From positions 73,575 through 137,574 of the forward strand of contig CACFSX010000001.1 of the NCBI GenBank assembly GCA_902569095.1: 64,000 nucleotides of DNA, in the 5' to 3' direction. The DNA is from an uncultured Alphaproteobacteria bacterium. Lineage in GTDB: Bacteria; Pseudomonadota; Alphaproteobacteria; Methylaequorales; Methylaequoraceae. The notes under the pieces are model-generated. The model was not told the origin of the DNA and searched no databases. It saw only the letters and a list, made by a program, of their open reading frames with translations. Each line of letters opens with the position of its first letter. Positions within the stretch are counted from its first letter, which is position 1. Of the stretch, positions 1-64,000 are shown in pieces. The translations under genes were made by a program, and so were the position numbers.

Positions 1-65
1 CCGTGAAAAAACTTTTCTTCTTGTTTAAGAAGAGTCTTTTTAAGAATTTCTTGAAAATATATCAT
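1..65 (-). CDS. 5' end of a CDS running off the window (possibly the FtsX-like partner of the adjacent ABC ATPase)
   Basis: ATG at 65-63 on the minus strand, 6 nt after the stop of the 72..710 gene. It reads MIYFQEILKKTLLKQEEKFFH to the window edge. Function is guessed only from its position after an FtsE-like ATPase. Confidence 0.25.
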   Translation of the reverse strand, partial: MIYFQEILKKTLLKQEEKFFH

Positions 66-71
66 AATGTT

Positions 72-710
72 TCAATTTAATTCTAATATTTTATGAGGTG
101 CATTAATATCTAAGTCTTTGCTTGAAGTAATTATGATAGTGGATCCTATTTTACTTAAGGACTCCAGCAAATAAAAAATTTTTCTCTTTGAAATTTCATC
201 TAGGAAAGTTTCAGGTTGATCAGCTATTATTATATTTGGATTATTTATCAAAGCTCTTGCAATAACTACTTTTTGTTTTTGACTATTAGACAAATTCACT
301 ATTTTTTCGTTTTTAATGTGGTCTAAATCCAACCAATCTGAAATTTCATTCATTCTATCAGCAAAACTTGTTTTTAAGTTTTGAATTTGACTTGCTAATT
401 CGATATTCTGATAAACTGAGAAAAAAGGTATTAAATAGTCATTTTGTAGAATTACGCCCATTTTTTTTCTAATTTCAATAATCTTTGTTTTTGACTCTTC
501 TGTGATTTTTTTTCCATTTAAAAAAAGAGACCCCTTTGAAGGAAGCAATTTCAAGTAGAATAATTTCAATATTAGTGATTTTCCAGTTGAATTTGCTCCT
601 TTTATTATTATGAAGTCTCCACGATTAATTTTAAGATTAATATTTTTTATATTCTTTTTTTTAGAAAAAATTGAAATGTTATCAAGAAAAAAAATTTCGT
701 TCATAATCAA
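72..710 (-). CDS. ABC transporter ATP-binding protein, FtsE-like
   Basis: 212 aa. Walker A GANSTGKS, signature LSNSQKQK, Walker B IIIADQP. Size and layout match FtsE-type ATPases. Confidence 0.6.
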   Translation of the reverse strand: MIMNEIFFLDNISIFSKKKNIKNINLKINRGDFIIIKGANSTGKSLILKLFYLKLLPSKGSLFLNGKKITEESKTKIIEIRKKMGVILQNDYLIPFFSVYQNIELASQIQNLKTSFADRMNEISDWLDLDHIKNEKIVNLSNSQKQKVVIARALINNPNIIIADQPETFLDEISKRKIFYLLESLSKIGSTIIITSSKDLDINAPHKILELN

Positions 711-1936
711 TTATCTGAAAGAATAATTTTTTTTTTTTTTATAAATATTTCTTTTGCTGGTTCTCTTAAATTATATTTTGACGCCATGCATGAACCATAT
801 GCTCCAGTTGAGCATATGACAATCAAATCTTCTGCCTTTAGTCTATGAATTTTCATTTTTTTAATAAATACATCACTTGATTCACAAATAGGTCCAACTA
901 TGTCGTATACATTCAAATTTGTTTGGTTTTTTTTTTTTACTGGTAAAATTTTGTGTTCAGCTCCATACAAAGCTGGTCTTATAAGATTGTCCATGCCTGC
1001 ATCTATTATTACAAAATCTTTATTGTTTCCTGATTTTGTTCGGATTACTCTTGACAAAATTATACCAGAAGATCCTACTAAATATCTTCCTGGCTCTATT
1101 ATTATTTCAAGGTCTAAATCTGAAAACAACTCATCTATAATCCTAGCATAAGATTTAATATCTAAAATTTTATTTTTATCGTTATATTTTATTCCTACAC
1201 CACCTCCTAAATCTAGCGAAGAAACTTTAAAACCTTTTTTTTTTAGTTTTAATATTTGCAATTTTATTTTTTTGAATGCCTTGTAAAAAGGTTCTATCAA
1301 TTCAATTTGCGAACCAATGTGTATTGATAAACCTATAATTTTAACAAATTTGTTGGTTTGATATTTTTTAAAAATCTCAAAAACTCTCTTATCTGATATA
1401 CCAAATTTATCTTCAGAACGACCTGTTGATATTTTTTCATGAGTTTGTGCATTTATATCGGGATTTACTCTTAAACAAATATTTATAGTTTTATTTATTT
1501 TTTTACATATGCTTGTAATCTCGTCTAATTCCTCAATACTCTCTACATTAATTTGTTTAATATTTTTTTTTATTGCTATCTCTATTTCTTTACTGGTTTT
1601 TCCTACACCTGAAAAAACAATTTTTTTATTATCAACTCCAATTTTTAAAGATTTTTGTAATTCTCCATTAGAGACAACATCAATGCCGCATCCACGTTTT
1701 GTCAAGATTTTTATAATATTACTGTTGAAATTTGCTTTTAAAGCGTAACAGATTAAAGGTTTAACCTTTTTAAAAGCATTATGTAGTTCTTCCAAATTAT
1801 GTTCTATTTGCGAGACAGAATAACAAAATAATGGGGTATTAAATTTTTCTCCTAGATTTATTAAAGGTAAATCTTCAAAAAAGAGTTTATTTTTCTTGTA
1901 AGAAAGAAATTTGTTATATTCTGAAACTTTAATCAT
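707..1936 (-). CDS. lysA: diaminopimelate decarboxylase
   Basis: 409 aa. PLP-lysine motif CYALKAN, GGGVGI, and the C-terminal CESSD region typical of group IV decarboxylases. Sits next to argH and a small lipoprotein, as in many proteobacteria. Confidence 0.9.
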   Translation of the reverse strand: MIKVSEYNKFLSYKKNKLFFEDLPLINLGEKFNTPLFCYSVSQIEHNLEELHNAFKKVKPLICYALKANFNSNIIKILTKRGCGIDVVSNGELQKSLKIGVDNKKIVFSGVGKTSKEIEIAIKKNIKQINVESIEELDEITSICKKINKTINICLRVNPDINAQTHEKISTGRSEDKFGISDKRVFEIFKKYQTNKFVKIIGLSIHIGSQIELIEPFYKAFKKIKLQILKLKKKGFKVSSLDLGGGVGIKYNDKNKILDIKSYARIIDELFSDLDLEIIIEPGRYLVGSSGIILSRVIRTKSGNNKDFVIIDAGMDNLIRPALYGAEHKILPVKKKNQTNLNVYDIVGPICESSDVFIKKMKIHRLKAEDLIVICSTGAYGSCMASKYNLREPAKEIFIKKKKIILSDN

Positions 1937-2060
1937 TATCTGGATAATTTCTTGGATAATCGCTTCCAGGATATTTTTCTAGACTGGATTTTTTACCGCA
2001 AGAAGTAATTGACATTAAACAAAAAAAAATTAAAAATTTAACGAAAGCTCTATTAAGCAT
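1929..2060 (-). CDS. small lipoprotein, LptM/YifL-like (not in the ORF track)
   Basis: Hand translation of the minus strand gives MLNRAFVKFLIFFCLMSITSCGKKSSLEKYPGSDYPRNYPDND* (43 aa). It has a signal peptide with lipobox ITS|C. Its ATG shares one nt with the argH TAA (TAATG), and its 3' end overlaps the lysA start by 8 nt. A small lipoprotein just upstream of lysA or dapF is a conserved proteobacterial arrangement. Confidence 0.6.
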   Translation of the reverse strand: MLNRAFVKFLIFFCLMSITSCGKKSSLEKYPGSDYPRNYPDND

Positions 2061-3448
2061 TAGATTTTTTTTTTGGCTCTTTTAATCGCCTTTATAACTT
2101 GGTTAATATTCGTTCCACCATAGGAATTCTTTCTTGCAACTGAATTTTCTATAGATACATAATTAAATATATCTTTATTAATTTTTGGTTCTATAGTTTT
2201 AAATTCTTTTAATGACAACTCACTCAATAATTTTTTTTTCTTCTCGGCCATCAATACTATTTTACCGGTAATATTATGAGCCTCTCTAAAAGTATAGTCA
2301 GTTTTTTTTACAATCCAGTCAGCAAGATCTGTGGCGGTCATGTACCCCTTTTTTGAGAGATTATACATTTTAATTTTATTGATTATTACCGAACCTATCA
2401 TTTCATTTACAATATCGAGAAGTAAGTCAATTGTCTTGAAGGCATCAAATAATGGCTCCTTGTCTTCTTGAAGATCCTTACTGTAACCACTTGGAAGGCT
2501 CTTTTGTATAATAAGTAAATTAAAAAGTGATGAATAAATCCTACCACACTTCGATCTTACAAGTTCGGCAGCATCTGGATTTTTTTTTTGTGGCATAATT
2601 GAAGATCCTGTACATAAGTTATCTGGAAATTTTAAAAATTCATATGCACTTCCTGACCATATTATGAAATCTTCTGATATTCTTGAAAAGTGCATACTTA
2701 GAATTGATAACAAAAATAAGAACTCTATCACAAAATCTCTATCTGAAACACTATCTAAAGAATTTTCTGTTGGTTTTTTAAAGCCTAGGTTTTTTGCAAG
2801 TTCCTTTCTATCAATTTCATAAAAGTTTGTACCTGCTAATGCACCAGATCCGAGAGGGCACTCATCAATATTTTCCAAAAGCTGTTTTGCTCTTTTTTTG
2901 TCTCTTTCAAACATTTCAAAAAAAGACAATAGATAATGTGCATATAGAATAGGTTGAGCATTTTGTGAATGTGTGAAGCCTGGCATTATAACATTAAGAT
3001 TCGATTCTGATTTTTTTATGATTGTTTTTTGAATTTTTATTATCTTATTTATGACATTTTTAAGCTTTTCTTTTATCCATAACTTTACATCAGTAGCAAC
3101 TTGATCATTTCTTGATTTCCCTGTGTGTAGCTTACCGGCCAATCTCCCTATTCTTTTTTTTAATTCCATTTCAACATTCATATGGATATCTTCATAATCA
3201 TCAGAGAACTTAAAGTTTTTTTTTTTAACTTCTAATTTTAAATCATCCAATGCAACGTTTATTTTTTTCAACTCATTAGCATTGATTATCTTCGCTTTAA
3301 ATAAAGATTTAGCATATGATTTATTTAATTTAATATCCTCTTCAACCAAGTTATGGTCAAAACTTATTGAATTATTAATTCTTTTTAAAAGATTTGAAGA
3401 ATTGTACTCAAATCTTCCGCCCCAAACTAAATTTGTTGTTTTTTTCAT
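2060..3448 (-). CDS. argH: argininosuccinate lyase
   Basis: 462 aa. Fumarate-lyase family signature GSSIMPQKKNPD and the TGKSRNDQV motif. Confidence 0.93.
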   Translation of the reverse strand: MKKTTNLVWGGRFEYNSSNLLKRINNSISFDHNLVEEDIKLNKSYAKSLFKAKIINANELKKINVALDDLKLEVKKKNFKFSDDYEDIHMNVEMELKKRIGRLAGKLHTGKSRNDQVATDVKLWIKEKLKNVINKIIKIQKTIIKKSESNLNVIMPGFTHSQNAQPILYAHYLLSFFEMFERDKKRAKQLLENIDECPLGSGALAGTNFYEIDRKELAKNLGFKKPTENSLDSVSDRDFVIEFLFLLSILSMHFSRISEDFIIWSGSAYEFLKFPDNLCTGSSIMPQKKNPDAAELVRSKCGRIYSSLFNLLIIQKSLPSGYSKDLQEDKEPLFDAFKTIDLLLDIVNEMIGSVIINKIKMYNLSKKGYMTATDLADWIVKKTDYTFREAHNITGKIVLMAEKKKKLLSELSLKEFKTIEPKINKDIFNYVSIENSVARKNSYGGTNINQVIKAIKRAKKKI

Positions 3449-3466
3449 CTATGTTATAATGTTTTC

Positions 3467-3976
3467 ATGAAGTATTTCGTTTTAGTAATATTTTTAGTTA
3501 TTTCAAATTTATCTTATTCATATGAGAACAATCAACCATTATTAAAAAATCCAGCGAAAAAAATTAATTTTTTTAATTTAGAAACCTTGGATGGAAAAAC
3601 AATTGAAATTGCTGACAAATTAAAAAAAAAAAAAATTATTTTAATAAATTTTTGGGCTACATGGTGTTCGCCGTGCATTAAGGAAATTCCAGATCTAATA
3701 GAGCTAAAAAAAAAATTTGAGAAAGATATTGAATTAATTTTTGTTTCAGTTGATGCAAATCCAGCAAAAGTTATCCCAACTTTCTTAAAAAAAAATAAGT
3801 TTGAAAATTTTCAGACATTCATTGACAAAAAACTTATTTTAACAAAAAAGCTGGAAGTTAAAGTGATGCCAACTACTTTAATTATTAAGAATGGTCTCTT
3901 TGAACTCTCGAGGGTAGAGGGTTACATTAATTGGCAGGACGAAGGGATTATTAATGAAATTAAAAGTTTGTTATAA
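3467..3976 (+). CDS. periplasmic thiol:disulfide oxidoreductase, TlpA/ResA-like thioredoxin fold
   Basis: 169 aa. N-terminal signal or anchor and a WATWCSPC active site. Confidence 0.75.
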   Translation: MKYFVLVIFLVISNLSYSYENNQPLLKNPAKKINFFNLETLDGKTIEIADKLKKKKIILINFWATWCSPCIKEIPDLIELKKKFEKDIELIFVSVDANPAKVIPTFLKKNKFENFQTFIDKKLILTKKLEVKVMPTTLIIKNGLFELSRVEGYINWQDEGIINEIKSLL

Positions 3977-4906
3977 TTTCTCTTCTAGCTTAGGGAGAAG
4001 CTCAAAAAGATCACCTACCAGGCCATAATCAGAATAATTAAAAATTGGGGCCTCCTCATCCTTGTTTATACAAGCGATATATTTTGAATCTTTAATTCCA
4101 GCTATATGCTGTATTGCTCCAGAAATTCCAACGGCTATATAGAGATCTGGTGCCACAATTTTTCCTGTTTGACCAACTTGCCAGTCGTTAGGAACAAAAC
4201 CAGCATCGACTGCTGCTCTACTCGCGCCCATTGCAGCGCCAAGTTTATCAGCAATACCCTCTAATAATCTGAAATTTTCTCCATTTTGCATTCCCCTTCC
4301 ACCAGAAATTACAATTTTAGCACTTGTTAATTCTGGGCGATCTGATTTTGATTTGTCATAGTTGACAAAGCTTACTGAATTGTTTTTATCAATATTTACA
4401 GTTAAATTTTCAACATCAACATTTGAGGTTAAAGCACAAGGTTCAAAACATGTAGATCGCACAGTAATGATTTTTATAGGATCGTTTGACTTTACAGTTG
4501 CAATTGCGTTACCTGCATAAATTGGTCTCTCAAAAGTATCATCGCTAATAATTTTTGTAATATCTGAGATTTGTTGAACGTCCATAAGAGCTGATAATTT
4601 TGGAGACATATTTTTTCCAAATGTACTTGATGGTGAAAGTATATGAGTATAATCAGAGCCTTCAGCAAACTTTTGAATTGCTTTGGATAAATTCTCTGCT
4701 AATGGATTTTCAAATAATTCATTATCTATTTTATAAATTTTTTTGAGATAATCAGATTTTTTTAGTTCATCAATAACTAAATCCAGTCCCTTACCAAGGA
4801 CTAAAGCTTCAACTGAATCACTTATTTTTTTTGCGGCTGTAATTGTTGAAAAACTTGATTGTTTTACATTTGCATTATCATGTTCAATTATTACTAAGAC
4901 TTTCAT
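3971..4906 (-). CDS. etfA: electron transfer flavoprotein, alpha subunit
   Basis: 311 aa. C-terminal FAD-binding region (GGRGM..., [15 protein letters not shown]). Translationally coupled to etfB. Confidence 0.92.
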
Positions 4907-5658
4907 AGTATTTTTGCCTCATTTTTAAGTTTATCTACAAGTGCATCCACGTCATCAACCTTGATACCTGGTTTTCTCTCTGGAGGTTCATTAACCTCTA
5001 AAACTTGTAGTCTATCTTTAATATCTACATCAAAACTTTCAATTTCAAGGACATCAATTTTTTTCTGTTTCGCTTTCATTATATTAGGTAAAGATGCATA
5101 TCTAGGTTCGTTTAAACGAAGATCTGTTGTCACTACGCACGGAATACTAATTTTTACTGTTTCAAGCCCACCATCAACCTCTCTTGTAACTTCAAGAGTG
5201 TTGTCATCATTCTTTTTAAGTTCTGAGGCGAAAGTTGCTTGGGGAAATGCTAACAATGTCGCTACGATCTGTCCAGTTTGGTTACAATCATCGTCTATAG
5301 CTTGCTTACCTAATATTATAAGATCTGGTTTCTCTTTATCAGAAACAGCTTTAATTATCTTTCCAACAGTTAGAGGCTCTAATTGGTCTTTATCAGTTTT
5401 TACTAATATACCCCTATCGCCACCCATTGCGAGACCAGATCTGATTGTTTCTTGAGATTTGTCAGTTCCAATTGATAATATAATTATTTCTTGAATTTGA
5501 TTTTTTTCCTTCATTCTAACTGCTTCTTCTACTGCAATCTCATCAAAGGGATTCATGGACATCTTGACATTGTCTGTTTCTACTCCGGATTTATCTGATT
5601 TTACTCTTATTCTCACGTTGTAATCAATAACTCTTTTTACACAAACTAATGCTTTCAT
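4903..5658 (-). CDS. etfB: electron transfer flavoprotein, beta subunit
   Basis: 251 aa. [16 protein letters not shown]-terminus and [18 protein letters not shown], both typical of EtfB. Confidence 0.92.
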
Positions 5659-5675
5659 GACTTTTTCCTTAAATA

Positions 5676-6224
5676 TTACTTTTTATTTGGAATCCAAAGT
5701 ATATCACCATCTTTTTTATTCTCAAACCGTGCAGCTACAAAAAGAAAATCAGAAAGTCTATTTACATATTTTATTATGTCTAAATTCACTTTTTCTTTAT
5801 CATTTAATTCAATGATTGATCTTTCTGCTCTTCTTACGTTGGATCTTGATAAATGTAGAAATGATGAGAGTTGACTCCCTCCGGGAAGAATAAATGACTT
5901 TAATTTATCCAAGTTTTTATTCATCTGATCAATTTCTTTTTCAAGGAAGTTAATTTTCTCACTTGATATTGTCACGTATCTTTTTGAATTTTCAGGAAAA
6001 CATAAATCAGCCCCTATATCAAAAAGATGATTTTGAATCTCAAGTAATGTTTTTTTTAAATTCTTATTAGAGAAGTATACACATACTCCTAGTGATGAGT
6101 TTGCCTCATCTATGTCACCATATGCTTTTATTCTTATGTTGCTTTTGTTAACTCTTGAACCATCTCCCAAACTTGTTAAACCTTTATCCCCTCCACGAGT
6201 ATAAATTTTGTCAAGTTTTACCAA
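5676..6224 (-). CDS. ATP:cob(I)alamin adenosyltransferase, PduO/MMAB type
   Basis: 182 aa. N-terminal [13 protein letters not shown] motif of PduO-type adenosyltransferases. Confidence 0.85.
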
Positions 6225-6232
6225 TTTTTCCT

Positions 6233-6424
6233 CTATGATTTCAAGAATAAGGCAACCGTAAGAATTGTAAGTGTCACAAATTGTATAGCTACTCTGTATC
6301 TCATGAATAAGTTTATCTTATTATTTTCTTCATTGGATCTAGCTGTATGAAATAATCCTATCAAAAGTACAATAAATGTTGTAATCAAACATACTACGAT
6401 AATGAAGTTAAGAAAGAATTCCAT
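6233..6424 (-). CDS. twin-transmembrane-helix small protein (HIG1-domain like)
   Basis: 63 aa with two TM helices and an RYRVAIQ (RxRxxxQ) motif between them. The start overlaps the mcd stop. Confidence 0.6.
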   Translation of the reverse strand: MEFFLNFIIVVCLITTFIVLLIGLFHTARSNEENNKINLFMRYRVAIQFVTLTILTVALFLKS

Positions 6425-8109
6425 TATCTAGCTAAAAGGCCTTTCACAATTATTTGAGCTTGAATTTCAGCGGCTCCTTCGAAAATGTTGAGGATTCTTG
6501 AATCGCATAAAACTCTGCTGATTGGATATTCTAAAGCATATCCATTTCCACCGTGAATTTGTAGAGCACTATCTGCGTTGCTCCAAGCGACTCTTGCCGC
6601 TAGCAACTTAGCCATGCCTGCCTCGATGTCACATCTTATGTCGTTATCTTTTTCTCTGGCTGAAAAGAGTGTGATTTGACGAGCAACCGTTGTCTCCATA
6701 GCCATCCAAGCTAGCTTGTTGAATATTCTCGGGAATTTGAGAATTTGTTTGCCGAATTGACTTCTATCTTTGGCGTATTGAAGTCCAAGCTCGAGCGCGT
6801 TTTGTGCAACACCAACAGCTCTTGCTGCTGTTTGAATTCTTGCAGATTCAAATGTTTCCATGAGTTGTTTAAATCCGTTGCCTTCTTGTTCACCTAATAA
6901 ATTATTCTTGCTTACCTTTATATCTTCAAGAGCTATCTCATACTCTTTCATCCCTCTGTAACCAAGGACTTCAATTTCACTTCCTGACATACCTTCCATT
7001 GGGAAAGGTTTTTCACAATTCCCTCTAGGTTTTTCGACCAAGAACATGCTTAATCCTTTGTAACCCTTCTGATTCATGTCAGTTCTCGCAAGCACTGTCA
7101 TTAGATCTGATCTGGCGCCGTGGGTTATCCAGGTTTTATTCCCATTTATAATATAATCATCATTCTGGCGCTGTGCTCTTGTTGAAAGACTACCTAAGTC
7201 AGATCCAGTGTTCGGTTCAGTAAAGACGGCTGTTGTAAGGATGTTTCCCGATGCAATTTCAGGTAAATATTTTTTTTTCTGCTCTTCTGTACCACCTAGT
7301 CTTATTAATTCGCCTGCGATTTCCGCGCGAGTGCCTAAGGATCCAGCAGCTAAAAAACCTCTAGAAAGTTCTTCTGTTACAACACACATCGCTACCTTAC
7401 CCATTCCCAATCCACCATAGTTTTCAGGAATTGCAATGCTAAACACTCCAAGCTCTGCCATTTTCTTAAGAACATCATCTGGAATCAATGCATCCTTAAG
7501 ATGCCATTCATTAGCATGAGGTAAAATTTCTTCTTCTGTAAACTTTTTAAACTGGTCTTGGATCATGTCAAGAGTCTCGTCATTAAGCCCCAAGCTGGGG
7601 TGGATGTCTTTATCAAGTGAATCAACAATTACAGTTTTGATTTTATCGGAAAGCCCAATATCTATTAAATCTTTTACCGAATCATCATTCATGAATTCAA
7701 AATCTTCGTCACCTAGATGAAGTTCTGATGGTCTAACTATTTCTGATTGACTCATCATAATACCATGTCTCATTTGTGTTAAGTATTCAGCAAAGGCAAA
7801 CAATGTTACAGCAGCATCAATCTCTGAAGATTTATCGTCATCGTTAAGACGAATAAACCAGTTGAGTGTCTCTCTAAGACCAATTCTGTAAGTGTCAAAC
7901 CAAGCATATCCATGTGTTTTTGACTGGTTTATTTCTAATAGCTGGTTATCAATTCTGTTGTCTTTCGTTAAAGCAGATTTAAATGCTTCTCTTGATTTGG
8001 TGGAAGCTTTCTCCAGTTTAGTAAGTATATCTTTTAAAATGTCGGTGTTAGACAAGAGATATTGTTTAAAATTAATAATTTCTGAATTTATGTTAACGGA
8101 ACTGTCCAT
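6424..8109 (-). CDS. mcd: acyl-CoA dehydrogenase with a long N-terminal extension, probably (2S)-methylsuccinyl-CoA dehydrogenase
   Basis: 561 aa. The ACAD core occupies the C-terminal ~380 aa and is preceded by a ~170-aa extension, which is the Mcd architecture. Lies directly next to ccr and opposite ecm, with etfAB nearby as the electron acceptor. Confidence 0.7.
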   Translation of the reverse strand: MDSSVNINSEIINFKQYLLSNTDILKDILTKLEKASTKSREAFKSALTKDNRIDNQLLEINQSKTHGYAWFDTYRIGLRETLNWFIRLNDDDKSSEIDAAVTLFAFAEYLTQMRHGIMMSQSEIVRPSELHLGDEDFEFMNDDSVKDLIDIGLSDKIKTVIVDSLDKDIHPSLGLNDETLDMIQDQFKKFTEEEILPHANEWHLKDALIPDDVLKKMAELGVFSIAIPENYGGLGMGKVAMCVVTEELSRGFLAAGSLGTRAEIAGELIRLGGTEEQKKKYLPEIASGNILTTAVFTEPNTGSDLGSLSTRAQRQNDDYIINGNKTWITHGARSDLMTVLARTDMNQKGYKGLSMFLVEKPRGNCEKPFPMEGMSGSEIEVLGYRGMKEYEIALEDIKVSKNNLLGEQEGNGFKQLMETFESARIQTAARAVGVAQNALELGLQYAKDRSQFGKQILKFPRIFNKLAWMAMETTVARQITLFSAREKDNDIRCDIEAGMAKLLAARVAWSNADSALQIHGGNGYALEYPISRVLCDSRILNIFEGAAEIQAQIIVKGLLAR

Positions 8110-8151
8110 GATATTTATATTTAATGGTTATTATTTCTTATTCAAGTATAT

Positions 8152-9381
8152 TTATAATTCATTAAAGCTTTTCATTCCAGTCTTTTTTGCTTGAACTAAA
8201 GCGGCCATATTTCCAGGAAGATGCTTGTTGTTCATCATCTTTGTGTGAGCCGCAGGAATTTGACTCCATTCGAAACACTCAGACATAAGAGGTTTTATTA
8301 ACTTGTTAATCATCATATCATTGGCTTGATTTGCTTGAAACAAGTTTGCAAAATGACTACCTTGGATTCTTTTTTGCCTCATCCAAACATAACGCGCATC
8401 CATTGTCAAATTATACCCTGATGTTCCAGCACAAATCACAACCATTCCTCCCGTCTTTACCAAATAGCACGACACTGGAAAAGTTGATTCTCCAGGATGT
8501 TCAAAAACTATATCTACGTCTTTTTTACCGGTAATTTCCCAAATGTCTTTTCCTAAAACTCTGCAATTTTTTATAAAGTTAGAATATTCAGACTGATCTT
8601 TGACATCGGGAAGTTGACCAAAACAATTGTAATTTTTTCTGTTGAGCACCCCGACCGCACCAAGTTCCTTAACAAATGGGATTTTCTCATCGTCTGATAT
8701 GATCCCAATTGCATTAGCACCCACTGCTTTACATATCTGCACTGCCATGCTTCCAATACCACCAGAAGCGCCCCAAACTAAAACATTCATCCCAGGCTTC
8801 AATGCATGAGGTGGATGACCAAAAAGCATTCTAAAGGAAGTAGCTAATGTCAGTGTATAACATCCACTTTCTTCCCATGAAAGATGCTCAGGTTTTTTTA
8901 ATAATTGTCTGGACTGAACTGTTGTGAATTGAGCAAATGAACCATCATTTGTTTCGTAACCCCATATCCTTTGAGACTTTGAATACATAGGCTCACCACC
9001 GTTACATTCTTCATCGTCCCCATCGTCTCTGTTGCAATGAATAATAACCTCATCACCAACTTTCCATCTTTTAACATTATCACCAATTGCCCAAACAATT
9101 CCAGATGCATCAGAACCTCCTATGTGGTACCCTGTATCTTTCCCAATAACTGAAATTGGAATGCCCTGAGACGCCCAAACATTATTGTAATTTATTCCAA
9201 CAGCCATAACCATTACAAGAACTTCGTCTTTACCAGGCTTCTGAACTGGCATCTTCTCAATTTGCATGGCGTTTTCTGGGACACCCAGTCTATCCTCTCT
9301 TATAACCCATGCATACATTTCTTCAGGCACTTCGCCTAATTTTGGAATTTCTCCAATCTCGTAAATTTTCTTTGCAGTCAT
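8152..9381 (-). CDS. ccr: crotonyl-CoA carboxylase/reductase
   Basis: 409 aa. Ccr-specific N-terminus (YEIGEIPKLGEVPEEMYAWVIRED) and central block SDASGIVWAIGDNVKRWKVGDEVIIHCNRDDGDDEECNGGEPM...RIWGYETNDGSFAQF. These closely match my recollection of characterised Ccr enzymes. Confidence 0.88.
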   Translation of the reverse strand: MTAKKIYEIGEIPKLGEVPEEMYAWVIREDRLGVPENAMQIEKMPVQKPGKDEVLVMVMAVGINYNNVWASQGIPISVIGKDTGYHIGGSDASGIVWAIGDNVKRWKVGDEVIIHCNRDDGDDEECNGGEPMYSKSQRIWGYETNDGSFAQFTTVQSRQLLKKPEHLSWEESGCYTLTLATSFRMLFGHPPHALKPGMNVLVWGASGGIGSMAVQICKAVGANAIGIISDDEKIPFVKELGAVGVLNRKNYNCFGQLPDVKDQSEYSNFIKNCRVLGKDIWEITGKKDVDIVFEHPGESTFPVSCYLVKTGGMVVICAGTSGYNLTMDARYVWMRQKRIQGSHFANLFQANQANDMMINKLIKPLMSECFEWSQIPAAHTKMMNNKHLPGNMAALVQAKKTGMKSFNEL

Positions 9382-9480
9382 AATGGTTCCTATGATACTT
9401 TAAATGATTTATACCACTAAAAATTAAAAAATAAATGAAATTTCTTGTTAGCTGTTAAAAATAGTATTATTTAAGGAAAA

Positions 9481-11463
9481 ATGAATAAAGTTAAAGACAA
9501 ACCGTGGATGATAAGAACTTATGCTGGACATTCCTCGGCCTCAGCATCAAACAGACTATACAGAGAAAATTTAAAAAAAGGTCAGACAGGCTTATCTGTT
9601 GCTTTCGATTTACCTACTCAGACAGGATATGATTCAGATCACATTCTTTCAAAAGGTGAGGTTGGAAAGGTAGGTGTACCAATTAGCCATGTTGGAAACA
9701 TGCAAACTCTCTTTAATAGAATACCTTTAGAAAAAATGAACACTTCAATGACTATCAACGCACCAGCTCCTTGGTTGCTGGCGTTATATATTGCAACAGC
9801 TGAAAAGCAAGGAGTTGACAAAAAGCTTCTTGCTGGCACCACACAAAATGACATCACAAAAGAATATTTATCAAGAGGTACTTACATTTTTCCCCCTGAA
9901 CCTAGTTTAAAGCTAACTACAGATGTTATCAAATATACAACCAGAGAAATACCCAAATGGAATCCAATAAACATTTGCTCATATCACCTTCAAGAGGCTG
10001 GAGCAACACCTGAGCAAGAATTATCTTTTGCTTTGGCCACTGCAATTGGAGTTTTAGAATACTTACACCATTCTGAAAAAATTGAAAAAACTCTTTTTGA
10101 AAAGATTGTAGGTAGAATAAGTTTTTTTGTTAATTCAGGAATGCGATTTGTTACAGAAACAGCAAAGATGGCTTCTTTCACAGAACTTTGGAACGAAATA
10201 TGTTTGAAAAGGTTTAAAATTTCAGATCCAAAGTATAGAAGATTTAGGTATGGTATGCAAGTTAATTCCCTCGGCTTAACTGAATTACAACCTGAAAATA
10301 ATGTTTATAGAATTTTAATTCAAATGCTTCCAGTTGTTATAGCAAAAAATTCCAGAGCAAGAGCAGTTCAACTTCCAGCCTGGAATGAGGCTCTTGGTCT
10401 TCCTAGACCATGGGACCAACAATGGAGCCTTAGGCTACAACAAATAATGGCATATGAAACAGATTTGTTGGAATTTTCAGATATATTTGAAGGCTCAAAA
10501 GTGTTGAGAGAAAAAATTAAACTTTTGAAAAAATCTGCTCACAATCAGTTATCTAAAATAGATAAAATTGGAGGGTTGATTCCAGCCATTGAAAGTGGCT
10601 ATCTTAAAAGTCAATTAGTAGAATCACAAACGAACAGACAAAAAAATATAGAACAAGGAGAACAAAAAGTTGTTGGTGTAAACTGTTTTTCAGAGGGAGA
10701 AATTTCGCCTCTAGTAAATGAAAAGGATGGTGGATTTATGAAAGTGAATGATGAAGCCGAGAAATCTCAAATTAATAATGTAAAAAATTGGAAAGAAAAA
10801 AGAAATAATAAAAAAGTTCTGCTGTGTCTTAAAAAATTAAAGGAAGTTGCCACTGATGGTGGAAATATAATGAAAGTTTCCATTGATTGTGCTCATCATG
10901 GTGTAACAACAGGCGAATGGTCAAATGTTATGCGAGAAGTATTTGGAGAATACAGAGCTCCAACAGGGATAGTATCATCGCATATTGCGAAAACCAGATC
11001 GAAAAACTCAGAAATACATGATATTCAAAAAGAAATTAATAAAATAACTTCCGGACTTAAAAGACGACCTAAAATGTTAGTTGGAAAACCTGGTCTAGAT
11101 GGTCACTCCAATGGAGCAGAACAAATAGCTGTTAGAGCCAGAGATGTCGGCTTTGAAGTAGTTTACGATGGAATAAGATCAACACCAGAACAACTCGTGG
11201 TTGCAGCAATAGAAGAGGGAGTTCACATAATTGGTTTGTCTATACTCTCTGGATCGCACGTTCATCTTGTCAAAGTCATAATGAACCTTTTGAAAAAGAA
11301 TAATTTTTCAAAAATCCCTGTTATTGTTGGAGGAATAATTCCTCCCTCTGATGAAAGGAAATTAAAGTCTTTTGGAGTAAAAGAAGTTTTTACTCCAAAA
11401 GACTTTAAAATTGAAGAAATAATGAAACAAATAACTAAAATCATTAAAAAGACATATCAATAA
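9481..11463 (+). CDS. ecm: adenosylcobalamin-dependent acyl-CoA mutase, probably ethylmalonyl-CoA mutase (MeaA/Ecm type)
   Basis: 660 aa single-chain mutase. KPWMIRTYAGHSSASASN...GQTGLSVAFDLPTQTGYDSDH N-terminus and a C-terminal B12-binding domain with DGHSNG (DxHxxG). Divergent from mcd-ccr. Confidence 0.8.
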   Translation: MNKVKDKPWMIRTYAGHSSASASNRLYRENLKKGQTGLSVAFDLPTQTGYDSDHILSKGEVGKVGVPISHVGNMQTLFNRIPLEKMNTSMTINAPAPWLLALYIATAEKQGVDKKLLAGTTQNDITKEYLSRGTYIFPPEPSLKLTTDVIKYTTREIPKWNPINICSYHLQEAGATPEQELSFALATAIGVLEYLHHSEKIEKTLFEKIVGRISFFVNSGMRFVTETAKMASFTELWNEICLKRFKISDPKYRRFRYGMQVNSLGLTELQPENNVYRILIQMLPVVIAKNSRARAVQLPAWNEALGLPRPWDQQWSLRLQQIMAYETDLLEFSDIFEGSKVLREKIKLLKKSAHNQLSKIDKIGGLIPAIESGYLKSQLVESQTNRQKNIEQGEQKVVGVNCFSEGEISPLVNEKDGGFMKVNDEAEKSQINNVKNWKEKRNNKKVLLCLKKLKEVATDGGNIMKVSIDCAHHGVTTGEWSNVMREVFGEYRAPTGIVSSHIAKTRSKNSEIHDIQKEINKITSGLKRRPKMLVGKPGLDGHSNGAEQIAVRARDVGFEVVYDGIRSTPEQLVVAAIEEGVHIIGLSILSGSHVHLVKVIMNLLKKNNFSKIPVIVGGIIPPSDERKLKSFGVKEVFTPKDFKIEEIMKQITKIIKKTYQ

Positions 11464-11573
11464 ATGAGTAAAAAAAAACTTTAGATTTAGCTCTTCATAT
11501 ACTAAAACAGATAAATAACTTTGATCTTTCAGAATATATCCCAATAAAGTATAATGATAAAAATATTGGATGG

Positions 11574-12326
11574 GTGCACACCTCAACATTAAACGACATC
11601 CCTAACATTAAAGTTCCGTGTAAACATGTGAATATCAGTAAAATAATTGATTTTTCAAATCATTCTAATTTAAGAAAAAAAGAGGCTGAATACTGCCCAA
11701 TTTTTAATTTTGAATCATTAAAACCAAAGCTAAAGTTCAATCACAAAAAAAAATTTTGTAGTGGAAGAAGATTCATTATAGCAAGAAAATTTCTATCGAA
11801 ATTTGGATTTCCAGCATATGGGGTACACTGTAACGTGTGGAGTAGATTTAAGAATTCAACAATTATTCATCTTGCAAAAAGATCTTATAAACTAGACAAA
11901 TTCCCAGGATTTTATGATAATTTAATTGCTGGTGGTCAACCAATAGATTTATCAATTGAGCAAAATTTTTATAAGGAAGCATTTGAAGAAGCTGGGTTAA
12001 ATCAAAAACAAGTTTCCCGCGCCAAAAAAAGTTCCACTGTACATTATCAACATAATGAAAAGACAAATTTCAATTCAGCAATTATATTTAATTATCATTT
12101 AGAAAAATGTGTGGATATGAAATTTTCAAATCAAGACGGAGAGGTAGAAAGTTTTTTTTCGATTGAACTTACCAATCTTTACAAGATTTTAGAAAAAAAT
12201 TCTTTGAAAGCAAATTGTGTAATTCCATTGATTGATTTTTTTATATTAAAAGAAAGTGATTTTATTCCAAAAAGCGTTATCGTTGAAATAAAAAAATTGT
12301 TTAATAAAAATGAAAGAAAACTTTAA
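11574..12326 (+). CDS. NUDIX-domain protein; the annotated GTG start is probably not the true N-terminus (see finding on the A9 tract)
   Basis: 250 aa. Degenerate Nudix box GGQPIDLSIEQNFYKEAFEEAGL. The same frame is open but lacks any start codon for 32 codons upstream. Confidence 0.6.
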   Translation: MHTSTLNDIPNIKVPCKHVNISKIIDFSNHSNLRKKEAEYCPIFNFESLKPKLKFNHKKKFCSGRRFIIARKFLSKFGFPAYGVHCNVWSRFKNSTIIHLAKRSYKLDKFPGFYDNLIAGGQPIDLSIEQNFYKEAFEEAGLNQKQVSRAKKSSTVHYQHNEKTNFNSAIIFNYHLEKCVDMKFSNQDGEVESFFSIELTNLYKILEKNSLKANCVIPLIDFFILKESDFIPKSVIVEIKKLFNKNERKL

Positions 12327-12963
12327 CGGACAAATTCTGCTGCCAGAAGAAAATGAAGTTAAAAATGCAATCGTATTCCTTCATGGCTATGGTGCAAACG
12401 CAGAGGATCTTATTAATATAGGTCAAGAGTGGAAACAAGAACTGCCATCTACAGCTTTTATTTCTCCAAATGCTCCTTTTAAATGTGAGTGGGGAGAAAA
12501 TGCTTATCAATGGTTTGATCTCACGTCAATTGCTCCTGAAAAAATTGGTGAAGGTTTAAAAAAAGCAGGTCCGTATCTTACCAGTTTAATAGAAGACATT
12601 AAAAGAGAATATTCTTTAGTTGATTCTCAAATTGCTTTTTTTGGATTTTCCCAAGGAGCAATGATGGGCTTGTATCATTTGTGTAAAAGAAAGCAGAGTT
12701 GTGCTGGGTTATTGGCTTACTCAGGACTTCTTTTTGAGGATAAAGAGTTTGAAAATGAAGTTTCATCTAAATTCCCAGTAAGAATTTTTCACGGCAAAGA
12801 TGATGAAGTAATACATTATGAGAATTCATTAAACTCTTATAACAAACTAAAAAAAATAGGTTTCTCTGTAGATCATCATATTCAAGAAAACCTTGGTCAT
12901 GGCATTGATAGATTTGGTCTAAAATTCGGTAATGATTTTTTAAAAAAAATTTTAAAAGTTTAA
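12310..12963 (+). CDS. alpha/beta hydrolase, phospholipase/carboxylesterase family
   Basis: 217 aa. LHGYGAN, nucleophile elbow GFSQGA, and a late HG..D and His pattern. Confidence 0.75.
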   Translation: MKENFNGQILLPEENEVKNAIVFLHGYGANAEDLINIGQEWKQELPSTAFISPNAPFKCEWGENAYQWFDLTSIAPEKIGEGLKKAGPYLTSLIEDIKREYSLVDSQIAFFGFSQGAMMGLYHLCKRKQSCAGLLAYSGLLFEDKEFENEVSSKFPVRIFHGKDDEVIHYENSLNSYNKLKKIGFSVDHHIQENLGHGIDRFGLKFGNDFLKKILKV

Positions 12964-13003
12964 ATTCTTTGTTTATTCACAATATAATAATAAAATAAGT
13001 TTT

Positions 13004-13564
13004 ATGAGTTTAGTTTCTAATAAATGCCCCGCACTTGTTCTTAATGCAGACTATCAACCATTAAGTTATTTTCCATTATCCACTTGGTCGTGGAAAAATG
13101 CACTTAAGGCCGTCTTTCTGGATAGGGTAAATGTTGTATCTGAATACAATCAGGTAGTTAGATCGCCCTCCACATCATTAAGACTTCCTAGTGTCGTATC
13201 TTTAAAAGACTATATTCCACTTCCAGAAAAAGCTGCATTTACAAGATTTAACGTTTTTTTGAGAGACAAATTTTTGTGTCAGTACTGTTCTAAGAGTTTT
13301 AAAGTTGAGGAATTAACTTTTGATCATGTTATACCCAAATCTAAAGGTGGTAAAACTACATGGGATAATGTTGTGACATCTTGCAGAGTTTGCAACACCA
13401 TGAAGGGAAATAAATCTCTAAAAAAAATTGGAGTTAAACTTAAATCTAGTCCACATACACCAAATAACTTCGAACTCAAAGAAATTGGAAGAATGTTTCC
13501 TCCAAATTTCCTTCACCAAAGCTGGAATGATTTTTTGTATTGGGATTCAGAGCTTGAACCCTAA
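13004..13564 (+). CDS. HNH endonuclease family protein
   Basis: 186 aa. CQYC...FDHVIPKSKGGKTTWDNVVTSCRVCNTMKGN (HNH/zinc-hook motif). Confidence 0.8.
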   Translation: MSLVSNKCPALVLNADYQPLSYFPLSTWSWKNALKAVFLDRVNVVSEYNQVVRSPSTSLRLPSVVSLKDYIPLPEKAAFTRFNVFLRDKFLCQYCSKSFKVEELTFDHVIPKSKGGKTTWDNVVTSCRVCNTMKGNKSLKKIGVKLKSSPHTPNNFELKEIGRMFPPNFLHQSWNDFLYWDSELEP

Positions 13565-14085
13565 ATTTTTTTTGAGAGCCTAATAGCTAACCTGGTCAGA
13601 TTTTTTGTAAAACCTTTAAAAAGATCTACAATTTGATCACTTTGATTAGATTGTTCTGCAAATGATCTATGTTCATCTTCATCTGCGCAAAATTTCTTTA
13701 TTTTTTTTAGCAATTCCTTTTCCACGCCAAGACTTTCCAAGTATTTTATTTGTGCATTATAATGACCAACAATTACTTCTTCTACTGCTTCTGTACAAGC
13801 GTGAACATACTTTTCTCCCAGCAGCGATGTTACTGCACCTAAGAAATATCCTCCGTGATGCCAAATTGGACTTAAAACCGTTGGTCTAGTTCTTTTCTTT
13901 AACATTGTCTTGTCAAAATAATCGTAATGTTCAAATTCTTCAGCAATTATTGTTTCAAGTTTTTTCTTTAACTTTTTTTCTTTGCAGAACTTTATCTGTC
14001 CCGAATAAATTCTTTGAGCCCCATACTCTCCTGCATGATTGACTCTAATAATCTCATCAATTGTTTTTTGAAGATTTGTTTTCAT
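13561..14085 (-). CDS. coq7: demethoxyubiquinone hydroxylase (Coq7 family di-iron protein)
   Basis: 174 aa. RVNHAGEYGAQRIY and repeated E..H di-iron ligand motifs (EEFEH, EDEH). Confidence 0.85.
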   Translation of the reverse strand: MKTNLQKTIDEIIRVNHAGEYGAQRIYSGQIKFCKEKKLKKKLETIIAEEFEHYDYFDKTMLKKRTRPTVLSPIWHHGGYFLGAVTSLLGEKYVHACTEAVEEVIVGHYNAQIKYLESLGVEKELLKKIKKFCADEDEHRSFAEQSNQSDQIVDLFKGFTKNLTRLAIRLSKKI

Positions 14086-14584
14086 GTTTCGTAAAGATAT
14101 AATAGCTTAACGTAATTAGTAAAGCTGAAATTATAAAGTTTAAATTTGCAAGAGACAAACCCAAGATTGAGAAAGATATTTCATCACATTTTATTAATGG
14201 TGTTGCCTCGAGGAAATTTCTCAAATCCTCTATATTGTCAATATCACTCCCAGTAGACGTGCATCCAATATCAAATTCAATTAATTTTCTTTCAACTAGA
14301 GAATGAAAACCCGAAATCATAAAAGTTGAAAAGAAACATATAAGAGCAATTAATTTTAATTGAATTTTTTTTATTTTTAACGACAACAATGATATCAATA
14401 ATAATAAAAAATATGGCCATCTTTGGTATTCACAGAGATTACAAGGAGGGTGATTAAAAAATAATTCCAAAACATATGCAGATATTAAAATCAAAGATGA
14501 AACTATGAAGACAATCACAAAATATTTTTTTTCAACAAGCCTTATGAAATTTTTTCTATCGATTTTCGTTAATGAGAAGGACAT
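14057..14584 (-). CDS. disulfide bond formation protein B family
   Basis: 175 aa with four TM segments, CNLCEYQRWPYF in the first periplasmic loop and a second Cys pair (C...C) later. Confidence 0.7.
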   Translation of the reverse strand: MSFSLTKIDRKNFIRLVEKKYFVIVFIVSSLILISAYVLELFFNHPPCNLCEYQRWPYFLLLLISLLSLKIKKIQLKLIALICFFSTFMISGFHSLVERKLIEFDIGCTSTGSDIDNIEDLRNFLEATPLIKCDEISFSILGLSLANLNFIISALLITLSYYIFTKHENKSSKNN

Positions 14585-14770
14585 AAATATCGTATTTAGT
14601 TGATTGACGTTTGAGTTAAAATAAAAAATTTATTTATGACAAAACTTTAACAAAATATATATAAAAAATAAGTTCCTATCCACCTAAAAAAGTCATACCA
14701 AATTTTAAAACAATTTTAAAGAAACATATCAAGATATAATTTCAAATTTTCAATTAAAAATTATTTAAAT

Positions 14771-15367
14771 TTACGACATAACATCTGTTAACTTTAAAAA
14801 AATTAAAATAATTAATATAACTAAAAGTATCATAGTAATCTTTTTCATATTATCTTTTATTAAATCAAGAGCTTTATTCCCGTACTTTGCAATAAAATAA
14901 GCAACAAGAATAAATCTTGAAAATCTGGAAACAAAAGATAAAAACATAAATGAAAAAAAATTAATCCCCAGTACTCCAGAGGCAAAGCAAGTTATCTTAA
15001 ATGGAAACGGAGAAAAGCCACCGATAAGAATTATTAGGTATCCAATTTCCTCGAATTTTTCATTGAAGTCTTCAACAGAGGAAAAAATTTTAGGTGATTT
15101 GACAAATAAGAAACTTGAAATTTCTTGATAAAAGACACTACCTAATAAATAAGTAATACCTCCTCCAACTACTGAAAAAGTAGAAGTAATTAAAACTAAT
15201 TTATAAAACTTTTTTTGTGCTAAAACATAAGGTATAAAAAAAGGGTCGGTGGGAAGGGGGAAAAAAATTGATTCGATAAATGCTATGAAATATAGAAATC
15301 CGTTGCTTTTAGTATTTTTAAAAAATTTGGTAAATTTTTCATAATAAAATGAAATTATTTGTTTCAC
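14771..15367 (-). CDS. YqaA/DedA-superfamily membrane protein
   Basis: 198 aa polytopic protein with an ESIFFPLPTDPFFIPYVL motif. Confidence 0.6.
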   Translation of the reverse strand: MKQIISFYYEKFTKFFKNTKSNGFLYFIAFIESIFFPLPTDPFFIPYVLAQKKFYKLVLITSTFSVVGGGITYLLGSVFYQEISSFLFVKSPKIFSSVEDFNEKFEEIGYLIILIGGFSPFPFKITCFASGVLGINFFSFMFLSFVSRFSRFILVAYFIAKYGNKALDLIKDNMKKITMILLVILIILIFLKLTDVMS

Positions 15368-15499
15368 GATCTTAATATATCATCTTTTTTAATGGGTTTA
15401 AAAACCATATTATCATAGATAAATATTCATTAATATTGTACCATTTCAAAATATAAATATTCAAAAAGCAAAGCTTTATAAAATAACCTAAATTCACAA

Positions 15500-15586
15500 G
15501 CCCCTATGGCGGAATTGGTAGACGCGACGGATTCAAAATCCGTTGAACTTCGGTTCATGTCCGTTCGAGTCGGACTAGGGGTACCA
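15500..15586 (+). tRNA. tRNA-Leu (anticodon CAA)
   Basis: Hand-folded. Acceptor gccccta/taggggt (G1-U72), anticodon arm acgga-ttCAAaa-tccgt, long variable arm tgaac-ttcg-gttca, T arm gtccg-ttcgagt-cggac, discriminator A, encoded CCA. Confidence 0.9.
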
Positions 15587-15590
15587 TTAT

Positions 15591-16745
15591 TTAAAAGTTT
15601 CTGAGCCTTTTCGGATTTAGCATCAAAATACTTGACGAAATCATGCAAGAAATGGCCAAAAAAATTGAGCTCTTGTAGTTATTTTCTAAATCAATGAGCA
15701 TACCGGAAACATATGGTCCAATTATTTGACCAACACTAAACGCAGTGGTCATAATAGCGACGGAAATATTAACATTCCCAATGAATCTTTTTTTCCCTTC
15801 AACTAAAATTAATGCAACGGATCCAGGAACGCCTAAACCGTATAGTAAACAAGCAAGAAAAAAGTAACTAACATTGTTAAAAAGTAAAAATGCAACACCA
15901 AGAGTAACTGTCGAACAAGAAAAAAATAATAACAAATCTGTGCTAATTTTTGTAGATAACCAATTCCAAAGTAAAACCGAAGGAATTGCAAATAATCCTA
16001 CTATTATCCATGACATATACTGATAAAAAGAAATTTCAAATGAATTTATAGCTATTGCACTTATAAACGTTCCGAAAATTATATAACCAATGCCAAAGAA
16101 AAAATATCCCAATGAAATTACAATAAAATTTATTTGCAGTTTACTTTTAACTGAATTTCTATCTTCGTTTTTATAATCTAATTTCTGAGGGATAAAAATA
16201 ATAATTCCGGTACATAGTAATGCTCCAATCAAACCTACAAAAATCCATTGGTGAGTCCATAGAAGATCTACGGTTGAAATTATCCATACAACTGCAGTTC
16301 CAATAACTATGCCCAAACCAATCCCAGAAAAGTGATAAAGTTGTAAGGTTTTGTTTAAAGATTCTTTAAAGAAATTAAACATCAATGATATTGTGTAAAC
16401 AAAACTTAGCGCACTTGAAATCCCACATAAAAATCTTAACGTACAAAATATCCTTAAATCTGTGGTACATCCCATTAAAAAAATTGTAACCACAGAAATA
16501 ATTGAAGAAAAAATAATCATTTTTCTGAAATTATTATATTTCCAAATAATTGGGATTATTGATCCAATGAGATAACCAAAATAGTTAAATGAGGATATCA
16601 TCCCCATATTTGTTGAATTTAGATATAACTCATTTTGCATATTGGGCAATATAGGTGTGTATATAAATCTTCCAAAACCGATAGCTATTAAGGTCGAAAA
16701 AATACCTGCCATAATAACATTAAAATTTACCTTTGAAAATTTCAT
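15591..16745 (-). CDS. MFS transporter (YbfB/YjiJ-like)
   Basis: 384 aa with ~12 predicted TM segments. The stop codon lies only 5 nt from the tRNA-Leu CCA end. Confidence 0.6.
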   Translation of the reverse strand: MKFSKVNFNVIMAGIFSTLIAIGFGRFIYTPILPNMQNELYLNSTNMGMISSFNYFGYLIGSIIPIIWKYNNFRKMIIFSSIISVVTIFLMGCTTDLRIFCTLRFLCGISSALSFVYTISLMFNFFKESLNKTLQLYHFSGIGLGIVIGTAVVWIISTVDLLWTHQWIFVGLIGALLCTGIIIFIPQKLDYKNEDRNSVKSKLQINFIVISLGYFFFGIGYIIFGTFISAIAINSFEISFYQYMSWIIVGLFAIPSVLLWNWLSTKISTDLLLFFSCSTVTLGVAFLLFNNVSYFFLACLLYGLGVPGSVALILVEGKKRFIGNVNISVAIMTTAFSVGQIIGPYVSGMLIDLENNYKSSIFLAISCMISSSILMLNPKRLRNF

Positions 16746-16768
16746 CTGGGTATTAAATTAATATATAT

Positions 16769-17557
16769 ATGAGAATAAATAAATATTGTTGGTTTTTTAG
16801 TTTTTCTATAAAATTATTTTCAGTATTTACTATAATATATCTTGCCTTTTCATTTCCTATTAAAGCTCATCACAAAATAGATAATCCAACAATAAAATTT
16901 TCTGAATCCCCAGACATAAGAAATTTTTTTTTTGAATGGAGGGGGCATATAAATCTTGATAGAAAAAAAGAAAATCATGAAACGTATCATCAAGTATTAG
17001 AATTCGTTAAAGGATGGAACAAACGCTATGAGACAGACTTTGAATTACATATTGCTGATTTAAAAAATAGCTCATTAGCAATTCCAAAAGTAAAATTTCA
17101 AAACAAATATAATTTTATTAATAACAAAAATTTTCTATTCTCAACTTTTTTTTCATTTAATTTAGCCACTGAGAAAAATAGTTCAGATCAAATAGAATAT
17201 AAATTTCTATTTCAAAATAAATTTAAGTATTTTGTTTTTAATAATGGTTTTGGTTTTTATAAAAATATCAATGGGAAAGATTCAAAAAACACGGTTCTAA
17301 AATATTTTCCATTAATTTACTTTAAAAAACCTATTATATCCGATGTTCATTTGGCAATCGCAGGAAGTAGTGATTTCGGGAAAATTTCAAAGTTTAGTAC
17401 ATACACTAATCAAAAACATCAATACGGACTTGGGATTAAAAAAACTTTTCAAAAAAATACTCCACGTGAAATTGATTTAACAATTGCATATTTAAAGGGT
17501 CTGAATTCAGAGTCATTTGATCAATCACTTATTTGGTATGTAAATAAATCATTCTAA
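16769..17557 (+). CDS. hypothetical exported protein, possibly an outer-membrane beta-barrel
   Basis: 262 aa. N-terminal signal-like segment, alternating aromatic/polar pattern, C-terminal ...WYVNKSF ending in Phe. I recognise no family. Confidence 0.4.
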   Translation: MRINKYCWFFSFSIKLFSVFTIIYLAFSFPIKAHHKIDNPTIKFSESPDIRNFFFEWRGHINLDRKKENHETYHQVLEFVKGWNKRYETDFELHIADLKNSSLAIPKVKFQNKYNFINNKNFLFSTFFSFNLATEKNSSDQIEYKFLFQNKFKYFVFNNGFGFYKNINGKDSKNTVLKYFPLIYFKKPIISDVHLAIAGSSDFGKISKFSTYTNQKHQYGLGIKKTFQKNTPREIDLTIAYLKGLNSESFDQSLIWYVNKSF

Positions 17558-17963
17558 TTATTATTCAATTATTTATAACAGAGTTTGTGTCCATCCAGGT
17601 AGAATATATAGACTGCATCTCAATCAATTTCGCACTAGCGGTGTTGGAGATTGATTAAAATAACATAAACAATTTAAAGTTTTTTTTTACTTTCCGAGAA
17701 TTCATCCTAGAAAAATGTCAAATTCTCTAATATAAAAAAACTAATACATGAAACATAAACTTTATAAACCCTTAAAAATTATTTTTGGTGTATTCGTAGT
17801 TGATAGTTGGTTCGAAAGTTTTGAATAAATTAAAGTAGGGACAAACTGAGGGTATTTGAACTACTGCTATGCAGTACCACAAAACAATTTAAATTTAAAA
17901 TTTTTTATCTCATAATATCTTTAAACTTCTTGTAAAATATTTTTTCAATGTAATACTAATATT

Positions 17964-18470
17964 ATGAATCTGATCTTTGTAATTGTTATTCTGTTGTTTT
18001 CTTTTAATTTAAATGCATCATGCAAGTTTAAAAATTCAACTTCAAATGATGAAGTTAAATATACTATTCAGAAATCTATAAATGTTGATGACATTGAAGG
18101 TCATGTTATTAGAATTTTCAAAACCGAAACCAATCATAAAAAATCAAAAAAAAATTGTGAAGGTCTTAGGATAGTCAAAACAGATTTTTATGGTATTAGT
18201 GATTACATTAACAAAAACGGAAGGGTAACTGGCTATTCAATTGGAATTTACGACGATGGTAGCAAAATTTTCTCTCGAGTTGATGGTGTTGCTCAAACCC
18301 CAGAAGACGTTAGTAAAAATGGTCTTGTTAATACTTCAATTACAATTACGGGAGGAACTGGGATCTACAAAGGAGTAATTGGCTATGGTAAAGGACAAGT
18401 AGAATTTAATCCCGAAACAGGCTACTCCGCTGGGAATACCGAAACATTTTACACAATCTCAGTAAAATAA
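17964..18470 (+). CDS. hypothetical secreted protein
   Basis: 168 aa with a signal peptide (MNLIFVIVILLFSFNLNAS). The C-terminal ITGGTGIYKGV motif resembles dirigent/AOC-barrel-like folds, but the assignment is weak. Confidence 0.4.
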   Translation: MNLIFVIVILLFSFNLNASCKFKNSTSNDEVKYTIQKSINVDDIEGHVIRIFKTETNHKKSKKNCEGLRIVKTDFYGISDYINKNGRVTGYSIGIYDDGSKIFSRVDGVAQTPEDVSKNGLVNTSITITGGTGIYKGVIGYGKGQVEFNPETGYSAGNTETFYTISVK

Positions 18471-18477
18471 AACGGAA

Positions 18478-18549
18478 TGGCTGAGGGGATTTGAACTCCT
18501 TACATCCAGTTCTACAAACTAGCGCTCTAACAAACTGAGCTTCAGTTAG
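18478..18549 (-). pseudogene. degenerate tRNA-like element (GUA anticodon, broken acceptor stem)
   Basis: The minus strand shows a D arm gctc/gagc, anticodon arm ctagt-ttGTAga-actgg and T arm aggag-ttcaaat-cccct. However, the acceptor pairs at only 4 of 7 positions, there is no G18G19 and no CCA, and the short variable loop does not fit a bacterial tRNA-Tyr. Confidence 0.4.
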
Positions 18550-18676
18550 TATTTTGAATAAATGCTCTACATTCATAGGGATATTCTTGGATATTTTGAA
18601 AAAAAAATATTGATACAAGACATTGATACAAACAATGAAAATCAGTGTAATAAAGGGTTATAGACCAAACGCTACT

Positions 18677-18733
18677 GATTCAAAATCCGTTGAACTTCGG
18701 TTCATGTCCGTTCGAGTCGGACTAGGAGTACCA
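18677..18733 (+). repeat. direct repeat of tRNA-Leu 3' 57 nt (att-like core, copy 2)
   Basis: 56/57 identical to 15530-15586 (G>A at 18727). The 5' half of the tRNA is absent. Confidence 0.9.
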
Positions 18734-18756
18734 TTTTTTTAAAAACAAAGATAATT

Positions 18757-19686
18757 TTAATTTATGAATGATTGTAGATTTTTTTTGGCATATAACATTT
18801 TAGGATAATAATGTTGTTCAAGATCCTCTAACAGCCAATCAACATTAATTGAATCCATTTTTGTAAATAATAAGTTAGGAATTCCATGTAACTTTAAGTC
18901 AGATTTATGAGGAATGTATTTGGGTAAACCGCCACTTGGATCTAAAACAAACATTTCTAAGCCATATTTTCTCATATGAACTCTTATAGTATTTAAAGAA
19001 TCGTTTAATCTAGCCAAACAATGAGGAGCATATTCAACAATCCAATATCGAACAATATCGTTTTTAAGAAGAGATTGGGATCCACGAAGAATTTGTCCCT
19101 CAAAACCTTCAACATCAATTTTCACAACTTTTATTTTTTTATCATTAATTTCTTTATCTAATGTGGACGTTTTTAAACTCTTCCAATCTAAATTTTCATT
19201 ATCAGGTTTCTTAACACCATAAGATGTTCCTGAATCATGCGAAGAACAGTGAAAAAAAACTTCCTCACCACTGTTCTCTCCCAGAATAATTTTTTTTAGT
19301 TTTATATTTTTAAAATTGTTAAGTTTTATATTTGCTCTCAATTCTTCATAGCTCTCTTTTCCAGGTTCAAAAGCAATGACTTTACCCTCCGATCCTACTA
19401 GTGAACTCATTAATAATGAATGCATTCCTATATTAGCACCAATGTCAATACATGTGTCTTTTGGACTTATAATACGTGTTAAGAAAAGACCAATATCATT
19501 TTCATAAAAATGTCCGTTCTTTATCCACGAATAAATAGTTTTATGATTATTTTTTTCTGGATAAAAATTATATTTAAACTCTTTTTGATGCAATTTTTTC
19601 ATCAAAATATTTCTTTCGTTTAAATAATAGCTATTGTAACTAAATCTGAGAAGTTTTTGTTCTTTAAACATAACTAAAATTAGCAA
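18757..19686 (-). CDS. FkbM-family SAM-dependent methyltransferase
   Basis: 309 aa. CIDIGANIGMHSL SAM-binding motif, FEP, and KIDVEGFE, all typical of the FkbM domain. The real start may be the internal MKKLHQ. Confidence 0.7.
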   Translation of the reverse strand: MLILVMFKEQKLLRFSYNSYYLNERNILMKKLHQKEFKYNFYPEKNNHKTIYSWIKNGHFYENDIGLFLTRIISPKDTCIDIGANIGMHSLLMSSLVGSEGKVIAFEPGKESYEELRANIKLNNFKNIKLKKIILGENSGEEVFFHCSSHDSGTSYGVKKPDNENLDWKSLKTSTLDKEINDKKIKVVKIDVEGFEGQILRGSQSLLKNDIVRYWIVEYAPHCLARLNDSLNTIRVHMRKYGLEMFVLDPSGGLPKYIPHKSDLKLHGIPNLLFTKMDSINVDWLLEDLEQHYYPKMLYAKKNLQSFIN

Positions 19687-19854
19687 TATTTATACCAATG
19701 GAATTAAAATAAATAGTTCAATTACATTGAAGAATTTTTAAGGAAATATAAGAGATTTGGCAATTAGTTTACCAATTATAAAGTGATAATTCTAAAAAGT
19801 TTGATAGTAAAGTTTATTTAAATTTAAATCAATGACTTACAACCAAACGCAACT

Positions 19855-19911
19855 GATTCAAAATCCGTTGAACTTCGGTTCATGTCCGTTCGAGTCGGAC
19901 TAGGGGTACCA
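19855..19911 (+). repeat. direct repeat of tRNA-Leu 3' 57 nt (att-like core, copy 3)
   Basis: 57/57 identical to 15530-15586. Confidence 0.92.
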
Positions 19912-19972
19912 TTTTTTTAAAAAACAGAGATAATTTGATAAAGTTATAATTATTTAATAGGTTTAACTTATA

Positions 19973-20953
19973 ATGACTAAAAATATTGCTGTCATAGGTG
20001 CTGGTTTAGCAGGGACAACCATTGCATTGAAGATGAAAGGAAAATTTAAAGTAAAGGTTTTTGAAAAATCAAATGATGTAGGCGGAAGAATGTCAACCAG
20101 AAAAGAGATTCCTTTTTTTTTTGATCACGGAGCACAATTTTTTAAAATCAATACAGTTGATTTTAAAAATTTTCTTTTAGAATTATTTTCTCAGAAAACA
20201 ATTAAACCATGGAGCTTTAGACTTGCGTATTTTGAAGGGCAATATTTAAGTAAAATAAAATTGATAAAAGATTCAGATAAATTCTTTGTTGGCGCACCGA
20301 ATATGGACTCTATTATCAAACATCTATCAAAAAATTGTAATGTGATTTTAAATACAAAAATTGAAACTATAACAAAAAAAAATGGAAAATGGAATCTTTA
20401 TGACCATAATAAAAAATCTTATGGTTTTTATGATTGGGTTATATTGAGCCTTCCAGCTCATCAGTCACTTGAGTTAATTACAAACAAAATTTCTTTTTAT
20501 TCTTTGATTGAAAAGATTAAAATGAAGGGATGTTTTACTTTGATGGTAGGAATGAATAAATCTTTGAATTTAAACTATGACGCAGCATTAATAAAAAATG
20601 AAGATATTGCATGGTTGGCTTTAAATAATTCTAAACCAAGCAGAACGAATAAAAATTGTTTGATAATTAACTCTTCGCATGAATATGCCTCGAATAATAT
20701 GAATACCTCTAAAGACAAAGTTTTAAAACACATATTGAGTACTTCCTGTAATTTGCTAAATTATGATTTATTTAATTCGACCACGATCAAAATTCATCAA
20801 TGGAAATATGCTGAGGCTGAATTTCCCCCAAAAGAAAATTTTTTTATTGATCATAAAGAGAAAATTGCAGTATGTGGTGATTGGTTTATTAACAGTAGAG
20901 TTGAGGGTGCATTTACAAGTGCAAATGAGCTTTCTAAAGAACTTCTTAAATAA
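19973..20953 (+). CDS. NAD(P)/FAD-dependent oxidoreductase (renalase-like, COG3380 type)
   Basis: 326 aa. IAVIGAGLAGTT dinucleotide fold, then VFEKSNDVGGRMSTR...FDHGAQFF. Confidence 0.75.
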   Translation: MTKNIAVIGAGLAGTTIALKMKGKFKVKVFEKSNDVGGRMSTRKEIPFFFDHGAQFFKINTVDFKNFLLELFSQKTIKPWSFRLAYFEGQYLSKIKLIKDSDKFFVGAPNMDSIIKHLSKNCNVILNTKIETITKKNGKWNLYDHNKKSYGFYDWVILSLPAHQSLELITNKISFYSLIEKIKMKGCFTLMVGMNKSLNLNYDAALIKNEDIAWLALNNSKPSRTNKNCLIINSSHEYASNNMNTSKDKVLKHILSTSCNLLNYDLFNSTTIKIHQWKYAEAEFPPKENFFIDHKEKIAVCGDWFINSRVEGAFTSANELSKELLK

Positions 20954-21311
20954 TTTTTTAATTTAAATTTTTTGAAATGTAGTTTATTCGCAAGCTTTTT
21001 TTAAAGTAAAAGTGTGTCTTTTTTGAATCTAAACAACTCAATAAAACCTGTTTGAATATCCAACAAACCACTTGATTTATATGATGAAAAGTTTAGCATC
21101 TAAGAATTGACACTATTGAAGATTTATAAAATTGACTAAAATTATCTATACTTAATATAATCTCAGTTATAATTTATGAATGAATTTGATTTGATAAAAA
21201 AAGTATTTTGGTCTCTACTAATCTTCATTTGTTTCCTTTTTATTTTAGTGAATATTTTTTTTGTTTTATAAAAGTCCTTAATTATTTCAAAGATAATAAT
21301 ATATTTTCGAT

Positions 21312-23807
21312 TTATTCGTTTCTAAGTAAAAAATATGTACTTAAATTAAAATACTTACGGTTTGATGCAAACAGGGTTAATGCTAATACTACCAAAGATA
21401 GAGAAGATATTAAAAAAGGAATCTTCAAAGAAAAATACCAATCAATATTAAAAAAATTTGTTATTAAAATATAGGAAAGTAAGAAAGAAAAAACTAACGA
21501 AAAGCAAATAATGGGCACAAAAATAATTAAAGACTCAAATAATATTAATTTAATTATACCAATGCGCTCATAACCAAGAATTCTGAAAACTAGATTTTGA
21601 TAAACTTTTAAATTCCCCATTACACTCATTGCATTTGAAACGACTACAAGTCCAATAGCAACAACAAAACTCGACATCAAAATACTAACAAAAAATATTT
21701 TATCTAAAAAATTTTTGGTTTTATTTATGTAAGCAGATACTTTTATGTAAGTAATATTTGGTAATTTATTTAACAATTTGTTAAAACTAATTTGTTCTTG
21801 ATCTTTAAACTTTACGGTAGACATGAATTCATGAGGAATTTCAGATGCAAATTTAGGATTAAATAAAATTGCAAAATTAATGTTCAAATCCTTATAATTA
21901 ACTTTTCTAAAATTTGTAATAACTCCAGAAACTGAATTACCATAAATGTTGAATCTAACTGAATCCCCAAGCTTTAATTTTAAGTCTTTTGCAACTTTGT
22001 GATCTAAAGAAATTTTTAACTCTTTTTTTTCGTCAGAGTTCCACCATTCACCTTCTTCAATTTGATTATTAGAAGGAGAATCTTTTGACCATGATATTCT
22101 TCTTTCACCATTAACAAACCAAAAACTTTCATTATTTCTATTTACTACTTTTTTGGGAGGAATATTATTTATAGCTTCAATTCTTGCAGATATTATTGGA
22201 ACCACTTTTTTCTGTGCTTGATTGTCAATCTTATTAATTTGTTTCAAAAATAAATTTTTCTCATCTTTTTGGATTCCTAAAAAAAAATAATCAGGAGCAT
22301 CTCTAGGTATGCCGCTATTAAGTTCTTTATTGATATTTGAGGATAGAAAACCTAAGAATAATAAAGTGGTTATACCAACTCCCATTGTCATTATTATCAT
22401 TGAGTTAAGATTTTGATAATTGTTTAGATTTTTAATTCCTATATTAAAAGAAATATTTTGCCTATTTTTTATTTTATTTAAAATTAAAATATAAAATTTG
22501 GATAGATAATAGTAAAAACAACTTATTAAAAAAAAGAAAAAGAAAAAAAAGGCTATTTGAAATGATTTTACGTTTATTATACAAAATATCGAAATAAAGA
22601 TTAGTAGAAATATAACCATTTCTGATATTGATTTTCTATTGTAATTAAAATTTAAATTTGAATTACTATTTCTAAATAAATTTCTAACTTTTATTTGATT
22701 GATAGTATCCAATGCGGGTTTACCAAAAATCATAAAAATCACCACACTAAAAAATTGAACAATCAAATATTCGTATATTTTAAATTCAACGTTAAGTTTA
22801 ATTTTGAGAAAGTTTGAAAGAATATTATCAAACAAAGAAATTAAAAATAACCCCAAAATGTATGAAATGAAAGAACAAAAAACCAGAATTGTTAGTATTT
22901 GAAGATAGTATAAAGTCTTTACATTTTTTGAATTTAACCCCAATGATTTGTAGATTGCAATCTTTAATTGGTTGTTACTAAAAAATGAAAATAATGAGTT
23001 CTTTAAACCAATACCTGAGATCAATATAGCTGATGCAGAAACAATAGTTAAAAAAAAAATAAAATTTTCAATGGTCATTTTTAAGTTCTGACTAATATCT
23101 TTTGGCAATTTTATAGTTAGATCTTTATTTTTGACAATATAATCAGGAACTTCTTGTTTCTGATCTTTATTGATCAATTTGTATCTAAATTTTACAAAAC
23201 TTCCAAGATTATTAATTTTTAAATTTTCAAAACCAGATTTACTTATTAAAGCTTGATCTCCAAAAAGGAAAAAACTCCCTATCTCTGGTAGACTTTCAAT
23301 TACACCAAGTACTTCGTAACCAGAGTTTTGAATTCTAACTTTATCACCCAGCTTAAGATCAAGATTATTTTTTGTTGTTTTATCAATTAAAATCCCATCT
23401 GATCGATTCTTTAAAATTTGAAGTGAATTTTCAGGTTCAACCTTCACCTCACCAATAAGCGGATAGAAATTATCAACCACTTTAATCCTTGTAGTTTTAC
23501 TTTCTTTATTATTAGTTTTTACAATAGTTGTAAATTCCACAACCTCTGTGATTAAAAAATTTTTTTTTAGTTTTTCTAGAAATTCTGAATTCAAAACCTT
23601 GTTTTTTGTTGATAATTCCAAATCACCACCAAGAAGAACTTTTGAATTATTTTTTATCTCATTTTCAATACTATTTTTAAAAATTGTCACTGTAGAAAAA
23701 ATTAACAAACTTACAAAAATAGTGAAGAAAACTTTGGAAATTTCGGATTTATTTTTATTCAACTCTTTGACGAAGAACAGGAAATATTTTTTATAAGTCA
23801 TATTCAA
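21312..23807 (-). CDS. ybbP: ABC transporter permease, FtsX-domain, YbbP-like
   Basis: 831 aa with two FtsX-type permease modules separated by large periplasmic regions. Coupled to a ybbA-like ATPase and divergent from tesA, as in E. coli. Confidence 0.7.
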   Translation of the reverse strand: MNMTYKKYFLFFVKELNKNKSEISKVFFTIFVSLLIFSTVTIFKNSIENEIKNNSKVLLGGDLELSTKNKVLNSEFLEKLKKNFLITEVVEFTTIVKTNNKESKTTRIKVVDNFYPLIGEVKVEPENSLQILKNRSDGILIDKTTKNNLDLKLGDKVRIQNSGYEVLGVIESLPEIGSFFLFGDQALISKSGFENLKINNLGSFVKFRYKLINKDQKQEVPDYIVKNKDLTIKLPKDISQNLKMTIENFIFFLTIVSASAILISGIGLKNSLFSFFSNNQLKIAIYKSLGLNSKNVKTLYYLQILTILVFCSFISYILGLFLISLFDNILSNFLKIKLNVEFKIYEYLIVQFFSVVIFMIFGKPALDTINQIKVRNLFRNSNSNLNFNYNRKSISEMVIFLLIFISIFCIINVKSFQIAFFFFFFFLISCFYYYLSKFYILILNKIKNRQNISFNIGIKNLNNYQNLNSMIIMTMGVGITTLLFLGFLSSNINKELNSGIPRDAPDYFFLGIQKDEKNLFLKQINKIDNQAQKKVVPIISARIEAINNIPPKKVVNRNNESFWFVNGERRISWSKDSPSNNQIEEGEWWNSDEKKELKISLDHKVAKDLKLKLGDSVRFNIYGNSVSGVITNFRKVNYKDLNINFAILFNPKFASEIPHEFMSTVKFKDQEQISFNKLLNKLPNITYIKVSAYINKTKNFLDKIFFVSILMSSFVVAIGLVVVSNAMSVMGNLKVYQNLVFRILGYERIGIIKLILFESLIIFVPIICFSLVFSFLLSYILITNFFNIDWYFSLKIPFLISSLSLVVLALTLFASNRKYFNLSTYFLLRNE

Positions 23808-24472
23808 AATTTTATTTGACCATCAACTAATTTCATTACCTTTTCACACTTTCTGGCTAGATTCATATTATGAGTTACAATAATTAAACAAATCTCCCTT
23901 TTTTTCGAATATTCAAAAAGTAAATTAGATATCAGTTCCGTATTCTTTCTGTCTAAATTTCCTGTCGGCTCATCAGCTAAAACAATCTCTGGATTAAATG
24001 AAATTGCTCTTGCAATTGCTACTCTTTGTTGTTCACCTCCAGATAATTCTGAGGGAAGATTATTTCTTCGATGAATCAAACCAAAATCCTCAAGAATTGA
24101 CATAGCCTTTTCCTTTTCATTCTTAATTTCATTAATTTGCATAGGAAACATTACATTCTCTAGGGCTGTATAATTTGGAATTAAAAAAAATTGTTGGAAT
24201 ATCAAACCAATTTTTTTTTTTCTGATTTCAGTTCTTTTTTTCTCACCTATTTTAGATAAATCTTGATTGTTAAAAATTATTGAACCAGTTGTTGGATTTT
24301 CTAAGCCAGACATAAGCATCAAAAGACTAGTTTTTCCTGATCCACTTTCACCAATAATAGCTACTCTTTCTTTTTTTTTAATTTCAAAATTTATATTTTT
24401 TAAAATTTTGATATTATTTCCATTTAATAAGTAATTAAGATTTATGTTCTTTAGTTTATATAGAATTTTCAT
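23804..24472 (-). CDS. ybbA: ABC transporter ATP-binding protein, YbbA-like
   Basis: 222 aa. GESGSGKTS, LSGGEQQRVAIARA, ADEPTGNLD. Confidence 0.75.
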   Translation of the reverse strand: MKILYKLKNINLNYLLNGNNIKILKNINFEIKKKERVAIIGESGSGKTSLLMLMSGLENPTTGSIIFNNQDLSKIGEKKRTEIRKKKIGLIFQQFFLIPNYTALENVMFPMQINEIKNEKEKAMSILEDFGLIHRRNNLPSELSGGEQQRVAIARAISFNPEIVLADEPTGNLDRKNTELISNLLFEYSKKREICLIIVTHNMNLARKCEKVMKLVDGQIKF

Positions 24473-25085
24473 AATAACTTTTCTTTTCTACATGATTATA
24501 AGTATAAACTTTATATCAACGAAAGCTTATTGTAACCTAAAAGTTGCATTATTCGGAGATAGTTTAATGTCTGGATTTGGCTTGGATCAGGATTTTCACT
24601 TGTCTACTGTTTTGGAGAAGAAACTACAAAAACAAGGATTCGAAGTTAAAATAATAAACGCTAGTGTCTCTGGAGATACAACATCTGGTGGGCTTAATAG
24701 ACTAAATTGGCTACTTGATAATAGAGAAATTGATATCGTTATTTTATGTCTAGGAGCAAATGATATGCTGAGAGGAATTAAACCAAGTTTAATAAAACAA
24801 AATTTAAATAAGATTCTAGAGCTTTTAAGAAAAAGAAAAATTAAAATTCTCCTTGCTGGTATGCTTTCCCAAGAGACCTATGGTAAAAAATATAAAAATA
24901 ATTTTGATGAAATTTATCCTGAACTTGCAAGTGAACATAAAATTGCTTTTATTCCCTTTTTATTAGAGGGTGTTGCGCTTAATCCAGAGTATAATTTAGA
25001 CGATGGAAAACATCCTAACCCCAAAGGGGTTGAATTAATAAGTAAAAATTTAGAAAAGGAATTAATTAAACTTATAAATAAATAA
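24444..25085 (+). CDS. tesA: SGNH/GDSL arylesterase-thioesterase, TesA-like
   Basis: 213 aa. GDSLMSGFG block I, GANDMLRG block III, DGKHPNPKG block V. The longest ORF overlaps the ybbA start by 29 nt, so the true start is probably the internal MIISINF (24492). Confidence 0.75.
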   Translation: MFFSLYRIFIITFLFYMIISINFISTKAYCNLKVALFGDSLMSGFGLDQDFHLSTVLEKKLQKQGFEVKIINASVSGDTTSGGLNRLNWLLDNREIDIVILCLGANDMLRGIKPSLIKQNLNKILELLRKRKIKILLAGMLSQETYGKKYKNNFDEIYPELASEHKIAFIPFLLEGVALNPEYNLDDGKHPNPKGVELISKNLEKELIKLINK

Positions 25086-25186
25086 TTATTATTACTTATT
25101 ATATTGCAACTCTTTACAATTCACCAAAAGGTTATAAGTTTATACTCGTACATACACTTTTTTTGTAAAATGTCTGGAGCGTAAAA

Positions 25187-26014
25187 TTGGAAATCAAAGA
25201 ATTTAAATTGAATGACGGTACTTATTTTAGATACAAAAAAATTGGTAAAGGTAAACCAATTCTTCTATTACATACTTTTAGAAATAGATTAGAGTACTCT
25301 GACAAGCTTGGAAAATTACTTAAAAAAAGGAATACTGTATACTCAATTGATCTTCCTGGTTTTGGTGAATCACCAATTAATTCTCAAACAATTTATGATT
25401 TAAATTTTTTTACAGATTCTATAGTTGAATTTATCAAAAATTTAAAAATTAATAATCTTACAATTGCTGGAGAATCTATTGGTGCAGTATTATCTGCAAG
25501 CGTTTCTATAAAACTTCCAAAACAAGTAAAAAAAATTTTAATGTTTAATCCATATGATTACGATTCTTATTTTGGTGAAGGAATCCAGAGAGGAAATTTT
25601 TTTGCAAAATTTATTTTATTTCATATTAGCTTACCTATTGTTGGGCCAATATTTTCAAGCCTAGAAAATAAGTTTATACTCAGAAATGTAATGGGTGGGG
25701 GCTTCAACAATCCATGCAGTCTCACGAATGAATACTTAAATTTACTTTGTACCTCTCTTAAAAAAAAGGGGTATGTGTACCATTTTAGGAATGTTCTTCA
25801 AAAATTTAAGAAAAATAGCGGAATTAGAGAAATTTACAAAAAAGTCATAGTTCCAGTTAAACTCATATACGGAGTCAATGATTGGGCTTATAAATCTGAA
25901 AGACTACAAACCCAAAAGCTTTTAAGACTTGATAAATATCATTTAATTCATAATTGTAAGCACTTTTCATTTCTTGAAAACACTGAAGATGTTTTTAATA
26001 TAATTTGTTCCTGA
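25187..26014 (+). CDS. alpha/beta hydrolase
   Basis: 275 aa. TTG start preceded by GGAG. LLHTF..., nucleophile elbow GESIGA, late NCKHF His. Confidence 0.65.
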   Translation: MEIKEFKLNDGTYFRYKKIGKGKPILLLHTFRNRLEYSDKLGKLLKKRNTVYSIDLPGFGESPINSQTIYDLNFFTDSIVEFIKNLKINNLTIAGESIGAVLSASVSIKLPKQVKKILMFNPYDYDSYFGEGIQRGNFFAKFILFHISLPIVGPIFSSLENKFILRNVMGGGFNNPCSLTNEYLNLLCTSLKKKGYVYHFRNVLQKFKKNSGIREIYKKVIVPVKLIYGVNDWAYKSERLQTQKLLRLDKYHLIHNCKHFSFLENTEDVFNIICS

Positions 26015-26072
26015 TTTAGGATTTGTGGTTTATGATTAATTGAATAGTAATAAAATTTTCAAGGAGTAATTT

Positions 26073-26804
26073 ATGGAAAAAGTAGCCTTCATATCCGGAG
26101 CGAATAGAGGAATAGGATTTGAAACAGCAAAAAAACTGGGAGAAAAAGGAATAAAAGTTATTATAGGCTCTAGAAATCTAAAAAAAGGAAAAGAAGCCTT
26201 AACAAAACTATCTTCTGAAGGAATCGATGCTGACTTAGTTCAATATGATGCATTTGATAAAGAGTCACCTCAAAAAGTTTTCGATTACATCGAGAAAAAT
26301 TATCAAAAACTTGATATATTAATAAATAACGCAGGTGTTCTCTTAACGGGGAATCTATTTGTAACAAACAGTTCATCGATAAGTGATAAAGACCTAAAAG
26401 ACACCTTTCAAACAAATTTTTTTGGAGTTGTGATGCTTACACAAAAACTGCTTCCATTAATAAAAAAATCGGATGCGGGAAGAATTGTTAATGTTTCAAC
26501 AATTTTAAGCTCCTTGACTCTGCATTCTGCAAAAGATTCGCCAATTTCACCAGCAAAGGAATTAGCATACAATGCCTCAAAAACAGCTTTAAACGCTTTT
26601 ACCATTCATTTAGCAATCGAACTTAAAGACACTAAAATCAAAGTAAACTCTGGACATCCTGGATGGGTTAAAACTGAACTCGGTGGTCCAAACGCTCCAA
26701 TTGAAGTAGAAGACAGTTATAAAACCTCAGTAAACCTTGCAATGTTGAATGAGGACGGACCAAGCGGGGGGCTTTTTCATGATGAGGATTCAATACCATG
26801 GTAA
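26073..26804 (+). CDS. short-chain dehydrogenase/reductase (carbonyl reductase-like)
   Basis: 243 aa. ISGANRGIG cofactor motif, NNAG, YNASK catalytic motif. Confidence 0.8.
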   Translation: MEKVAFISGANRGIGFETAKKLGEKGIKVIIGSRNLKKGKEALTKLSSEGIDADLVQYDAFDKESPQKVFDYIEKNYQKLDILINNAGVLLTGNLFVTNSSSISDKDLKDTFQTNFFGVVMLTQKLLPLIKKSDAGRIVNVSTILSSLTLHSAKDSPISPAKELAYNASKTALNAFTIHLAIELKDTKIKVNSGHPGWVKTELGGPNAPIEVEDSYKTSVNLAMLNEDGPSGGLFHDEDSIPW

Positions 26805-26830
26805 AGATTTTATTAAATAAACCAAACTAA

Positions 26831-27226
26831 ATGGTAAATATTAACTTCATAGTTTTTACCCTTTGTTTTATTTTTACTTTTCTGAATAATGTTAAATCTA
26901 AAGATTATGATTCTAAAAGTTTCACATGTGCAGATGAAATTGGTCCCTTATTAAAATTTAAAATTCCAGATCTTGAGTTTAATAAACCAAAACAATTTAA
27001 TTTCAAAACTTTTAATAAAACTGCAAGAGAATCCTTTACTGTTAGAGATGGTATAATAAAAAAAGTTTCTAGCCCAATCGATAATACCTATTATTTTTAT
27101 CTAGCAAATACAACCTCGAAAAAAAAAGATATTTATGAAATTATTTTTGAATTTTATCCACCCTCGCATCTTCTAATTAAATATCTAAATTCTCAATACT
27201 CCGACCTCGTATGCTGGAATGATTAA
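26831..27226 (+). CDS. hypothetical exported protein
   Basis: 131 aa with a signal-like N-terminus. I recognise no family. Confidence 0.35.
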   Translation: MVNINFIVFTLCFIFTFLNNVKSKDYDSKSFTCADEIGPLLKFKIPDLEFNKPKQFNFKTFNKTARESFTVRDGIIKKVSSPIDNTYYFYLANTTSKKKDIYEIIFEFYPPSHLLIKYLNSQYSDLVCWND

Positions 27227-27241
27227 AAAAGCAAAAATTAA

Positions 27242-28162
27242 TCAACTAGGTTTTTGACTATTAAATTCTTTAAGTGCATCAATTAAAGAATCAATTCTTT
27301 TTTCCTTGATAAACATATGGAACTCTGACTTTTTCGTTGCAATTTCACTAACTGAACCATCCAATAAGACATCAAAAATTTTCCAAGTATTATTTTTTTC
27401 AGATAATAAATAATCGATACTTATTTTTTCTTCATTAATAATTAAATTACTTCTGATTAAAAATAACTTTGATGAAATTTCTTCTTTTTCTTCATTTTTA
27501 AAAGTAATTTTCTTAATTTTAGAGAATCGATTAACATAATTTTTTGAAATATATTTCTTAAAAACTTCAAGTAACTCCTTTTTTTTATCGCTTTTGAGTT
27601 CTTCCCAATCAGCTCCAATTATCATTTTAAGCATTTTTTCAACATCGTAGGTTTGGTTTACTAATTTTAAAACCTTCTTTAATTCGGAGTTATTATTGGA
27701 ATTAATTTTTTTTATTCCTTGATGTAAAAAATTAACTGCCATGACTGGTTCTTCAAATGTCTGAACTGAGTCAATCTCTTTTTGGTTTAAATTTAAAGTT
27801 GTTTTTGTTTTTTGGTTATAAATTTTATTTTTTACATTGTCGTCAGCACTTTTAGCATCTTTATTCGAGGCCCCATTTTTACTTGAACTTTGATATGCTG
27901 ATTGATTTTCGTTTGTTAATGGTTTTTCTTGATCTTTATTTAATAAAGCCGACTTTTCTTTTTTTTTATATTTAAGGGATTGATTTTCTAAAAATAAATC
28001 ATTTTTTGATTTAGGTTCTTTTTGATAGCTAGGTATATATTTTGATGTTTTAGAGTTATCATTAAAATTGAAATCGACATCAGAAAGCATTAATAAAATA
28101 ACTATTAAAAGAGTCAATCCAACAATATTGAATATTTTACTTTTCAAATTTATTTTTTTCAA
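27242..28162 (-). CDS. exported protein with a MlaC/Ttg2D-like C-terminal domain and a low-complexity N-terminal region
   Basis: 306 aa with an N-terminal anchor and a K/N/S-rich linker. The C-terminal pattern (MIIGADWEEL...FKKYISKNYVNRF...WKIFDVLLDGSVSEIATKKSEF) resembles phospholipid-binding MlaC proteins. Confidence 0.4.
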   Translation of the reverse strand: MKKINLKSKIFNIVGLTLLIVILLMLSDVDFNFNDNSKTSKYIPSYQKEPKSKNDLFLENQSLKYKKKEKSALLNKDQEKPLTNENQSAYQSSSKNGASNKDAKSADDNVKNKIYNQKTKTTLNLNQKEIDSVQTFEEPVMAVNFLHQGIKKINSNNNSELKKVLKLVNQTYDVEKMLKMIIGADWEELKSDKKKELLEVFKKYISKNYVNRFSKIKKITFKNEEKEEISSKLFLIRSNLIINEEKISIDYLLSEKNNTWKIFDVLLDGSVSEIATKKSEFHMFIKEKRIDSLIDALKEFNSQKPS

Positions 28163-28282
28163 ATCTATTTCTTTTTTATTTTTATCATTGATTTTTCATC
28201 CATATCGAAACGATATTTTTTTTTAACATATTAAATTCAGCGATATTATACTTTTTTCCGTTTTATATTATTATTTATAGTA

Positions 28283-28927
28283 TTGTATTTTATAATGATC
28301 AAAAACCATTTAGAAAAAACCAGATTTTGGCAAGTCAAATATAAGCAAAACGACTATAATCCTAAATTAATCTTTAAGGATTCAAAATCCAAGAAAGATA
28401 TTCTTTTTTCACTGAGTTTTTTCTTGGTTATGATGGCAATCGAGATTTTATTTAATCAACCTTTCCAAAAAAAAATAAAAATAATACATAATAATTTTTA
28501 TAAAAAGATTTTTTCAAAAAAATTTGAAAAATTAGAAAGAATTGAAGTTAATTCTTTTGCTTTTAGCTTTTTCTTAATCCTTCAAAAATTATTTGAAGAA
28601 GAAGAGAAATTTAAATCGTACTCTCAGGATCTTATTCAAAATACTGTTTATCATTGGTCATATATTGAAAAAGTAGAAAAAGATTTCTTAAATCGTTACA
28701 ACTCTATAAAGAATCTTTGGGCTAAAAATAGTGAGCTGGTTCTATCGAGAACTTATAATTCAAGAATTGATCTAATTTTTTTATTATATAAAAGTTTTGA
28801 ATTAGGGATAAGTAACAAATCTATAATAAAAAAAAATATTTCAGTATTAATTTTTTCAGTTAGCAAAGCCCAAAAAGAGTTCAGATATGATGTTTTAGAC
28901 GAAATAAGAAAAAGAAGAATTTTATGA
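28283..28927 (+). CDS. hypothetical protein
   Basis: 214 aa with one or two hydrophobic segments. Translationally coupled (ATGA) to the following TVP38-like gene. I recognise no family. Confidence 0.35.
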   Translation: MYFIMIKNHLEKTRFWQVKYKQNDYNPKLIFKDSKSKKDILFSLSFFLVMMAIEILFNQPFQKKIKIIHNNFYKKIFSKKFEKLERIEVNSFAFSFFLILQKLFEEEEKFKSYSQDLIQNTVYHWSYIEKVEKDFLNRYNSIKNLWAKNSELVLSRTYNSRIDLIFLLYKSFELGISNKSIIKKNISVLIFSVSKAQKEFRYDVLDEIRKRRIL

Positions 28928-29652
28928 AGATTAACTTTGTACATTTATTTTCTAAAATGAAAAAGAAATATTTATTTATCTTTTTTTTTTCTTCTGTAAT
29001 TTTATTTTTATTTGTTTTTTTTAACAAGGATCAACTGCAGCTTTTCAATATACAAAATTTTTTGATTTATTACCAAAAATATAAATTTTATATCGATGAA
29101 AATAAATTACTTTTTGCAACTATTTATCTTTTTTTTTCAATTTTATGGATCTGTTTACTAGGAATAATGATTCCAATGCTAATACTAGCGACTTTGATGT
29201 TTGAATATTTGGGAATAGTTCTTTCAATAATATCATTTAGTATCGGCTCTACAATTTCATATATATTTGCTAAAAAATTTAAAAATTTAATAAGTAAAAA
29301 AATTGATTACGTTACTGTAAAAAAAAACTCTTTTTTTCTTTATATTATCTTTAGATTTATTCCAGGAATTCCGTATATTTTAAAAAATATTTCAGGTATT
29401 TTTTTCAAACTTAGGAATAGAGATTTTTTTGCTGCTACCATTATTTCAGATACACCTCAAATATTTTTGATTGTTTTTTTAATTAAAAAGCTTGTCGATT
29501 CAACAGAAATATTTAATAAAAATTTTGATATACTACTAATTTCTAAAGAATTATTTTTGCCAATTTTTTTAATTGTCTTGTTTTTAATTTTTGTTTTTTT
29601 AATAAAAGTAAAATTTTCAAAAAATTTTATAAAAAATAATTCTTCTTTTTGA
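28924..29652 (+). CDS. TVP38/TMEM64 (DedA-related) family membrane protein
   Basis: 242 aa polytopic protein with an RFIPGIPYILKNISG motif. Confidence 0.55.
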   Translation: MKINFVHLFSKMKKKYLFIFFFSSVILFLFVFFNKDQLQLFNIQNFLIYYQKYKFYIDENKLLFATIYLFFSILWICLLGIMIPMLILATLMFEYLGIVLSIISFSIGSTISYIFAKKFKNLISKKIDYVTVKKNSFFLYIIFRFIPGIPYILKNISGIFFKLRNRDFFAATIISDTPQIFLIVFLIKKLVDSTEIFNKNFDILLISKELFLPIFLIVLFLIFVFLIKVKFSKNFIKNNSSF

Positions 29653-29686
29653 TTAAATCGTACTATATTGTATTTAGGAGATTAGT

Positions 29687-29821
29687 ATGAATAATAAAAA
29701 TGAATGTGGATGTGGAAGATCACCCACTGGCTTCTGTATAGGTTGGCATAATCTGTCAGAAACTGATTATAGAGCTAAGTTAGCGCTGTATGAAGCACGA
29801 CAAAAAACAAAAAAAAGTTAA
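29687..29821 (+). CDS. 44-aa Cys/His-rich peptide with a CDGSH-like motif (not in the ORF track)
   Basis: AGGAG at 29676-29680, 6 nt before the ATG. Translation is MNNKNECGCGRSPTGFCIGWHNLSETDYRAKLALYEARQKTKKS*. Confidence 0.5.
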   Translation: MNNKNECGCGRSPTGFCIGWHNLSETDYRAKLALYEARQKTKKS

Positions 29822-29826
29822 TCAAA

Positions 29827-30570
29827 TTATAAAAACTTAAAGTTTCTTAAGTGCTTCCATAATCTTTTAAAACCAGTTGGGGCATTGGTTTTTCTTCTTT
29901 TAGGCCATTTCCTGGTTGGATCAAAAATGCTTTGGTTAGAACCAATATGCTCTACAGCATATTCTTCTAGAATTACAGTGTAATAACCAAGCTTTTTGTA
30001 AGTAACCCCGATGTCCAACTCATTTTTGTATTTTTCATATCCACCTATCAATTTGTAGTCTTTCATTCTTTTTACACCCGGATTAAATGAGAAGTACCCC
30101 CATTCCCAACCCTCTTTACAATACACTTCTCTAAACTGAATTCCCTTATGCTTTTTTAAGGGTCCATAACTAAATATGTCAAAACTACTTGTACTTTTTT
30201 GATTTATGAGCCAGACTTGAATTATTTTCTCGTCATATTCGAGAACTTTTAATGAATCTTGAATGAAATTTTTTCGTTTATATACCCAATCATCTTCACA
30301 GTGAAAAATATAGGGCGTATTTATTAGCTTATAAGCGTCAACAATTGATTTTATTTGACCTTTTTTCTTTTTATTGAAAAGGATTTTAAGCCTTTTTCCC
30401 CATCGATGTCTTATTTTTGCATAAACATGAGGATCTGCAGAGTCTTCTGTTAAATAGAGTGCCTCTAATGGGAAATTATTAAATTCAAAAAAACTTTCTA
30501 ATGTTCTGTTTAATAAATCGAGTCTTCCACAGCTAGTAAGTAAAAGCGACATTTTTTCATTCATTGTCAA
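29827..30570 (-). CDS. glycosyltransferase-like protein (GT-A/GT2-like fold)
   Basis: 247 aa. N-terminal LLLTSCGRLDLLNRTLESF and a HCEDDW (DxD-like) motif. Confidence 0.5.
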   Translation of the reverse strand: MTMNEKMSLLLTSCGRLDLLNRTLESFFEFNNFPLEALYLTEDSADPHVYAKIRHRWGKRLKILFNKKKKGQIKSIVDAYKLINTPYIFHCEDDWVYKRKNFIQDSLKVLEYDEKIIQVWLINQKSTSSFDIFSYGPLKKHKGIQFREVYCKEGWEWGYFSFNPGVKRMKDYKLIGGYEKYKNELDIGVTYKKLGYYTVILEEYAVEHIGSNQSIFDPTRKWPKRRKTNAPTGFKRLWKHLRNFKFL

Positions 30571-30616
30571 CTAGGCCTAGAGTCTGCTTTTTTTGAAGTA
30601 AAATATCTATCTTTCC

Positions 30617-32062
30617 TCAAAAAGGCAGTGTTGTGCTTCCCATCAAAAATTTGTCAACATTATGGGCTACCTGTCTTCCTTCTTTTATTGCCCAAACAAC
30701 TAAAGATTGACCTCTTCGCATATCTCCAGAAACAAAAACTTTCTTTATATTTGTTTTATAATCAAGATCATTTGCTTCAACGTTACCTCTTGAGTCAAGT
30801 TTAATCCCTGAATCTTTAATTAATCTATCTTTGACTGGATGCACAAAACCCATAGCTAATAAAACTAAATCAGCTTTCAATTCAACTTCAGATTCTTTCT
30901 CTTGACTGTCTTTAATGACCATTTGTCCTTCCTCATTTTTTTTCCATTCAACTTTTTTCAGAGTCAAACTCTCTACATTTTTCTGACCATTAAAAAGCTT
31001 TGTTGAAACACTCCAATTTCTATTTGCACCTTCTTCGTGTGATGATGAAGTTCTTAACTTTAAAGGCCAGTTTGGCCAGGTTAACATCTTATTTTCTTTA
31101 GCTGGAGGTTTTTCTAAAATTTCAAGTTGGGTTACTGATTTTGCGCCTTGACGATTTGATGTTCCAATGCAGTCCGACCCAGTGTCACCTCCACCGATAA
31201 CAATAACGTTTTTGTTCTTAGCGGAGAACTCTGGTTCTATCTCAATTTTGTCTCCTTCACAAATTTTATTTTGACGAGTTAGGAAGTCCATTGCAAAGTG
31301 AATTCCTTTTAAATCTCTTCCAGGAATTTTCAAGTCTCTTGGTTGTTCAGAACCACAAGCCAAAACTATAGCATCAAAATCTTTGAGTAATCTATTCATA
31401 GATATATCCTCTCCTATTTTGACATTACATTCGAATGAAACTCCTTCAAGCTTCATCTGCTCAATTCTATTATCAATTAGATGTTTTTCCATTTTAAAAT
31501 TAGGAATTCCATATCTTAACAACCCACCTATTCTGTCATTTTTTTCAAATAATTTAACATCATGTCCAGCCCTTGCGAGCTGCTGTGAACAAGCAAGACC
31601 AGCTGGGCCAGAACCAATAACTGCAATTTTTTTGTTAGTTTTTTTGTTATTAATTACTGGAAGTATCCACCCGTTTTCGTAAGCTTTATCAATGATGGAT
31701 CTTTCGATACTTTTAATTGTTACAGGACTGTCCTCTATGTTGAGTGTGCATGCTGCCTCGCAAGGAGCAGGACATATTCTACTTGTAAATTCTGGAAAAT
31801 TGTTAGTTGAATGAAGAACATCTAGTGCTATTTTCCAATCCTTTTCATAAACAAGATTATTCCATTCTGGAATAATGTTGTTAATTGGACACGAGTCGTG
31901 GCAGTAAGGAATTCCGCAGTCCATACAACGAGATGCTTGCTCGTTTAATGTTTTTTCAGGAAATGGAAGTACAAACTCATCAAAATTTTTCAACCGAGAT
32001 TTTGGAGCTATCGATTCGCTTTCAGCTCTATCGTGTTCTAGAAATCCTGTTACTTTTGCCAT
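30617..32062 (-). CDS. gltD: glutamate synthase (NADPH) small subunit
   Basis: 481 aa. N-terminal Fe-S cysteine clusters ([19 protein letters not shown]) and [11 protein letters not shown]. Confidence 0.92.
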
Positions 32063-35000
32063 AAATTTACTACCTTGGAATCTGTTTCTTTGCTAATTCT
32101 TTCTAATAAAACATTTTCAAAATCTGTAGGAAGAATCTTTACGAAATTCTGGAGTTCGTTTTCAAAATTATCTAGTATTGATTCTGCAACTGATGAACCA
32201 GTATAATTAAGGTGTTTTTTTAGCATTTCTTTTATCCTTAATTCATCATTAAATAGAAAATTATACTTGTCAAAAAGTTTTTCAGGTAAAATGTGTTTGC
32301 TTTTCTTGACGCCTAAGATGTTTACCATAGACATGTTACATTTATTTTTAAAATCCTTCTCTTTTTGATAGACATAGGCAATACCACCGCTCATACCAGC
32401 ACCAAAATTTACACCTGTATTTCCAAGCACCATAATCACACCACCTGTCATGTATTCACAGCAATGATCACCAGTACCCTCAACAACAGCTATAGCTCCA
32501 GAATTTCTAACTGCAAACCTTTCACCAGCCATTCCTGAAAAATAACATTCACCCGAAATTGCTCCGTACAAAACTGTATTACCAACTATAATATTCTTTT
32601 CTGGCTTATAGGTTGAGTCTTTGAATGGTCTGATTATTATTTTACCGCCAGAAAGACCTTTGCCCACGTAATCGTTTCCCTCACCAGACAAGGAAATTGT
32701 AATACCTGAAGATAAGAATGTTCCTAAACTTTGTCCTGCAGTTCCTTCAAGATTAATAACTATTGAATCTTCTCTGAGTCCTTTGTGACCGAATTTTTTA
32801 GCAATGACACCTGAGAGCATGGCTCCAAGACTTCTGTCGGTATTCTTAACTAACTTATTTATGGTAATGGTTGAAACCTTTTTTTCAATTACTGGGCTAC
32901 TTTCATGTATAAGTTTTACGTCTAATACTTCATCCAGATCGTGATTCTGCTCTGATGAATTAAACACCTCGACTCTACTCTCGAATTCTGGTTTGTATAA
33001 GATCTTGGATAGATCAATGTTTTTAGCTTTCCAATGCTCAATAGCTTTATTTTTAGTCATAAGCTCTGATCTACCAATAATGTCCTCGAATTTTTCAATT
33101 CCTAGTTCAGACAAAATTTCTCTTACCTCCTCTGCAACGAGGAAAAAATAGTTTATGACATGCTCTGGCGTACCTTGAAATTTCTTCCTTAATAATTCAT
33201 TTTGAGTTGCTATACCTACAGGACATGTATTTAAATGACATTTTCTCATCATTATACATCCTACTGAAACCAGAGGAGCAGTAGAAAATCCAAATTCGTC
33301 AGCTCCCAGCAATGCACCGACAACAACATCCCTGCCTGTTTTTAAACCGCCATCAACTTGAAGAGAAATTCTGTTTCTTAATTTATTCATTACAAGAGTC
33401 TGATGCGTTTCTGCCAAACCAAGTTCCCATGGTGTTCCAGCGTTTTTAATTGATGTAAGAGGAGATGCACCAGTTCCTCCGTCATATCCAGCGATTGTTA
33501 TGTGGTCAGCTTTACATTTAGTAACCCCAGCAGCAACAACTCCAACTCCAAATTCGGACACTAATTTAACACTAATTCTAGCTTGTTGATTTACATTTTT
33601 AAGGTCGTAAATTAACTGTGCCAAGTCCTCTATGGAATAGATGTCGTGGTGGGGAGGTGGAGAGATCAAACCAACGCCTGGTGTTGAGTGTCTAACGCTT
33701 GCTATCTTATCATCTACTTTATGACCTGGAAGTTGTCCACCTTCACCTGGCTTTGCTCCCTGGCTAATTTTTATCTGAATATCTTTAGCATTTACTAAAT
33801 ATTCTGTTGTAACTCCAAACCTTCCTGAAGCTACTTGCTTAATAGCGCTTTTCATTGAATCACCATTTTTGAGTGTTTTAAATCGTTCTGGTTCCTCTCC
33901 ACCCTCTCCAGTATTTGATTTACCTCCAATTCTATTCATTGCTAATGCTAGAGTAGTGTGGGCTTCTCGTGAAATTGATCCATATGACATTGCACCTGTA
34001 GAAAATCTTTTGACAATTTCGGATGCCGGTTCAACATTTTTTAATGGTATTGGTCGGCGCTTTTCAAACTCAAACAGGCTTCTGATTGTATACATCGATT
34101 TATTGTGATCATTAATTTTATCAGAGAACTCTTTAAATGATTCTTTAGAATTTATTCTTACTGCCTTTTGAAGATTGGTAACAGTTTTTGGTGACCAAGC
34201 ATGTTTTTCTCCTCTTATTCTAAAAGCATATTCACCTCCTACATCCAAGTTCGTAGTTTCTTTATTTATTAAAGATGATTGTGAATATCTGTTTATTGTC
34301 TCTTCTTTTATTTGTCGGAGAGTCAACCCACCAATTAAGGTGGCAGTACCTGGAAAATATTTATCAATCACATCTTCTGAGATTCCAACGGCGTCAAAAA
34401 TTTGAGCTCCACAATATGATTTAAGAGTAGATATTCCCATTTTTGACATTATTTTCTGAATCGCTTTGCCGGATGCTTTTATAAAATTGTTCTCGGATGC
34501 ATTGTAGTTTTTGTCGCCTACTAAGTTGTGTATAGTATCAAAAACTAAGTAAGGGTTTATGGCCTCAGCTCCATATCCAAATAAAACTGCGAAGTGATGA
34601 AGCTCTCTAGCTTCCCCAGTTTCGATTACCAAACTTGTCTTCATTCGCAACCCTTCCTTTATTAAGTAATGGTGGATTGAAGAAACGGCTAATAAAGACG
34701 GAATTGGAGCATTTACATTGGAAACATTTCTATCAGAAAGAATTAAAATATTCGACCCGTCTAGAATTTGCGATTTAGCCTCAAAACAGATTCTCTCAAG
34801 TGCATCTCTTAATTCAATTTCTTTGGTTGAGTTTTTAAACAAAATATCTATGACAGAAGCTTTAAGTTTTCCTTTAGTGTTATTTTCAATATTCTTGATT
34901 TTAGAAATTTCTTTGTTGGTTAAAATAGGTTGACTTAACTCTAGTCTTGCATTTGTATTCTGCTCCGGTGAATCAAAAATATTTGGTTTTTCTCCAAGTG

Positions 35001-36615
35001 TCATATCAAGAGACATAACAAGTTCTTCTCGAATAGGATCGATTGGTGGGTTGGTGACTTGTGCAAAACATTGCTTAAAGTAAGAAAATAGAAGTTTTGG
35101 TTTGTCTGAAAGAAGAGATATTGGAGTATCTGTACCCATTGAACCTATTGGTTCAATACCGAGTTTTAGAATAGGCTCTATAAAAAAATTGATGTCCTCT
35201 TTTGTATAACCAAAACAAAATTGCATTTTTCTCAAAGTATCTTCTTCTAATAAAGTGGTTTCATCTCCAGTTTCCAGGTCATCAAGAAAAATCTGTGATT
35301 TATCTAGTGACTTTCTGTAGTCATATTTTGCTGATAATTTAGATTTTATCTCTTCGTTATCAATAACTCTTTTTTCAATTAAATCTATAAGAAATATCTT
35401 TCCAGGCTCGAGTCTCCATCTTTTAACAACTGTTTTAGGGTCAATATCCAAAACTCCCATTTCAGATGAAAGAAGGATCATACCATCTTCAGTTTGAACG
35501 TATCTTGACGGTCTTAAACCATTTCTATCAAGAATAGCCCCAATTTTCTTCCCATTGGTAAAACACATAGCTGCCGGTCCGTCCCACGGTTCTATATAAT
35601 TAGAATAATATTCGTAATAATCTTTCATAGAAGAATTCTGAATATTTTTTTCCCAGGCCTCTGGTATTAACAGCATCATTGCGTGTTCGATGCTATAGCC
35701 TCCCATCATTAAAAATTCAAGAGCATTATCAAAGGCAGCAGAATCTGACAAACCATCAAAAATTAATGGATTTAAATTTTGAAACTCTTTTAAAAAAAAG
35801 TCAGAATTTGAAACTGAAGCTCTTGCGTTCATCCAATTTGCATTGCCTCTCAATGTGTTGATTTCACCATTGTGACACAAGAATCTGAAAGGTTGAGCCA
35901 ACTCCCAACTTGGGAATGTATTAGTTGAAAACCTTTGATGAACAATGGCAAGTGAGGAAATAAACATTTCGTCTTTTAGGTCAAGATAGTAGTCCTTGAG
36001 ACTGTCAGACATAATCATTCCTTTGTAGACAATAACTCTACTTGACAATGAAGAGATGTAGAAATCAAATGATTTCAGTTCAATCTCTATTCTTCTTCTT
36101 GCAATAAAAAGTCTCTGTTCAAACTCATTAATTTTGCTAGCTTGAAATTTTTGCTTTATAAATATCTGAATGACTGATGGCTCATTACCTTTTATTGACT
36201 CACCAAGAACTTCGTTATTTCTCGGGACCTCTCTGATAAAAAGATTTTCAAGCTTCAGTTTCGTGAGATACTTATCTATTACATTGATGCAGTGTTGTTT
36301 TTCTTCTTGATCTCGTGGTAAAAAAAACATGCCAATTGCATAATCATCTGGTCTAGGAAGGATTACATTTTTCTTTGATAGTTCGCCTTGAAAAAATTGA
36401 TGAGGTATCTGAACTAAAATCCCTACACCATCTCCGGCTTTTGGGTCTGCACTAACTGCACCTCGATGAGTCAGATTACCTAGAACCTTTAAAGCATTAT
36501 CTACTATCTTTCTAGAGGGGATATCATAAATATTAGCGACAAAGCCAATTCCACACGAATCTTTTTCATTTTTTGGGTCATAAAGACCTTTTTTGGATCT
36601 TTTAAACATTCTCAT
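32050..36615 (-). CDS. gltB: glutamate synthase (NADPH) large subunit
   Basis: 1521 aa. N-terminal Cys amidotransferase (DSCGIGF), an FMN/3Fe-4S domain and a C-terminal GXGXG domain. Confidence 0.95.
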
Positions 36616-36657
36616 TATAATTAATCACATGCACTGATATTATTATAATATAGTTAT

Positions 36658-37329
36658 TCAATCATTTATTAACATATTTTTTTCGTAAAAGATTTTACCC
36701 ATTGTTTCTGAATCGGATTTTTCTTCCCTGATGTACTTTACAAGACCATAATCTTTAGCAAACCAAGAAGTCGAAAAAACTTCAATATTAATGACATCCA
36801 GTGGAGGTCCGGGATTGTAACTGGTTATACCGTAACCTGAAATCTTTATGCAATTTTTAATTTTTTTTCCGTCAATTGAAACTGTTTCATTAATGCTTTC
36901 AATTTTGTTAGTTAATTTAAAAGGCAGATTTGTATCGTATATCCGGTCATAGCCTAATTTCATCTGCAGGCTGGTTTTGTCATTTGTTTTCCATTGAGTG
37001 TTCTTAACAATTGGAAAAGCTATAAGTAGCTGTCTATCCTCATTCTCATTCGTAGAAAAAAAATCGGTAGTGGTTTTTTTAAAAATTCCCTCATCCTCAA
37101 AAACATAGAAAGTTATTTCTCCATCATTTTTCAGAACTGGTATTGCATTATTTACTTTTGGCAGAAAATAAAAACTCTGTCTGTAAGATTTTTTTGTTTT
37201 TTCTTTGTCTTCAAAAAAAACATCATAAAAAATTTTTTTACCCTCATTGTGTGGAAAGTAATTAGAGTCTAAATTACATGAGGTTATGAGTATGACAAAA
37301 ATTAGTTTGGCTGAAATTTTAAAGGGCAT
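36658..37329 (-). CDS. hypothetical lipoprotein
   Basis: 223 aa with signal peptide and lipobox LITS|C. Confidence 0.45.
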   Translation of the reverse strand: MPFKISAKLIFVILITSCNLDSNYFPHNEGKKIFYDVFFEDKEKTKKSYRQSFYFLPKVNNAIPVLKNDGEITFYVFEDEGIFKKTTTDFFSTNENEDRQLLIAFPIVKNTQWKTNDKTSLQMKLGYDRIYDTNLPFKLTNKIESINETVSIDGKKIKNCIKISGYGITSYNPGPPLDVINIEVFSTSWFAKDYGLVKYIREEKSDSETMGKIFYEKNMLIND

Positions 37330-37335
37330 TTTTTA

Positions 37336-37944
37336 TTAAAACTTTTCTTCATTAACAAGTGGTGAAAGACCTAGTTGGAACTCCAAAGCGTTACATAACA
37401 TTTGACCTATTAATATGTGCGCTTCTTGTATCCTTGAAGTGTTCTTTGCGGGAATAGATATAATTTCATCTGTTATTTTTTCAATCTTTTTTATATTTCT
37501 TCCCGTAAAAGCCACTGATTTCATTTTATTATTTTTGGCATATTGAAGACCTTCCAATACATTCTGACTTTTGCCAGAAGTTGTTATTCCAATAGCAACA
37601 TCTCCAACTTGTCCTATTGCTTCAAGTTGTCTAGAAAAAATATATTTAAATCCATAATCGTTGCCAATGGCAGATATTGCGGATGTATCCGTTACTAAAG
37701 ATATAGCTGGAATGGACTTTCTATTTTCACAGAATCTAACAGTCAATTCTGTTGACAGATGTTGTGCGTCTGAGGCACTTCCTCCGTTTCCAAAAAAAAT
37801 AATTTTTTTTCCATTTTTCACAGACTTAACACAAATATTTACAAGATTTAAGAAATTTCTCTCAACACTTAACTTTGTTTTTTTTATAATCAACTCGTGT
37901 TCATTAATCTGTGATAGAAAAAAATTTTTAATTTCATGCTTCAT
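37336..37944 (-). CDS. gmhA: SIS-domain phosphoheptose isomerase (GmhA/DiaA-like)
   Basis: 202 aa. FGNGGSASDAQH and TTSGKSQNV motifs. Confidence 0.7.
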   Translation of the reverse strand: MKHEIKNFFLSQINEHELIIKKTKLSVERNFLNLVNICVKSVKNGKKIIFFGNGGSASDAQHLSTELTVRFCENRKSIPAISLVTDTSAISAIGNDYGFKYIFSRQLEAIGQVGDVAIGITTSGKSQNVLEGLQYAKNNKMKSVAFTGRNIKKIEKITDEIISIPAKNTSRIQEAHILIGQMLCNALEFQLGLSPLVNEEKF

Positions 37945-37954
37945 TTATCTTTAT

Positions 37955-38030
37955 TGGTGATCTTATCTGGACTCGAACCAGAAATTAATCCTTAGGAGGG
38001 ATTTGTTATATCCAGTTTAACTATAAGACC
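37955..38030 (-). tRNA. tRNA-Arg (anticodon CCU)
   Basis: The reverse complement folds as acceptor ggtctta/taagatc, anticodon arm aatcc-ctCCTaa-ggatt and T arm tctgg-ttcgagt-ccaga, with discriminator A and encoded CCA. Confidence 0.85.
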
Positions 38031-38034
38031 ACTT

Positions 38035-38553
38035 TCACCTTCCCATAGGAATTTGATATTTCAAAACTAAAGTCTCTGAGCCTGGATTCTTTTTCCCACT
38101 ATCAGCATTTGAAATATGAAAAATACCAACCCCTATTCGCGCATTATTTTTAAATCTGTAGAACATATCTATTCCAATATAAAACTCTAGAGGATTCCCA
38201 GCCTTTATTTCTTTTCCATCTTTATAATACCCACAAGCTAAACTGGGAGTTACAACAAAATTCTTTTTTTTTCCATAATAACCATCTATTCCAAATCCTC
38301 CATATGCGTAATATGCATTTTCATTGGTTCCTAAAAATCCAGCAAAAGGCTTAATTAAATTAAACATTTTTCTTCCACTATGAAGTTCTAAATTTATCAT
38401 ACCAGATTGGTCGTTATGGGGCGGAGAGCCGTCTTCCATGTAATTAAAAATACCCAAACCAACTGAAAATCTAGATGAGTCCTTTGCCCATAAATTTGAT
38501 GAAATCATAATAATTATAAAAGAAATTATGTAAATTGGTTTGAAATTTTTCAT
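38035..38553 (-). CDS. PagL-like lipid A deacylase / acyloxyacyl hydrolase family outer-membrane protein (paralog 1)
   Basis: 172 aa with a signal peptide. GIFHISNADSGKKNPGSE contains the family His-x-Ser motif. Ends 4 nt from tRNA-Arg. Confidence 0.6.
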   Translation of the reverse strand: MKNFKPIYIISFIIIMISSNLWAKDSSRFSVGLGIFNYMEDGSPPHNDQSGMINLELHSGRKMFNLIKPFAGFLGTNENAYYAYGGFGIDGYYGKKKNFVVTPSLACGYYKDGKEIKAGNPLEFYIGIDMFYRFKNNARIGVGIFHISNADSGKKNPGSETLVLKYQIPMGR

Positions 38554-38555
38554 AA

Positions 38556-39101
38556 TTAATTAAATGGTATATGATATTTGAAAATTATTTGTTCAGATCC
38601 AGGATTTCTATAACCCAAACCTGCATTGGAAATATGAAAAATTCCAACGCCTACCCTTACATTGTTTTTAAATCTGTATGAAACATCCCCGCCACTTCTA
38701 AATTCTAGTGTATGTCCTAGTCTAATTTGATCTCCATCCTCATACACACCTACTGCTAGACTCGGGGAGAGTAAAAAACATTTACAATCAAAGAAATAAA
38801 GATCGGTTGATAATCCAAAGTAACCATAAAAAGCATTTTCAGTCGTTCCAAGAAAACCTAAAAGCGGCTTAATAAATCCAAATGCCTTTTCTTTTGAAAA
38901 ATATTCAAAATTGTAAGCTATTGAAGATTGATTGAAATCATCACTTCCATGTTTCATAAAATTATATATTCCTCCACCAAGGGCAATTCTATTTTTATTA
39001 TCTTTTGCTAATGACATATTGCTCAGAAAAGAAAACAAAAATATTATAACAAAAAAATTTAACTTATTCTTCATTAATTTTTTACAATAACACTCAAACA
39101 A
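38556..39101 (-). CDS. PagL-like lipid A deacylase / acyloxyacyl hydrolase family outer-membrane protein (paralog 2)
   Basis: 181 aa (likely start at the internal MKNKLNFF) with GIFHISNAGLGYRNPGSE. Alignable with the neighbouring gene over its whole length. Confidence 0.6.
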   Translation of the reverse strand: MFECYCKKLMKNKLNFFVIIFLFSFLSNMSLAKDNKNRIALGGGIYNFMKHGSDDFNQSSIAYNFEYFSKEKAFGFIKPLLGFLGTTENAFYGYFGLSTDLYFFDCKCFLLSPSLAVGVYEDGDQIRLGHTLEFRSGGDVSYRFKNNVRVGVGIFHISNAGLGYRNPGSEQIIFKYHIPFN

Positions 39102-39115
39102 ACTATCATTTAATA

Positions 39116-40564
39116 ATGAAAAATAAAATTAAATATTCCTTTTTAATAATTTCAATTTTTATTTTAATTAACTTCGGTCAAGGGTGTCAAAAAAATCCTG
39201 CAACTGGAGATAGCGAGTTTAGTCTGTTATCAGAAAGTGAAGAAGATGCAATTGGAAGAAGTGAACATCAAAAAATTATTAAACAATTCGGAGGAGAGTA
39301 TCAGAATCCAAAATTAAAAAATTATGTTGAGAGCTTAGGAAATTTTTTAGTTAGCACATCAGAACTTTCGAATAAAAAGTTTACATTCACAATCTTAGAC
39401 ACCCCTATAATAAATGCATTTGCACTCCCAGGTGGGTTCGTTTATTTGACAAGAGGTTTAATATATCTATGCCAAAATGAAGCTCAGCTAGCTGGAGTTA
39501 TTGCACATGAAATTGGACACATAACTGCTAGACATTCAGCGAGAAGATATACGAAAAGTATTGGAACCGGAGTCCTATTGCAAATTCTGAATGTTTTTTC
39601 ACAGAATAATTTTGTTAACAATCTTTTAGGTCAGTCAGCTCAATTATATCTTTTATCTTACTCAAGGTCACAAGAATATCAAGCTGATCAGCTAGCTGTA
39701 AGATATATGATAAGAGCAGGATTTGATGCAAAAGAAATGGCAAATTTTTTGAGAATAATGGAAGATTACTCAGAGGTTCAAAGAGAAATACTTAAAATTA
39801 AGAATAAAGTTTCTGAGCTCTTAAAAACTCACCCTAATTCATCAAAGAGGGTTCAAGAGGTAATTGAAAATTACAAAGGACAGACTCAATTAAATCCAAT
39901 CGTAGGGGAAGAAATTTTCTTAAAAAAGATTGATGGTATTATTTATGGAGACAGACCAGAGCAAGGGTTTTTCTATAGAGATAGTTTTATACATAAACCA
40001 CTGGGATTTAGATTTTCATTTGATAAGGATTTCTATTTTATCAATAATCCAAAATCGTTGATTGGAATCACCAAAGAAAAAACAAAAATAATTTTTGATC
40101 TTCACCAAGAGTCAGGAAAAAATAATATTGATTACGTAAGTAAATGGTTAAAAATTGATAAGAAACAGATTTTAGATTTTGAATCAAGATCTGATAATGA
40201 TTTTAATATAATTATAGGAAGATTTGAGAAAAATAAAAAAACCTTTGTTTTTGCAACTCTTCAAGAGAGTCAGGAACTAATTTACCGATTTCTGTTAATT
40301 AGTAGAAAGGAGGAATTAAAAAATTACAATGAAAAATTTAAGAAAATGGTTTTTAGTTTTTCAAAATTATCAGAGATTCAAAAAAAATCACTTAAACCAC
40401 CAACTATTAAAGTTATAACAGCTCCGTCGCGTCCAGAATTGATAGAAAATGTAATAAATAAAATGAATCATCAAAGCATGCACTCTGAAAAAATTTTCAC
40501 AAATCTAAATGATTTTAAAGACGGTAAATTTAAGCCAAATCAAAAAATTAAGACTATTTATTGA
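39116..40564 (+). CDS. M48-family zinc metalloprotease (lipoprotein)
   Basis: 482 aa with lipobox GQG|C and HEIGHITARH (HExxH), followed by a long uncharacterised C-terminal region. Confidence 0.75.
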   Translation: MKNKIKYSFLIISIFILINFGQGCQKNPATGDSEFSLLSESEEDAIGRSEHQKIIKQFGGEYQNPKLKNYVESLGNFLVSTSELSNKKFTFTILDTPIINAFALPGGFVYLTRGLIYLCQNEAQLAGVIAHEIGHITARHSARRYTKSIGTGVLLQILNVFSQNNFVNNLLGQSAQLYLLSYSRSQEYQADQLAVRYMIRAGFDAKEMANFLRIMEDYSEVQREILKIKNKVSELLKTHPNSSKRVQEVIENYKGQTQLNPIVGEEIFLKKIDGIIYGDRPEQGFFYRDSFIHKPLGFRFSFDKDFYFINNPKSLIGITKEKTKIIFDLHQESGKNNIDYVSKWLKIDKKQILDFESRSDNDFNIIIGRFEKNKKTFVFATLQESQELIYRFLLISRKEELKNYNEKFKKMVFSFSKLSEIQKKSLKPPTIKVITAPSRPELIENVINKMNHQSMHSEKIFTNLNDFKDGKFKPNQKIKTIY

Positions 40565-41058
40565 TTTAGCAACTCTTCAAGTTTTGTTTTTGCAATTTTT
40601 TTTTCTAGATTTTGAACGGCGGCATATTCATTGCTCAATCTGTTTAGAGCGGTAAGATAGATTTGTCTTTCAGAGTATGACTGTTGTTCTAAGGAATCTT
40701 CTTTTTTATGCAGGTCTCTAACAACTTCAGCTATCAGAACTGGATCCCCACTATTGATATTTTTTTCGTATTCTTTTGCTCTTTTAATCCACATATCTTT
40801 TTTTACGGATGGTTTCTCGGCCAAGACATCTAATGCTTTTGAGAGTCTATTTTTATTACTTAATTTTCTTAACCCTGAACTTGAGGCTTTTTCTTTTGGA
40901 ATTCTTAGCTTCATTTTGTCTTGTTTAAAATTTATTAAAATAAAATCTTGCATTGATCCATCTATGTCGTAGGTGTCAAAATTTTCTATCTCGCCTACAC
41001 CATAAGTTGGATAGACAACTAGATCTCCAATATCTAGCTCTAAAGCTTTTTTTTTCAA
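40558..41058 (-). CDS. CarD/CdnL-family RNA polymerase-binding transcription factor
   Basis: 166 aa. GDLVVYPTYGVGEI N-terminal Tudor-like domain. Confidence 0.8.
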   Translation of the reverse strand: MKKKALELDIGDLVVYPTYGVGEIENFDTYDIDGSMQDFILINFKQDKMKLRIPKEKASSSGLRKLSNKNRLSKALDVLAEKPSVKKDMWIKRAKEYEKNINSGDPVLIAEVVRDLHKKEDSLEQQSYSERQIYLTALNRLSNEYAAVQNLEKKIAKTKLEELLNQ

Positions 41059-41122
41059 TACTTTCTCCTTATAAATAAAGGGTGAATAATATAATAAACT
41101 GAAGGATAATTAAAGATAATTG

Positions 41123-41461
41123 TTAAGAACCCTTTCCTGGGTTTGGACTAAAATGTTTCTCAAACTTTCCTTTAACGTCTTTCCATTCGTCACTATCGGA
41201 AGGGGGAGTTCCCATTTTATTTATATTTGGCCATTTTTCAGCGTATTCTCTATTTATATCAAGCCATTTTTGTGCATCATCGCATGTGTCATCACTTATT
41301 GCCTCTACTGGACATTCAGGTTCGCACACCCCACAGTCAATGCACTCATCTGGATGAATAACAAGGAAGTTTTCACCTTCGTAGAAGCAGTCCACAGGAC
41401 AAACTTCAACACAATCCATATACTTGCATTTTACACAAGCATCTTTTACTACATATGGCAT
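41123..41461 (-). CDS. fdxA: 7Fe ferredoxin (3Fe-4S / 4Fe-4S)
   Basis: 112 aa. [23 protein letters not shown]...[12 protein letters not shown]. Confidence 0.92.
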
Positions 41462-41514
41462 GGTTTATTATATAGAACAGAAAAAATACTAATTCAAGCT
41501 AATAACAAGACATT

Positions 41515-43848
41515 TTAAGAATCATAAATTTTCTTAGGATTTTTAAAAAAAATTTTTTCAAACTTATTATTTGGTAAAAATGAAAATTTTTGTTTTTTGA
41601 AAAAATAAACTTTTTTCGATAGAGATTCAAAATATTGATGATCAACTAAAAAATGTTCTTTATTAATCTGAATTTTGTAAAAGCCTAATTTTTTGTAAAA
41701 GTTAAGAGTACTTTTAATACTATTTTTTAAATTTAGACAAAAAATAGGTTCATCTATAAACTTTTTCATTTCATACTTAAAAAAAATATTTATAAGCATT
41801 TGTTTTAAATGACTAAGTTTATTACTGTTAAAATAAAAAAAATTTATTCCAACTCTGAAACCAAACTTTCTATATTCTTTTAATTCTTCCGAGGTTAATT
41901 GTTTTAAAAAATTGTCAATATTTTTTCTTTCACAATGCCCCAAATTTTCAAGAACGCTAAAGTTAATTGCTCTGCAGGCACCGTTTTTTTTTATCTCTTG
42001 AAGTTGATTTATAAATGGAAGCTCTTTTCTAATTACGAAATTTAAAAAATTCAAAATTTTCAATTTAATATCTTTTTCAAAATTTAGAAAAAATTTATCA
42101 AGAAAAACTTCAAGTCTTGGTTTTATCAAAGATTTATCTTTCAAAAAACAACCTATAACATCTTTTTTCCAAAGAATAGTCCCATCAATTTTAAATTCAA
42201 AAGAGAGAAAGCTGGCATTTAAAAATTCGTTTTTAATTTTTAATGAAAATTCTATCAAGCTTTTCTTTAGTATTTTGTTATTAAAAATACTTTTACTTTT
42301 TTTAAAATTTTGATTTATATCAAATTTTAAACCGTTTATGCAGCCAATAATTTCTTTTCCAAAAAAAATTTTTTTTTTCTCAAATCTGACAATATGGTTT
42401 GATTGCATAAAATTAGTTGAATTTTCTAATTCAAAGTTTTTATACTCCCCAATAAACTCAGTCATAAGCTCTTGATGTAATTTTAATGCAAACTGAAGTT
42501 CAAGTTTTTTTACTTTCTTTTGAAATCTTTCACCATCTTTTATCCATTCTTTTTTAAAAGAAATAAACGACCATGTTCTTAGTTGTGACAACTTATAGTT
42601 GAGCTCTGGGATTTTTTTTGTAAAACGATTAATTTCTTTCAAGTTTTGTTTTAGCCATTCATCCGGAATACATTTATTTTGACTAACAAGGTAAAAAAAT
42701 ATTTTCTTTAAAAATCTTGTATGATATTCATCTAAATTTTTAGAGTAATCAGGTACACTACATATTTCCCATAGTTGTTTTAAGTGGATTGGGTTTGTTA
42801 AATTTTTTTTGAACTCATTCTCTTCAAGAAATATTTTTACATATCTATGATCATTCCCATCATTTTTAAGTTTTAAATATTTTTTGTTGGGTCTAACGCA
42901 TAATGATTTTAGTAAATTTGATGGTGAACTAAAATTTAATTTATTATTTCTCCAGAAAATTTTTTTAATTTCAGTGAATTCATAATTTTCTACAAAATTT
43001 ATAATATCATTTCTTAAGCTCTTTAAATCACATGTTGTCCCAAAGTATCCGTCATTAAAGTGTCTTCCTGCTCTACCAGCAATTTGCGCAATTTCATCAT
43101 ATGTTAAATATCTACCATTTAACCCATCAAATTTTTTTATGTCGGAAAAAAAAATATTTTTTATGTTAAGGTTTAATCCCATCCCAATAGCATCAGTTGC
43201 AACAATATAGTCAACTTTACCATCCTCGAATAATTTTACTTGCGCATTTCTTACGTCCGGAGACAACGCACCCAAGACAACTGATACTCCACCATGTGAT
43301 TGTTTAATCTTATTTGCTATTTCATAGACATCAATTTGAGAAAACGCAATCACCGCCGATCTTTTTGGAAGTCTAGTTAGATTTTTGTAGCCTATATAAG
43401 ACAGTTTCGACATTCGTGGTTTTTTTTCAATTTGAATATCTGGATATATTTTTAATAAAATTTTTTCTATACTTCTTGAGCCTAAAAACAATGTTTCTTT
43501 GATACCTCTATTATTTAAGATTCGTTTAGTGAAAATATATCCTCTCTCATAATCTGCAGCCAATTGCACTTCGTCGATAGCAACAAATTCAAATTGTAAG
43601 TTTTCTGGAATTGATTCTACAGTACAAAAAAAGTACTTTGCATTTTTTGGAATTATTTTTTCTTCACCAGTTATTAATGCTATCTTACTTTCTGGTAAAA
43701 ATTTCTTTGCAAGCTCAAAGTTTTCTCTTGCTAGAAGTCTTAATGGAAATCCTATTACACCTGTTTTATATTTTAGCAAACTTTGAATTGCAGCATAAGT
43801 TTTACCAGTATTAGTTGGACCTAAAAAAGCTGAAATTTTTTTTTTCAT
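41515..43848 (-). CDS. superfamily-2 helicase, SUV3-like, with a long C-terminal extension
   Basis: 777 aa. Walker A GPTNTGKTY, DEVQ box, and a helicase C domain (AIGMGLNL, QIAGRAGR). Confidence 0.7.
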   Translation of the reverse strand: MKKKISAFLGPTNTGKTYAAIQSLLKYKTGVIGFPLRLLARENFELAKKFLPESKIALITGEEKIIPKNAKYFFCTVESIPENLQFEFVAIDEVQLAADYERGYIFTKRILNNRGIKETLFLGSRSIEKILLKIYPDIQIEKKPRMSKLSYIGYKNLTRLPKRSAVIAFSQIDVYEIANKIKQSHGGVSVVLGALSPDVRNAQVKLFEDGKVDYIVATDAIGMGLNLNIKNIFFSDIKKFDGLNGRYLTYDEIAQIAGRAGRHFNDGYFGTTCDLKSLRNDIINFVENYEFTEIKKIFWRNNKLNFSSPSNLLKSLCVRPNKKYLKLKNDGNDHRYVKIFLEENEFKKNLTNPIHLKQLWEICSVPDYSKNLDEYHTRFLKKIFFYLVSQNKCIPDEWLKQNLKEINRFTKKIPELNYKLSQLRTWSFISFKKEWIKDGERFQKKVKKLELQFALKLHQELMTEFIGEYKNFELENSTNFMQSNHIVRFEKKKIFFGKEIIGCINGLKFDINQNFKKSKSIFNNKILKKSLIEFSLKIKNEFLNASFLSFEFKIDGTILWKKDVIGCFLKDKSLIKPRLEVFLDKFFLNFEKDIKLKILNFLNFVIRKELPFINQLQEIKKNGACRAINFSVLENLGHCERKNIDNFLKQLTSEELKEYRKFGFRVGINFFYFNSNKLSHLKQMLINIFFKYEMKKFIDEPIFCLNLKNSIKSTLNFYKKLGFYKIQINKEHFLVDHQYFESLSKKVYFFKKQKFSFLPNNKFEKIFFKNPKKIYDS

Positions 43849-43868
43849 CTTTAATTTAAATAGTAAGT

Positions 43869-46472
43869 TTAAATATTATTTAAAACATATGGAAGAATTC
43901 CGTTACTTTCAAAGTATCTGATTTCCTTTTCTGTATCAATTCTCGAAATAACATCCACATAGAACTTTTCCCCATTATGCTTTTTAACCTCTAACTTTTT
44001 TTTTATGTTTGGTTTCTGGAGATAATCTCTGAGTTTTCCAATGTAAAAAATTTCCTTTCCGTGAAATTGAATTTTTTTTAGATGATTACCATTAATTTGT
44101 AGTGGTAAAACTCCCATACCAACGAGGTTCGATCTGTGAATTCTTTCAAAACTCTCTGCGATCACGACTTTTACACCAAGTAACTTTGTTCCTTTTGCAG
44201 CCCAATCTCGAGATGAACCTGTGCCATATTCTTTTCCAGCTAAAACGACTAAAGGAATATCTTCTTCCTGATATTTTTTTGCTACTTCATATATTTCATT
44301 TTCTTTATCGTTTTTATAGTGCTTTGTGTATCCTCCAAATTTAGAAACCATTTTATTTTTTATTCTGATATTTGCAAAAGTTCCTCTAGTCATTACCTCA
44401 TGATTTCCTCTTCTGGCACCATAAGAATTAAAATCATCAACCTTTATTTGCCTATCTCTCAAATATTTCCCGGCCGAACTATCTTCCTTAATAACACCTG
44501 CTGGAGATATATGATCTGTGGTAATTGAATCTCCAAGAATCAATAGAGGTCTAGCTTTGATGTCCTTCAAAAAATCATTTTTATCAAGATTTAAAAATGG
44601 AGGTTTTTTTATATATGTTGAAGTCAAAGACCAATCGTAAGTAGAAGATTTTTTAACATTTAATTTTTCCCACTGTTTGTCTCCCTGAAAAATATTAGAA
44701 TAATTCTTTCTGTAAAAGTTTCTTTTGACGTGTTTTTTGAGAATTATGTCAGCTTCAACCTTTGAAGGCCAAAGGTCCTTGAAAAAAATTTTTTTTCCTT
44801 TAGAAACACAAATTGGATCTTTATTAATGTCAATATCAATCCTTCCTGCAAGAGCATAAATTACAACAAGTGGAGGAGAAGCAAGAAAGTTTGATTTTAC
44901 ATGAGGGTTTATTCGTCCTTCAAAATTTCTGTTACCAGATATAATACTGCATACATTTAGATCGTTCTTAATAATCTCTTTTCTTACTTTTTCATCTAAT
45001 GGTCCTGAATTTCCAATGCAGGTTGTACATCCATATCCAATAATATTAAATCCAATTTTATCTAAATATTTCATCAAATCTGATTCTGAGAGGTATTTAT
45101 CTACTACCTTGCTTCCTGGTGCAAAAGAAGTTTTGACCCACCAAGGGGTTTTGAGTCCAAGTTGAACAGCTTTCTTAGCAATTAGGCCAGCCATCACTAA
45201 GACAGATGGATTTGAAGTATTTGTACAACTAGTTATGGCTGCAATACAAATTTTCCCATGAGTTAATTTATCAAAATCCTTTGCGTAACTCTTTTTTTCA
45301 TTTTCCAAATGTTCTGAAAATTTTTTTGGAACATTTAATAAATTGATTTTATCTTGGGGTCTTTTTGGTCCTGATATGCATGGTTGGATAGAGTTCATAT
45401 TTATTACAATGTTTTCGTCATAATCAATCTTTTCTGATCCGTAATGCCAAATTTTTTGGGCTTTAGAATATTGCTCTACAATTTTGATTTGTTGCGAAGT
45501 TCTTCCTGTAATATGCAAGTAATTAAGAGTTTCTTTATCGACAGGAAAAATTCCACAAGTCGCTCCATATTCAGGAGCCATATTGGAAATCGTAGACCTT
45601 TCCGACAAACTCAAAGAACTTAAACCTTTACCATAGAATTCAACAAACTTTCCGACAACATTGTGATTTCTTAATTTTTCAGTAATATTTAAAACTAAAT
45701 CTGTAGCAGTTAAGCCATCCTTTAATCTACCTTCCAGTCTAACGCCCACAACTTTTGGGAGTTGCATAGAAATTGGTTGACCCAACATAACAGCTTCTGC
45801 CTCAATCCCTCCCACACCCCAACCTAAGACTGATAAAGCGTTGACCATGGTAGTGTGACTGTCAGTTCCAACAACAGAATCCAAAAATAAGAGATTTCTT
45901 TTCTTTTGAACAATTTGAGCTAGATACTCTATATTAATTTGATGACAAATACCTGATCCAGGTGGAAATAACAAAAAGTTTTTCAAAGAGCCTTGAGCCC
46001 ATTTTAGTAATTTATATCTTTCTGTATTTCTCTCGTATTCTTTTCTAACATTGAAATTTATAGAATCTTTTCTTGAATAACTGTCTACATTTATTGAATG
46101 ATCTATGACTAGACTAACAGGTATGACTGGATTTATTTTATCAGGATCTTTTCCCAAACTTTTCACTTTATCCCTCATCGCAGCTAAATCGGCAATTGCT
46201 GGAACACCGGTATAATCCTGCATTAATACCCTAGTAGGAGAAAATAAAATTTCTTTACCTGCTTTCCTTTTAATAAGGTTTTCTATATCTACTTTTTTAA
46301 CTCCTGTGCTATCAATGTTTCTAATCAAATTTTCCAGAAGAATTTTGTAAGAAAAGGGTAACTTTTCTAATATAAAATTGAGTTTTTTTTCGGCCTTTTT
46401 TAAACTTACAAAATTATAAGAATTTTTTTCAACTTTTAGGTTGTCTGTAAAATTTGTTGTTGTTATTTTCAT
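43869..46472 (-). CDS. acnA: aconitate hydratase A
   Basis: 867 aa. Aconitase Fe-S cluster Cys motifs (ITSCTNTSNP, GCTTCIGNSG). Confidence 0.93.
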   Translation of the reverse strand: MKITTTNFTDNLKVEKNSYNFVSLKKAEKKLNFILEKLPFSYKILLENLIRNIDSTGVKKVDIENLIKRKAGKEILFSPTRVLMQDYTGVPAIADLAAMRDKVKSLGKDPDKINPVIPVSLVIDHSINVDSYSRKDSINFNVRKEYERNTERYKLLKWAQGSLKNFLLFPPGSGICHQINIEYLAQIVQKKRNLLFLDSVVGTDSHTTMVNALSVLGWGVGGIEAEAVMLGQPISMQLPKVVGVRLEGRLKDGLTATDLVLNITEKLRNHNVVGKFVEFYGKGLSSLSLSERSTISNMAPEYGATCGIFPVDKETLNYLHITGRTSQQIKIVEQYSKAQKIWHYGSEKIDYDENIVINMNSIQPCISGPKRPQDKINLLNVPKKFSEHLENEKKSYAKDFDKLTHGKICIAAITSCTNTSNPSVLVMAGLIAKKAVQLGLKTPWWVKTSFAPGSKVVDKYLSESDLMKYLDKIGFNIIGYGCTTCIGNSGPLDEKVRKEIIKNDLNVCSIISGNRNFEGRINPHVKSNFLASPPLVVIYALAGRIDIDINKDPICVSKGKKIFFKDLWPSKVEADIILKKHVKRNFYRKNYSNIFQGDKQWEKLNVKKSSTYDWSLTSTYIKKPPFLNLDKNDFLKDIKARPLLILGDSITTDHISPAGVIKEDSSAGKYLRDRQIKVDDFNSYGARRGNHEVMTRGTFANIRIKNKMVSKFGGYTKHYKNDKENEIYEVAKKYQEEDIPLVVLAGKEYGTGSSRDWAAKGTKLLGVKVVIAESFERIHRSNLVGMGVLPLQINGNHLKKIQFHGKEIFYIGKLRDYLQKPNIKKKLEVKKHNGEKFYVDVISRIDTEKEIRYFESNGILPYVLNNI

Positions 46473-46507
46473 AAATCTTCTAAGTTTTTTTATTAAGGTT
46501 TGTTGCC

Positions 46508-47179
46508 ATGGTTTTAGAAATTATATCGGTTTATTTTCGCAGAAATAAAAGATTAATTTTTCATAACTTTAATTTAAAATTAGGAAAATCTCAAATAATC
46601 ATTTTGATTGGAGAAAATGGGGTTGGGAAAAGTAGCCTTTTTGATCTATCTGTAGGAATACTGAAGCCTGAAAAAGGTATTATCAAAATTAATGAAATTC
46701 CGATAAACGAAATAGACCTAAAAAAAAAAGATTTGTTTATATATCTCCCTCACAAAGATTCGCTAAAAGATTATCTTAGTGTAGAAGAAAACTTGTTAAA
46801 TTGGCTGGAACTTATAGGTATGAAAATTCGAAAAGAGAAGCTTTTAAACTCTTTAAAATTTTTTAAATTAAACGACTTAAGAAATAATTTAATTGGGAAT
46901 TTGTCTCAGGGACAAAGAAAAAAAGTTTCATTAACCAAGCTTCTTCTTACCAAATGCAATTTATGGATCTTAGATGAACCTTTTAATGGCCTAGATATAG
47001 ATTCTATCAATAAAACAAAAAAAATGATTTGTAATCACAAAGCAAATGGAGGATCAATTCTGCTAGCGAGTCACATTAATTTGAATATCGAAGGATCAAA
47101 GAGAATATTTATAAAAAGTCCAAAATTAAAGATTAGCAACAAAATAGCCAATTTTGATACATGGGAAAATATAAAGTGA
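46508..47179 (+). CDS. ccmA: heme exporter ATP-binding protein CcmA
   Basis: 223 aa. GENGVGKSS, LSQGQRKKV. First gene of the ccm cluster. Confidence 0.85.
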   Translation: MVLEIISVYFRRNKRLIFHNFNLKLGKSQIIILIGENGVGKSSLFDLSVGILKPEKGIIKINEIPINEIDLKKKDLFIYLPHKDSLKDYLSVEENLLNWLELIGMKIRKEKLLNSLKFFKLNDLRNNLIGNLSQGQRKKVSLTKLLLTKCNLWILDEPFNGLDIDSINKTKKMICNHKANGGSILLASHINLNIEGSKRIFIKSPKLKISNKIANFDTWENIK

Positions 47180-47841
47180 AACTTGATTTTTTTAAATTGG
47201 TTAAAAGAGAAATAAGAATTATGCTTAAAAATTTTTCTATTATTTACTCTTTTTCAACTTTTTTTGTAATAGCATCTTTAATATTCGTTTTTTCAGTAAA
47301 TGATATTTCTTATGTAAAAATTTTTTACAAATCTATTGTCTGGATTGTTTTAATTTTTTCAATCATGCTTGTCTCAGAAAACTTTCTAAATGAGGATTTT
47401 AACGACGGAAGTTTAAAAGAACTTCAGTTTCTTGGTTTTAGTGAAGAAAGTATTATAGTATCTAAAAGTATGGCAATGTGGGTTATGATCATGATTCCAA
47501 TGCTTTTTTTAGTGCCACTTGTATTTGTATTCTTTCAAATCACATTAAATGAATTATTAACTCTCGTTATTAACTTATTGCTTGCAACACCTAGTTTAAC
47601 TTTAATTTCAATACTATCGTCATTGTTTTCTGTTCAACTTAAAAGGAATAAGATTATTCAATTTGTAATTATTTTACCATTTTTCATACCTATGATTATA
47701 TTTACAACCTCTAGTGGAACTTTATTTGAGAGCAATAATTTAAAAGAAAATCAATTTTTAATTTTAATTGGGATTTTTTTTATTACATTACCAGTATGCT
47801 TAATGGCTGGAAGATTAATTATGAAGGAGATAAATAAGTGA
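47161..47841 (+). CDS. ccmB: heme exporter membrane protein CcmB
   Basis: 226 aa polytopic protein lying between ccmA and ccmC. Confidence 0.8.
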   Translation: MGKYKVKLDFFKLVKREIRIMLKNFSIIYSFSTFFVIASLIFVFSVNDISYVKIFYKSIVWIVLIFSIMLVSENFLNEDFNDGSLKELQFLGFSEESIIVSKSMAMWVMIMIPMLFLVPLVFVFFQITLNELLTLVINLLLATPSLTLISILSSLFSVQLKRNKIIQFVIILPFFIPMIIFTTSSGTLFESNNLKENQFLILIGIFFITLPVCLMAGRLIMKEINK

Positions 47842-48557
47842 TTTTTAATTTAGCAAACCCTTTGAGGTTTCAAAGATTAATCGAAAAGATTGAACCGATA
47901 ACATTGAACATTGCAATTATTTTGCTTTTGGTTGGCTTATTTTTTTGCTTTTTTGGAAGTCCTCCAGATTATCTTCAAGGAGAAACTGTTAGAATTATGT
48001 ATATACATGTTCCATGTGCATGGTTTTCATTAATGATATATTCAATCATAGCTTTATGTAGCATTTTTTCGATTGTATTTAAGCATACACTTGCAGATTT
48101 AATTTCAAGATCTTGTGCACCCATAGGGGCTTGCTTCACTTTGGCTACATTGTTGTCAGGTTCAATTTGGGGGAAACCAACTTGGGGGACATGGTGGGTT
48201 TGGGATGCAAGACTTACATCTGAATTAGTTTTACTTGTTATCTATGTAGGACTAATAATTATAAATAATGCTTACGAAGATAAATCAAAGGCTGACAGAT
48301 ATTCGTCAATTTTAGCAATAATAGGTATTATAAATCTTCCAATTATTAAATGGTCTGTAGATTGGTGGAGCACTCTTCATCAACCAGCCAGTATCTCCAA
48401 GTTTTCATCTCCATCAATAGATTCATCAATGTTATTACCATTATTTATAATGACTTTTTCCTTTTTATTTTTCTTTATTTCAATTTTATTAATAAGAGTA
48501 AGAGGTGAAATAATACAACGAAAAATTGAAGTTATAAGATTCAACAGGATGGCGTAA
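47838..48557 (+). CDS. ccmC: heme exporter protein CcmC
   Basis: 239 aa. Trp-rich WGTWWVWDARLTSE motif. Confidence 0.9.
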   Translation: MIFNLANPLRFQRLIEKIEPITLNIAIILLLVGLFFCFFGSPPDYLQGETVRIMYIHVPCAWFSLMIYSIIALCSIFSIVFKHTLADLISRSCAPIGACFTLATLLSGSIWGKPTWGTWWVWDARLTSELVLLVIYVGLIIINNAYEDKSKADRYSSILAIIGIINLPIIKWSVDWWSTLHQPASISKFSSPSIDSSMLLPLFIMTFSFLFFFISILLIRVRGEIIQRKIEVIRFNRMA

Positions 48558-48727
48558 TGAATTATTTTCTAAATTTTATTAATTCAGGTGATCATTTTTC
48601 ATATGTACTTTCATCATATTTGATTGTTTTTTCTATTATTTTACTGATATTCATTTTAAGCAATTCAAAAACAAAAAAACTTGAAAAAGAGTTCGTTAAT
48701 TTGATTAAAAATGAAGAAAAAAAATAA
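48557..48727 (+). CDS. ccmD: heme exporter protein CcmD (not in the ORF track)
   Basis: Hand translation gives MNYFLNFINSGDHFSYVLSSYLIVFSIILLIFILSNSKTKKLEKEFVNLIKNEEKK* (56 aa). It has a single TM helix. Its ATG overlaps the ccmC TAA (TAATG), and its 3' end overlaps the ccmE start. Confidence 0.7.
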   Translation: MNYFLNFINSGDHFSYVLSSYLIVFSIILLIFILSNSKTKKLEKEFVNLIKNEEKK

Positions 48728-49160
48728 AAGACTAATTACTGTTTTAATTTTTATGGCGTTCTTTGCTTTTGGATGTACGATTTTACTTATAAATTTGAGA
48801 GAAAACTTAATTTTTTTTTACTCCCCAACTGAAGTTTTTGAAAAACAGATAGAAACAACACAAATGATAAGGGTAGGTGGCATGGTGAAAGACGAAAGTT
48901 TAGTTAAAAAAATTAGAACAATTGAAGGAAGACAACTTGAAGAAATATCTTTTGTCATAACAGATTTTGAAAAAGAATTAGTTATTTCGTATATTGGAAT
49001 TCTCCCTGATTTGTTTAAAGAAGGACAAGGTGTTGTTGTTGAAGGCTTTATGAAAAATGTAGGTAACTTTGAAGCAAAGACAGTTTTGGCAAAACACGAT
49101 GAAAATTATATGCCACCTGAAATAAATGATATCAAATCGATAAAGGATAATAAAATATGA
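48711..49160 (+). CDS. ccmE: cytochrome c-type biogenesis heme chaperone CcmE
   Basis: 149 aa with an N-terminal anchor and the LAKHDENYMPPE heme-binding His motif. Confidence 0.9.
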   Translation: MKKKNKRLITVLIFMAFFAFGCTILLINLRENLIFFYSPTEVFEKQIETTQMIRVGGMVKDESLVKKIRTIEGRQLEEISFVITDFEKELVISYIGILPDLFKEGQGVVVEGFMKNVGNFEAKTVLAKHDENYMPPEINDIKSIKDNKI

Positions 49161-51049
49161 TTTCTGAAATTGGCTTTGTGTTTTTGACCTTAACTCTTGT
49201 TATTTCAAGTTTTAGCTTCGCACAACTGATTTATTCACATATGAATTCAAGACTTTTTGTTTTGAACCATCTAAAGATAACTAACTTAATTTTTTTTTTC
49301 ACTTTAAGTTCCTTCATTTCTTTAACCTACTCTTTTTTAACTTCTGATTTTTCTTTAAATGTTGTTGCTCAGAACTCAAACAGCCAACTTCCAACAATTT
49401 ATAAATTTACTGGCGTCTGGGGTAATCACGAAGGATCAATACTTTTATGGTTATTAGTGATGACTTTTTTTGGTTTTTTATTTTCCAAAAATAGTTCAGC
49501 CACTGAAGAATTTAAAAATAATGTTCTCAAAATTCAAAATAGTTTATGCTTTTTAGTAGTATCTTTTATAATTTTTACATCCAATCCATTTGAAAAATCT
49601 TTTCCATATCCAATTGAAGGAGGTGACTTAAATCCACTTTTACAAGATCCAGGACTAGCTATACACCCACCTTTTCTTTATCTGGGTTACGTTGGTTTTT
49701 CAATAATTTACTCCATATCGGTCACTGCTTTATCGGATGGAGTAAAAAACCACTTTATAAAAATTCTTAAACCGTGGGTGTTTATATCCTGGATCTTCTT
49801 GACATGCGGGATAGGTCTTGGGAGTTGGTGGGCATATTATGAATTAGGATGGGGAGGGTTTTGGTTCTGGGATCCTGTTGAGAATGCCTCGCTGCTGCCC
49901 TGGCTAACAGCCTCCGCACTTCTTCATACAATTGTAGTTGCCGACAAAAAGAAAATCTTTATAAATTGGACTATTATCCTTTCAATTCTTACATTTATCC
50001 TTAGTCTGCTCGGGACATTTTTAGTCCGATCTGGCGTTTTGGTTTCTGTCCATGCATTTGCCAACGATCCAACAAGAGGAGTTTACATTCTTCTTCTTTT
50101 AGCTTCTATAAGCTTTTTTGGTATTTTTAAATACATAAACAAAAATATACAGTTGAAACGCGTAGATGTTACCTTGATTTCAAGAGAAGGAATGATTTCT
50201 TTGAATAATATTTTCATGCTTTCTTTAACTTTTACAATTTTAGTAGGAACAATTTATCCATTATTTGCTAGCGTTTTATTTAACTCAAAAATTTCAGTTG
50301 GTGCACCTTTTTTTAACTCAATACTAATGCCTGTAATGTTTCCTTTTATTGCAGGTATGATTATTGGCCCATATACTAAATGGGGGAAAGATGATCTTAT
50401 TGTCCTACTAAATAGAATAAAAATTCTTATCTTGTGTTTTTTTATAATTTCACTCTTTGTATGGTATCTAAATTATAAAACCCCTATTTTATCTATTATA
50501 TTTATAGCATTAGGATGTTGGATAATTTTCAGTTCTTTATTTGAAGTCTTTCAGTTCATAAATAAAAAATTAAGAGTTCCAAAAAAAATCTTTGCTCAAA
50601 TTACAGCACATATTGGAATTGGATTGTTAATTATCGGAGCTACAGGAAGTAGTATTCTTAAACAAGAAAAAATTCAATTCCAAGAAGTAGGCCAATCATT
50701 AAAAATTAAAAACTTTGATGTAGAATTTCTTGGTGTTAAAAAAATAGAAGGACCAAACTACATCAGTCAGATGGGTGTTTTTTCAATTAAAAAACAAGGT
50801 GAACAAATTAAGATTCTTAGACCAGAAAAAAGGTTCTATAATGCAGGTAAACAAGTTACAACTGAAGCCGCTATACATTCAAGCATTTTTGGAGATCTAT
50901 ACATAGCAATTGGAGATGTTCACGAAGACAAAACCAAATGGACTACAAGGATTTGGTTTAATCCATTCACCGTTTGGATATGGATTGGTGTTTTTTTTCT
51001 TGCTTTAGGTGGTTCACTTTCATTTCTAAATAGTTTATCAAGGAAATAA
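49157..51049 (+). CDS. ccmF: cytochrome c heme lyase subunit CcmF
   Basis: 630 aa. WGGFWFWDPVENASLLPW (WWD domain). Confidence 0.92.
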   Translation: MISEIGFVFLTLTLVISSFSFAQLIYSHMNSRLFVLNHLKITNLIFFFTLSSFISLTYSFLTSDFSLNVVAQNSNSQLPTIYKFTGVWGNHEGSILLWLLVMTFFGFLFSKNSSATEEFKNNVLKIQNSLCFLVVSFIIFTSNPFEKSFPYPIEGGDLNPLLQDPGLAIHPPFLYLGYVGFSIIYSISVTALSDGVKNHFIKILKPWVFISWIFLTCGIGLGSWWAYYELGWGGFWFWDPVENASLLPWLTASALLHTIVVADKKKIFINWTIILSILTFILSLLGTFLVRSGVLVSVHAFANDPTRGVYILLLLASISFFGIFKYINKNIQLKRVDVTLISREGMISLNNIFMLSLTFTILVGTIYPLFASVLFNSKISVGAPFFNSILMPVMFPFIAGMIIGPYTKWGKDDLIVLLNRIKILILCFFIISLFVWYLNYKTPILSIIFIALGCWIIFSSLFEVFQFINKKLRVPKKIFAQITAHIGIGLLIIGATGSSILKQEKIQFQEVGQSLKIKNFDVEFLGVKKIEGPNYISQMGVFSIKKQGEQIKILRPEKRFYNAGKQVTTEAAIHSSIFGDLYIAIGDVHEDKTKWTTRIWFNPFTVWIWIGVFFLALGGSLSFLNSLSRK

Positions 51050-51546
51050 TGAAATATTTTCTTTTTTGTGTTTTTTTTTTCTGTATCTACATTTTATACG
51101 AAGGGCTCCAAAAAGATCCAAATTTGGTTCCTTCAAATCTAATTTCGAAAGAGATTCCTGAATTTTCAATTGAATCTCTTCAAGGAAGAAATTTCACCAA
51201 TGTTGATCTAGAAAATAAAGGAGTTGTTATCTTAAATTTTTTTGCATCATGGTGTCCCCCTTGTAAAATTGAACATCCTCAACTTTTGCAGTTAAGTAAC
51301 ATCATTCCAGTATTTGGGATTGCAAAAAAGAATAAAAAAAAAGATTTACTCCCATGGTTGGAAGAACTTGGTAGTCCATATGAAGTAATTGGAATGGATC
51401 ATAATGGTCTTCAAAGTATAAACTGGGGAGTTTACGGATTACCTGAAACTTTTATAATACAAGATGGATTAGTAAAGTATAGGCATGTAGGTCCAATAAT
51501 GAAAAGAGATCTTGAAATTTTTAAAAATTTAACAAAAAAAAAATAA
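51049..51546 (+). CDS. ccmG: thiol:disulfide oxidoreductase CcmG/DsbE
   Basis: 165 aa. FFASWCPPCKIEHP active site. Confidence 0.88.
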   Translation: MKYFLFCVFFFCIYILYEGLQKDPNLVPSNLISKEIPEFSIESLQGRNFTNVDLENKGVVILNFFASWCPPCKIEHPQLLQLSNIIPVFGIAKKNKKKDLLPWLEELGSPYEVIGMDHNGLQSINWGVYGLPETFIIQDGLVKYRHVGPIMKRDLEIFKNLTKKK

Positions 51547-51914
51547 TGATTATTTTTATTTTTTTTATAAATATCATTCTGTCGGAAGCCATTGCAATAG
51601 AACCTAATGAAATTTTAAAAAACAAAGAATTAGAAGCTCAAGCAAGAGCAATTGGCAAAGAACTTAGATGCTTGGTTTGTCAAAACGAAGATATTCAGAA
51701 TTCAAACGCTGATATAGCCAAAGATTTAAGAAAAATTGTACGAATCAAACTCGAAAAAGGTGAATCCAAAGAAGAAATAATAGATTTTATTCACTCGAAG
51801 TATGGTGATTTTGTCCTTTTCTCTCCTCCATTAAGATTTGACACAGTTGGCTTATGGTTGTTACCAATCTCCTTTTTTATTTTATTGACATTTTACTTTT
51901 TTAGAAAAAGATAA
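51546..51914 (+). CDS. ccmH: cytochrome c-type biogenesis protein CcmH
   Basis: 122 aa. LRCLVCQNEDIQNS CxxC motif and a C-terminal TM segment. Confidence 0.88.
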   Translation: MIIFIFFINIILSEAIAIEPNEILKNKELEAQARAIGKELRCLVCQNEDIQNSNADIAKDLRKIVRIKLEKGESKEEIIDFIHSKYGDFVLFSPPLRFDTVGLWLLPISFFILLTFYFFRKR

Positions 51915-52549
51915 TGTTTCTTAGTTTGGTTCTTTTTTTTTTAATAATAATAATGTGCGTATTGTACCTTAACAAATTCCAGAAAAAAACTCTTGAATTT
52001 TTTCTTGTCTTTTTGCTTATAACTATTCCTACAACAATAATTTATCTCTCTAAAGGAAATCTTGAAACTTTCTTTTTTGAGGAAAAAATAAATAAGATCG
52101 TGCAAGAGGGAATAAATGATCCTGAAAATTTTAAGAACATAAGTCCACAAGTTTTAATCATTTTTCTTGAAAAAAAATTAAAAAAAGAACCTAAGGATCT
52201 TCAAGGTTGGTTAATTCTCTCACGAACATGCGTATTGAGTGGACACTATCAAAAAGCAGATAAATATTATAAAAACGCCTTAGAACTTTTTCCAAAAAAT
52301 GAAAATATCTTACTAGAAATTGCTTTGCTTAAAAAAAAAACCAATCAAACAGAAAGTGCAGAAAAGTATCTTAGTAAATTAAAAAATCTTTATCCTTCAA
52401 ATATAAAAGCAAGAGAGTTGCTGATAGAAATTTTTACTAACAATTATATGCATGTGAAAGCAATTAATGAATATAAAGAGCTTGCTATTATTAAAAAAGG
52501 AGAAAACGAATACTTAGAGAGTATTAAAAAAAAATATAATCTAGATTAG
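51914..52549 (+). CDS. TPR-containing cytochrome c biogenesis factor (CcmI/CycH-like, short form)
   Basis: 211 aa with an N-terminal TM segment and TPR-like repeats. Last gene of the ccm cluster. Confidence 0.6.
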   Translation: MFLSLVLFFLIIIMCVLYLNKFQKKTLEFFLVFLLITIPTTIIYLSKGNLETFFFEEKINKIVQEGINDPENFKNISPQVLIIFLEKKLKKEPKDLQGWLILSRTCVLSGHYQKADKYYKNALELFPKNENILLEIALLKKKTNQTESAEKYLSKLKNLYPSNIKARELLIEIFTNNYMHVKAINEYKELAIIKKGENEYLESIKKKYNLD

Positions 52550-53437
52550 TTCTAAATTTTTAGATCTTTTACTTTTTTTAAAAAAAAAATTGATCATTTC
52601 TCTGGTTGCATTTGTTATTTTGAATTTTTTATTACTAAGATGAGTAACTGGTAATATTTTAATTACTGAATTTGTAACAAACATTTCATCAAAAGTTGAA
52701 ATAGTTTTTCTTTTAATTTCAATTTCGCAAACTTCTTTAAAAAATAATTTAGCATTATCAATAACCACTTGTCTCATTATCCCATTAATACCGCTCTTTT
52801 TAATTATTGGAGTATAAAGAACATTATTCTTCGAGAAAAATAAGTTTGTCATTGTACCGTCAATGATACTTTCTGAATTGTCTAACATAACTCCATCAAA
52901 GAATTCATCTTCCTCCCATTCCGATCTAGCCATGACTGAATCAATTCTATTTAAATGTTTCAATCCAGCAAGCATTGAATTTTCAAATATTGGAAATTCA
53001 CAAAATCTTAATTTCACTCCTGTATATAGAGTTTTTTTATTAATCTCTCTTGATGGAAAACTTAAAAAGATGACCGTGGGGACGATCTCCTTTTCAAATT
53101 TATATCCCCTTCCACCAATTCCTCTTGTAATTACAATTTTCAGAACACCATTCTTAATTCCTTTCCTCAAGCATTCATTAAGAATCTTTTCTTTGTAATT
53201 TGTTAAAATTTCTGTCGGTGGCAATTTTATTTTTGTGATTAAACAACCTTGTTTTATTCTTTCTATATGTCTATCCCAGAATTCTACACCTAAAACTTTC
53301 TCATCATCTAAATAAGACCAAGACATTGTTTCAAACAAACCATCACCGTATGAAAGACCTCTATCAATGACAGAAATATGCTTTGAAAATTCTCCATTTA
53401 TCAAAGATATAAAATCATTCATCTTTAAATGACCCAA
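52541..53437 (-). CDS. pabC: aminodeoxychorismate lyase (class IV aminotransferase fold)
   Basis: 298 aa class IV PLP-enzyme fold. Overlaps and follows pabB. Confidence 0.7.
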   Translation of the reverse strand: MGHLKMNDFISLINGEFSKHISVIDRGLSYGDGLFETMSWSYLDDEKVLGVEFWDRHIERIKQGCLITKIKLPPTEILTNYKEKILNECLRKGIKNGVLKIVITRGIGGRGYKFEKEIVPTVIFLSFPSREINKKTLYTGVKLRFCEFPIFENSMLAGLKHLNRIDSVMARSEWEEDEFFDGVMLDNSESIIDGTMTNLFFSKNNVLYTPIIKKSGINGIMRQVVIDNAKLFFKEVCEIEIKRKTISTFDEMFVTNSVIKILPVTHLSNKKFKITNATREMINFFFKKSKRSKNLELI

Positions 53438-54815
53438 CCGCTTTCAGCATACCATTGGCTTTTGCTTCTGTTTCAAGTGTTTCGTTTTGCGGAATTGAAT
53501 CTGCAACGATTCCTCCTCCAGCTCTAAAAAAAAGATCATTGCTTTCTTTCAAAATTGTTCGTATCAAAATATTTATATCCATATTTCCACTATGAGTAAC
53601 ATATCCAAATGATCCTGTGTAAGGACCTCTTCCTTCCTTTTCTAATTCTGCAAGTATTTCCATGCATCTTACTTTTGGACAACCTGTAATTGTTCCACCA
53701 GGAAAAACTGATTTTATAATTTCGCCAGGATTTATATTTTTTCTTTTTTTACCACTTATATTAGACACGATGTGATGAACATGCGCGTACGTCTCTATGC
53801 TCATCATTTCGTCAACTTTTACACTACCTGGTTCACAAACTTTTGAAATGTCATTTCTTTCTAGATCAACTAACATCAAATGCTCGGCCTTCTCTTTATC
53901 CGAATTAATTAATTCTCTAGTTAGTTCTACATCAACAATTCCAGACGTTCCCCTAGGTCTTGTTCCGGCAATAGGTCTAGTCTGCAAATGATCTCCAGAT
54001 ATAGATATTAATCTTTCAGGGGAGGAGCTAATAATTGAGCTTTCCTTATATCTTACTATTCCTGCAAATGGGGCCGGATTTTTTTCCCTAAGTTTCCTGT
54101 AAATATCGATATCTGTTAATTCTTCATCTACCTTAAATCTCCATAATCTTGATAAATTTGCCTGAAAAATCTCACCTTGATAAATATAATCAATGCATGA
54201 CTTAACTTGTGATTGATGTTCAATTGAAGTTCCTTTTGAAAAAATCTTCACCGAACCTTTGGATCTAAAATTTGCATGTGAAAATTTTGATTTATCTAAA
54301 TCACTTAAAATATCGTTGAAATCTTGAGAAAATAAATTTTTATCACTTGTCAAAATTAGAATTCTTTTTTCGTGATCATAAATAATTGAGGTATTTACCC
54401 TGGCTGCAAAAGCATCTGGTAAAAAATAAGGTGACGCGGGTATAACAATTTTTTTTTCAATTTCTTTTGCAATTTCATAACCTAGATAAACAAACCATCC
54501 ACCATAGAATGGTATTTGATTACCTTGATATATCATTTCGTCTTGTTCAACTTTATTTTTATCCCAAAGTTTGTCAAATTCATTTAGAAAATGGATATTG
54601 GCTGAATTTTTAACTAATACGACCTCTGGTTTATAAAAAACAATTGAATACCGGTTTAATAAATTCCCCCTAGAAGAACTTTCCAAAAAATAAGGGTATT
54701 TACTAGGATCCATTTCAGCTAAATTTAAGAGATCAAAACTTTCTGTTTCTTTTAACTCTATAACAATACCATTCCAACCTTTTCCTTGAATTTTTTTTGA
54801 TATATCTCTGTACAT
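53415..54815 (-). CDS. pabB: aminodeoxychorismate synthase component I
   Basis: 466 aa chorismate-binding domain ([22 protein letters not shown]). Called PabB rather than TrpE because of the coupled pabC. Confidence 0.75.
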
Positions 54816-54892
54816 AAATTTTAGTTGTAATTAATTTTTTTATTATTATATGCTAGTCTTATAATAATATAGACTTTAAATATAAAAAGAAA

Positions 54893-56173
54893 ATGTATCA
54901 TACAATTGTTATTGGTGGGGGATGTTTAGGAGCTGCAGCTGCTATCTCTCTTCAACGAAAACTGAATAAACTCGGCAAAGGTGATAAAGTCTGTTTAGTT
55001 GAAAAAGCTGTTCTATGCGCAGCCGAATCCTCTAGACATTCGGGCATTGTAAGGTCAGCAAATGCAGATCCTGATGCTTCTATTATGGCATCAATGAGTT
55101 CTAAAATGTGGAAAAATCTCTCTTCAGTCTGGGGATTAGATATGGAGCTTGATGAGTTTGGAGCTATCTGGATAGCAAAAAAAAACGCTGATGGAGAAAA
55201 CCCTGCATGGTCTGATCTATCCGACAGAATGAGCAAAATCCAACTAGTTTTCGAAGAAATTGATACAAATTCAGCCACGCAAAAATGTGGTGAAACTTTA
55301 CTTACAGACGAAAATGAATCTTATTTTTACGAGCCGGCAGCATTTCAGTTAGATCCGAGCATTCTTCGGTCAACTCTCTATGATGCTTTAGATGAGAATG
55401 GTGTTGTTTTAATGGAAAAAACTGAGGTCGACACCATTCTAACCAAAGGGAAAGAAATAATAGGCATTACAACTAATAACGGAAAATTGGAAGCCAAAAA
55501 TTTTGTTAATGCAACAGGAGCGTGGAGTTCACAATTGTTTTCAAAGATAGGATTAAAAATACCAGTTACAATTGAACCCGTTTCAGTTGTAAATTGGATG
55601 GAAAGCCCAAAACAAATAAGATATGAATATCCAATAGTGGCTGACTACACAAATCTTTGTTATTTTCGATCATGGAGAGGTAACAAAATGCATGCCCACC
55701 AACCAAGGAAAAGATCTGTCTACGAAATTGCAAAAAATTTTTTAAACGACCTCACATCTGTCAATGGAGGTGAATACCTAAACGAACCAATGAATCAGTC
55801 ACTTGCATATAATCAAATAAAAAATTATGAAGATATTTCAAAAAAGAGATTCTCCAACATAGATAAAACAGTTTATGCATCTGGTTATCGGTCTTTCTTT
55901 GACATTACTCCAGACTTAAGATTCATTTTAGGAAAAGATAGTAAATTCAATAATCTTTTCCATAATCTTGGCTCAGGCCAAGCCATGAAATACTGTCCAG
56001 TTTTAGGTGAGAGTATTGCAGAGGAAATTCTAAACGAATCAGATGTAACAGATAAATTTGACTATAAAAAATTTAACATCAACAGATTTAGTGATGATTA
56101 CATGAAAGATTTTTGGAATCTTGTCCAAGGCGAAGAAAACACGCTTCATCGCCAAGGTAAGAATACACTCTAA
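54893..56173 (+). CDS. FAD-dependent oxidoreductase (DAO family)
   Basis: 426 aa. TIVIGGGCLGAAAA dinucleotide-binding N-terminus. Confidence 0.65.
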   Translation: MYHTIVIGGGCLGAAAAISLQRKLNKLGKGDKVCLVEKAVLCAAESSRHSGIVRSANADPDASIMASMSSKMWKNLSSVWGLDMELDEFGAIWIAKKNADGENPAWSDLSDRMSKIQLVFEEIDTNSATQKCGETLLTDENESYFYEPAAFQLDPSILRSTLYDALDENGVVLMEKTEVDTILTKGKEIIGITTNNGKLEAKNFVNATGAWSSQLFSKIGLKIPVTIEPVSVVNWMESPKQIRYEYPIVADYTNLCYFRSWRGNKMHAHQPRKRSVYEIAKNFLNDLTSVNGGEYLNEPMNQSLAYNQIKNYEDISKKRFSNIDKTVYASGYRSFFDITPDLRFILGKDSKFNNLFHNLGSGQAMKYCPVLGESIAEEILNESDVTDKFDYKKFNINRFSDDYMKDFWNLVQGEENTLHRQGKNTL

Positions 56174-56571
56174 TCTTCCTCATTAGATAAAGAAGTAACG
56201 ACATTTAAGTTTCTCCAAAAATCCTCACTTTTCAAATTAATATCATTCAACCTCATCAGTAAACTTCTCACAATTGCCCTAACTACTGGATCGGCCTCTT
56301 TCAACTTTTGTTTTAAATTCTTTTCATTTATTGGATACAAAATACAGTTTGAGTCCGCTTCAGCAGTAACCGATCTGGATTCGTCTAATGATGGACCTCT
56401 CTCTCCAAAGATTTCTCCTTCGCCAATCTTTCCTAGTAAAAGCCCACCAGGACTATATATGTTTACTCGCCCAGAATGAACATAGTACGCAAAATGAGCT
56501 GCATCACCTTTCGTGTATATTTTTTTTCCTTTACTAAACTTTAGTTGATTTATACCTATTTTTTTAATCAA
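56170..56571 (-). CDS. standalone cyclic-nucleotide-binding (CAP effector) domain protein
   Basis: 133 aa. GEGEIFGE ... RSVTAEA phosphate-binding-cassette-like region. No output domain. Confidence 0.65.
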   Translation of the reverse strand: MIKKIGINQLKFSKGKKIYTKGDAAHFAYYVHSGRVNIYSPGGLLLGKIGEGEIFGERGPSLDESRSVTAEADSNCILYPINEKNLKQKLKEADPVVRAIVRSLLMRLNDINLKSEDFWRNLNVVTSLSNEED

Positions 56572-56574
56572 AAC

Positions 56575-57933
56575 TTATTTCACTCCAAATAATTTTTTAT
56601 TATCTAAGTATCTTTTGGAAAAATCAATATTCGATTTAACTAATCGCCCAAAAAAATTTTTTTTTTCAAAAGTAAAATTAGATGCTTTTTCAGCACGGAG
56701 TTTGACATTATTAATATTTAATTCGTAAAAGATAATTTTCTCTAATTTTTCAAAGATTAAGGATTCTCTATCTGAAGGGAAATAAATCTTATCTCTAACC
56801 AAAAAAACCGGAATCTTAATACCTGTGATTTCCGATACTAACTTAAAGAAAATTTTGGACACTGTAAAATTCCAACCAATATCTTTTCCTTTATACAAAA
56901 ACTTTTGAAGCTTTTGATTGTCAATTATATGATTCTTTATTGCTTTATTTATTTCGCTCGAAGTGTAATCTTGTAATGAAAATTTTTTTCTCTCTCTGAA
57001 TACAGAATTTATAAAGTTTGTAGATGTTTTGGATCGAAAACCTTTCATTATTAAATAACACAATTGATCATAACCCAAAATTTTTGAGAAAGATTTTAGT
57101 TGTAAAGAAATATTTGAATTTGATATCATGCTTAAATAGTTGGAAAAATAATTTGTTAAATCTAAATAACTTGTTTTCGCATTATTTATTGTCAATTTAT
57201 TTTTAATATTTAAGAACAAATGCAAATCAATTTTATTCCACCAACAACCTCCGATCAATCCCTCACCTAATTTTTCAATGTCTTGTTTATAAAAAACAGA
57301 AGAAAAAGGAGAAATGGAAATTTTCTTATTGTCGCCTCTTATTAAAATTTTTTTTTCAAGGCTTGGAATGTCGAAAAGAGTTTTTGAAATATTTTTATTA
57401 TGATTTTCTAAAATTGCTCTTATCTCTTGAGTCTCATAAGAATCTTTGTATTCATGTAGTCTTCCTTTATTGTAAATTAACAAATATTCTTTTTTTCTAT
57501 GATTCACACTTTGAGTTGAAAGTAATTTTATTCTTTCAAATTGGTTTATTAAGATTTTTGAAGACTTAATTCTTGTCAATCTGCTTTTTTTTGTTCTAGT
57601 GTCGTAAAAACCCGCATGAAAATTTATAAGGTTATTTTTAACCAAAAAATTAATAACTTTTATTAGGTAAGAAGATATATTGTTTGGATTATATCTAGAT
57701 TTTGAGTTATAACCTCTCTTTGACATTGATACTGTAAGAAATTGTTTCTCAGATTCAATCCAGCAATAGTAAAGCTCGAGCATTAAAATTTTTAAGTGTT
57801 TCTTAAATAGAGAATTTTTATCTTCTTTGAAAAGCTCAGATATACAATCATCAATAATTTCTGAGCTAATGTTTCTTTGAAAATCTATAGGTCTACTAAA
57901 ATCAAAATCTAATTGATCAGTTTGGCTTTTCAT
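56575..57933 (-). CDS. hypothetical protein, 452 aa, K/N-rich, no family recognised
   Basis: Long uninterrupted ORF whose stop lies 3 nt before the cNMP-binding gene. No TM segments or catalytic motifs are evident by eye. Confidence 0.5.
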   Translation of the reverse strand: MKSQTDQLDFDFSRPIDFQRNISSEIIDDCISELFKEDKNSLFKKHLKILMLELYYCWIESEKQFLTVSMSKRGYNSKSRYNPNNISSYLIKVINFLVKNNLINFHAGFYDTRTKKSRLTRIKSSKILINQFERIKLLSTQSVNHRKKEYLLIYNKGRLHEYKDSYETQEIRAILENHNKNISKTLFDIPSLEKKILIRGDNKKISISPFSSVFYKQDIEKLGEGLIGGCWWNKIDLHLFLNIKNKLTINNAKTSYLDLTNYFSNYLSMISNSNISLQLKSFSKILGYDQLCYLIMKGFRSKTSTNFINSVFRERKKFSLQDYTSSEINKAIKNHIIDNQKLQKFLYKGKDIGWNFTVSKIFFKLVSEITGIKIPVFLVRDKIYFPSDRESLIFEKLEKIIFYELNINNVKLRAEKASNFTFEKKNFFGRLVKSNIDFSKRYLDNKKLFGVK

Positions 57934-57951
57934 AATAAATTCTTATAAATT

Positions 57952-58239
57952 ATGTATTTTGTAGATTTTTTTTTATACATCATTTTTCAAATTTTGCAGA
58001 TTTATAAATATGCTGTAATAATTTATGTAATTTCAAGCATGTTAATTTCATTTAATATTATTAACACTAACAATAGAATAATTTCAATTGTAATGGATTT
58101 TTTATTTAAGTTGATCGAACCGCTTCTTAGGGTTATAAGAAATGTAATCCCAAACTTCGGTGCAATTGATATTTCACCTGTAATATTAATAATAGTAATT
58201 GAAGCATTTCAATATATTATAACAAAATACGGATTCTAA
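57952..58239 (+). CDS. yggT: YggT-family membrane protein
   Basis: 95 aa with two TM segments and the ...IPNFGAIDISPVILII... pattern. Confidence 0.65.
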   Translation: MYFVDFFLYIIFQILQIYKYAVIIYVISSMLISFNIINTNNRIISIVMDFLFKLIEPLLRVIRNVIPNFGAIDISPVILIIVIEAFQYIITKYGF

Positions 58240-58240
58240 T

Positions 58241-59134
58241 ATGGTTAATAAAATAATAGACGGAAAACTTATATCTTCTGAAATAAGAGAAAAAGTTAAA
58301 AAATTTGGAGATCAACTTAAAAGTAAAACAGGAAAAGTTCCAGGACTGGCTGTTGTACTTGTTGGCGAAAATCCTGCTAGTAGGGTTTATGTTAAGAATA
58401 AAATTGAAAAAACAATTGAAGTTGGTTTCAATTCAATTGAGCATAAATTGAGCGAGAAAGTATCTGAGAATGAATTAATTGATTTAGTTGATAAATTAAA
58501 TAATGACGAAAATGTACAAGGAATTCTTGTACAATTACCTCTACCAGAACATGTAAACTCAGATAAAATTTTAGATAGAATAAAACCTGAAAAAGATGTT
58601 GACGGTTTTCATGCTAATAATGTTGGAAAACTCTGGTCAGGTTTAAATTCTCTTGTACCTTGCACGCCTTTGGGTTGTAGTATTCTTATAAAAAAGATTT
58701 CAAAAGATCTATCAGGCAAACATGCAGTAATAATTGGAAGGTCAAATATAGTTGGGAAGCCAATGGCCGCACTACTTCTTGGAATGAACGCTACTGTAAC
58801 AATATGTCATTCAAGAACAAAAGACTTGGAATCTGTCTGTAAGGATGCTGATATTGTTGTGGCTGCTGTTGGAATTCCAGAAATGGTCAAGTCAAATTGG
58901 ATCAAGGAAGGTTCAATAATTATCGATGTCGGAATTAATAGAATTGAAAGAGATGCAAAGAAAATTCTAGTTGGAGATGTTGATTATGAAGATTGTCTAA
59001 CAAAATGCTCTCTCATCACTCCTGTTCCTGGTGGAGTAGGGCCCATGACAATAGCCTGTCTCCTTCTAAACACACTTCTTGCATCCTACCCTCAGTTTAA
59101 CCAACCAACTCCTGATTTATCGTCTATGCTTTAG
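58241..59134 (+). CDS. folD: bifunctional methylenetetrahydrofolate dehydrogenase/methenyl-THF cyclohydrolase
   Basis: 297 aa. [31 protein letters not shown]. Confidence 0.93.
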
Positions 59135-60316
59135 TAGTTTGAGCCTGAGTGCGTTTAATTTGATGAACCCCTCAGCATCTTTTTGATTATAAATTGAGTC
59201 TTCTTCAAAAGTTGCCATTTCACTGCTATAAAGACTATTTTTTGACTTTCTTCCGAGTATAATAATATTTCCTTTATAAATTTTTAGCTTTACAGTACCC
59301 TCTACTTTTGATTGCGATTTATCAATCAATGACTGTAACATTTCTCTTTCTGGAGAAAACCAGAAACCATTATAGATTAATTCTGCATACTTGGGCATTA
59401 ATTCATCTTTCAAATGAGCTGAAGATTTGTCAAGTGTAATACTTTCTATTGCTCTTCTTGAAGCAAGAAGAATTTCTCCTCCAGGAGTTTCGTATACACC
59501 TCTTGATTTCATGCCTACAAATCTATTTTCAACAATATCAATTCTTCCAATTCCATTTTCACCGCCTATTTTATTTAATCTAGCAAGAAGTTTAGCAGGT
59601 GATAGTTTTTCTCCATTAATAGAAATTAAGTCTCCCTTGAAAAACTCTAAATCAATTATTGTTGGGGTGTTAGGAGCATCCTCACAAGAAATAGTTCTTG
59701 TGTACATTGACTCGTTTGGCTGCGCCCAAGGATCTTCCAAAATTTTTCCTTCATATGAAGTATGCAGGAGATTTGCATCCATTGAATAAGGGGGCTCATC
59801 ACTATTTTCAGGTGATACAGAAATTTGTGATTTTTTGGCATATTCTATCAAATCCTTTCTAGACTTCAAATTCCATTCTCTCCAAGGAGCAATGACTTTA
59901 ATTTTTGGGTTTAATGCATAATATCCCAACTCAAATCTAATTTGATCATTACCCTTTCCCGTTGAACCGTGTGCAACGAACTCTGCACCTACCTTTTTCG
60001 CAATTTCAAGTTGTTTTTTTGCTATTAATGGTCTTGCTATAGATGTCCCTAGAAGATAGTAACCTTCATAAACTGCATTAGCCCTGAACATTGGAAATAC
60101 ATAATCCTTAACAAAGTCTTCTTTCAAGTCATCAATAAAAATTTCTTTTACTCCAAGTTTTAAAGCCTTATCCTTGGCTTCTTTGACCTCAGTTCCTTGG
60201 CCAATATCGGCAGTGAAAGTTACAACTTCTAAATTTCTTTCATTTTGAAGCCATCTTAATATTACAGATGTATCAAGACCTCCAGAAAAGGCTAGAACAA
60301 CTTTTTTTTTATTCAT
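59117..60316 (-). CDS. argG: argininosuccinate synthase
   Basis: 399 aa. [10 protein letters not shown]-loop-like motif and [13 protein letters not shown]. Confidence 0.93.
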
Positions 60317-60324
60317 AAAGTTTA

Positions 60325-60849
60325 CTATTTCTTCTGGCAGGCTTCATTTATTTGCTGGTATGCTTTGCTGAAACCCATTAAAGAATAGGTATCTGTTGTT
60401 ATCGTTCCTCTTGTTGAAGTTCCAACAACTTTCATTTTCATTGATGACTTTAAGAATTTAATAATTTTTTCATCGTCAGGAGGACTAAAGCTCCACGCTC
60501 TTGATCCTGATGTAAATAATTGAAATTTTGCATCACCAACAGTTATTTCTGGGTTACTATCTGCTTTATAATTGTATCCTGCCACTATACTGAACTCATT
60601 CCATTTATTCTGACCGGGTAAATGAGTAATGACAGCAAAAATCTCACCTCTTCTTTTATAGTTTCCTTCTGCTTTTTTTGGTTTTGAAACTGCGAGGCAG
60701 GCTAAGTTTTTTCCCTCACCCTCTGCATAAGCACTCCAATCATTAAATTTTCCTAGTTCCTTAGATTTTATTTCAGTAAATACAAAAATTACAAGAATGG
60801 TTAGCAAAAATTTATACGTTATTTTTAAATTCATTATTTTTATTGACAT
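60325..60849 (-). CDS. IalB (invasion-associated locus B)-family periplasmic protein
   Basis: 174 aa with a signal peptide. FNDWSAY...LACLAVSKP ... [29 protein letters not shown] follows the IalB pattern. Confidence 0.65.
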
Positions 60850-60890
60850 ATTCGTTAATAAATTGCAAGAGACTATAAATCAAATAAGAT

Positions 60891-61754
60891 ATGTATCCAA
60901 TTTTTTTACTTGTTTCGTCCTGTTTTCTCTTTTCAGTCCTTGCTGCTTTGATAAAATTTGGCTCTCAGTTCATTCATCCCATCGAACAAGCATTCTTTAG
61001 GAATTTAATTAGTATTTTATTACTTATTCCCTTCATTATTCAAACTAAGAAAATAATTAATAAAAGTAGTAATATTAAACTTTTAGTTTTAAGAGGAATC
61101 TTTGGTGGTATCACAATGATTCTTCTTTTTTGGTCTTATTCACTTATTCCTCTTTCACTGGCCATGGCGGTTAGCTTTAGCACTCCTCTTTTTATTTATC
61201 TTGGGGCGATATTATTTTTTAAAGAAAAAACTTCTAGACTAAATAATTTTATAATTCTTCTAGGATTTATTTTAACTATTATAATTATTCGACCAGACTT
61301 GGAAATAAAATTTGGAGTTATTCTAGCTCTTATTGCTGCAATAACTCACGCAATTGCAGGTTTGTTGGTAAAAAAAATATCAAGAAATGAATCTGTAATC
61401 ACTCTAATGTTTAGTATGGTGTTATTGATGACTCCGATCGCTGGTATTCCTACTATGATGGTTTGGTCAACACCAAATATTCAACAATTATACTTATTGG
61501 TTATTATTTCAGTTATAGCAACACTAGGGAATTTTTGTTGGACAAAAGCTCTAAGTATAACAAAGTTGACAAATTTGATGTCTTTTGATTTTTCTAAGTT
61601 GTTATTTACTACTATATTGGGGTTTATTTTTTTTGATGAGAAAATTGATCTTATAACAATAATCTGTGGATCTGGTTTAATTTTATGTTCAAATATTAAG
61701 TTTATTAGCGTTAGAAGAGATGAGAAAAATAAAACCATTTTACCAGATAATTAG
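60891..61754 (+). CDS. DMT-superfamily transporter (EamA domain)
   Basis: 287 aa with ~10 TM segments in a two-EamA-repeat layout. Confidence 0.7.
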   Translation: MYPIFLLVSSCFLFSVLAALIKFGSQFIHPIEQAFFRNLISILLLIPFIIQTKKIINKSSNIKLLVLRGIFGGITMILLFWSYSLIPLSLAMAVSFSTPLFIYLGAILFFKEKTSRLNNFIILLGFILTIIIIRPDLEIKFGVILALIAAITHAIAGLLVKKISRNESVITLMFSMVLLMTPIAGIPTMMVWSTPNIQQLYLLVIISVIATLGNFCWTKALSITKLTNLMSFDFSKLLFTTILGFIFFDEKIDLITIICGSGLILCSNIKFISVRRDEKNKTILPDN

Positions 61755-62559
61755 TTGTTTGTTTTTTGCAATTCTTGGCGTCCAGATAAAAAAGTTACTG
61801 TTAATAGATAACATAGAAAACCTCGTCTTCTTCAGATCATTCTTTGGGATGTTATTATTATTGATAACCATTTTATTGACTCAAAAAAGGGTATTTTTTT
61901 TGATAAACACAGGAAACATTAAAATTCACATTTTAAGATGTCTTTGCGGAGTATCAGCCATGTATTTCGGATATCAATCTTTGATGTTCCTAACATTAGC
62001 TCAAGCCAGTACAATTGGATTTACAAAAGTTTTTTTTACCTGTTTAATTTCATTTTTTATATTCGCAGAAAAATTAAACTTAAAATTGATCGTTTTAATA
62101 TTTTTAGGATTTCTGGGAATTGTTTTGATTACAAGACCCGGACAAATTGAGAGTGACATTGGTGTATACATGGCTTTATTCTCTGCGATATGCGTATCAG
62201 GAGGTATTATTTCCATATCTTATTTGAGTAAAAGGGAAGAAACCTTAACTATACTTTTTTATCACTCTCTTTTTTCTACAATTATTTTTTTTTCAATTTT
62301 TTATAGTAAAATTTCATTTAAATCTTTTGATTTAATTGGGAGCTATTTTTTAATAACTTTAACAGCATTACTTGGACAATATTTTAACACGGAATCCTAT
62401 AAAAACTTTGAAACAAAAAATGTTGTTATTCTTAGTTATTCTAGAATAATTTTTTCTACAATATTTGGGTTTATTTTCTTTGACGAAAAAATAAATTTTA
62501 TGAGTTTAGTCGGAATATTAATCGTCTGTTTAACAAGTTTCTTAGTTCAAAAAAAATAG
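61720..62559 (+). CDS. DMT-superfamily transporter (EamA domain), tandem paralog
   Basis: 279 aa with ~10 TM segments. Overlaps the previous gene by 35 nt. Confidence 0.7.
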   Translation: MRKIKPFYQIISCLFFAILGVQIKKLLLIDNIENLVFFRSFFGMLLLLITILLTQKRVFFLINTGNIKIHILRCLCGVSAMYFGYQSLMFLTLAQASTIGFTKVFFTCLISFFIFAEKLNLKLIVLIFLGFLGIVLITRPGQIESDIGVYMALFSAICVSGGIISISYLSKREETLTILFYHSLFSTIIFFSIFYSKISFKSFDLIGSYFLITLTALLGQYFNTESYKNFETKNVVILSYSRIIFSTIFGFIFFDEKINFMSLVGILIVCLTSFLVQKK

Positions 62560-62560
62560 A

Positions 62561-63601
62561 TTAAGGACATGGGTATGGATTTTCATCATGAATTTTTTCA
62601 ATTTCAGAAATTACCTCATCTGTTAAATTAATTCTGAACGAATCAATATTATCCTTTAGCTGTTCTAAATCAGTTGCGCCAATAATATTACTTGTTAAAA
62701 AATCTCTTGAATTTACAAAACCTAAAGCCATTTGAACTGGCGTTAGACCATGCTCTCTAGCAAGGCTGTTGAATTTTTCTGAGTATTTTAAGCCCTTGGG
62801 CTTAGTATACCTTGTATACATGTTTGAATATAAGGTAAGTCTAGCTCCGTCAGGTTTTGCTCCGTTATCATATTTTCCTGTTAACATTCCAAATGCTAGA
62901 GGCGAATAAGCTAATAATCCACATTTCTCTCTAATTGATATTTCTGCCATTCCTACTTCATAACTTCTGTTTAAAAGCGAATAGGGGTTCTGAACAGAAA
63001 CAATTCTTGGAAGACCAAACTTTTCGGCTAAGGAAAGAAATTTCATTAATCCCCAGGGAGTTTCATTAGAAAGACCAATATATCTTATTTTACCCTTTTT
63101 TACATTATCTGAAAGTACTTCAAGTTGAAGTTTTAAATCAATAAAATCAGATTCTTCTTCAAATTTATAACCTAATTTCCCAAAAAAATTTGATTGTCTG
63201 TCTGGCCAGTGCAATTGATATAAATCTATATAATCTGTTTTAAGTCTTCTTAAACTACCATCTATTGCTTCATTAATTTGTTGTTCGTTAAGTCTAGTTT
63301 CCTTATTACGAAACCACTTCATGCCAGATCTTCCAACTACCTTTGAAGCGATAATTACTTTGTTTCGGCATTTTCTAGATTTTAGCCAATTACCAATGAT
63401 TTTTTCTGTAATACCCCATGTTTCTTTTTTTGGGGGCACAGAATAAAGTTCAGCAGTATCAAAGAAATTTACACCTTCAGAAATTGCCAAATCCATCTGC
63501 TGAAATCCTTCTTCTTCAGAATTTTGTTCGCCCCAAGTCATTGTTCCGAGGCAAATTAAACTTACGTCGATGTTTGTATTACCTAACTTATTATATTTCA
63601 T
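62561..63601 (-). CDS. tas: NADP(H)-dependent aldo-keto reductase, Tas-like
   Basis: 346 aa. Collinear with my recollection of E. coli Tas (LGTMTWGEQNSE..., LHWPDR, IRYIGLSNET, VQNPYSLLNR). Confidence 0.85.
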   Translation of the reverse strand: MKYNKLGNTNIDVSLICLGTMTWGEQNSEEEGFQQMDLAISEGVNFFDTAELYSVPPKKETWGITEKIIGNWLKSRKCRNKVIIASKVVGRSGMKWFRNKETRLNEQQINEAIDGSLRRLKTDYIDLYQLHWPDRQSNFFGKLGYKFEEESDFIDLKLQLEVLSDNVKKGKIRYIGLSNETPWGLMKFLSLAEKFGLPRIVSVQNPYSLLNRSYEVGMAEISIREKCGLLAYSPLAFGMLTGKYDNGAKPDGARLTLYSNMYTRYTKPKGLKYSEKFNSLAREHGLTPVQMALGFVNSRDFLTSNIIGATDLEQLKDNIDSFRINLTDEVISEIEKIHDENPYPCP

Positions 63602-63709
63602 AATAAAATAAAATTCTTGATTTAAAAATTTTGTATCATATTTTAACTATAAACAATAATAGTAGTATATTATACTACATGTAAAACATTTAAAATAAGG
63701 AGTTTAAAA

Positions 63710-64000
63710 ATGGCTTACGACTATGAAAGAGATCTAAAATCCAAATCTACATCTATTGATATAGATTTAGGTCTTAGAGCCTACATGAATAAGGTCTATT
63801 CTTTTATGGCAGTTGGTTTGGCACTAACTGGTGTCATCGCCCATCTTACATCAACGTTGGCTTTCAATTTTACCACGAATACCTACACATCTTTTGGTGC
63901 AGCTATCTACGGTTCCCCTCTAGCATTTTTAATAATGCTGGCACCATTAGGTTTCATTATTGCTTTAAACATGGGTATCGCAAGAATGAAGGAAAGCACC
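63710..64000 (+). CDS. Bax inhibitor-1/YccA-family membrane protein (5' part, runs off the window)
   Basis: AAGGAG at 63697-63702, then ATG. MAYDYERDLKS...GLRAYMNKVYSFMAVGLALTG is typical of the BI-1 family. Confidence 0.75.
   Translation, partial: MAYDYERDLKSKSTSIDIDLGLRAYMNKVYSFMAVGLALTGVIAHLTSTLAFNFTTNTYTSFGAAIYGSPLAFLIMLAPLGFIIALNMGIARMKEST

Follow-up and report, generated by a model that had tools for sequence, protein, structure and literature searches.

A tRNA gene followed by two truncated copies of itself, with several genes and no recombinase between the copies, raises the question of how those genes arrived and whether they still move. The arrangement lies in a 64-kb stretch of DNA (64,000 nucleotides, hereafter the window), where an earlier note had interpreted it as att sites arrayed in tandem at the 3' end of a tRNA, with integrase-less cassettes between them. 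That reading is supported by alternative cargo and swapped cassette order in relatives and by an attP found elsewhere. We consider the locus to be, most probably, an additive genomic island that arose by serial site-specific integration and decay and whose leftover cassettes are still exchanged. Genomic islands beside tRNA genes are of a known kind; this one is traced to a candidate parent element.

The tRNA-Leu gene, its partial copies and their arms

ARAGORN called an intact tRNA-Leu(CAA) at 15500-15586 on the plus strand. A search for its 3' 57-mer (15530-15586) with three mismatches allowed returned exactly three sites, the tRNA itself and two recurrences on the same strand, and none in 100 dinucleotide-preserving shuffles; the two direct repeats claimed earlier were thereby borne out. 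The tRNA-derived similarity begins 8 nt to the left of the 57-mer and spans tRNA positions 23-87, or 65 nt.

15500-15586, plus strand: intact tRNA-Leu(CAA), 87/87 identical in six related genomes; putative chromosomal attachment site (attB/attL)
15522-15586, plus strand: 65-nt tRNA segment (positions 23-87, anticodon stem to CCA), apparently reused as att core; fully identical block 15530-15586
18570-18607, plus strand: distal arm block CATTCATAGGGATATTCTTGGATATTTTGAAAAAAAAA, common to arm types T1 and T2 and to the attP of an 8.3-kb element described below
18609-18631, plus strand: tandem repeats of arm type T2, ATTGATACAA twice; candidate arm-type integrase binding sites
18669-18733, plus strand: partial tRNA-Leu copy 1, 65 nt; 57-nt block 18677-18733 with one mismatch (G>A at 18727)
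19799-19839, plus strand: arm type T1, partly decayed in the window, with one intact arm repeat and an IHF-like motif
19847-19911, plus strand: partial tRNA-Leu copy 2, 65 nt; 57-nt block 19855-19911 identical to the tRNA

Two substitutions, ACGCGACGG to ACGCAACTG or ACGCTACTG, mark nearly all partial copies and are absent from every tRNA, and between different cassettes similarity stops exactly at CCA. Upstream of each partial copy lies a conserved non-coding arm of 60-190 nt with short tandem repeats, which is common to other cassettes in other genomes. The arms fall into four families (n = 33, 26, 8 and 2), each having its own tandem repeats, and their orientation relative to the core is constant whichever strand bears the cargo gene. 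In the 26-member T2 family CATTGATAC is conserved twice. The T1 arm of the window has an intact repeat, GTTTGATAG, at 19799-19807 and a degenerate second repeat, both of which are present in the L014 version of the same cassette; AATCAATGACTTA at 19827-19839 matches the IHF consensus WATCAANNNNTTR. The P' motif seen beside an integrase elsewhere is absent from the window's cassettes. Because they have no P' motif and the last arm is short of one repeat, these cassettes may be unable to integrate alone.

No recombinase was found between the repeats or anywhere in the 64-kb window, nor any element remnant, which bears out the earlier observation of an integrase-free interval. The same note had placed the longest non-coding gaps of the window here. 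Gaps of 286-406 nt are indeed present, but others as long or longer lie at 5925-6423, 25086-25540 and 56174-56574.

Cassettes of the window and their exchange among relatives

The content between the repeats is cargo only, as had been claimed: an MFS_4 transporter, two proteins without a Pfam family and an FkbM methyltransferase.

14771-15367, minus strand: left-flank gene, VTT/YqaA-DedA-like membrane protein (Pfam PF09335 VTT_dom, E 1.2e-10)
15587-18733: cassette 1, family F4, 3,147 nt, composite; same cassette and boundaries in L093 (3,146 nt)
15591-16745, minus strand: MFS_4 (YbfB-type) transporter, 384 aa, cargo (PF06779, E 3e-56)
16769-17557, plus strand: 262-aa protein with hydrophobic N-terminus, cargo; no Pfam match; 97% identical in L014
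17846-17883, minus strand: 3' fragment of a different, tRNA-His-like tRNA, left edge of a nested unit; direct repeat D2 with 18481-18518
17964-18470, plus strand: 168-aa putative secreted protein, cargo; no Pfam match
18481-18545, minus strand: degenerate tRNA-like fragment of the same second type, right edge of the nested unit (Rfam RF00005, 38.8 bits; gathering score 29)
18734-19911: cassette 2, family F0, 1,178 nt, consisting of methyltransferase gene, T1 arm and partial copy
18757-19671, minus strand: FkbM-family methyltransferase, 304 aa from ATG, cargo (PF05050, E 1.9e-16)
19912-21295: decayed third unit, in which 25 nt resembling the F0 start are followed by an oxidoreductase gene and a 330-nt spacer
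19973-20953, plus strand: FAD amine-oxidoreductase gene of the third unit, a bounded cassette (family F2) in other genomes
21296-25086: conserved right flank of the hotspot in relatives' loci (FtsX permease, ABC ATPase and GDSL esterase block)

The first interval is a composite with two minus-strand fragments of a non-Leu tRNA, a type assigned by eye as tRNA-His-like. The transporter and the 262-aa protein form one unit, followed by the nested unit of the 168-aa protein and then by the arm and the partial copy. The fragment at 18481-18545 is conserved in L014, L093 and L022. The 168-aa protein stands on its own in L011 and L007 (85-92% amino-acid identity), and L007 has three fragments of the tRNA-His-like type with the homologue between two of them.

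Ending the island at 19911, as first proposed, proved too tight, since the oxidoreductase to the right is itself a bounded F2 cassette in L009, L022 and L117 (76-77% nucleotide identity). The 330-nt spacer of this third unit has no arm or core similarity. The right-flank block is 74% nucleotide-identical to a block directly after a partial copy in L096 and L124, each of which has a further, degenerate copy beyond it; L101, L112 and L132 have the same layout of partial copy and block by protein similarity.

Using the left-flank protein as anchor, we fetched homologous loci (L005-L084). Six related genomes (L009, L011, L014, L016, L018 and L022), in which the anchor protein is only 39-51% identical, carry an 87/87-identical tRNA followed by one to six partial copies, and arrays of identical tRNA and partial copies also occur on 51 metagenome contigs. 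Together these gave a catalogue of 59 closed cassettes in 42 families, with sizes clustered at about 1.0-1.35 kb and a median of 1.6 kb. Differing cargo between the same repeats had been anticipated and is abundant, and the window's own two cassettes are swapped in L014: the order is tRNA-F4-F0 in the window, tRNA-F0-F4 in L014 and F0-F4-F0 in L093. Both occur in other contexts in L085 and L093; cassette 2 has four contexts in all (position 2 in the window, position 1 in L014, L085, and twice in L093). Families F1, F2, F3, F5 and F6 are each found at differing array ranks, and the breakpoints between arrays coincide exactly with the ends of the core.

In five of six comparisons shared cassettes exceeded the flanking core genome in similarity, by 10-18 points, and therefore cassettes move. 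Identities of cassette versus flank were 96-97% versus 86% for the window and L014, 88-94% versus 76% for L009 and L022, and 85% versus 71% for L016 and L018. For the window and L014 individually, cassette 1, which lacks its end copy in L014, gave 97% against 86%, and cassette 2 gave 95.7% against 86.2%. Integrase-less units are not dead: they are seen at other array positions, with other neighbours, in diverged genomes. Metagenome assemblies from the window's own population break at the tRNA. Two expected signs of movement failed to appear: no empty site, in which the tRNA is directly followed by the right flank, was seen, and a search of two viral collections, run with a positive control, found no phage carrying the core. 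No excised circle of an integrase-less cassette was found.

A candidate parent element and competing explanations

The earlier note had suggested looking for an attP that contains the core. One that joins an arm and the 3' segment of tRNA-Leu, beside a tyrosine integrase, was found on an 8.3-kb element in related metagenome contigs. In L168 the element recurs in tandem every 8,273 nt; its units consist of a P arm, a partial tRNA-Leu copy, a P' motif and the integrase, and successive units are joined end to end via the same arm-core junction. One unit of this type, 95-96.5% identical, is present in L169 from a different sample. The element encodes a divergent tyrosine integrase beside attP, a serine recombinase (match at 1e-37) and a clamp-loader-like ATPase. 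Its integrase matches the PHROG_1 integrase (3e-12) and, when stitched to 393 aa, aligns over its full length with a named tyrosine recombinase (E 3e-34), catalytic motifs included. The only apparently intact integrase copies come from error-rich long-read contigs in which the core has a different variable arm (a sister tRNA variant). In accurate short-read assemblies a core of the window's type is followed by truncated copies of the element's integrase (L170-172) or by its N-terminus, cut by the contig end (L108). The second cassette of L009 has integrase and backbone remnants inside. The 8.3-kb family, the core of which matches a sister tRNA variant, is a candidate parent of the window's island and would serve this exact lineage.

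On the preferred reading, small integrative elements of one family would use the tRNA-Leu(CAA) gene as their chromosomal attachment site in a marine alphaproteobacterial lineage of SAR11 type (Pelagibacterales-like, about 29% GC), and the island would occupy 15500-19911, decaying out to about 21295. In the attP of an incoming element, a P arm in which 9-10-nt repeats stand in tandem would be joined to 65 nt copied from the tRNA, anticodon stem through CCA, and to a short P' side. The integrase encoded beside the attP would bind the arms and bring about recombination between attP and the tRNA; SNP data are too few to place the crossover, which is probably in the anticodon stem-loop. Recombination would rebuild the tRNA and leave a partial copy at the far end of the insert, so that the tRNA would stay functional because inserting elements supply its replacement 3' part. 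Fresh insertions at the tRNA would displace older units outward, and later deletion of integrase and backbone genes would leave cargo, P arm and partial copy. The window would thus contain two such units (MFS transporter, 262-aa and 168-aa proteins; FkbM methyltransferase) and a third without its site (oxidoreductase). Most likely the integrase-less units are excised and re-inserted by an incoming element's integrase, or co-travel with an element that has one. The earlier note had offered decayed remnants or cargo moved in trans, and each is partly right: some cassettes elsewhere can be recognised as decayed elements with an integrase, and integrase-less cassettes have changed position and host after integrase loss, for which mobilisation in trans is the mechanism we would favour.

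The alternative is that the repeats were born once by integration and that, with no dedicated integrase today, RecA-type exchange between copies of 57-65 nt (extending to about 190 nt with matching arms) follows DNA uptake or transduction. Repeats of such lengths, 57-190 nt, suffice for homologous exchange at low frequency. Apart from remnants of the L108/L170 type, about 1.8 Mb of array-bearing and related loci contain no recombinase, and the canonical P' side is missing from the window's cassettes; within cassette families the core is conserved no better than the cassette body, and L093_3293 has a hybrid pattern at the diagnostic positions. We nevertheless regard homologous recombination alone as unlikely. 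Without a protein to recognise them, four arm families with conserved tandem repeats and fixed orientation would be difficult to account for. No tRNA has acquired the two diagnostic substitutions, similarity always stops at CCA, and the identical arm-core layout is present on an element that encodes an integrase.

Very improbable is the view that the window's cassettes are immobile, vertically inherited remnants of two old insertions, a view already contradicted for the lineage as a whole. Decay is evident: the last arm lacks a repeat, the third unit's site is wholly lost, integrase remnants in other cassettes make decay the normal fate, and copies are more decayed at higher array ranks (rho 0.43, p 0.015, n 31), a modest correlation in a sample partly picked by an exact 27-mer that also counts in favour of the preferred reading. 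Against immobility stand the swap in L014, the duplication of F0 in L093, the roughly 10-point excess of cassette over flank identity between the window and L014, and the assembly breaks at the tRNA. We give next to no credence to hairpins maintained as integron attC-like single-stranded sites or as tRNA-like RNA elements rather than duplex att cores: partial copies do retain the variable-arm and T-arm hairpins (pairs in 87.8% of cells), but covariation does not exceed shared ancestry (two-sided pair changes 3 versus 2.7 in shuffles; score 0.131 versus 0.122, 48/500), 30 of 41 distinct copies have a disrupted anticodon stem, pairs are lost in decaying copies and tRNA is the sole Rfam family matched.

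Relation to known systems

Additive flexible genomic islands at tRNA genes are known from Alteromonas (PMC3698932) and, at tRNA-Lys, from Ca. Methylopumilus (PMC10872708), and the SAR11 gMED islands GI-20/30/50/58 have partial tRNA repeats (PMC11796062). As here, such islands combine a fixed tRNA-side position, a strain-variable number of cassettes and direct repeats of the tRNA 3' end with envelope, defence or nutrient cargo, usually without mobile-element genes in streamlined genomes. The tRNA here is Leu(CAA) and the repeat 65 nt, whereas that of Methylopumilus is 20 nt. Those papers give the repeats one sentence or figure; the repeat unit, four arm families, permutation, excess identity and candidate parent element were worked out here.

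By published description the 8.3-kb element resembles VEIMEs (virion-encapsidated integrative mobile elements), marine phage satellites in Pelagibacter (Eppley et al. 2022, PMC9618062). It falls within their 5-17 kb range, forms a head-to-tail concatemer in a long-read contig, pairs a tyrosine integrase with a serine recombinase as some VEIME subgroups do, has a replication-type ATPase and no capsid genes, and is AT-rich, fitting Pelagibacter/Alphaproteobacteria-type hosts. It is known here from contigs alone, whose size fraction is not given, and about 3.3 copies were seen against 8-17 per virion for VEIMEs (PMC9618062). Unlike VEIMEs, the window has only integrase-less derivatives.

Tycheposons and tycheposon-shaped islands of Prochlorococcus (Hackl et al., 10.1101/2020.12.28.424599) likewise leave partial tRNA repeats on integration into tRNA genes. 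Adjacent elements are separated only by partial tRNAs, newer elements drive older ones into the island, remnants have fragmented integrases, and the cargo is for nutrients and defence. The host here is an alphaproteobacterium and the units are mostly one-gene and integrase-less, whereas tycheposons are 2-10 kb with hallmark genes; tRNA-Leu has no occurrence in the preprint text.

Integron arrays share mostly single-gene cassettes each closed by a recombination site, a recombinase outside the cassette, and a single preferred end at which new cassettes enter, older ones lying distally. Unlike integrons, the present array has no adjacent intI, and its sites are tRNA-derived, apparently duplex-type att sites with arms, whereas attC sites are structure-conserved hairpins. 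Cassette genes lie on either strand and therefore presumably have their own promoters, unlike those of integron arrays. The cis-mobilisable elements (CIMEs) of Streptococcus reportedly accrete in tandem at tRNA genes as att-flanked units lacking integrase and excisionase, and are said to become movable once a related autonomous element integrates alongside. Mobilisation there is reportedly shown by experiment and here inferred, and CIMEs are said to stem from Firmicutes conjugative elements that measure tens of kb, unlike the present units. The satellite phage P4 targets the tRNA-Leu gene leuX. A local integrase profile revealed no link between the P4 integrase and that of the element. As here, the core of the P4 attP is flanked by tandem arm-sequence repeats and adjoined (by annotation) by the integrase gene; the P4 core is 20 bp at the tRNA 3' end, whereas identity here runs from the anticodon stem over 57-65 nt.

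An array of tRNA-Leu(CAA) partial copies

The locus is best read as an additive genomic island. Site-specific integrations at tRNA-Leu(CAA), one after another, probably built it up, and the integrase and backbone genes were then lost, the window cassettes being such derivatives. ARAGORN called two tRNAs in the AT-rich window (GC ~29%), tRNA-Leu(CAA) and tRNA-Arg(CCT), and no partial copies of the latter were found. The earlier note's claim that the tRNA-Leu tail is repeated twice on the same strand was borne out, as exactly three 57-mer sites with ≤3 mismatches are present in the window versus none in 100 shuffles.

Features of the array in the window
14771-15367, (-): VTT-domain (YqaA/DedA-like) gene, left flank
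15500-15586, (+): tRNA-Leu(CAA)
15587-18733: cassette 1, family F4
18677-18733, same orientation as the tRNA: copy of the last 57 nt of tRNA-Leu, one mismatch
18734-19911: cassette 2, family F0, FkbM methyltransferase
19855-19911, same orientation as the tRNA: copy of the last 57 nt of tRNA-Leu, identical
From 21296: FtsX/ABC/GDSL block

The 57-nt copies exist as described, but similarity to the tRNA really begins at tRNA position 23 and spans 65 nt, the segment called the core below. The window copies carry two substitutions immediately 5' of the anticodon loop, and repeat copies 2 and 3 are also alike further upstream and for ~24 nt downstream. The intervals encode an MFS_4 transporter, two proteins without family assignment and the FkbM methyltransferase. 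Their description as cargo without an integrase held: no recombinase is present in the intervals or in the whole 64 kb, a Pfam screen of all window ORFs of 240-480 aa gave no recombinase match, and the window cassettes lack hallmark genes of a mobile lifecycle (replication, excision).

A copy does end at 19911, where the right boundary had been placed, but the oxidoreductase beyond it is a bounded cassette (family F2) in three other loci (L009, L022, L117). The window oxidoreductase unit opens with 25 nt resembling the start of F0, and the 330-nt spacer after the gene has no trace of a core or of an arm (the non-coding stretch upstream of a copy). Homologues of the FtsX/ABC/GDSL block start directly after a partial copy in two loci (L096, L124), and protein similarity showed the same right-flank layout in L101, L112 and L132. 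The block is the recurrent and usual right flank of the hotspot, and the window is composed of two recognizable units plus one unit that lost its site. For the left flank we compared window positions 14057-15367 with L014, L005, L141 and L149. DsbB and the VTT-domain protein are 46-49% identical to those of the close relative L014, genes further left are 90-95% identical, and in the closest VTT clade (76-80% identity) a five-gene methyltransferase/aminotransferase block is inserted between the DsbB and VTT genes. Therefore, the left side of the hotspot is also variable. The closest species representative (L005, AG-349-G20; core proteins 93-98% identical) has a VTT gene without an adjoining tRNA-Leu, so its tRNA and array lie elsewhere or are missing from the single-cell assembly.

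Homologous loci were sought with the VTT-domain gene as anchor. The anchor protein alone retrieved no locus in a genome scan; a profile, run on one genome per species, gave 80 loci from single-cell genomes and MAGs labelled as uncultured Alphaproteobacteria, Pelagibacteraceae or Rickettsiales. In six of the 80 an 87/87-identical tRNA-Leu(CAA) is followed by one to six same-strand partial copies spaced ~1-4 kb apart, and the anchor proteins of these six are merely 39-51% identical. The tRNA adjoins the VTT-domain gene in the window and in L009, L011, L014, L018 and L022, a fixed chromosomal position. Scanning metagenomes with a 27-mer specific for partial copies gave 51 contigs, many of which terminate at the repeat. 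Four metagenome contigs with the window's exact VTT protein (L001-L004) are all ≤1.4 kb and stop at or near the tRNA (15443, 15517, 15587 and 15660), which indicates either population-level heterogeneity or repeat-induced assembly breaks at the site.

The earlier note had anticipated alternative cargo between the same repeats in relatives, and this was seen. The 59 closed cassettes, delimited by direct repeats of the tRNA 3' end, form 42 families with a median length of 1.6 kb, and sizes cluster at ~1.0-1.35 kb, the length of one gene. Both the number and the identity of the cassettes vary between genomes (one to six partial copies per array). The cargo is typical flexible-genome content: methyltransferases, C-5 DNA methylases plus a MunI-type endonuclease, sugar epimerases, acyl-, carbamoyl- and sulfo-transferases, transporters, alkaline phosphatase and a Pycsar-effector-like protein. 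One 4.3-kb cassette of L018 (11796-16110 in reverse-complement coordinates, between partial copies) encodes an alkaline phosphatase, a PlsC-type acyltransferase, a GNAT-type (OlsB-like) acyltransferase and a Pycsar-effector-like membrane protein. Its first three genes look like a phosphate-stress/lipid-remodelling module, for which the phosphate islands of HIMB59 offer a comparison (PMC10734472). Another array, in L129, is headed by a tRNA-Leu homologue (9322-9408, 90% identical) that ARAGORN called as tRNA-Phe with the unusual anticodon AAA; a partial copy lies 4 kb away.

Attachment-site anatomy and a candidate parent element

When unrelated cassettes were compared, similarity on the right side stopped exactly at the CCA of the copy and leftward ran on into the non-coding arm. 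Sufficient upstream sequence was available for 76 copies, 69 of which fall into four arm families, and each family is marked by distinct short direct repeats that lie ~50-70 nt away from the core.

Arm families and their repeats
T1, 33 members: GTGTGATAG or GTTTGATAG
T2, 26 members: CATTGATAC
T3, 8 members: GTGTGTTA
T4, 2 members: GTGACAY

T1 also contains AATCAATGACTTA, which matches the IHF consensus, and T1 and T2 have a common distal block, CATTCATAGGGATATT…GAAAAAAAA. The orientation of the arm to the core is constant irrespective of whether the cargo gene is on the + or - strand, and therefore the arm is part of the site rather than of the gene. The sequence of the copies at the anticodon loop is CAACTGA-TTCAAAA-TCCGTTG, in which an imperfect inverted repeat encloses seven bases; together with the arm repeats this gives, read from the sequence, the putative arrangement of a tyrosine-integrase core plus arm-type sites. 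Nearly all of the 96 partial copies carry the two diagnostic substitutions, which are never seen in a tRNA. Copy decay rises with array rank or distance from the tRNA (rho 0.43, p 0.015, n = 31), a trend which, in this partly biased sample, is consistent with insertion next to the tRNA. The core is conserved no better than the cassette body within families, SNP linkage offered too few informative variants to place a crossover point, which would be predicted to lie within or beside the anticodon loop TTCAAAA, and promoter and terminator scans gave scores below background. In L088 (42-189) two partial copies only 90 nt apart enclose just the proximal T1 arm, an 'empty' cassette.

The phage attP containing the core that the earlier note had envisaged was absent from the phage collections. 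In BLAST searches of 50,697 phage records, the tRNA and both arm modules showed generic tRNA-Leu similarity only. Exact scans of IMG/VR with 19-50-nt core pieces and arm repeats gave zero matches, and by these scans the 8.3-kb element described below is absent from IMG/VR as well; the positive control, HTVC019P, was recovered. Pfam and local profile screens of the window and of 1.8 Mb of loci were negative for recombinases, the phmmer and hmmsearch queries being those of lambda, P4, P-SSP7, HTVC019P, Mu Gin and phiC31, and no array-bearing genome locus has a recombinase within 10 kb of the tRNA. A leave-one-out test showed that the local screen was only moderately sensitive, and a real integrase escaped it until L044-type seeds were added. 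A long multi-gene stretch common to L101, L112, L132 and L119 was considered as a helper element and rejected, as it encodes envelope proteins.

The L044 seed comes from a distant alphaproteobacterial MAG in which a 412-aa tyrosine integrase (7684-9219) lies between a 41-nt 5'-half duplicate of tRNA-Leu(CAA) and the intact tRNA, a minimal att-int-att unit of opposite geometry. Close relatives of this family number >7,000 (63-83% identity) and include entries labelled Parvularcula, Hyphococcus or Bryobacteraceae; used as a probe, the integrase gave these >7,000 matches in high-GC bacteria and no route into the window's lineage. Seeds from this family exposed an ORF in contig L108 that matches the N-terminal region of L044-type integrases and starts 84 nt past a partial copy, behind the recurring cassette-start motif AAACTCAATGTGAGTAAGGG. 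Relatives of this ORF in the protein database are all short, which is explained by two long-read metagenome contigs, L168 and L169. The 27-kb contig L168 contains ~3.3 tandem units of an element with a period of 8,273 nt, and L169, from a second sample, contains one unit (95-96.5% identity to L168). Each L168 unit consists, in order, of a P arm (GTTTGATAC twice), the 65-nt tRNA-Leu 3' copy, the start motif, GTTTGATA on the other (P') side, and the integrase. Arm-type repeats thus lie on both sides of the core, as in a heterobivalent attP, and the ends are joined through the arm-core junction, so the attP is on a circular or concatemeric form.

Frameshifts in the integrase gene vary from copy to copy, like sequencing errors. 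The stitched 393-aa protein is a divergent tyrosine integrase: it aligned over its whole length with a tyrosine recombinase named as such by NCBI (E 3e-34), the Arg, Lys, Arg/His and Tyr motifs included, and its N-terminal region, a putative arm-binding domain, aligned to that of L044-type integrases. Pfam detected just an N-terminal SAM-like domain, which explains the earlier negative screens, and a PDB sequence search gave no match. Further genes of the element specify a clamp-loader-like AAA+ ATPase and a small serine recombinase; capsid genes are absent. The variable arm of the tRNA segment in its core is altered on both stem sides, so the core matches a sister tRNA-Leu(CAA) variant, not that of the window. 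Where the integrase adjoins a core of the window's type, L170-172 have truncated copies with sugar-modification cargo behind them, and in L108 the contig stops within it. Around a methyltransferase, the second cassette of L009 retains an N-terminal piece of the integrase and parts of two backbone ORFs, and other cassettes retain the element's lipoprotein-like or acidic-protein genes beside the arm. No integrase or backbone remnants of the element were found in the window.

Exchange of cassettes between arrays and lineages

The cassettes continue to move. In L014, whose core proteins are 90-95% identical to those of the window, the two window cassettes are in reversed order with breakpoints exactly at the core ends. 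L093 has the order F0-F4-F0-X, in L085 F0 has other neighbours, and F1, F2, F3, F5 and F6 each occupy differing ranks across arrays. Six cassettes are shared by a genome pair, and five of these are 10-18 points more similar in nucleotide sequence than the flanking core genes, which shows that cassettes were exchanged between lineages after divergence.

Nucleotide identity of shared cassettes and flanking core genes
Window and L014: cassettes 96-97%, flank 86%
L009 and L022: cassettes 88-94%, flank 76%
L016 and L018: cassette 85%, flank 71%

The most likely route is an integrase supplied by an incoming element, or co-mobilisation with such an element. The main rival is that homologous recombination between the repeats moves the cassettes, a reading with which the window itself agrees in that its cassettes are without the P' motif and one of its arms is half decayed; the conserved arms favour the element integrase, acting in trans or by co-mobilisation. 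An old fixed duplication, the alternative named in the earlier note, with identical content everywhere, is ruled out by the permuted order, the differing cargo and the excess of cassette over flank identity. F0 occurs twice within the 5.4-kb metagenome contig L093 (1-5453), on either side of F4, which points to a duplicative insertion or to a two-cassette circle that was excised and entered again. Three contigs with a copy at both ends (L086, L114 and L118) were examined as circular cassettes, but the sequence after each end copy differs and therefore they are arrays.

Few cells in the ocean are as abundant as SAR11-type bacteria, whose flexible gene pools are large although almost no mobile elements can be recognized in them; how they gain genes is debated. 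We raise as a tentative possibility, with the balance of probability somewhat against it, that the integrase-less and mostly single-gene cassettes of P arm plus tRNA-Leu 3' copy form a working exchange system, analogous to integrons but built from a tRNA. Cassettes would be excised, re-inserted and carried between diverged SAR11-type lineages by the integrases of rare satellite-like elements with the same target site, and possibly also by the way these are packaged, with at least four parallel arm specificities, and this would be a main route by which flexible genes are renewed in genomes poor in mobile elements. The locus provides concrete cis-sequences (the 65-nt core, four arm families and the cassette-start motif) and a candidate integrase-bearing parent element, and therefore the mechanism is directly testable.

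Relation to known systems

Additive islands with tRNA 3' repeats are an already established class, and with its fixed tRNA-side position, variable cassettes and delimiting tRNA 3'-end repeats the locus belongs to it. New here are the detailed cis-anatomy, the quantitative evidence of cassette movement and the connection drawn from cassettes without an integrase to a satellite-like parent. In SAR11, a pangenome study of 2025 described four islands with partial tRNA repeats and noted one integrase but no canonical mobile elements (PMC11796062). Pfam-based screens miss the integrase of the 8.3-kb element, which may partly explain reports of islands without mobile elements. The cis-sequences and the element connect the partial-tRNA-repeat islands of the SAR11 pangenome with satellite-like elements of marine virus fractions. 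Among the latter, VEIME satellites (5-17 kb) are packaged as concatemers, some encode recombinases of both the tyrosine and the serine type, and reports of them come from Alphaproteobacteria including Pelagibacter (PMC9618062). The 8.3-kb element, known here from assembled contigs, fits them in size, concatemeric form, integrases, replication-type genes and lack of a full structural gene set; the comparison concerns the element and not the window cassettes. Tycheposons form similar islands in Prochlorococcus, likewise integrated at tRNAs with flanking partial copies, but their hallmark genes are absent from the window cassettes, whereas the element has the divergent tyrosine integrase, the clamp-loader-like ATPase and the serine recombinase. 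The annotated attP of P4 targets a tRNA-Leu gene and has the same tandem arm repeats as the arms described here.

Unlike integrons, the arrays have no adjacent intI or attI, nor any recombinase within 10 kb of the tRNA in array-bearing genome loci. Integron attC sites are structure-conserved hairpins, whereas the copies are conserved in sequence: their tRNA-like hairpins show no compensatory change beyond shared ancestry, so a structure-selected, attC-like or RNA role is unsupported and was rejected. Rfam at permissive thresholds found only tRNA in the copies. A prophage remnant of the HTVC019P type was likewise rejected, as no pelagiphage matched the tRNA or arms and phmmer with the HTVC019P integrase was negative; published pelagiphage targets are other tRNAs, namely tRNA-Leu(TAG/TAA), tRNA-Cys and tRNA-Arg.

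In loci of other marine alphaproteobacteria, labelled Algimonas (L029, 8563-8728) and Hellea (L039, 7813-7975), the 3' end of the local tRNA-Leu(CAA) is repeated once, over 29-33 nt, ~50 nt beyond the gene, so this tRNA has a minimal att footprint there too. Within cassette 1 of the window, fragments of a second tRNA (17846-17883 and 18481-18545, - strand) bracket a 168-aa gene. By eye the fragments appear tRNA-His(GTG)-like, and one was scored as a tRNA by Rfam (38.8 bits). L007 (17731-19316) has three such fragments 0.6-0.9 kb apart with a homologue of the 168-aa protein between two of them, so this is a second, independent tRNA-fragment array, one unit of which is nested in a tRNA-Leu cassette.
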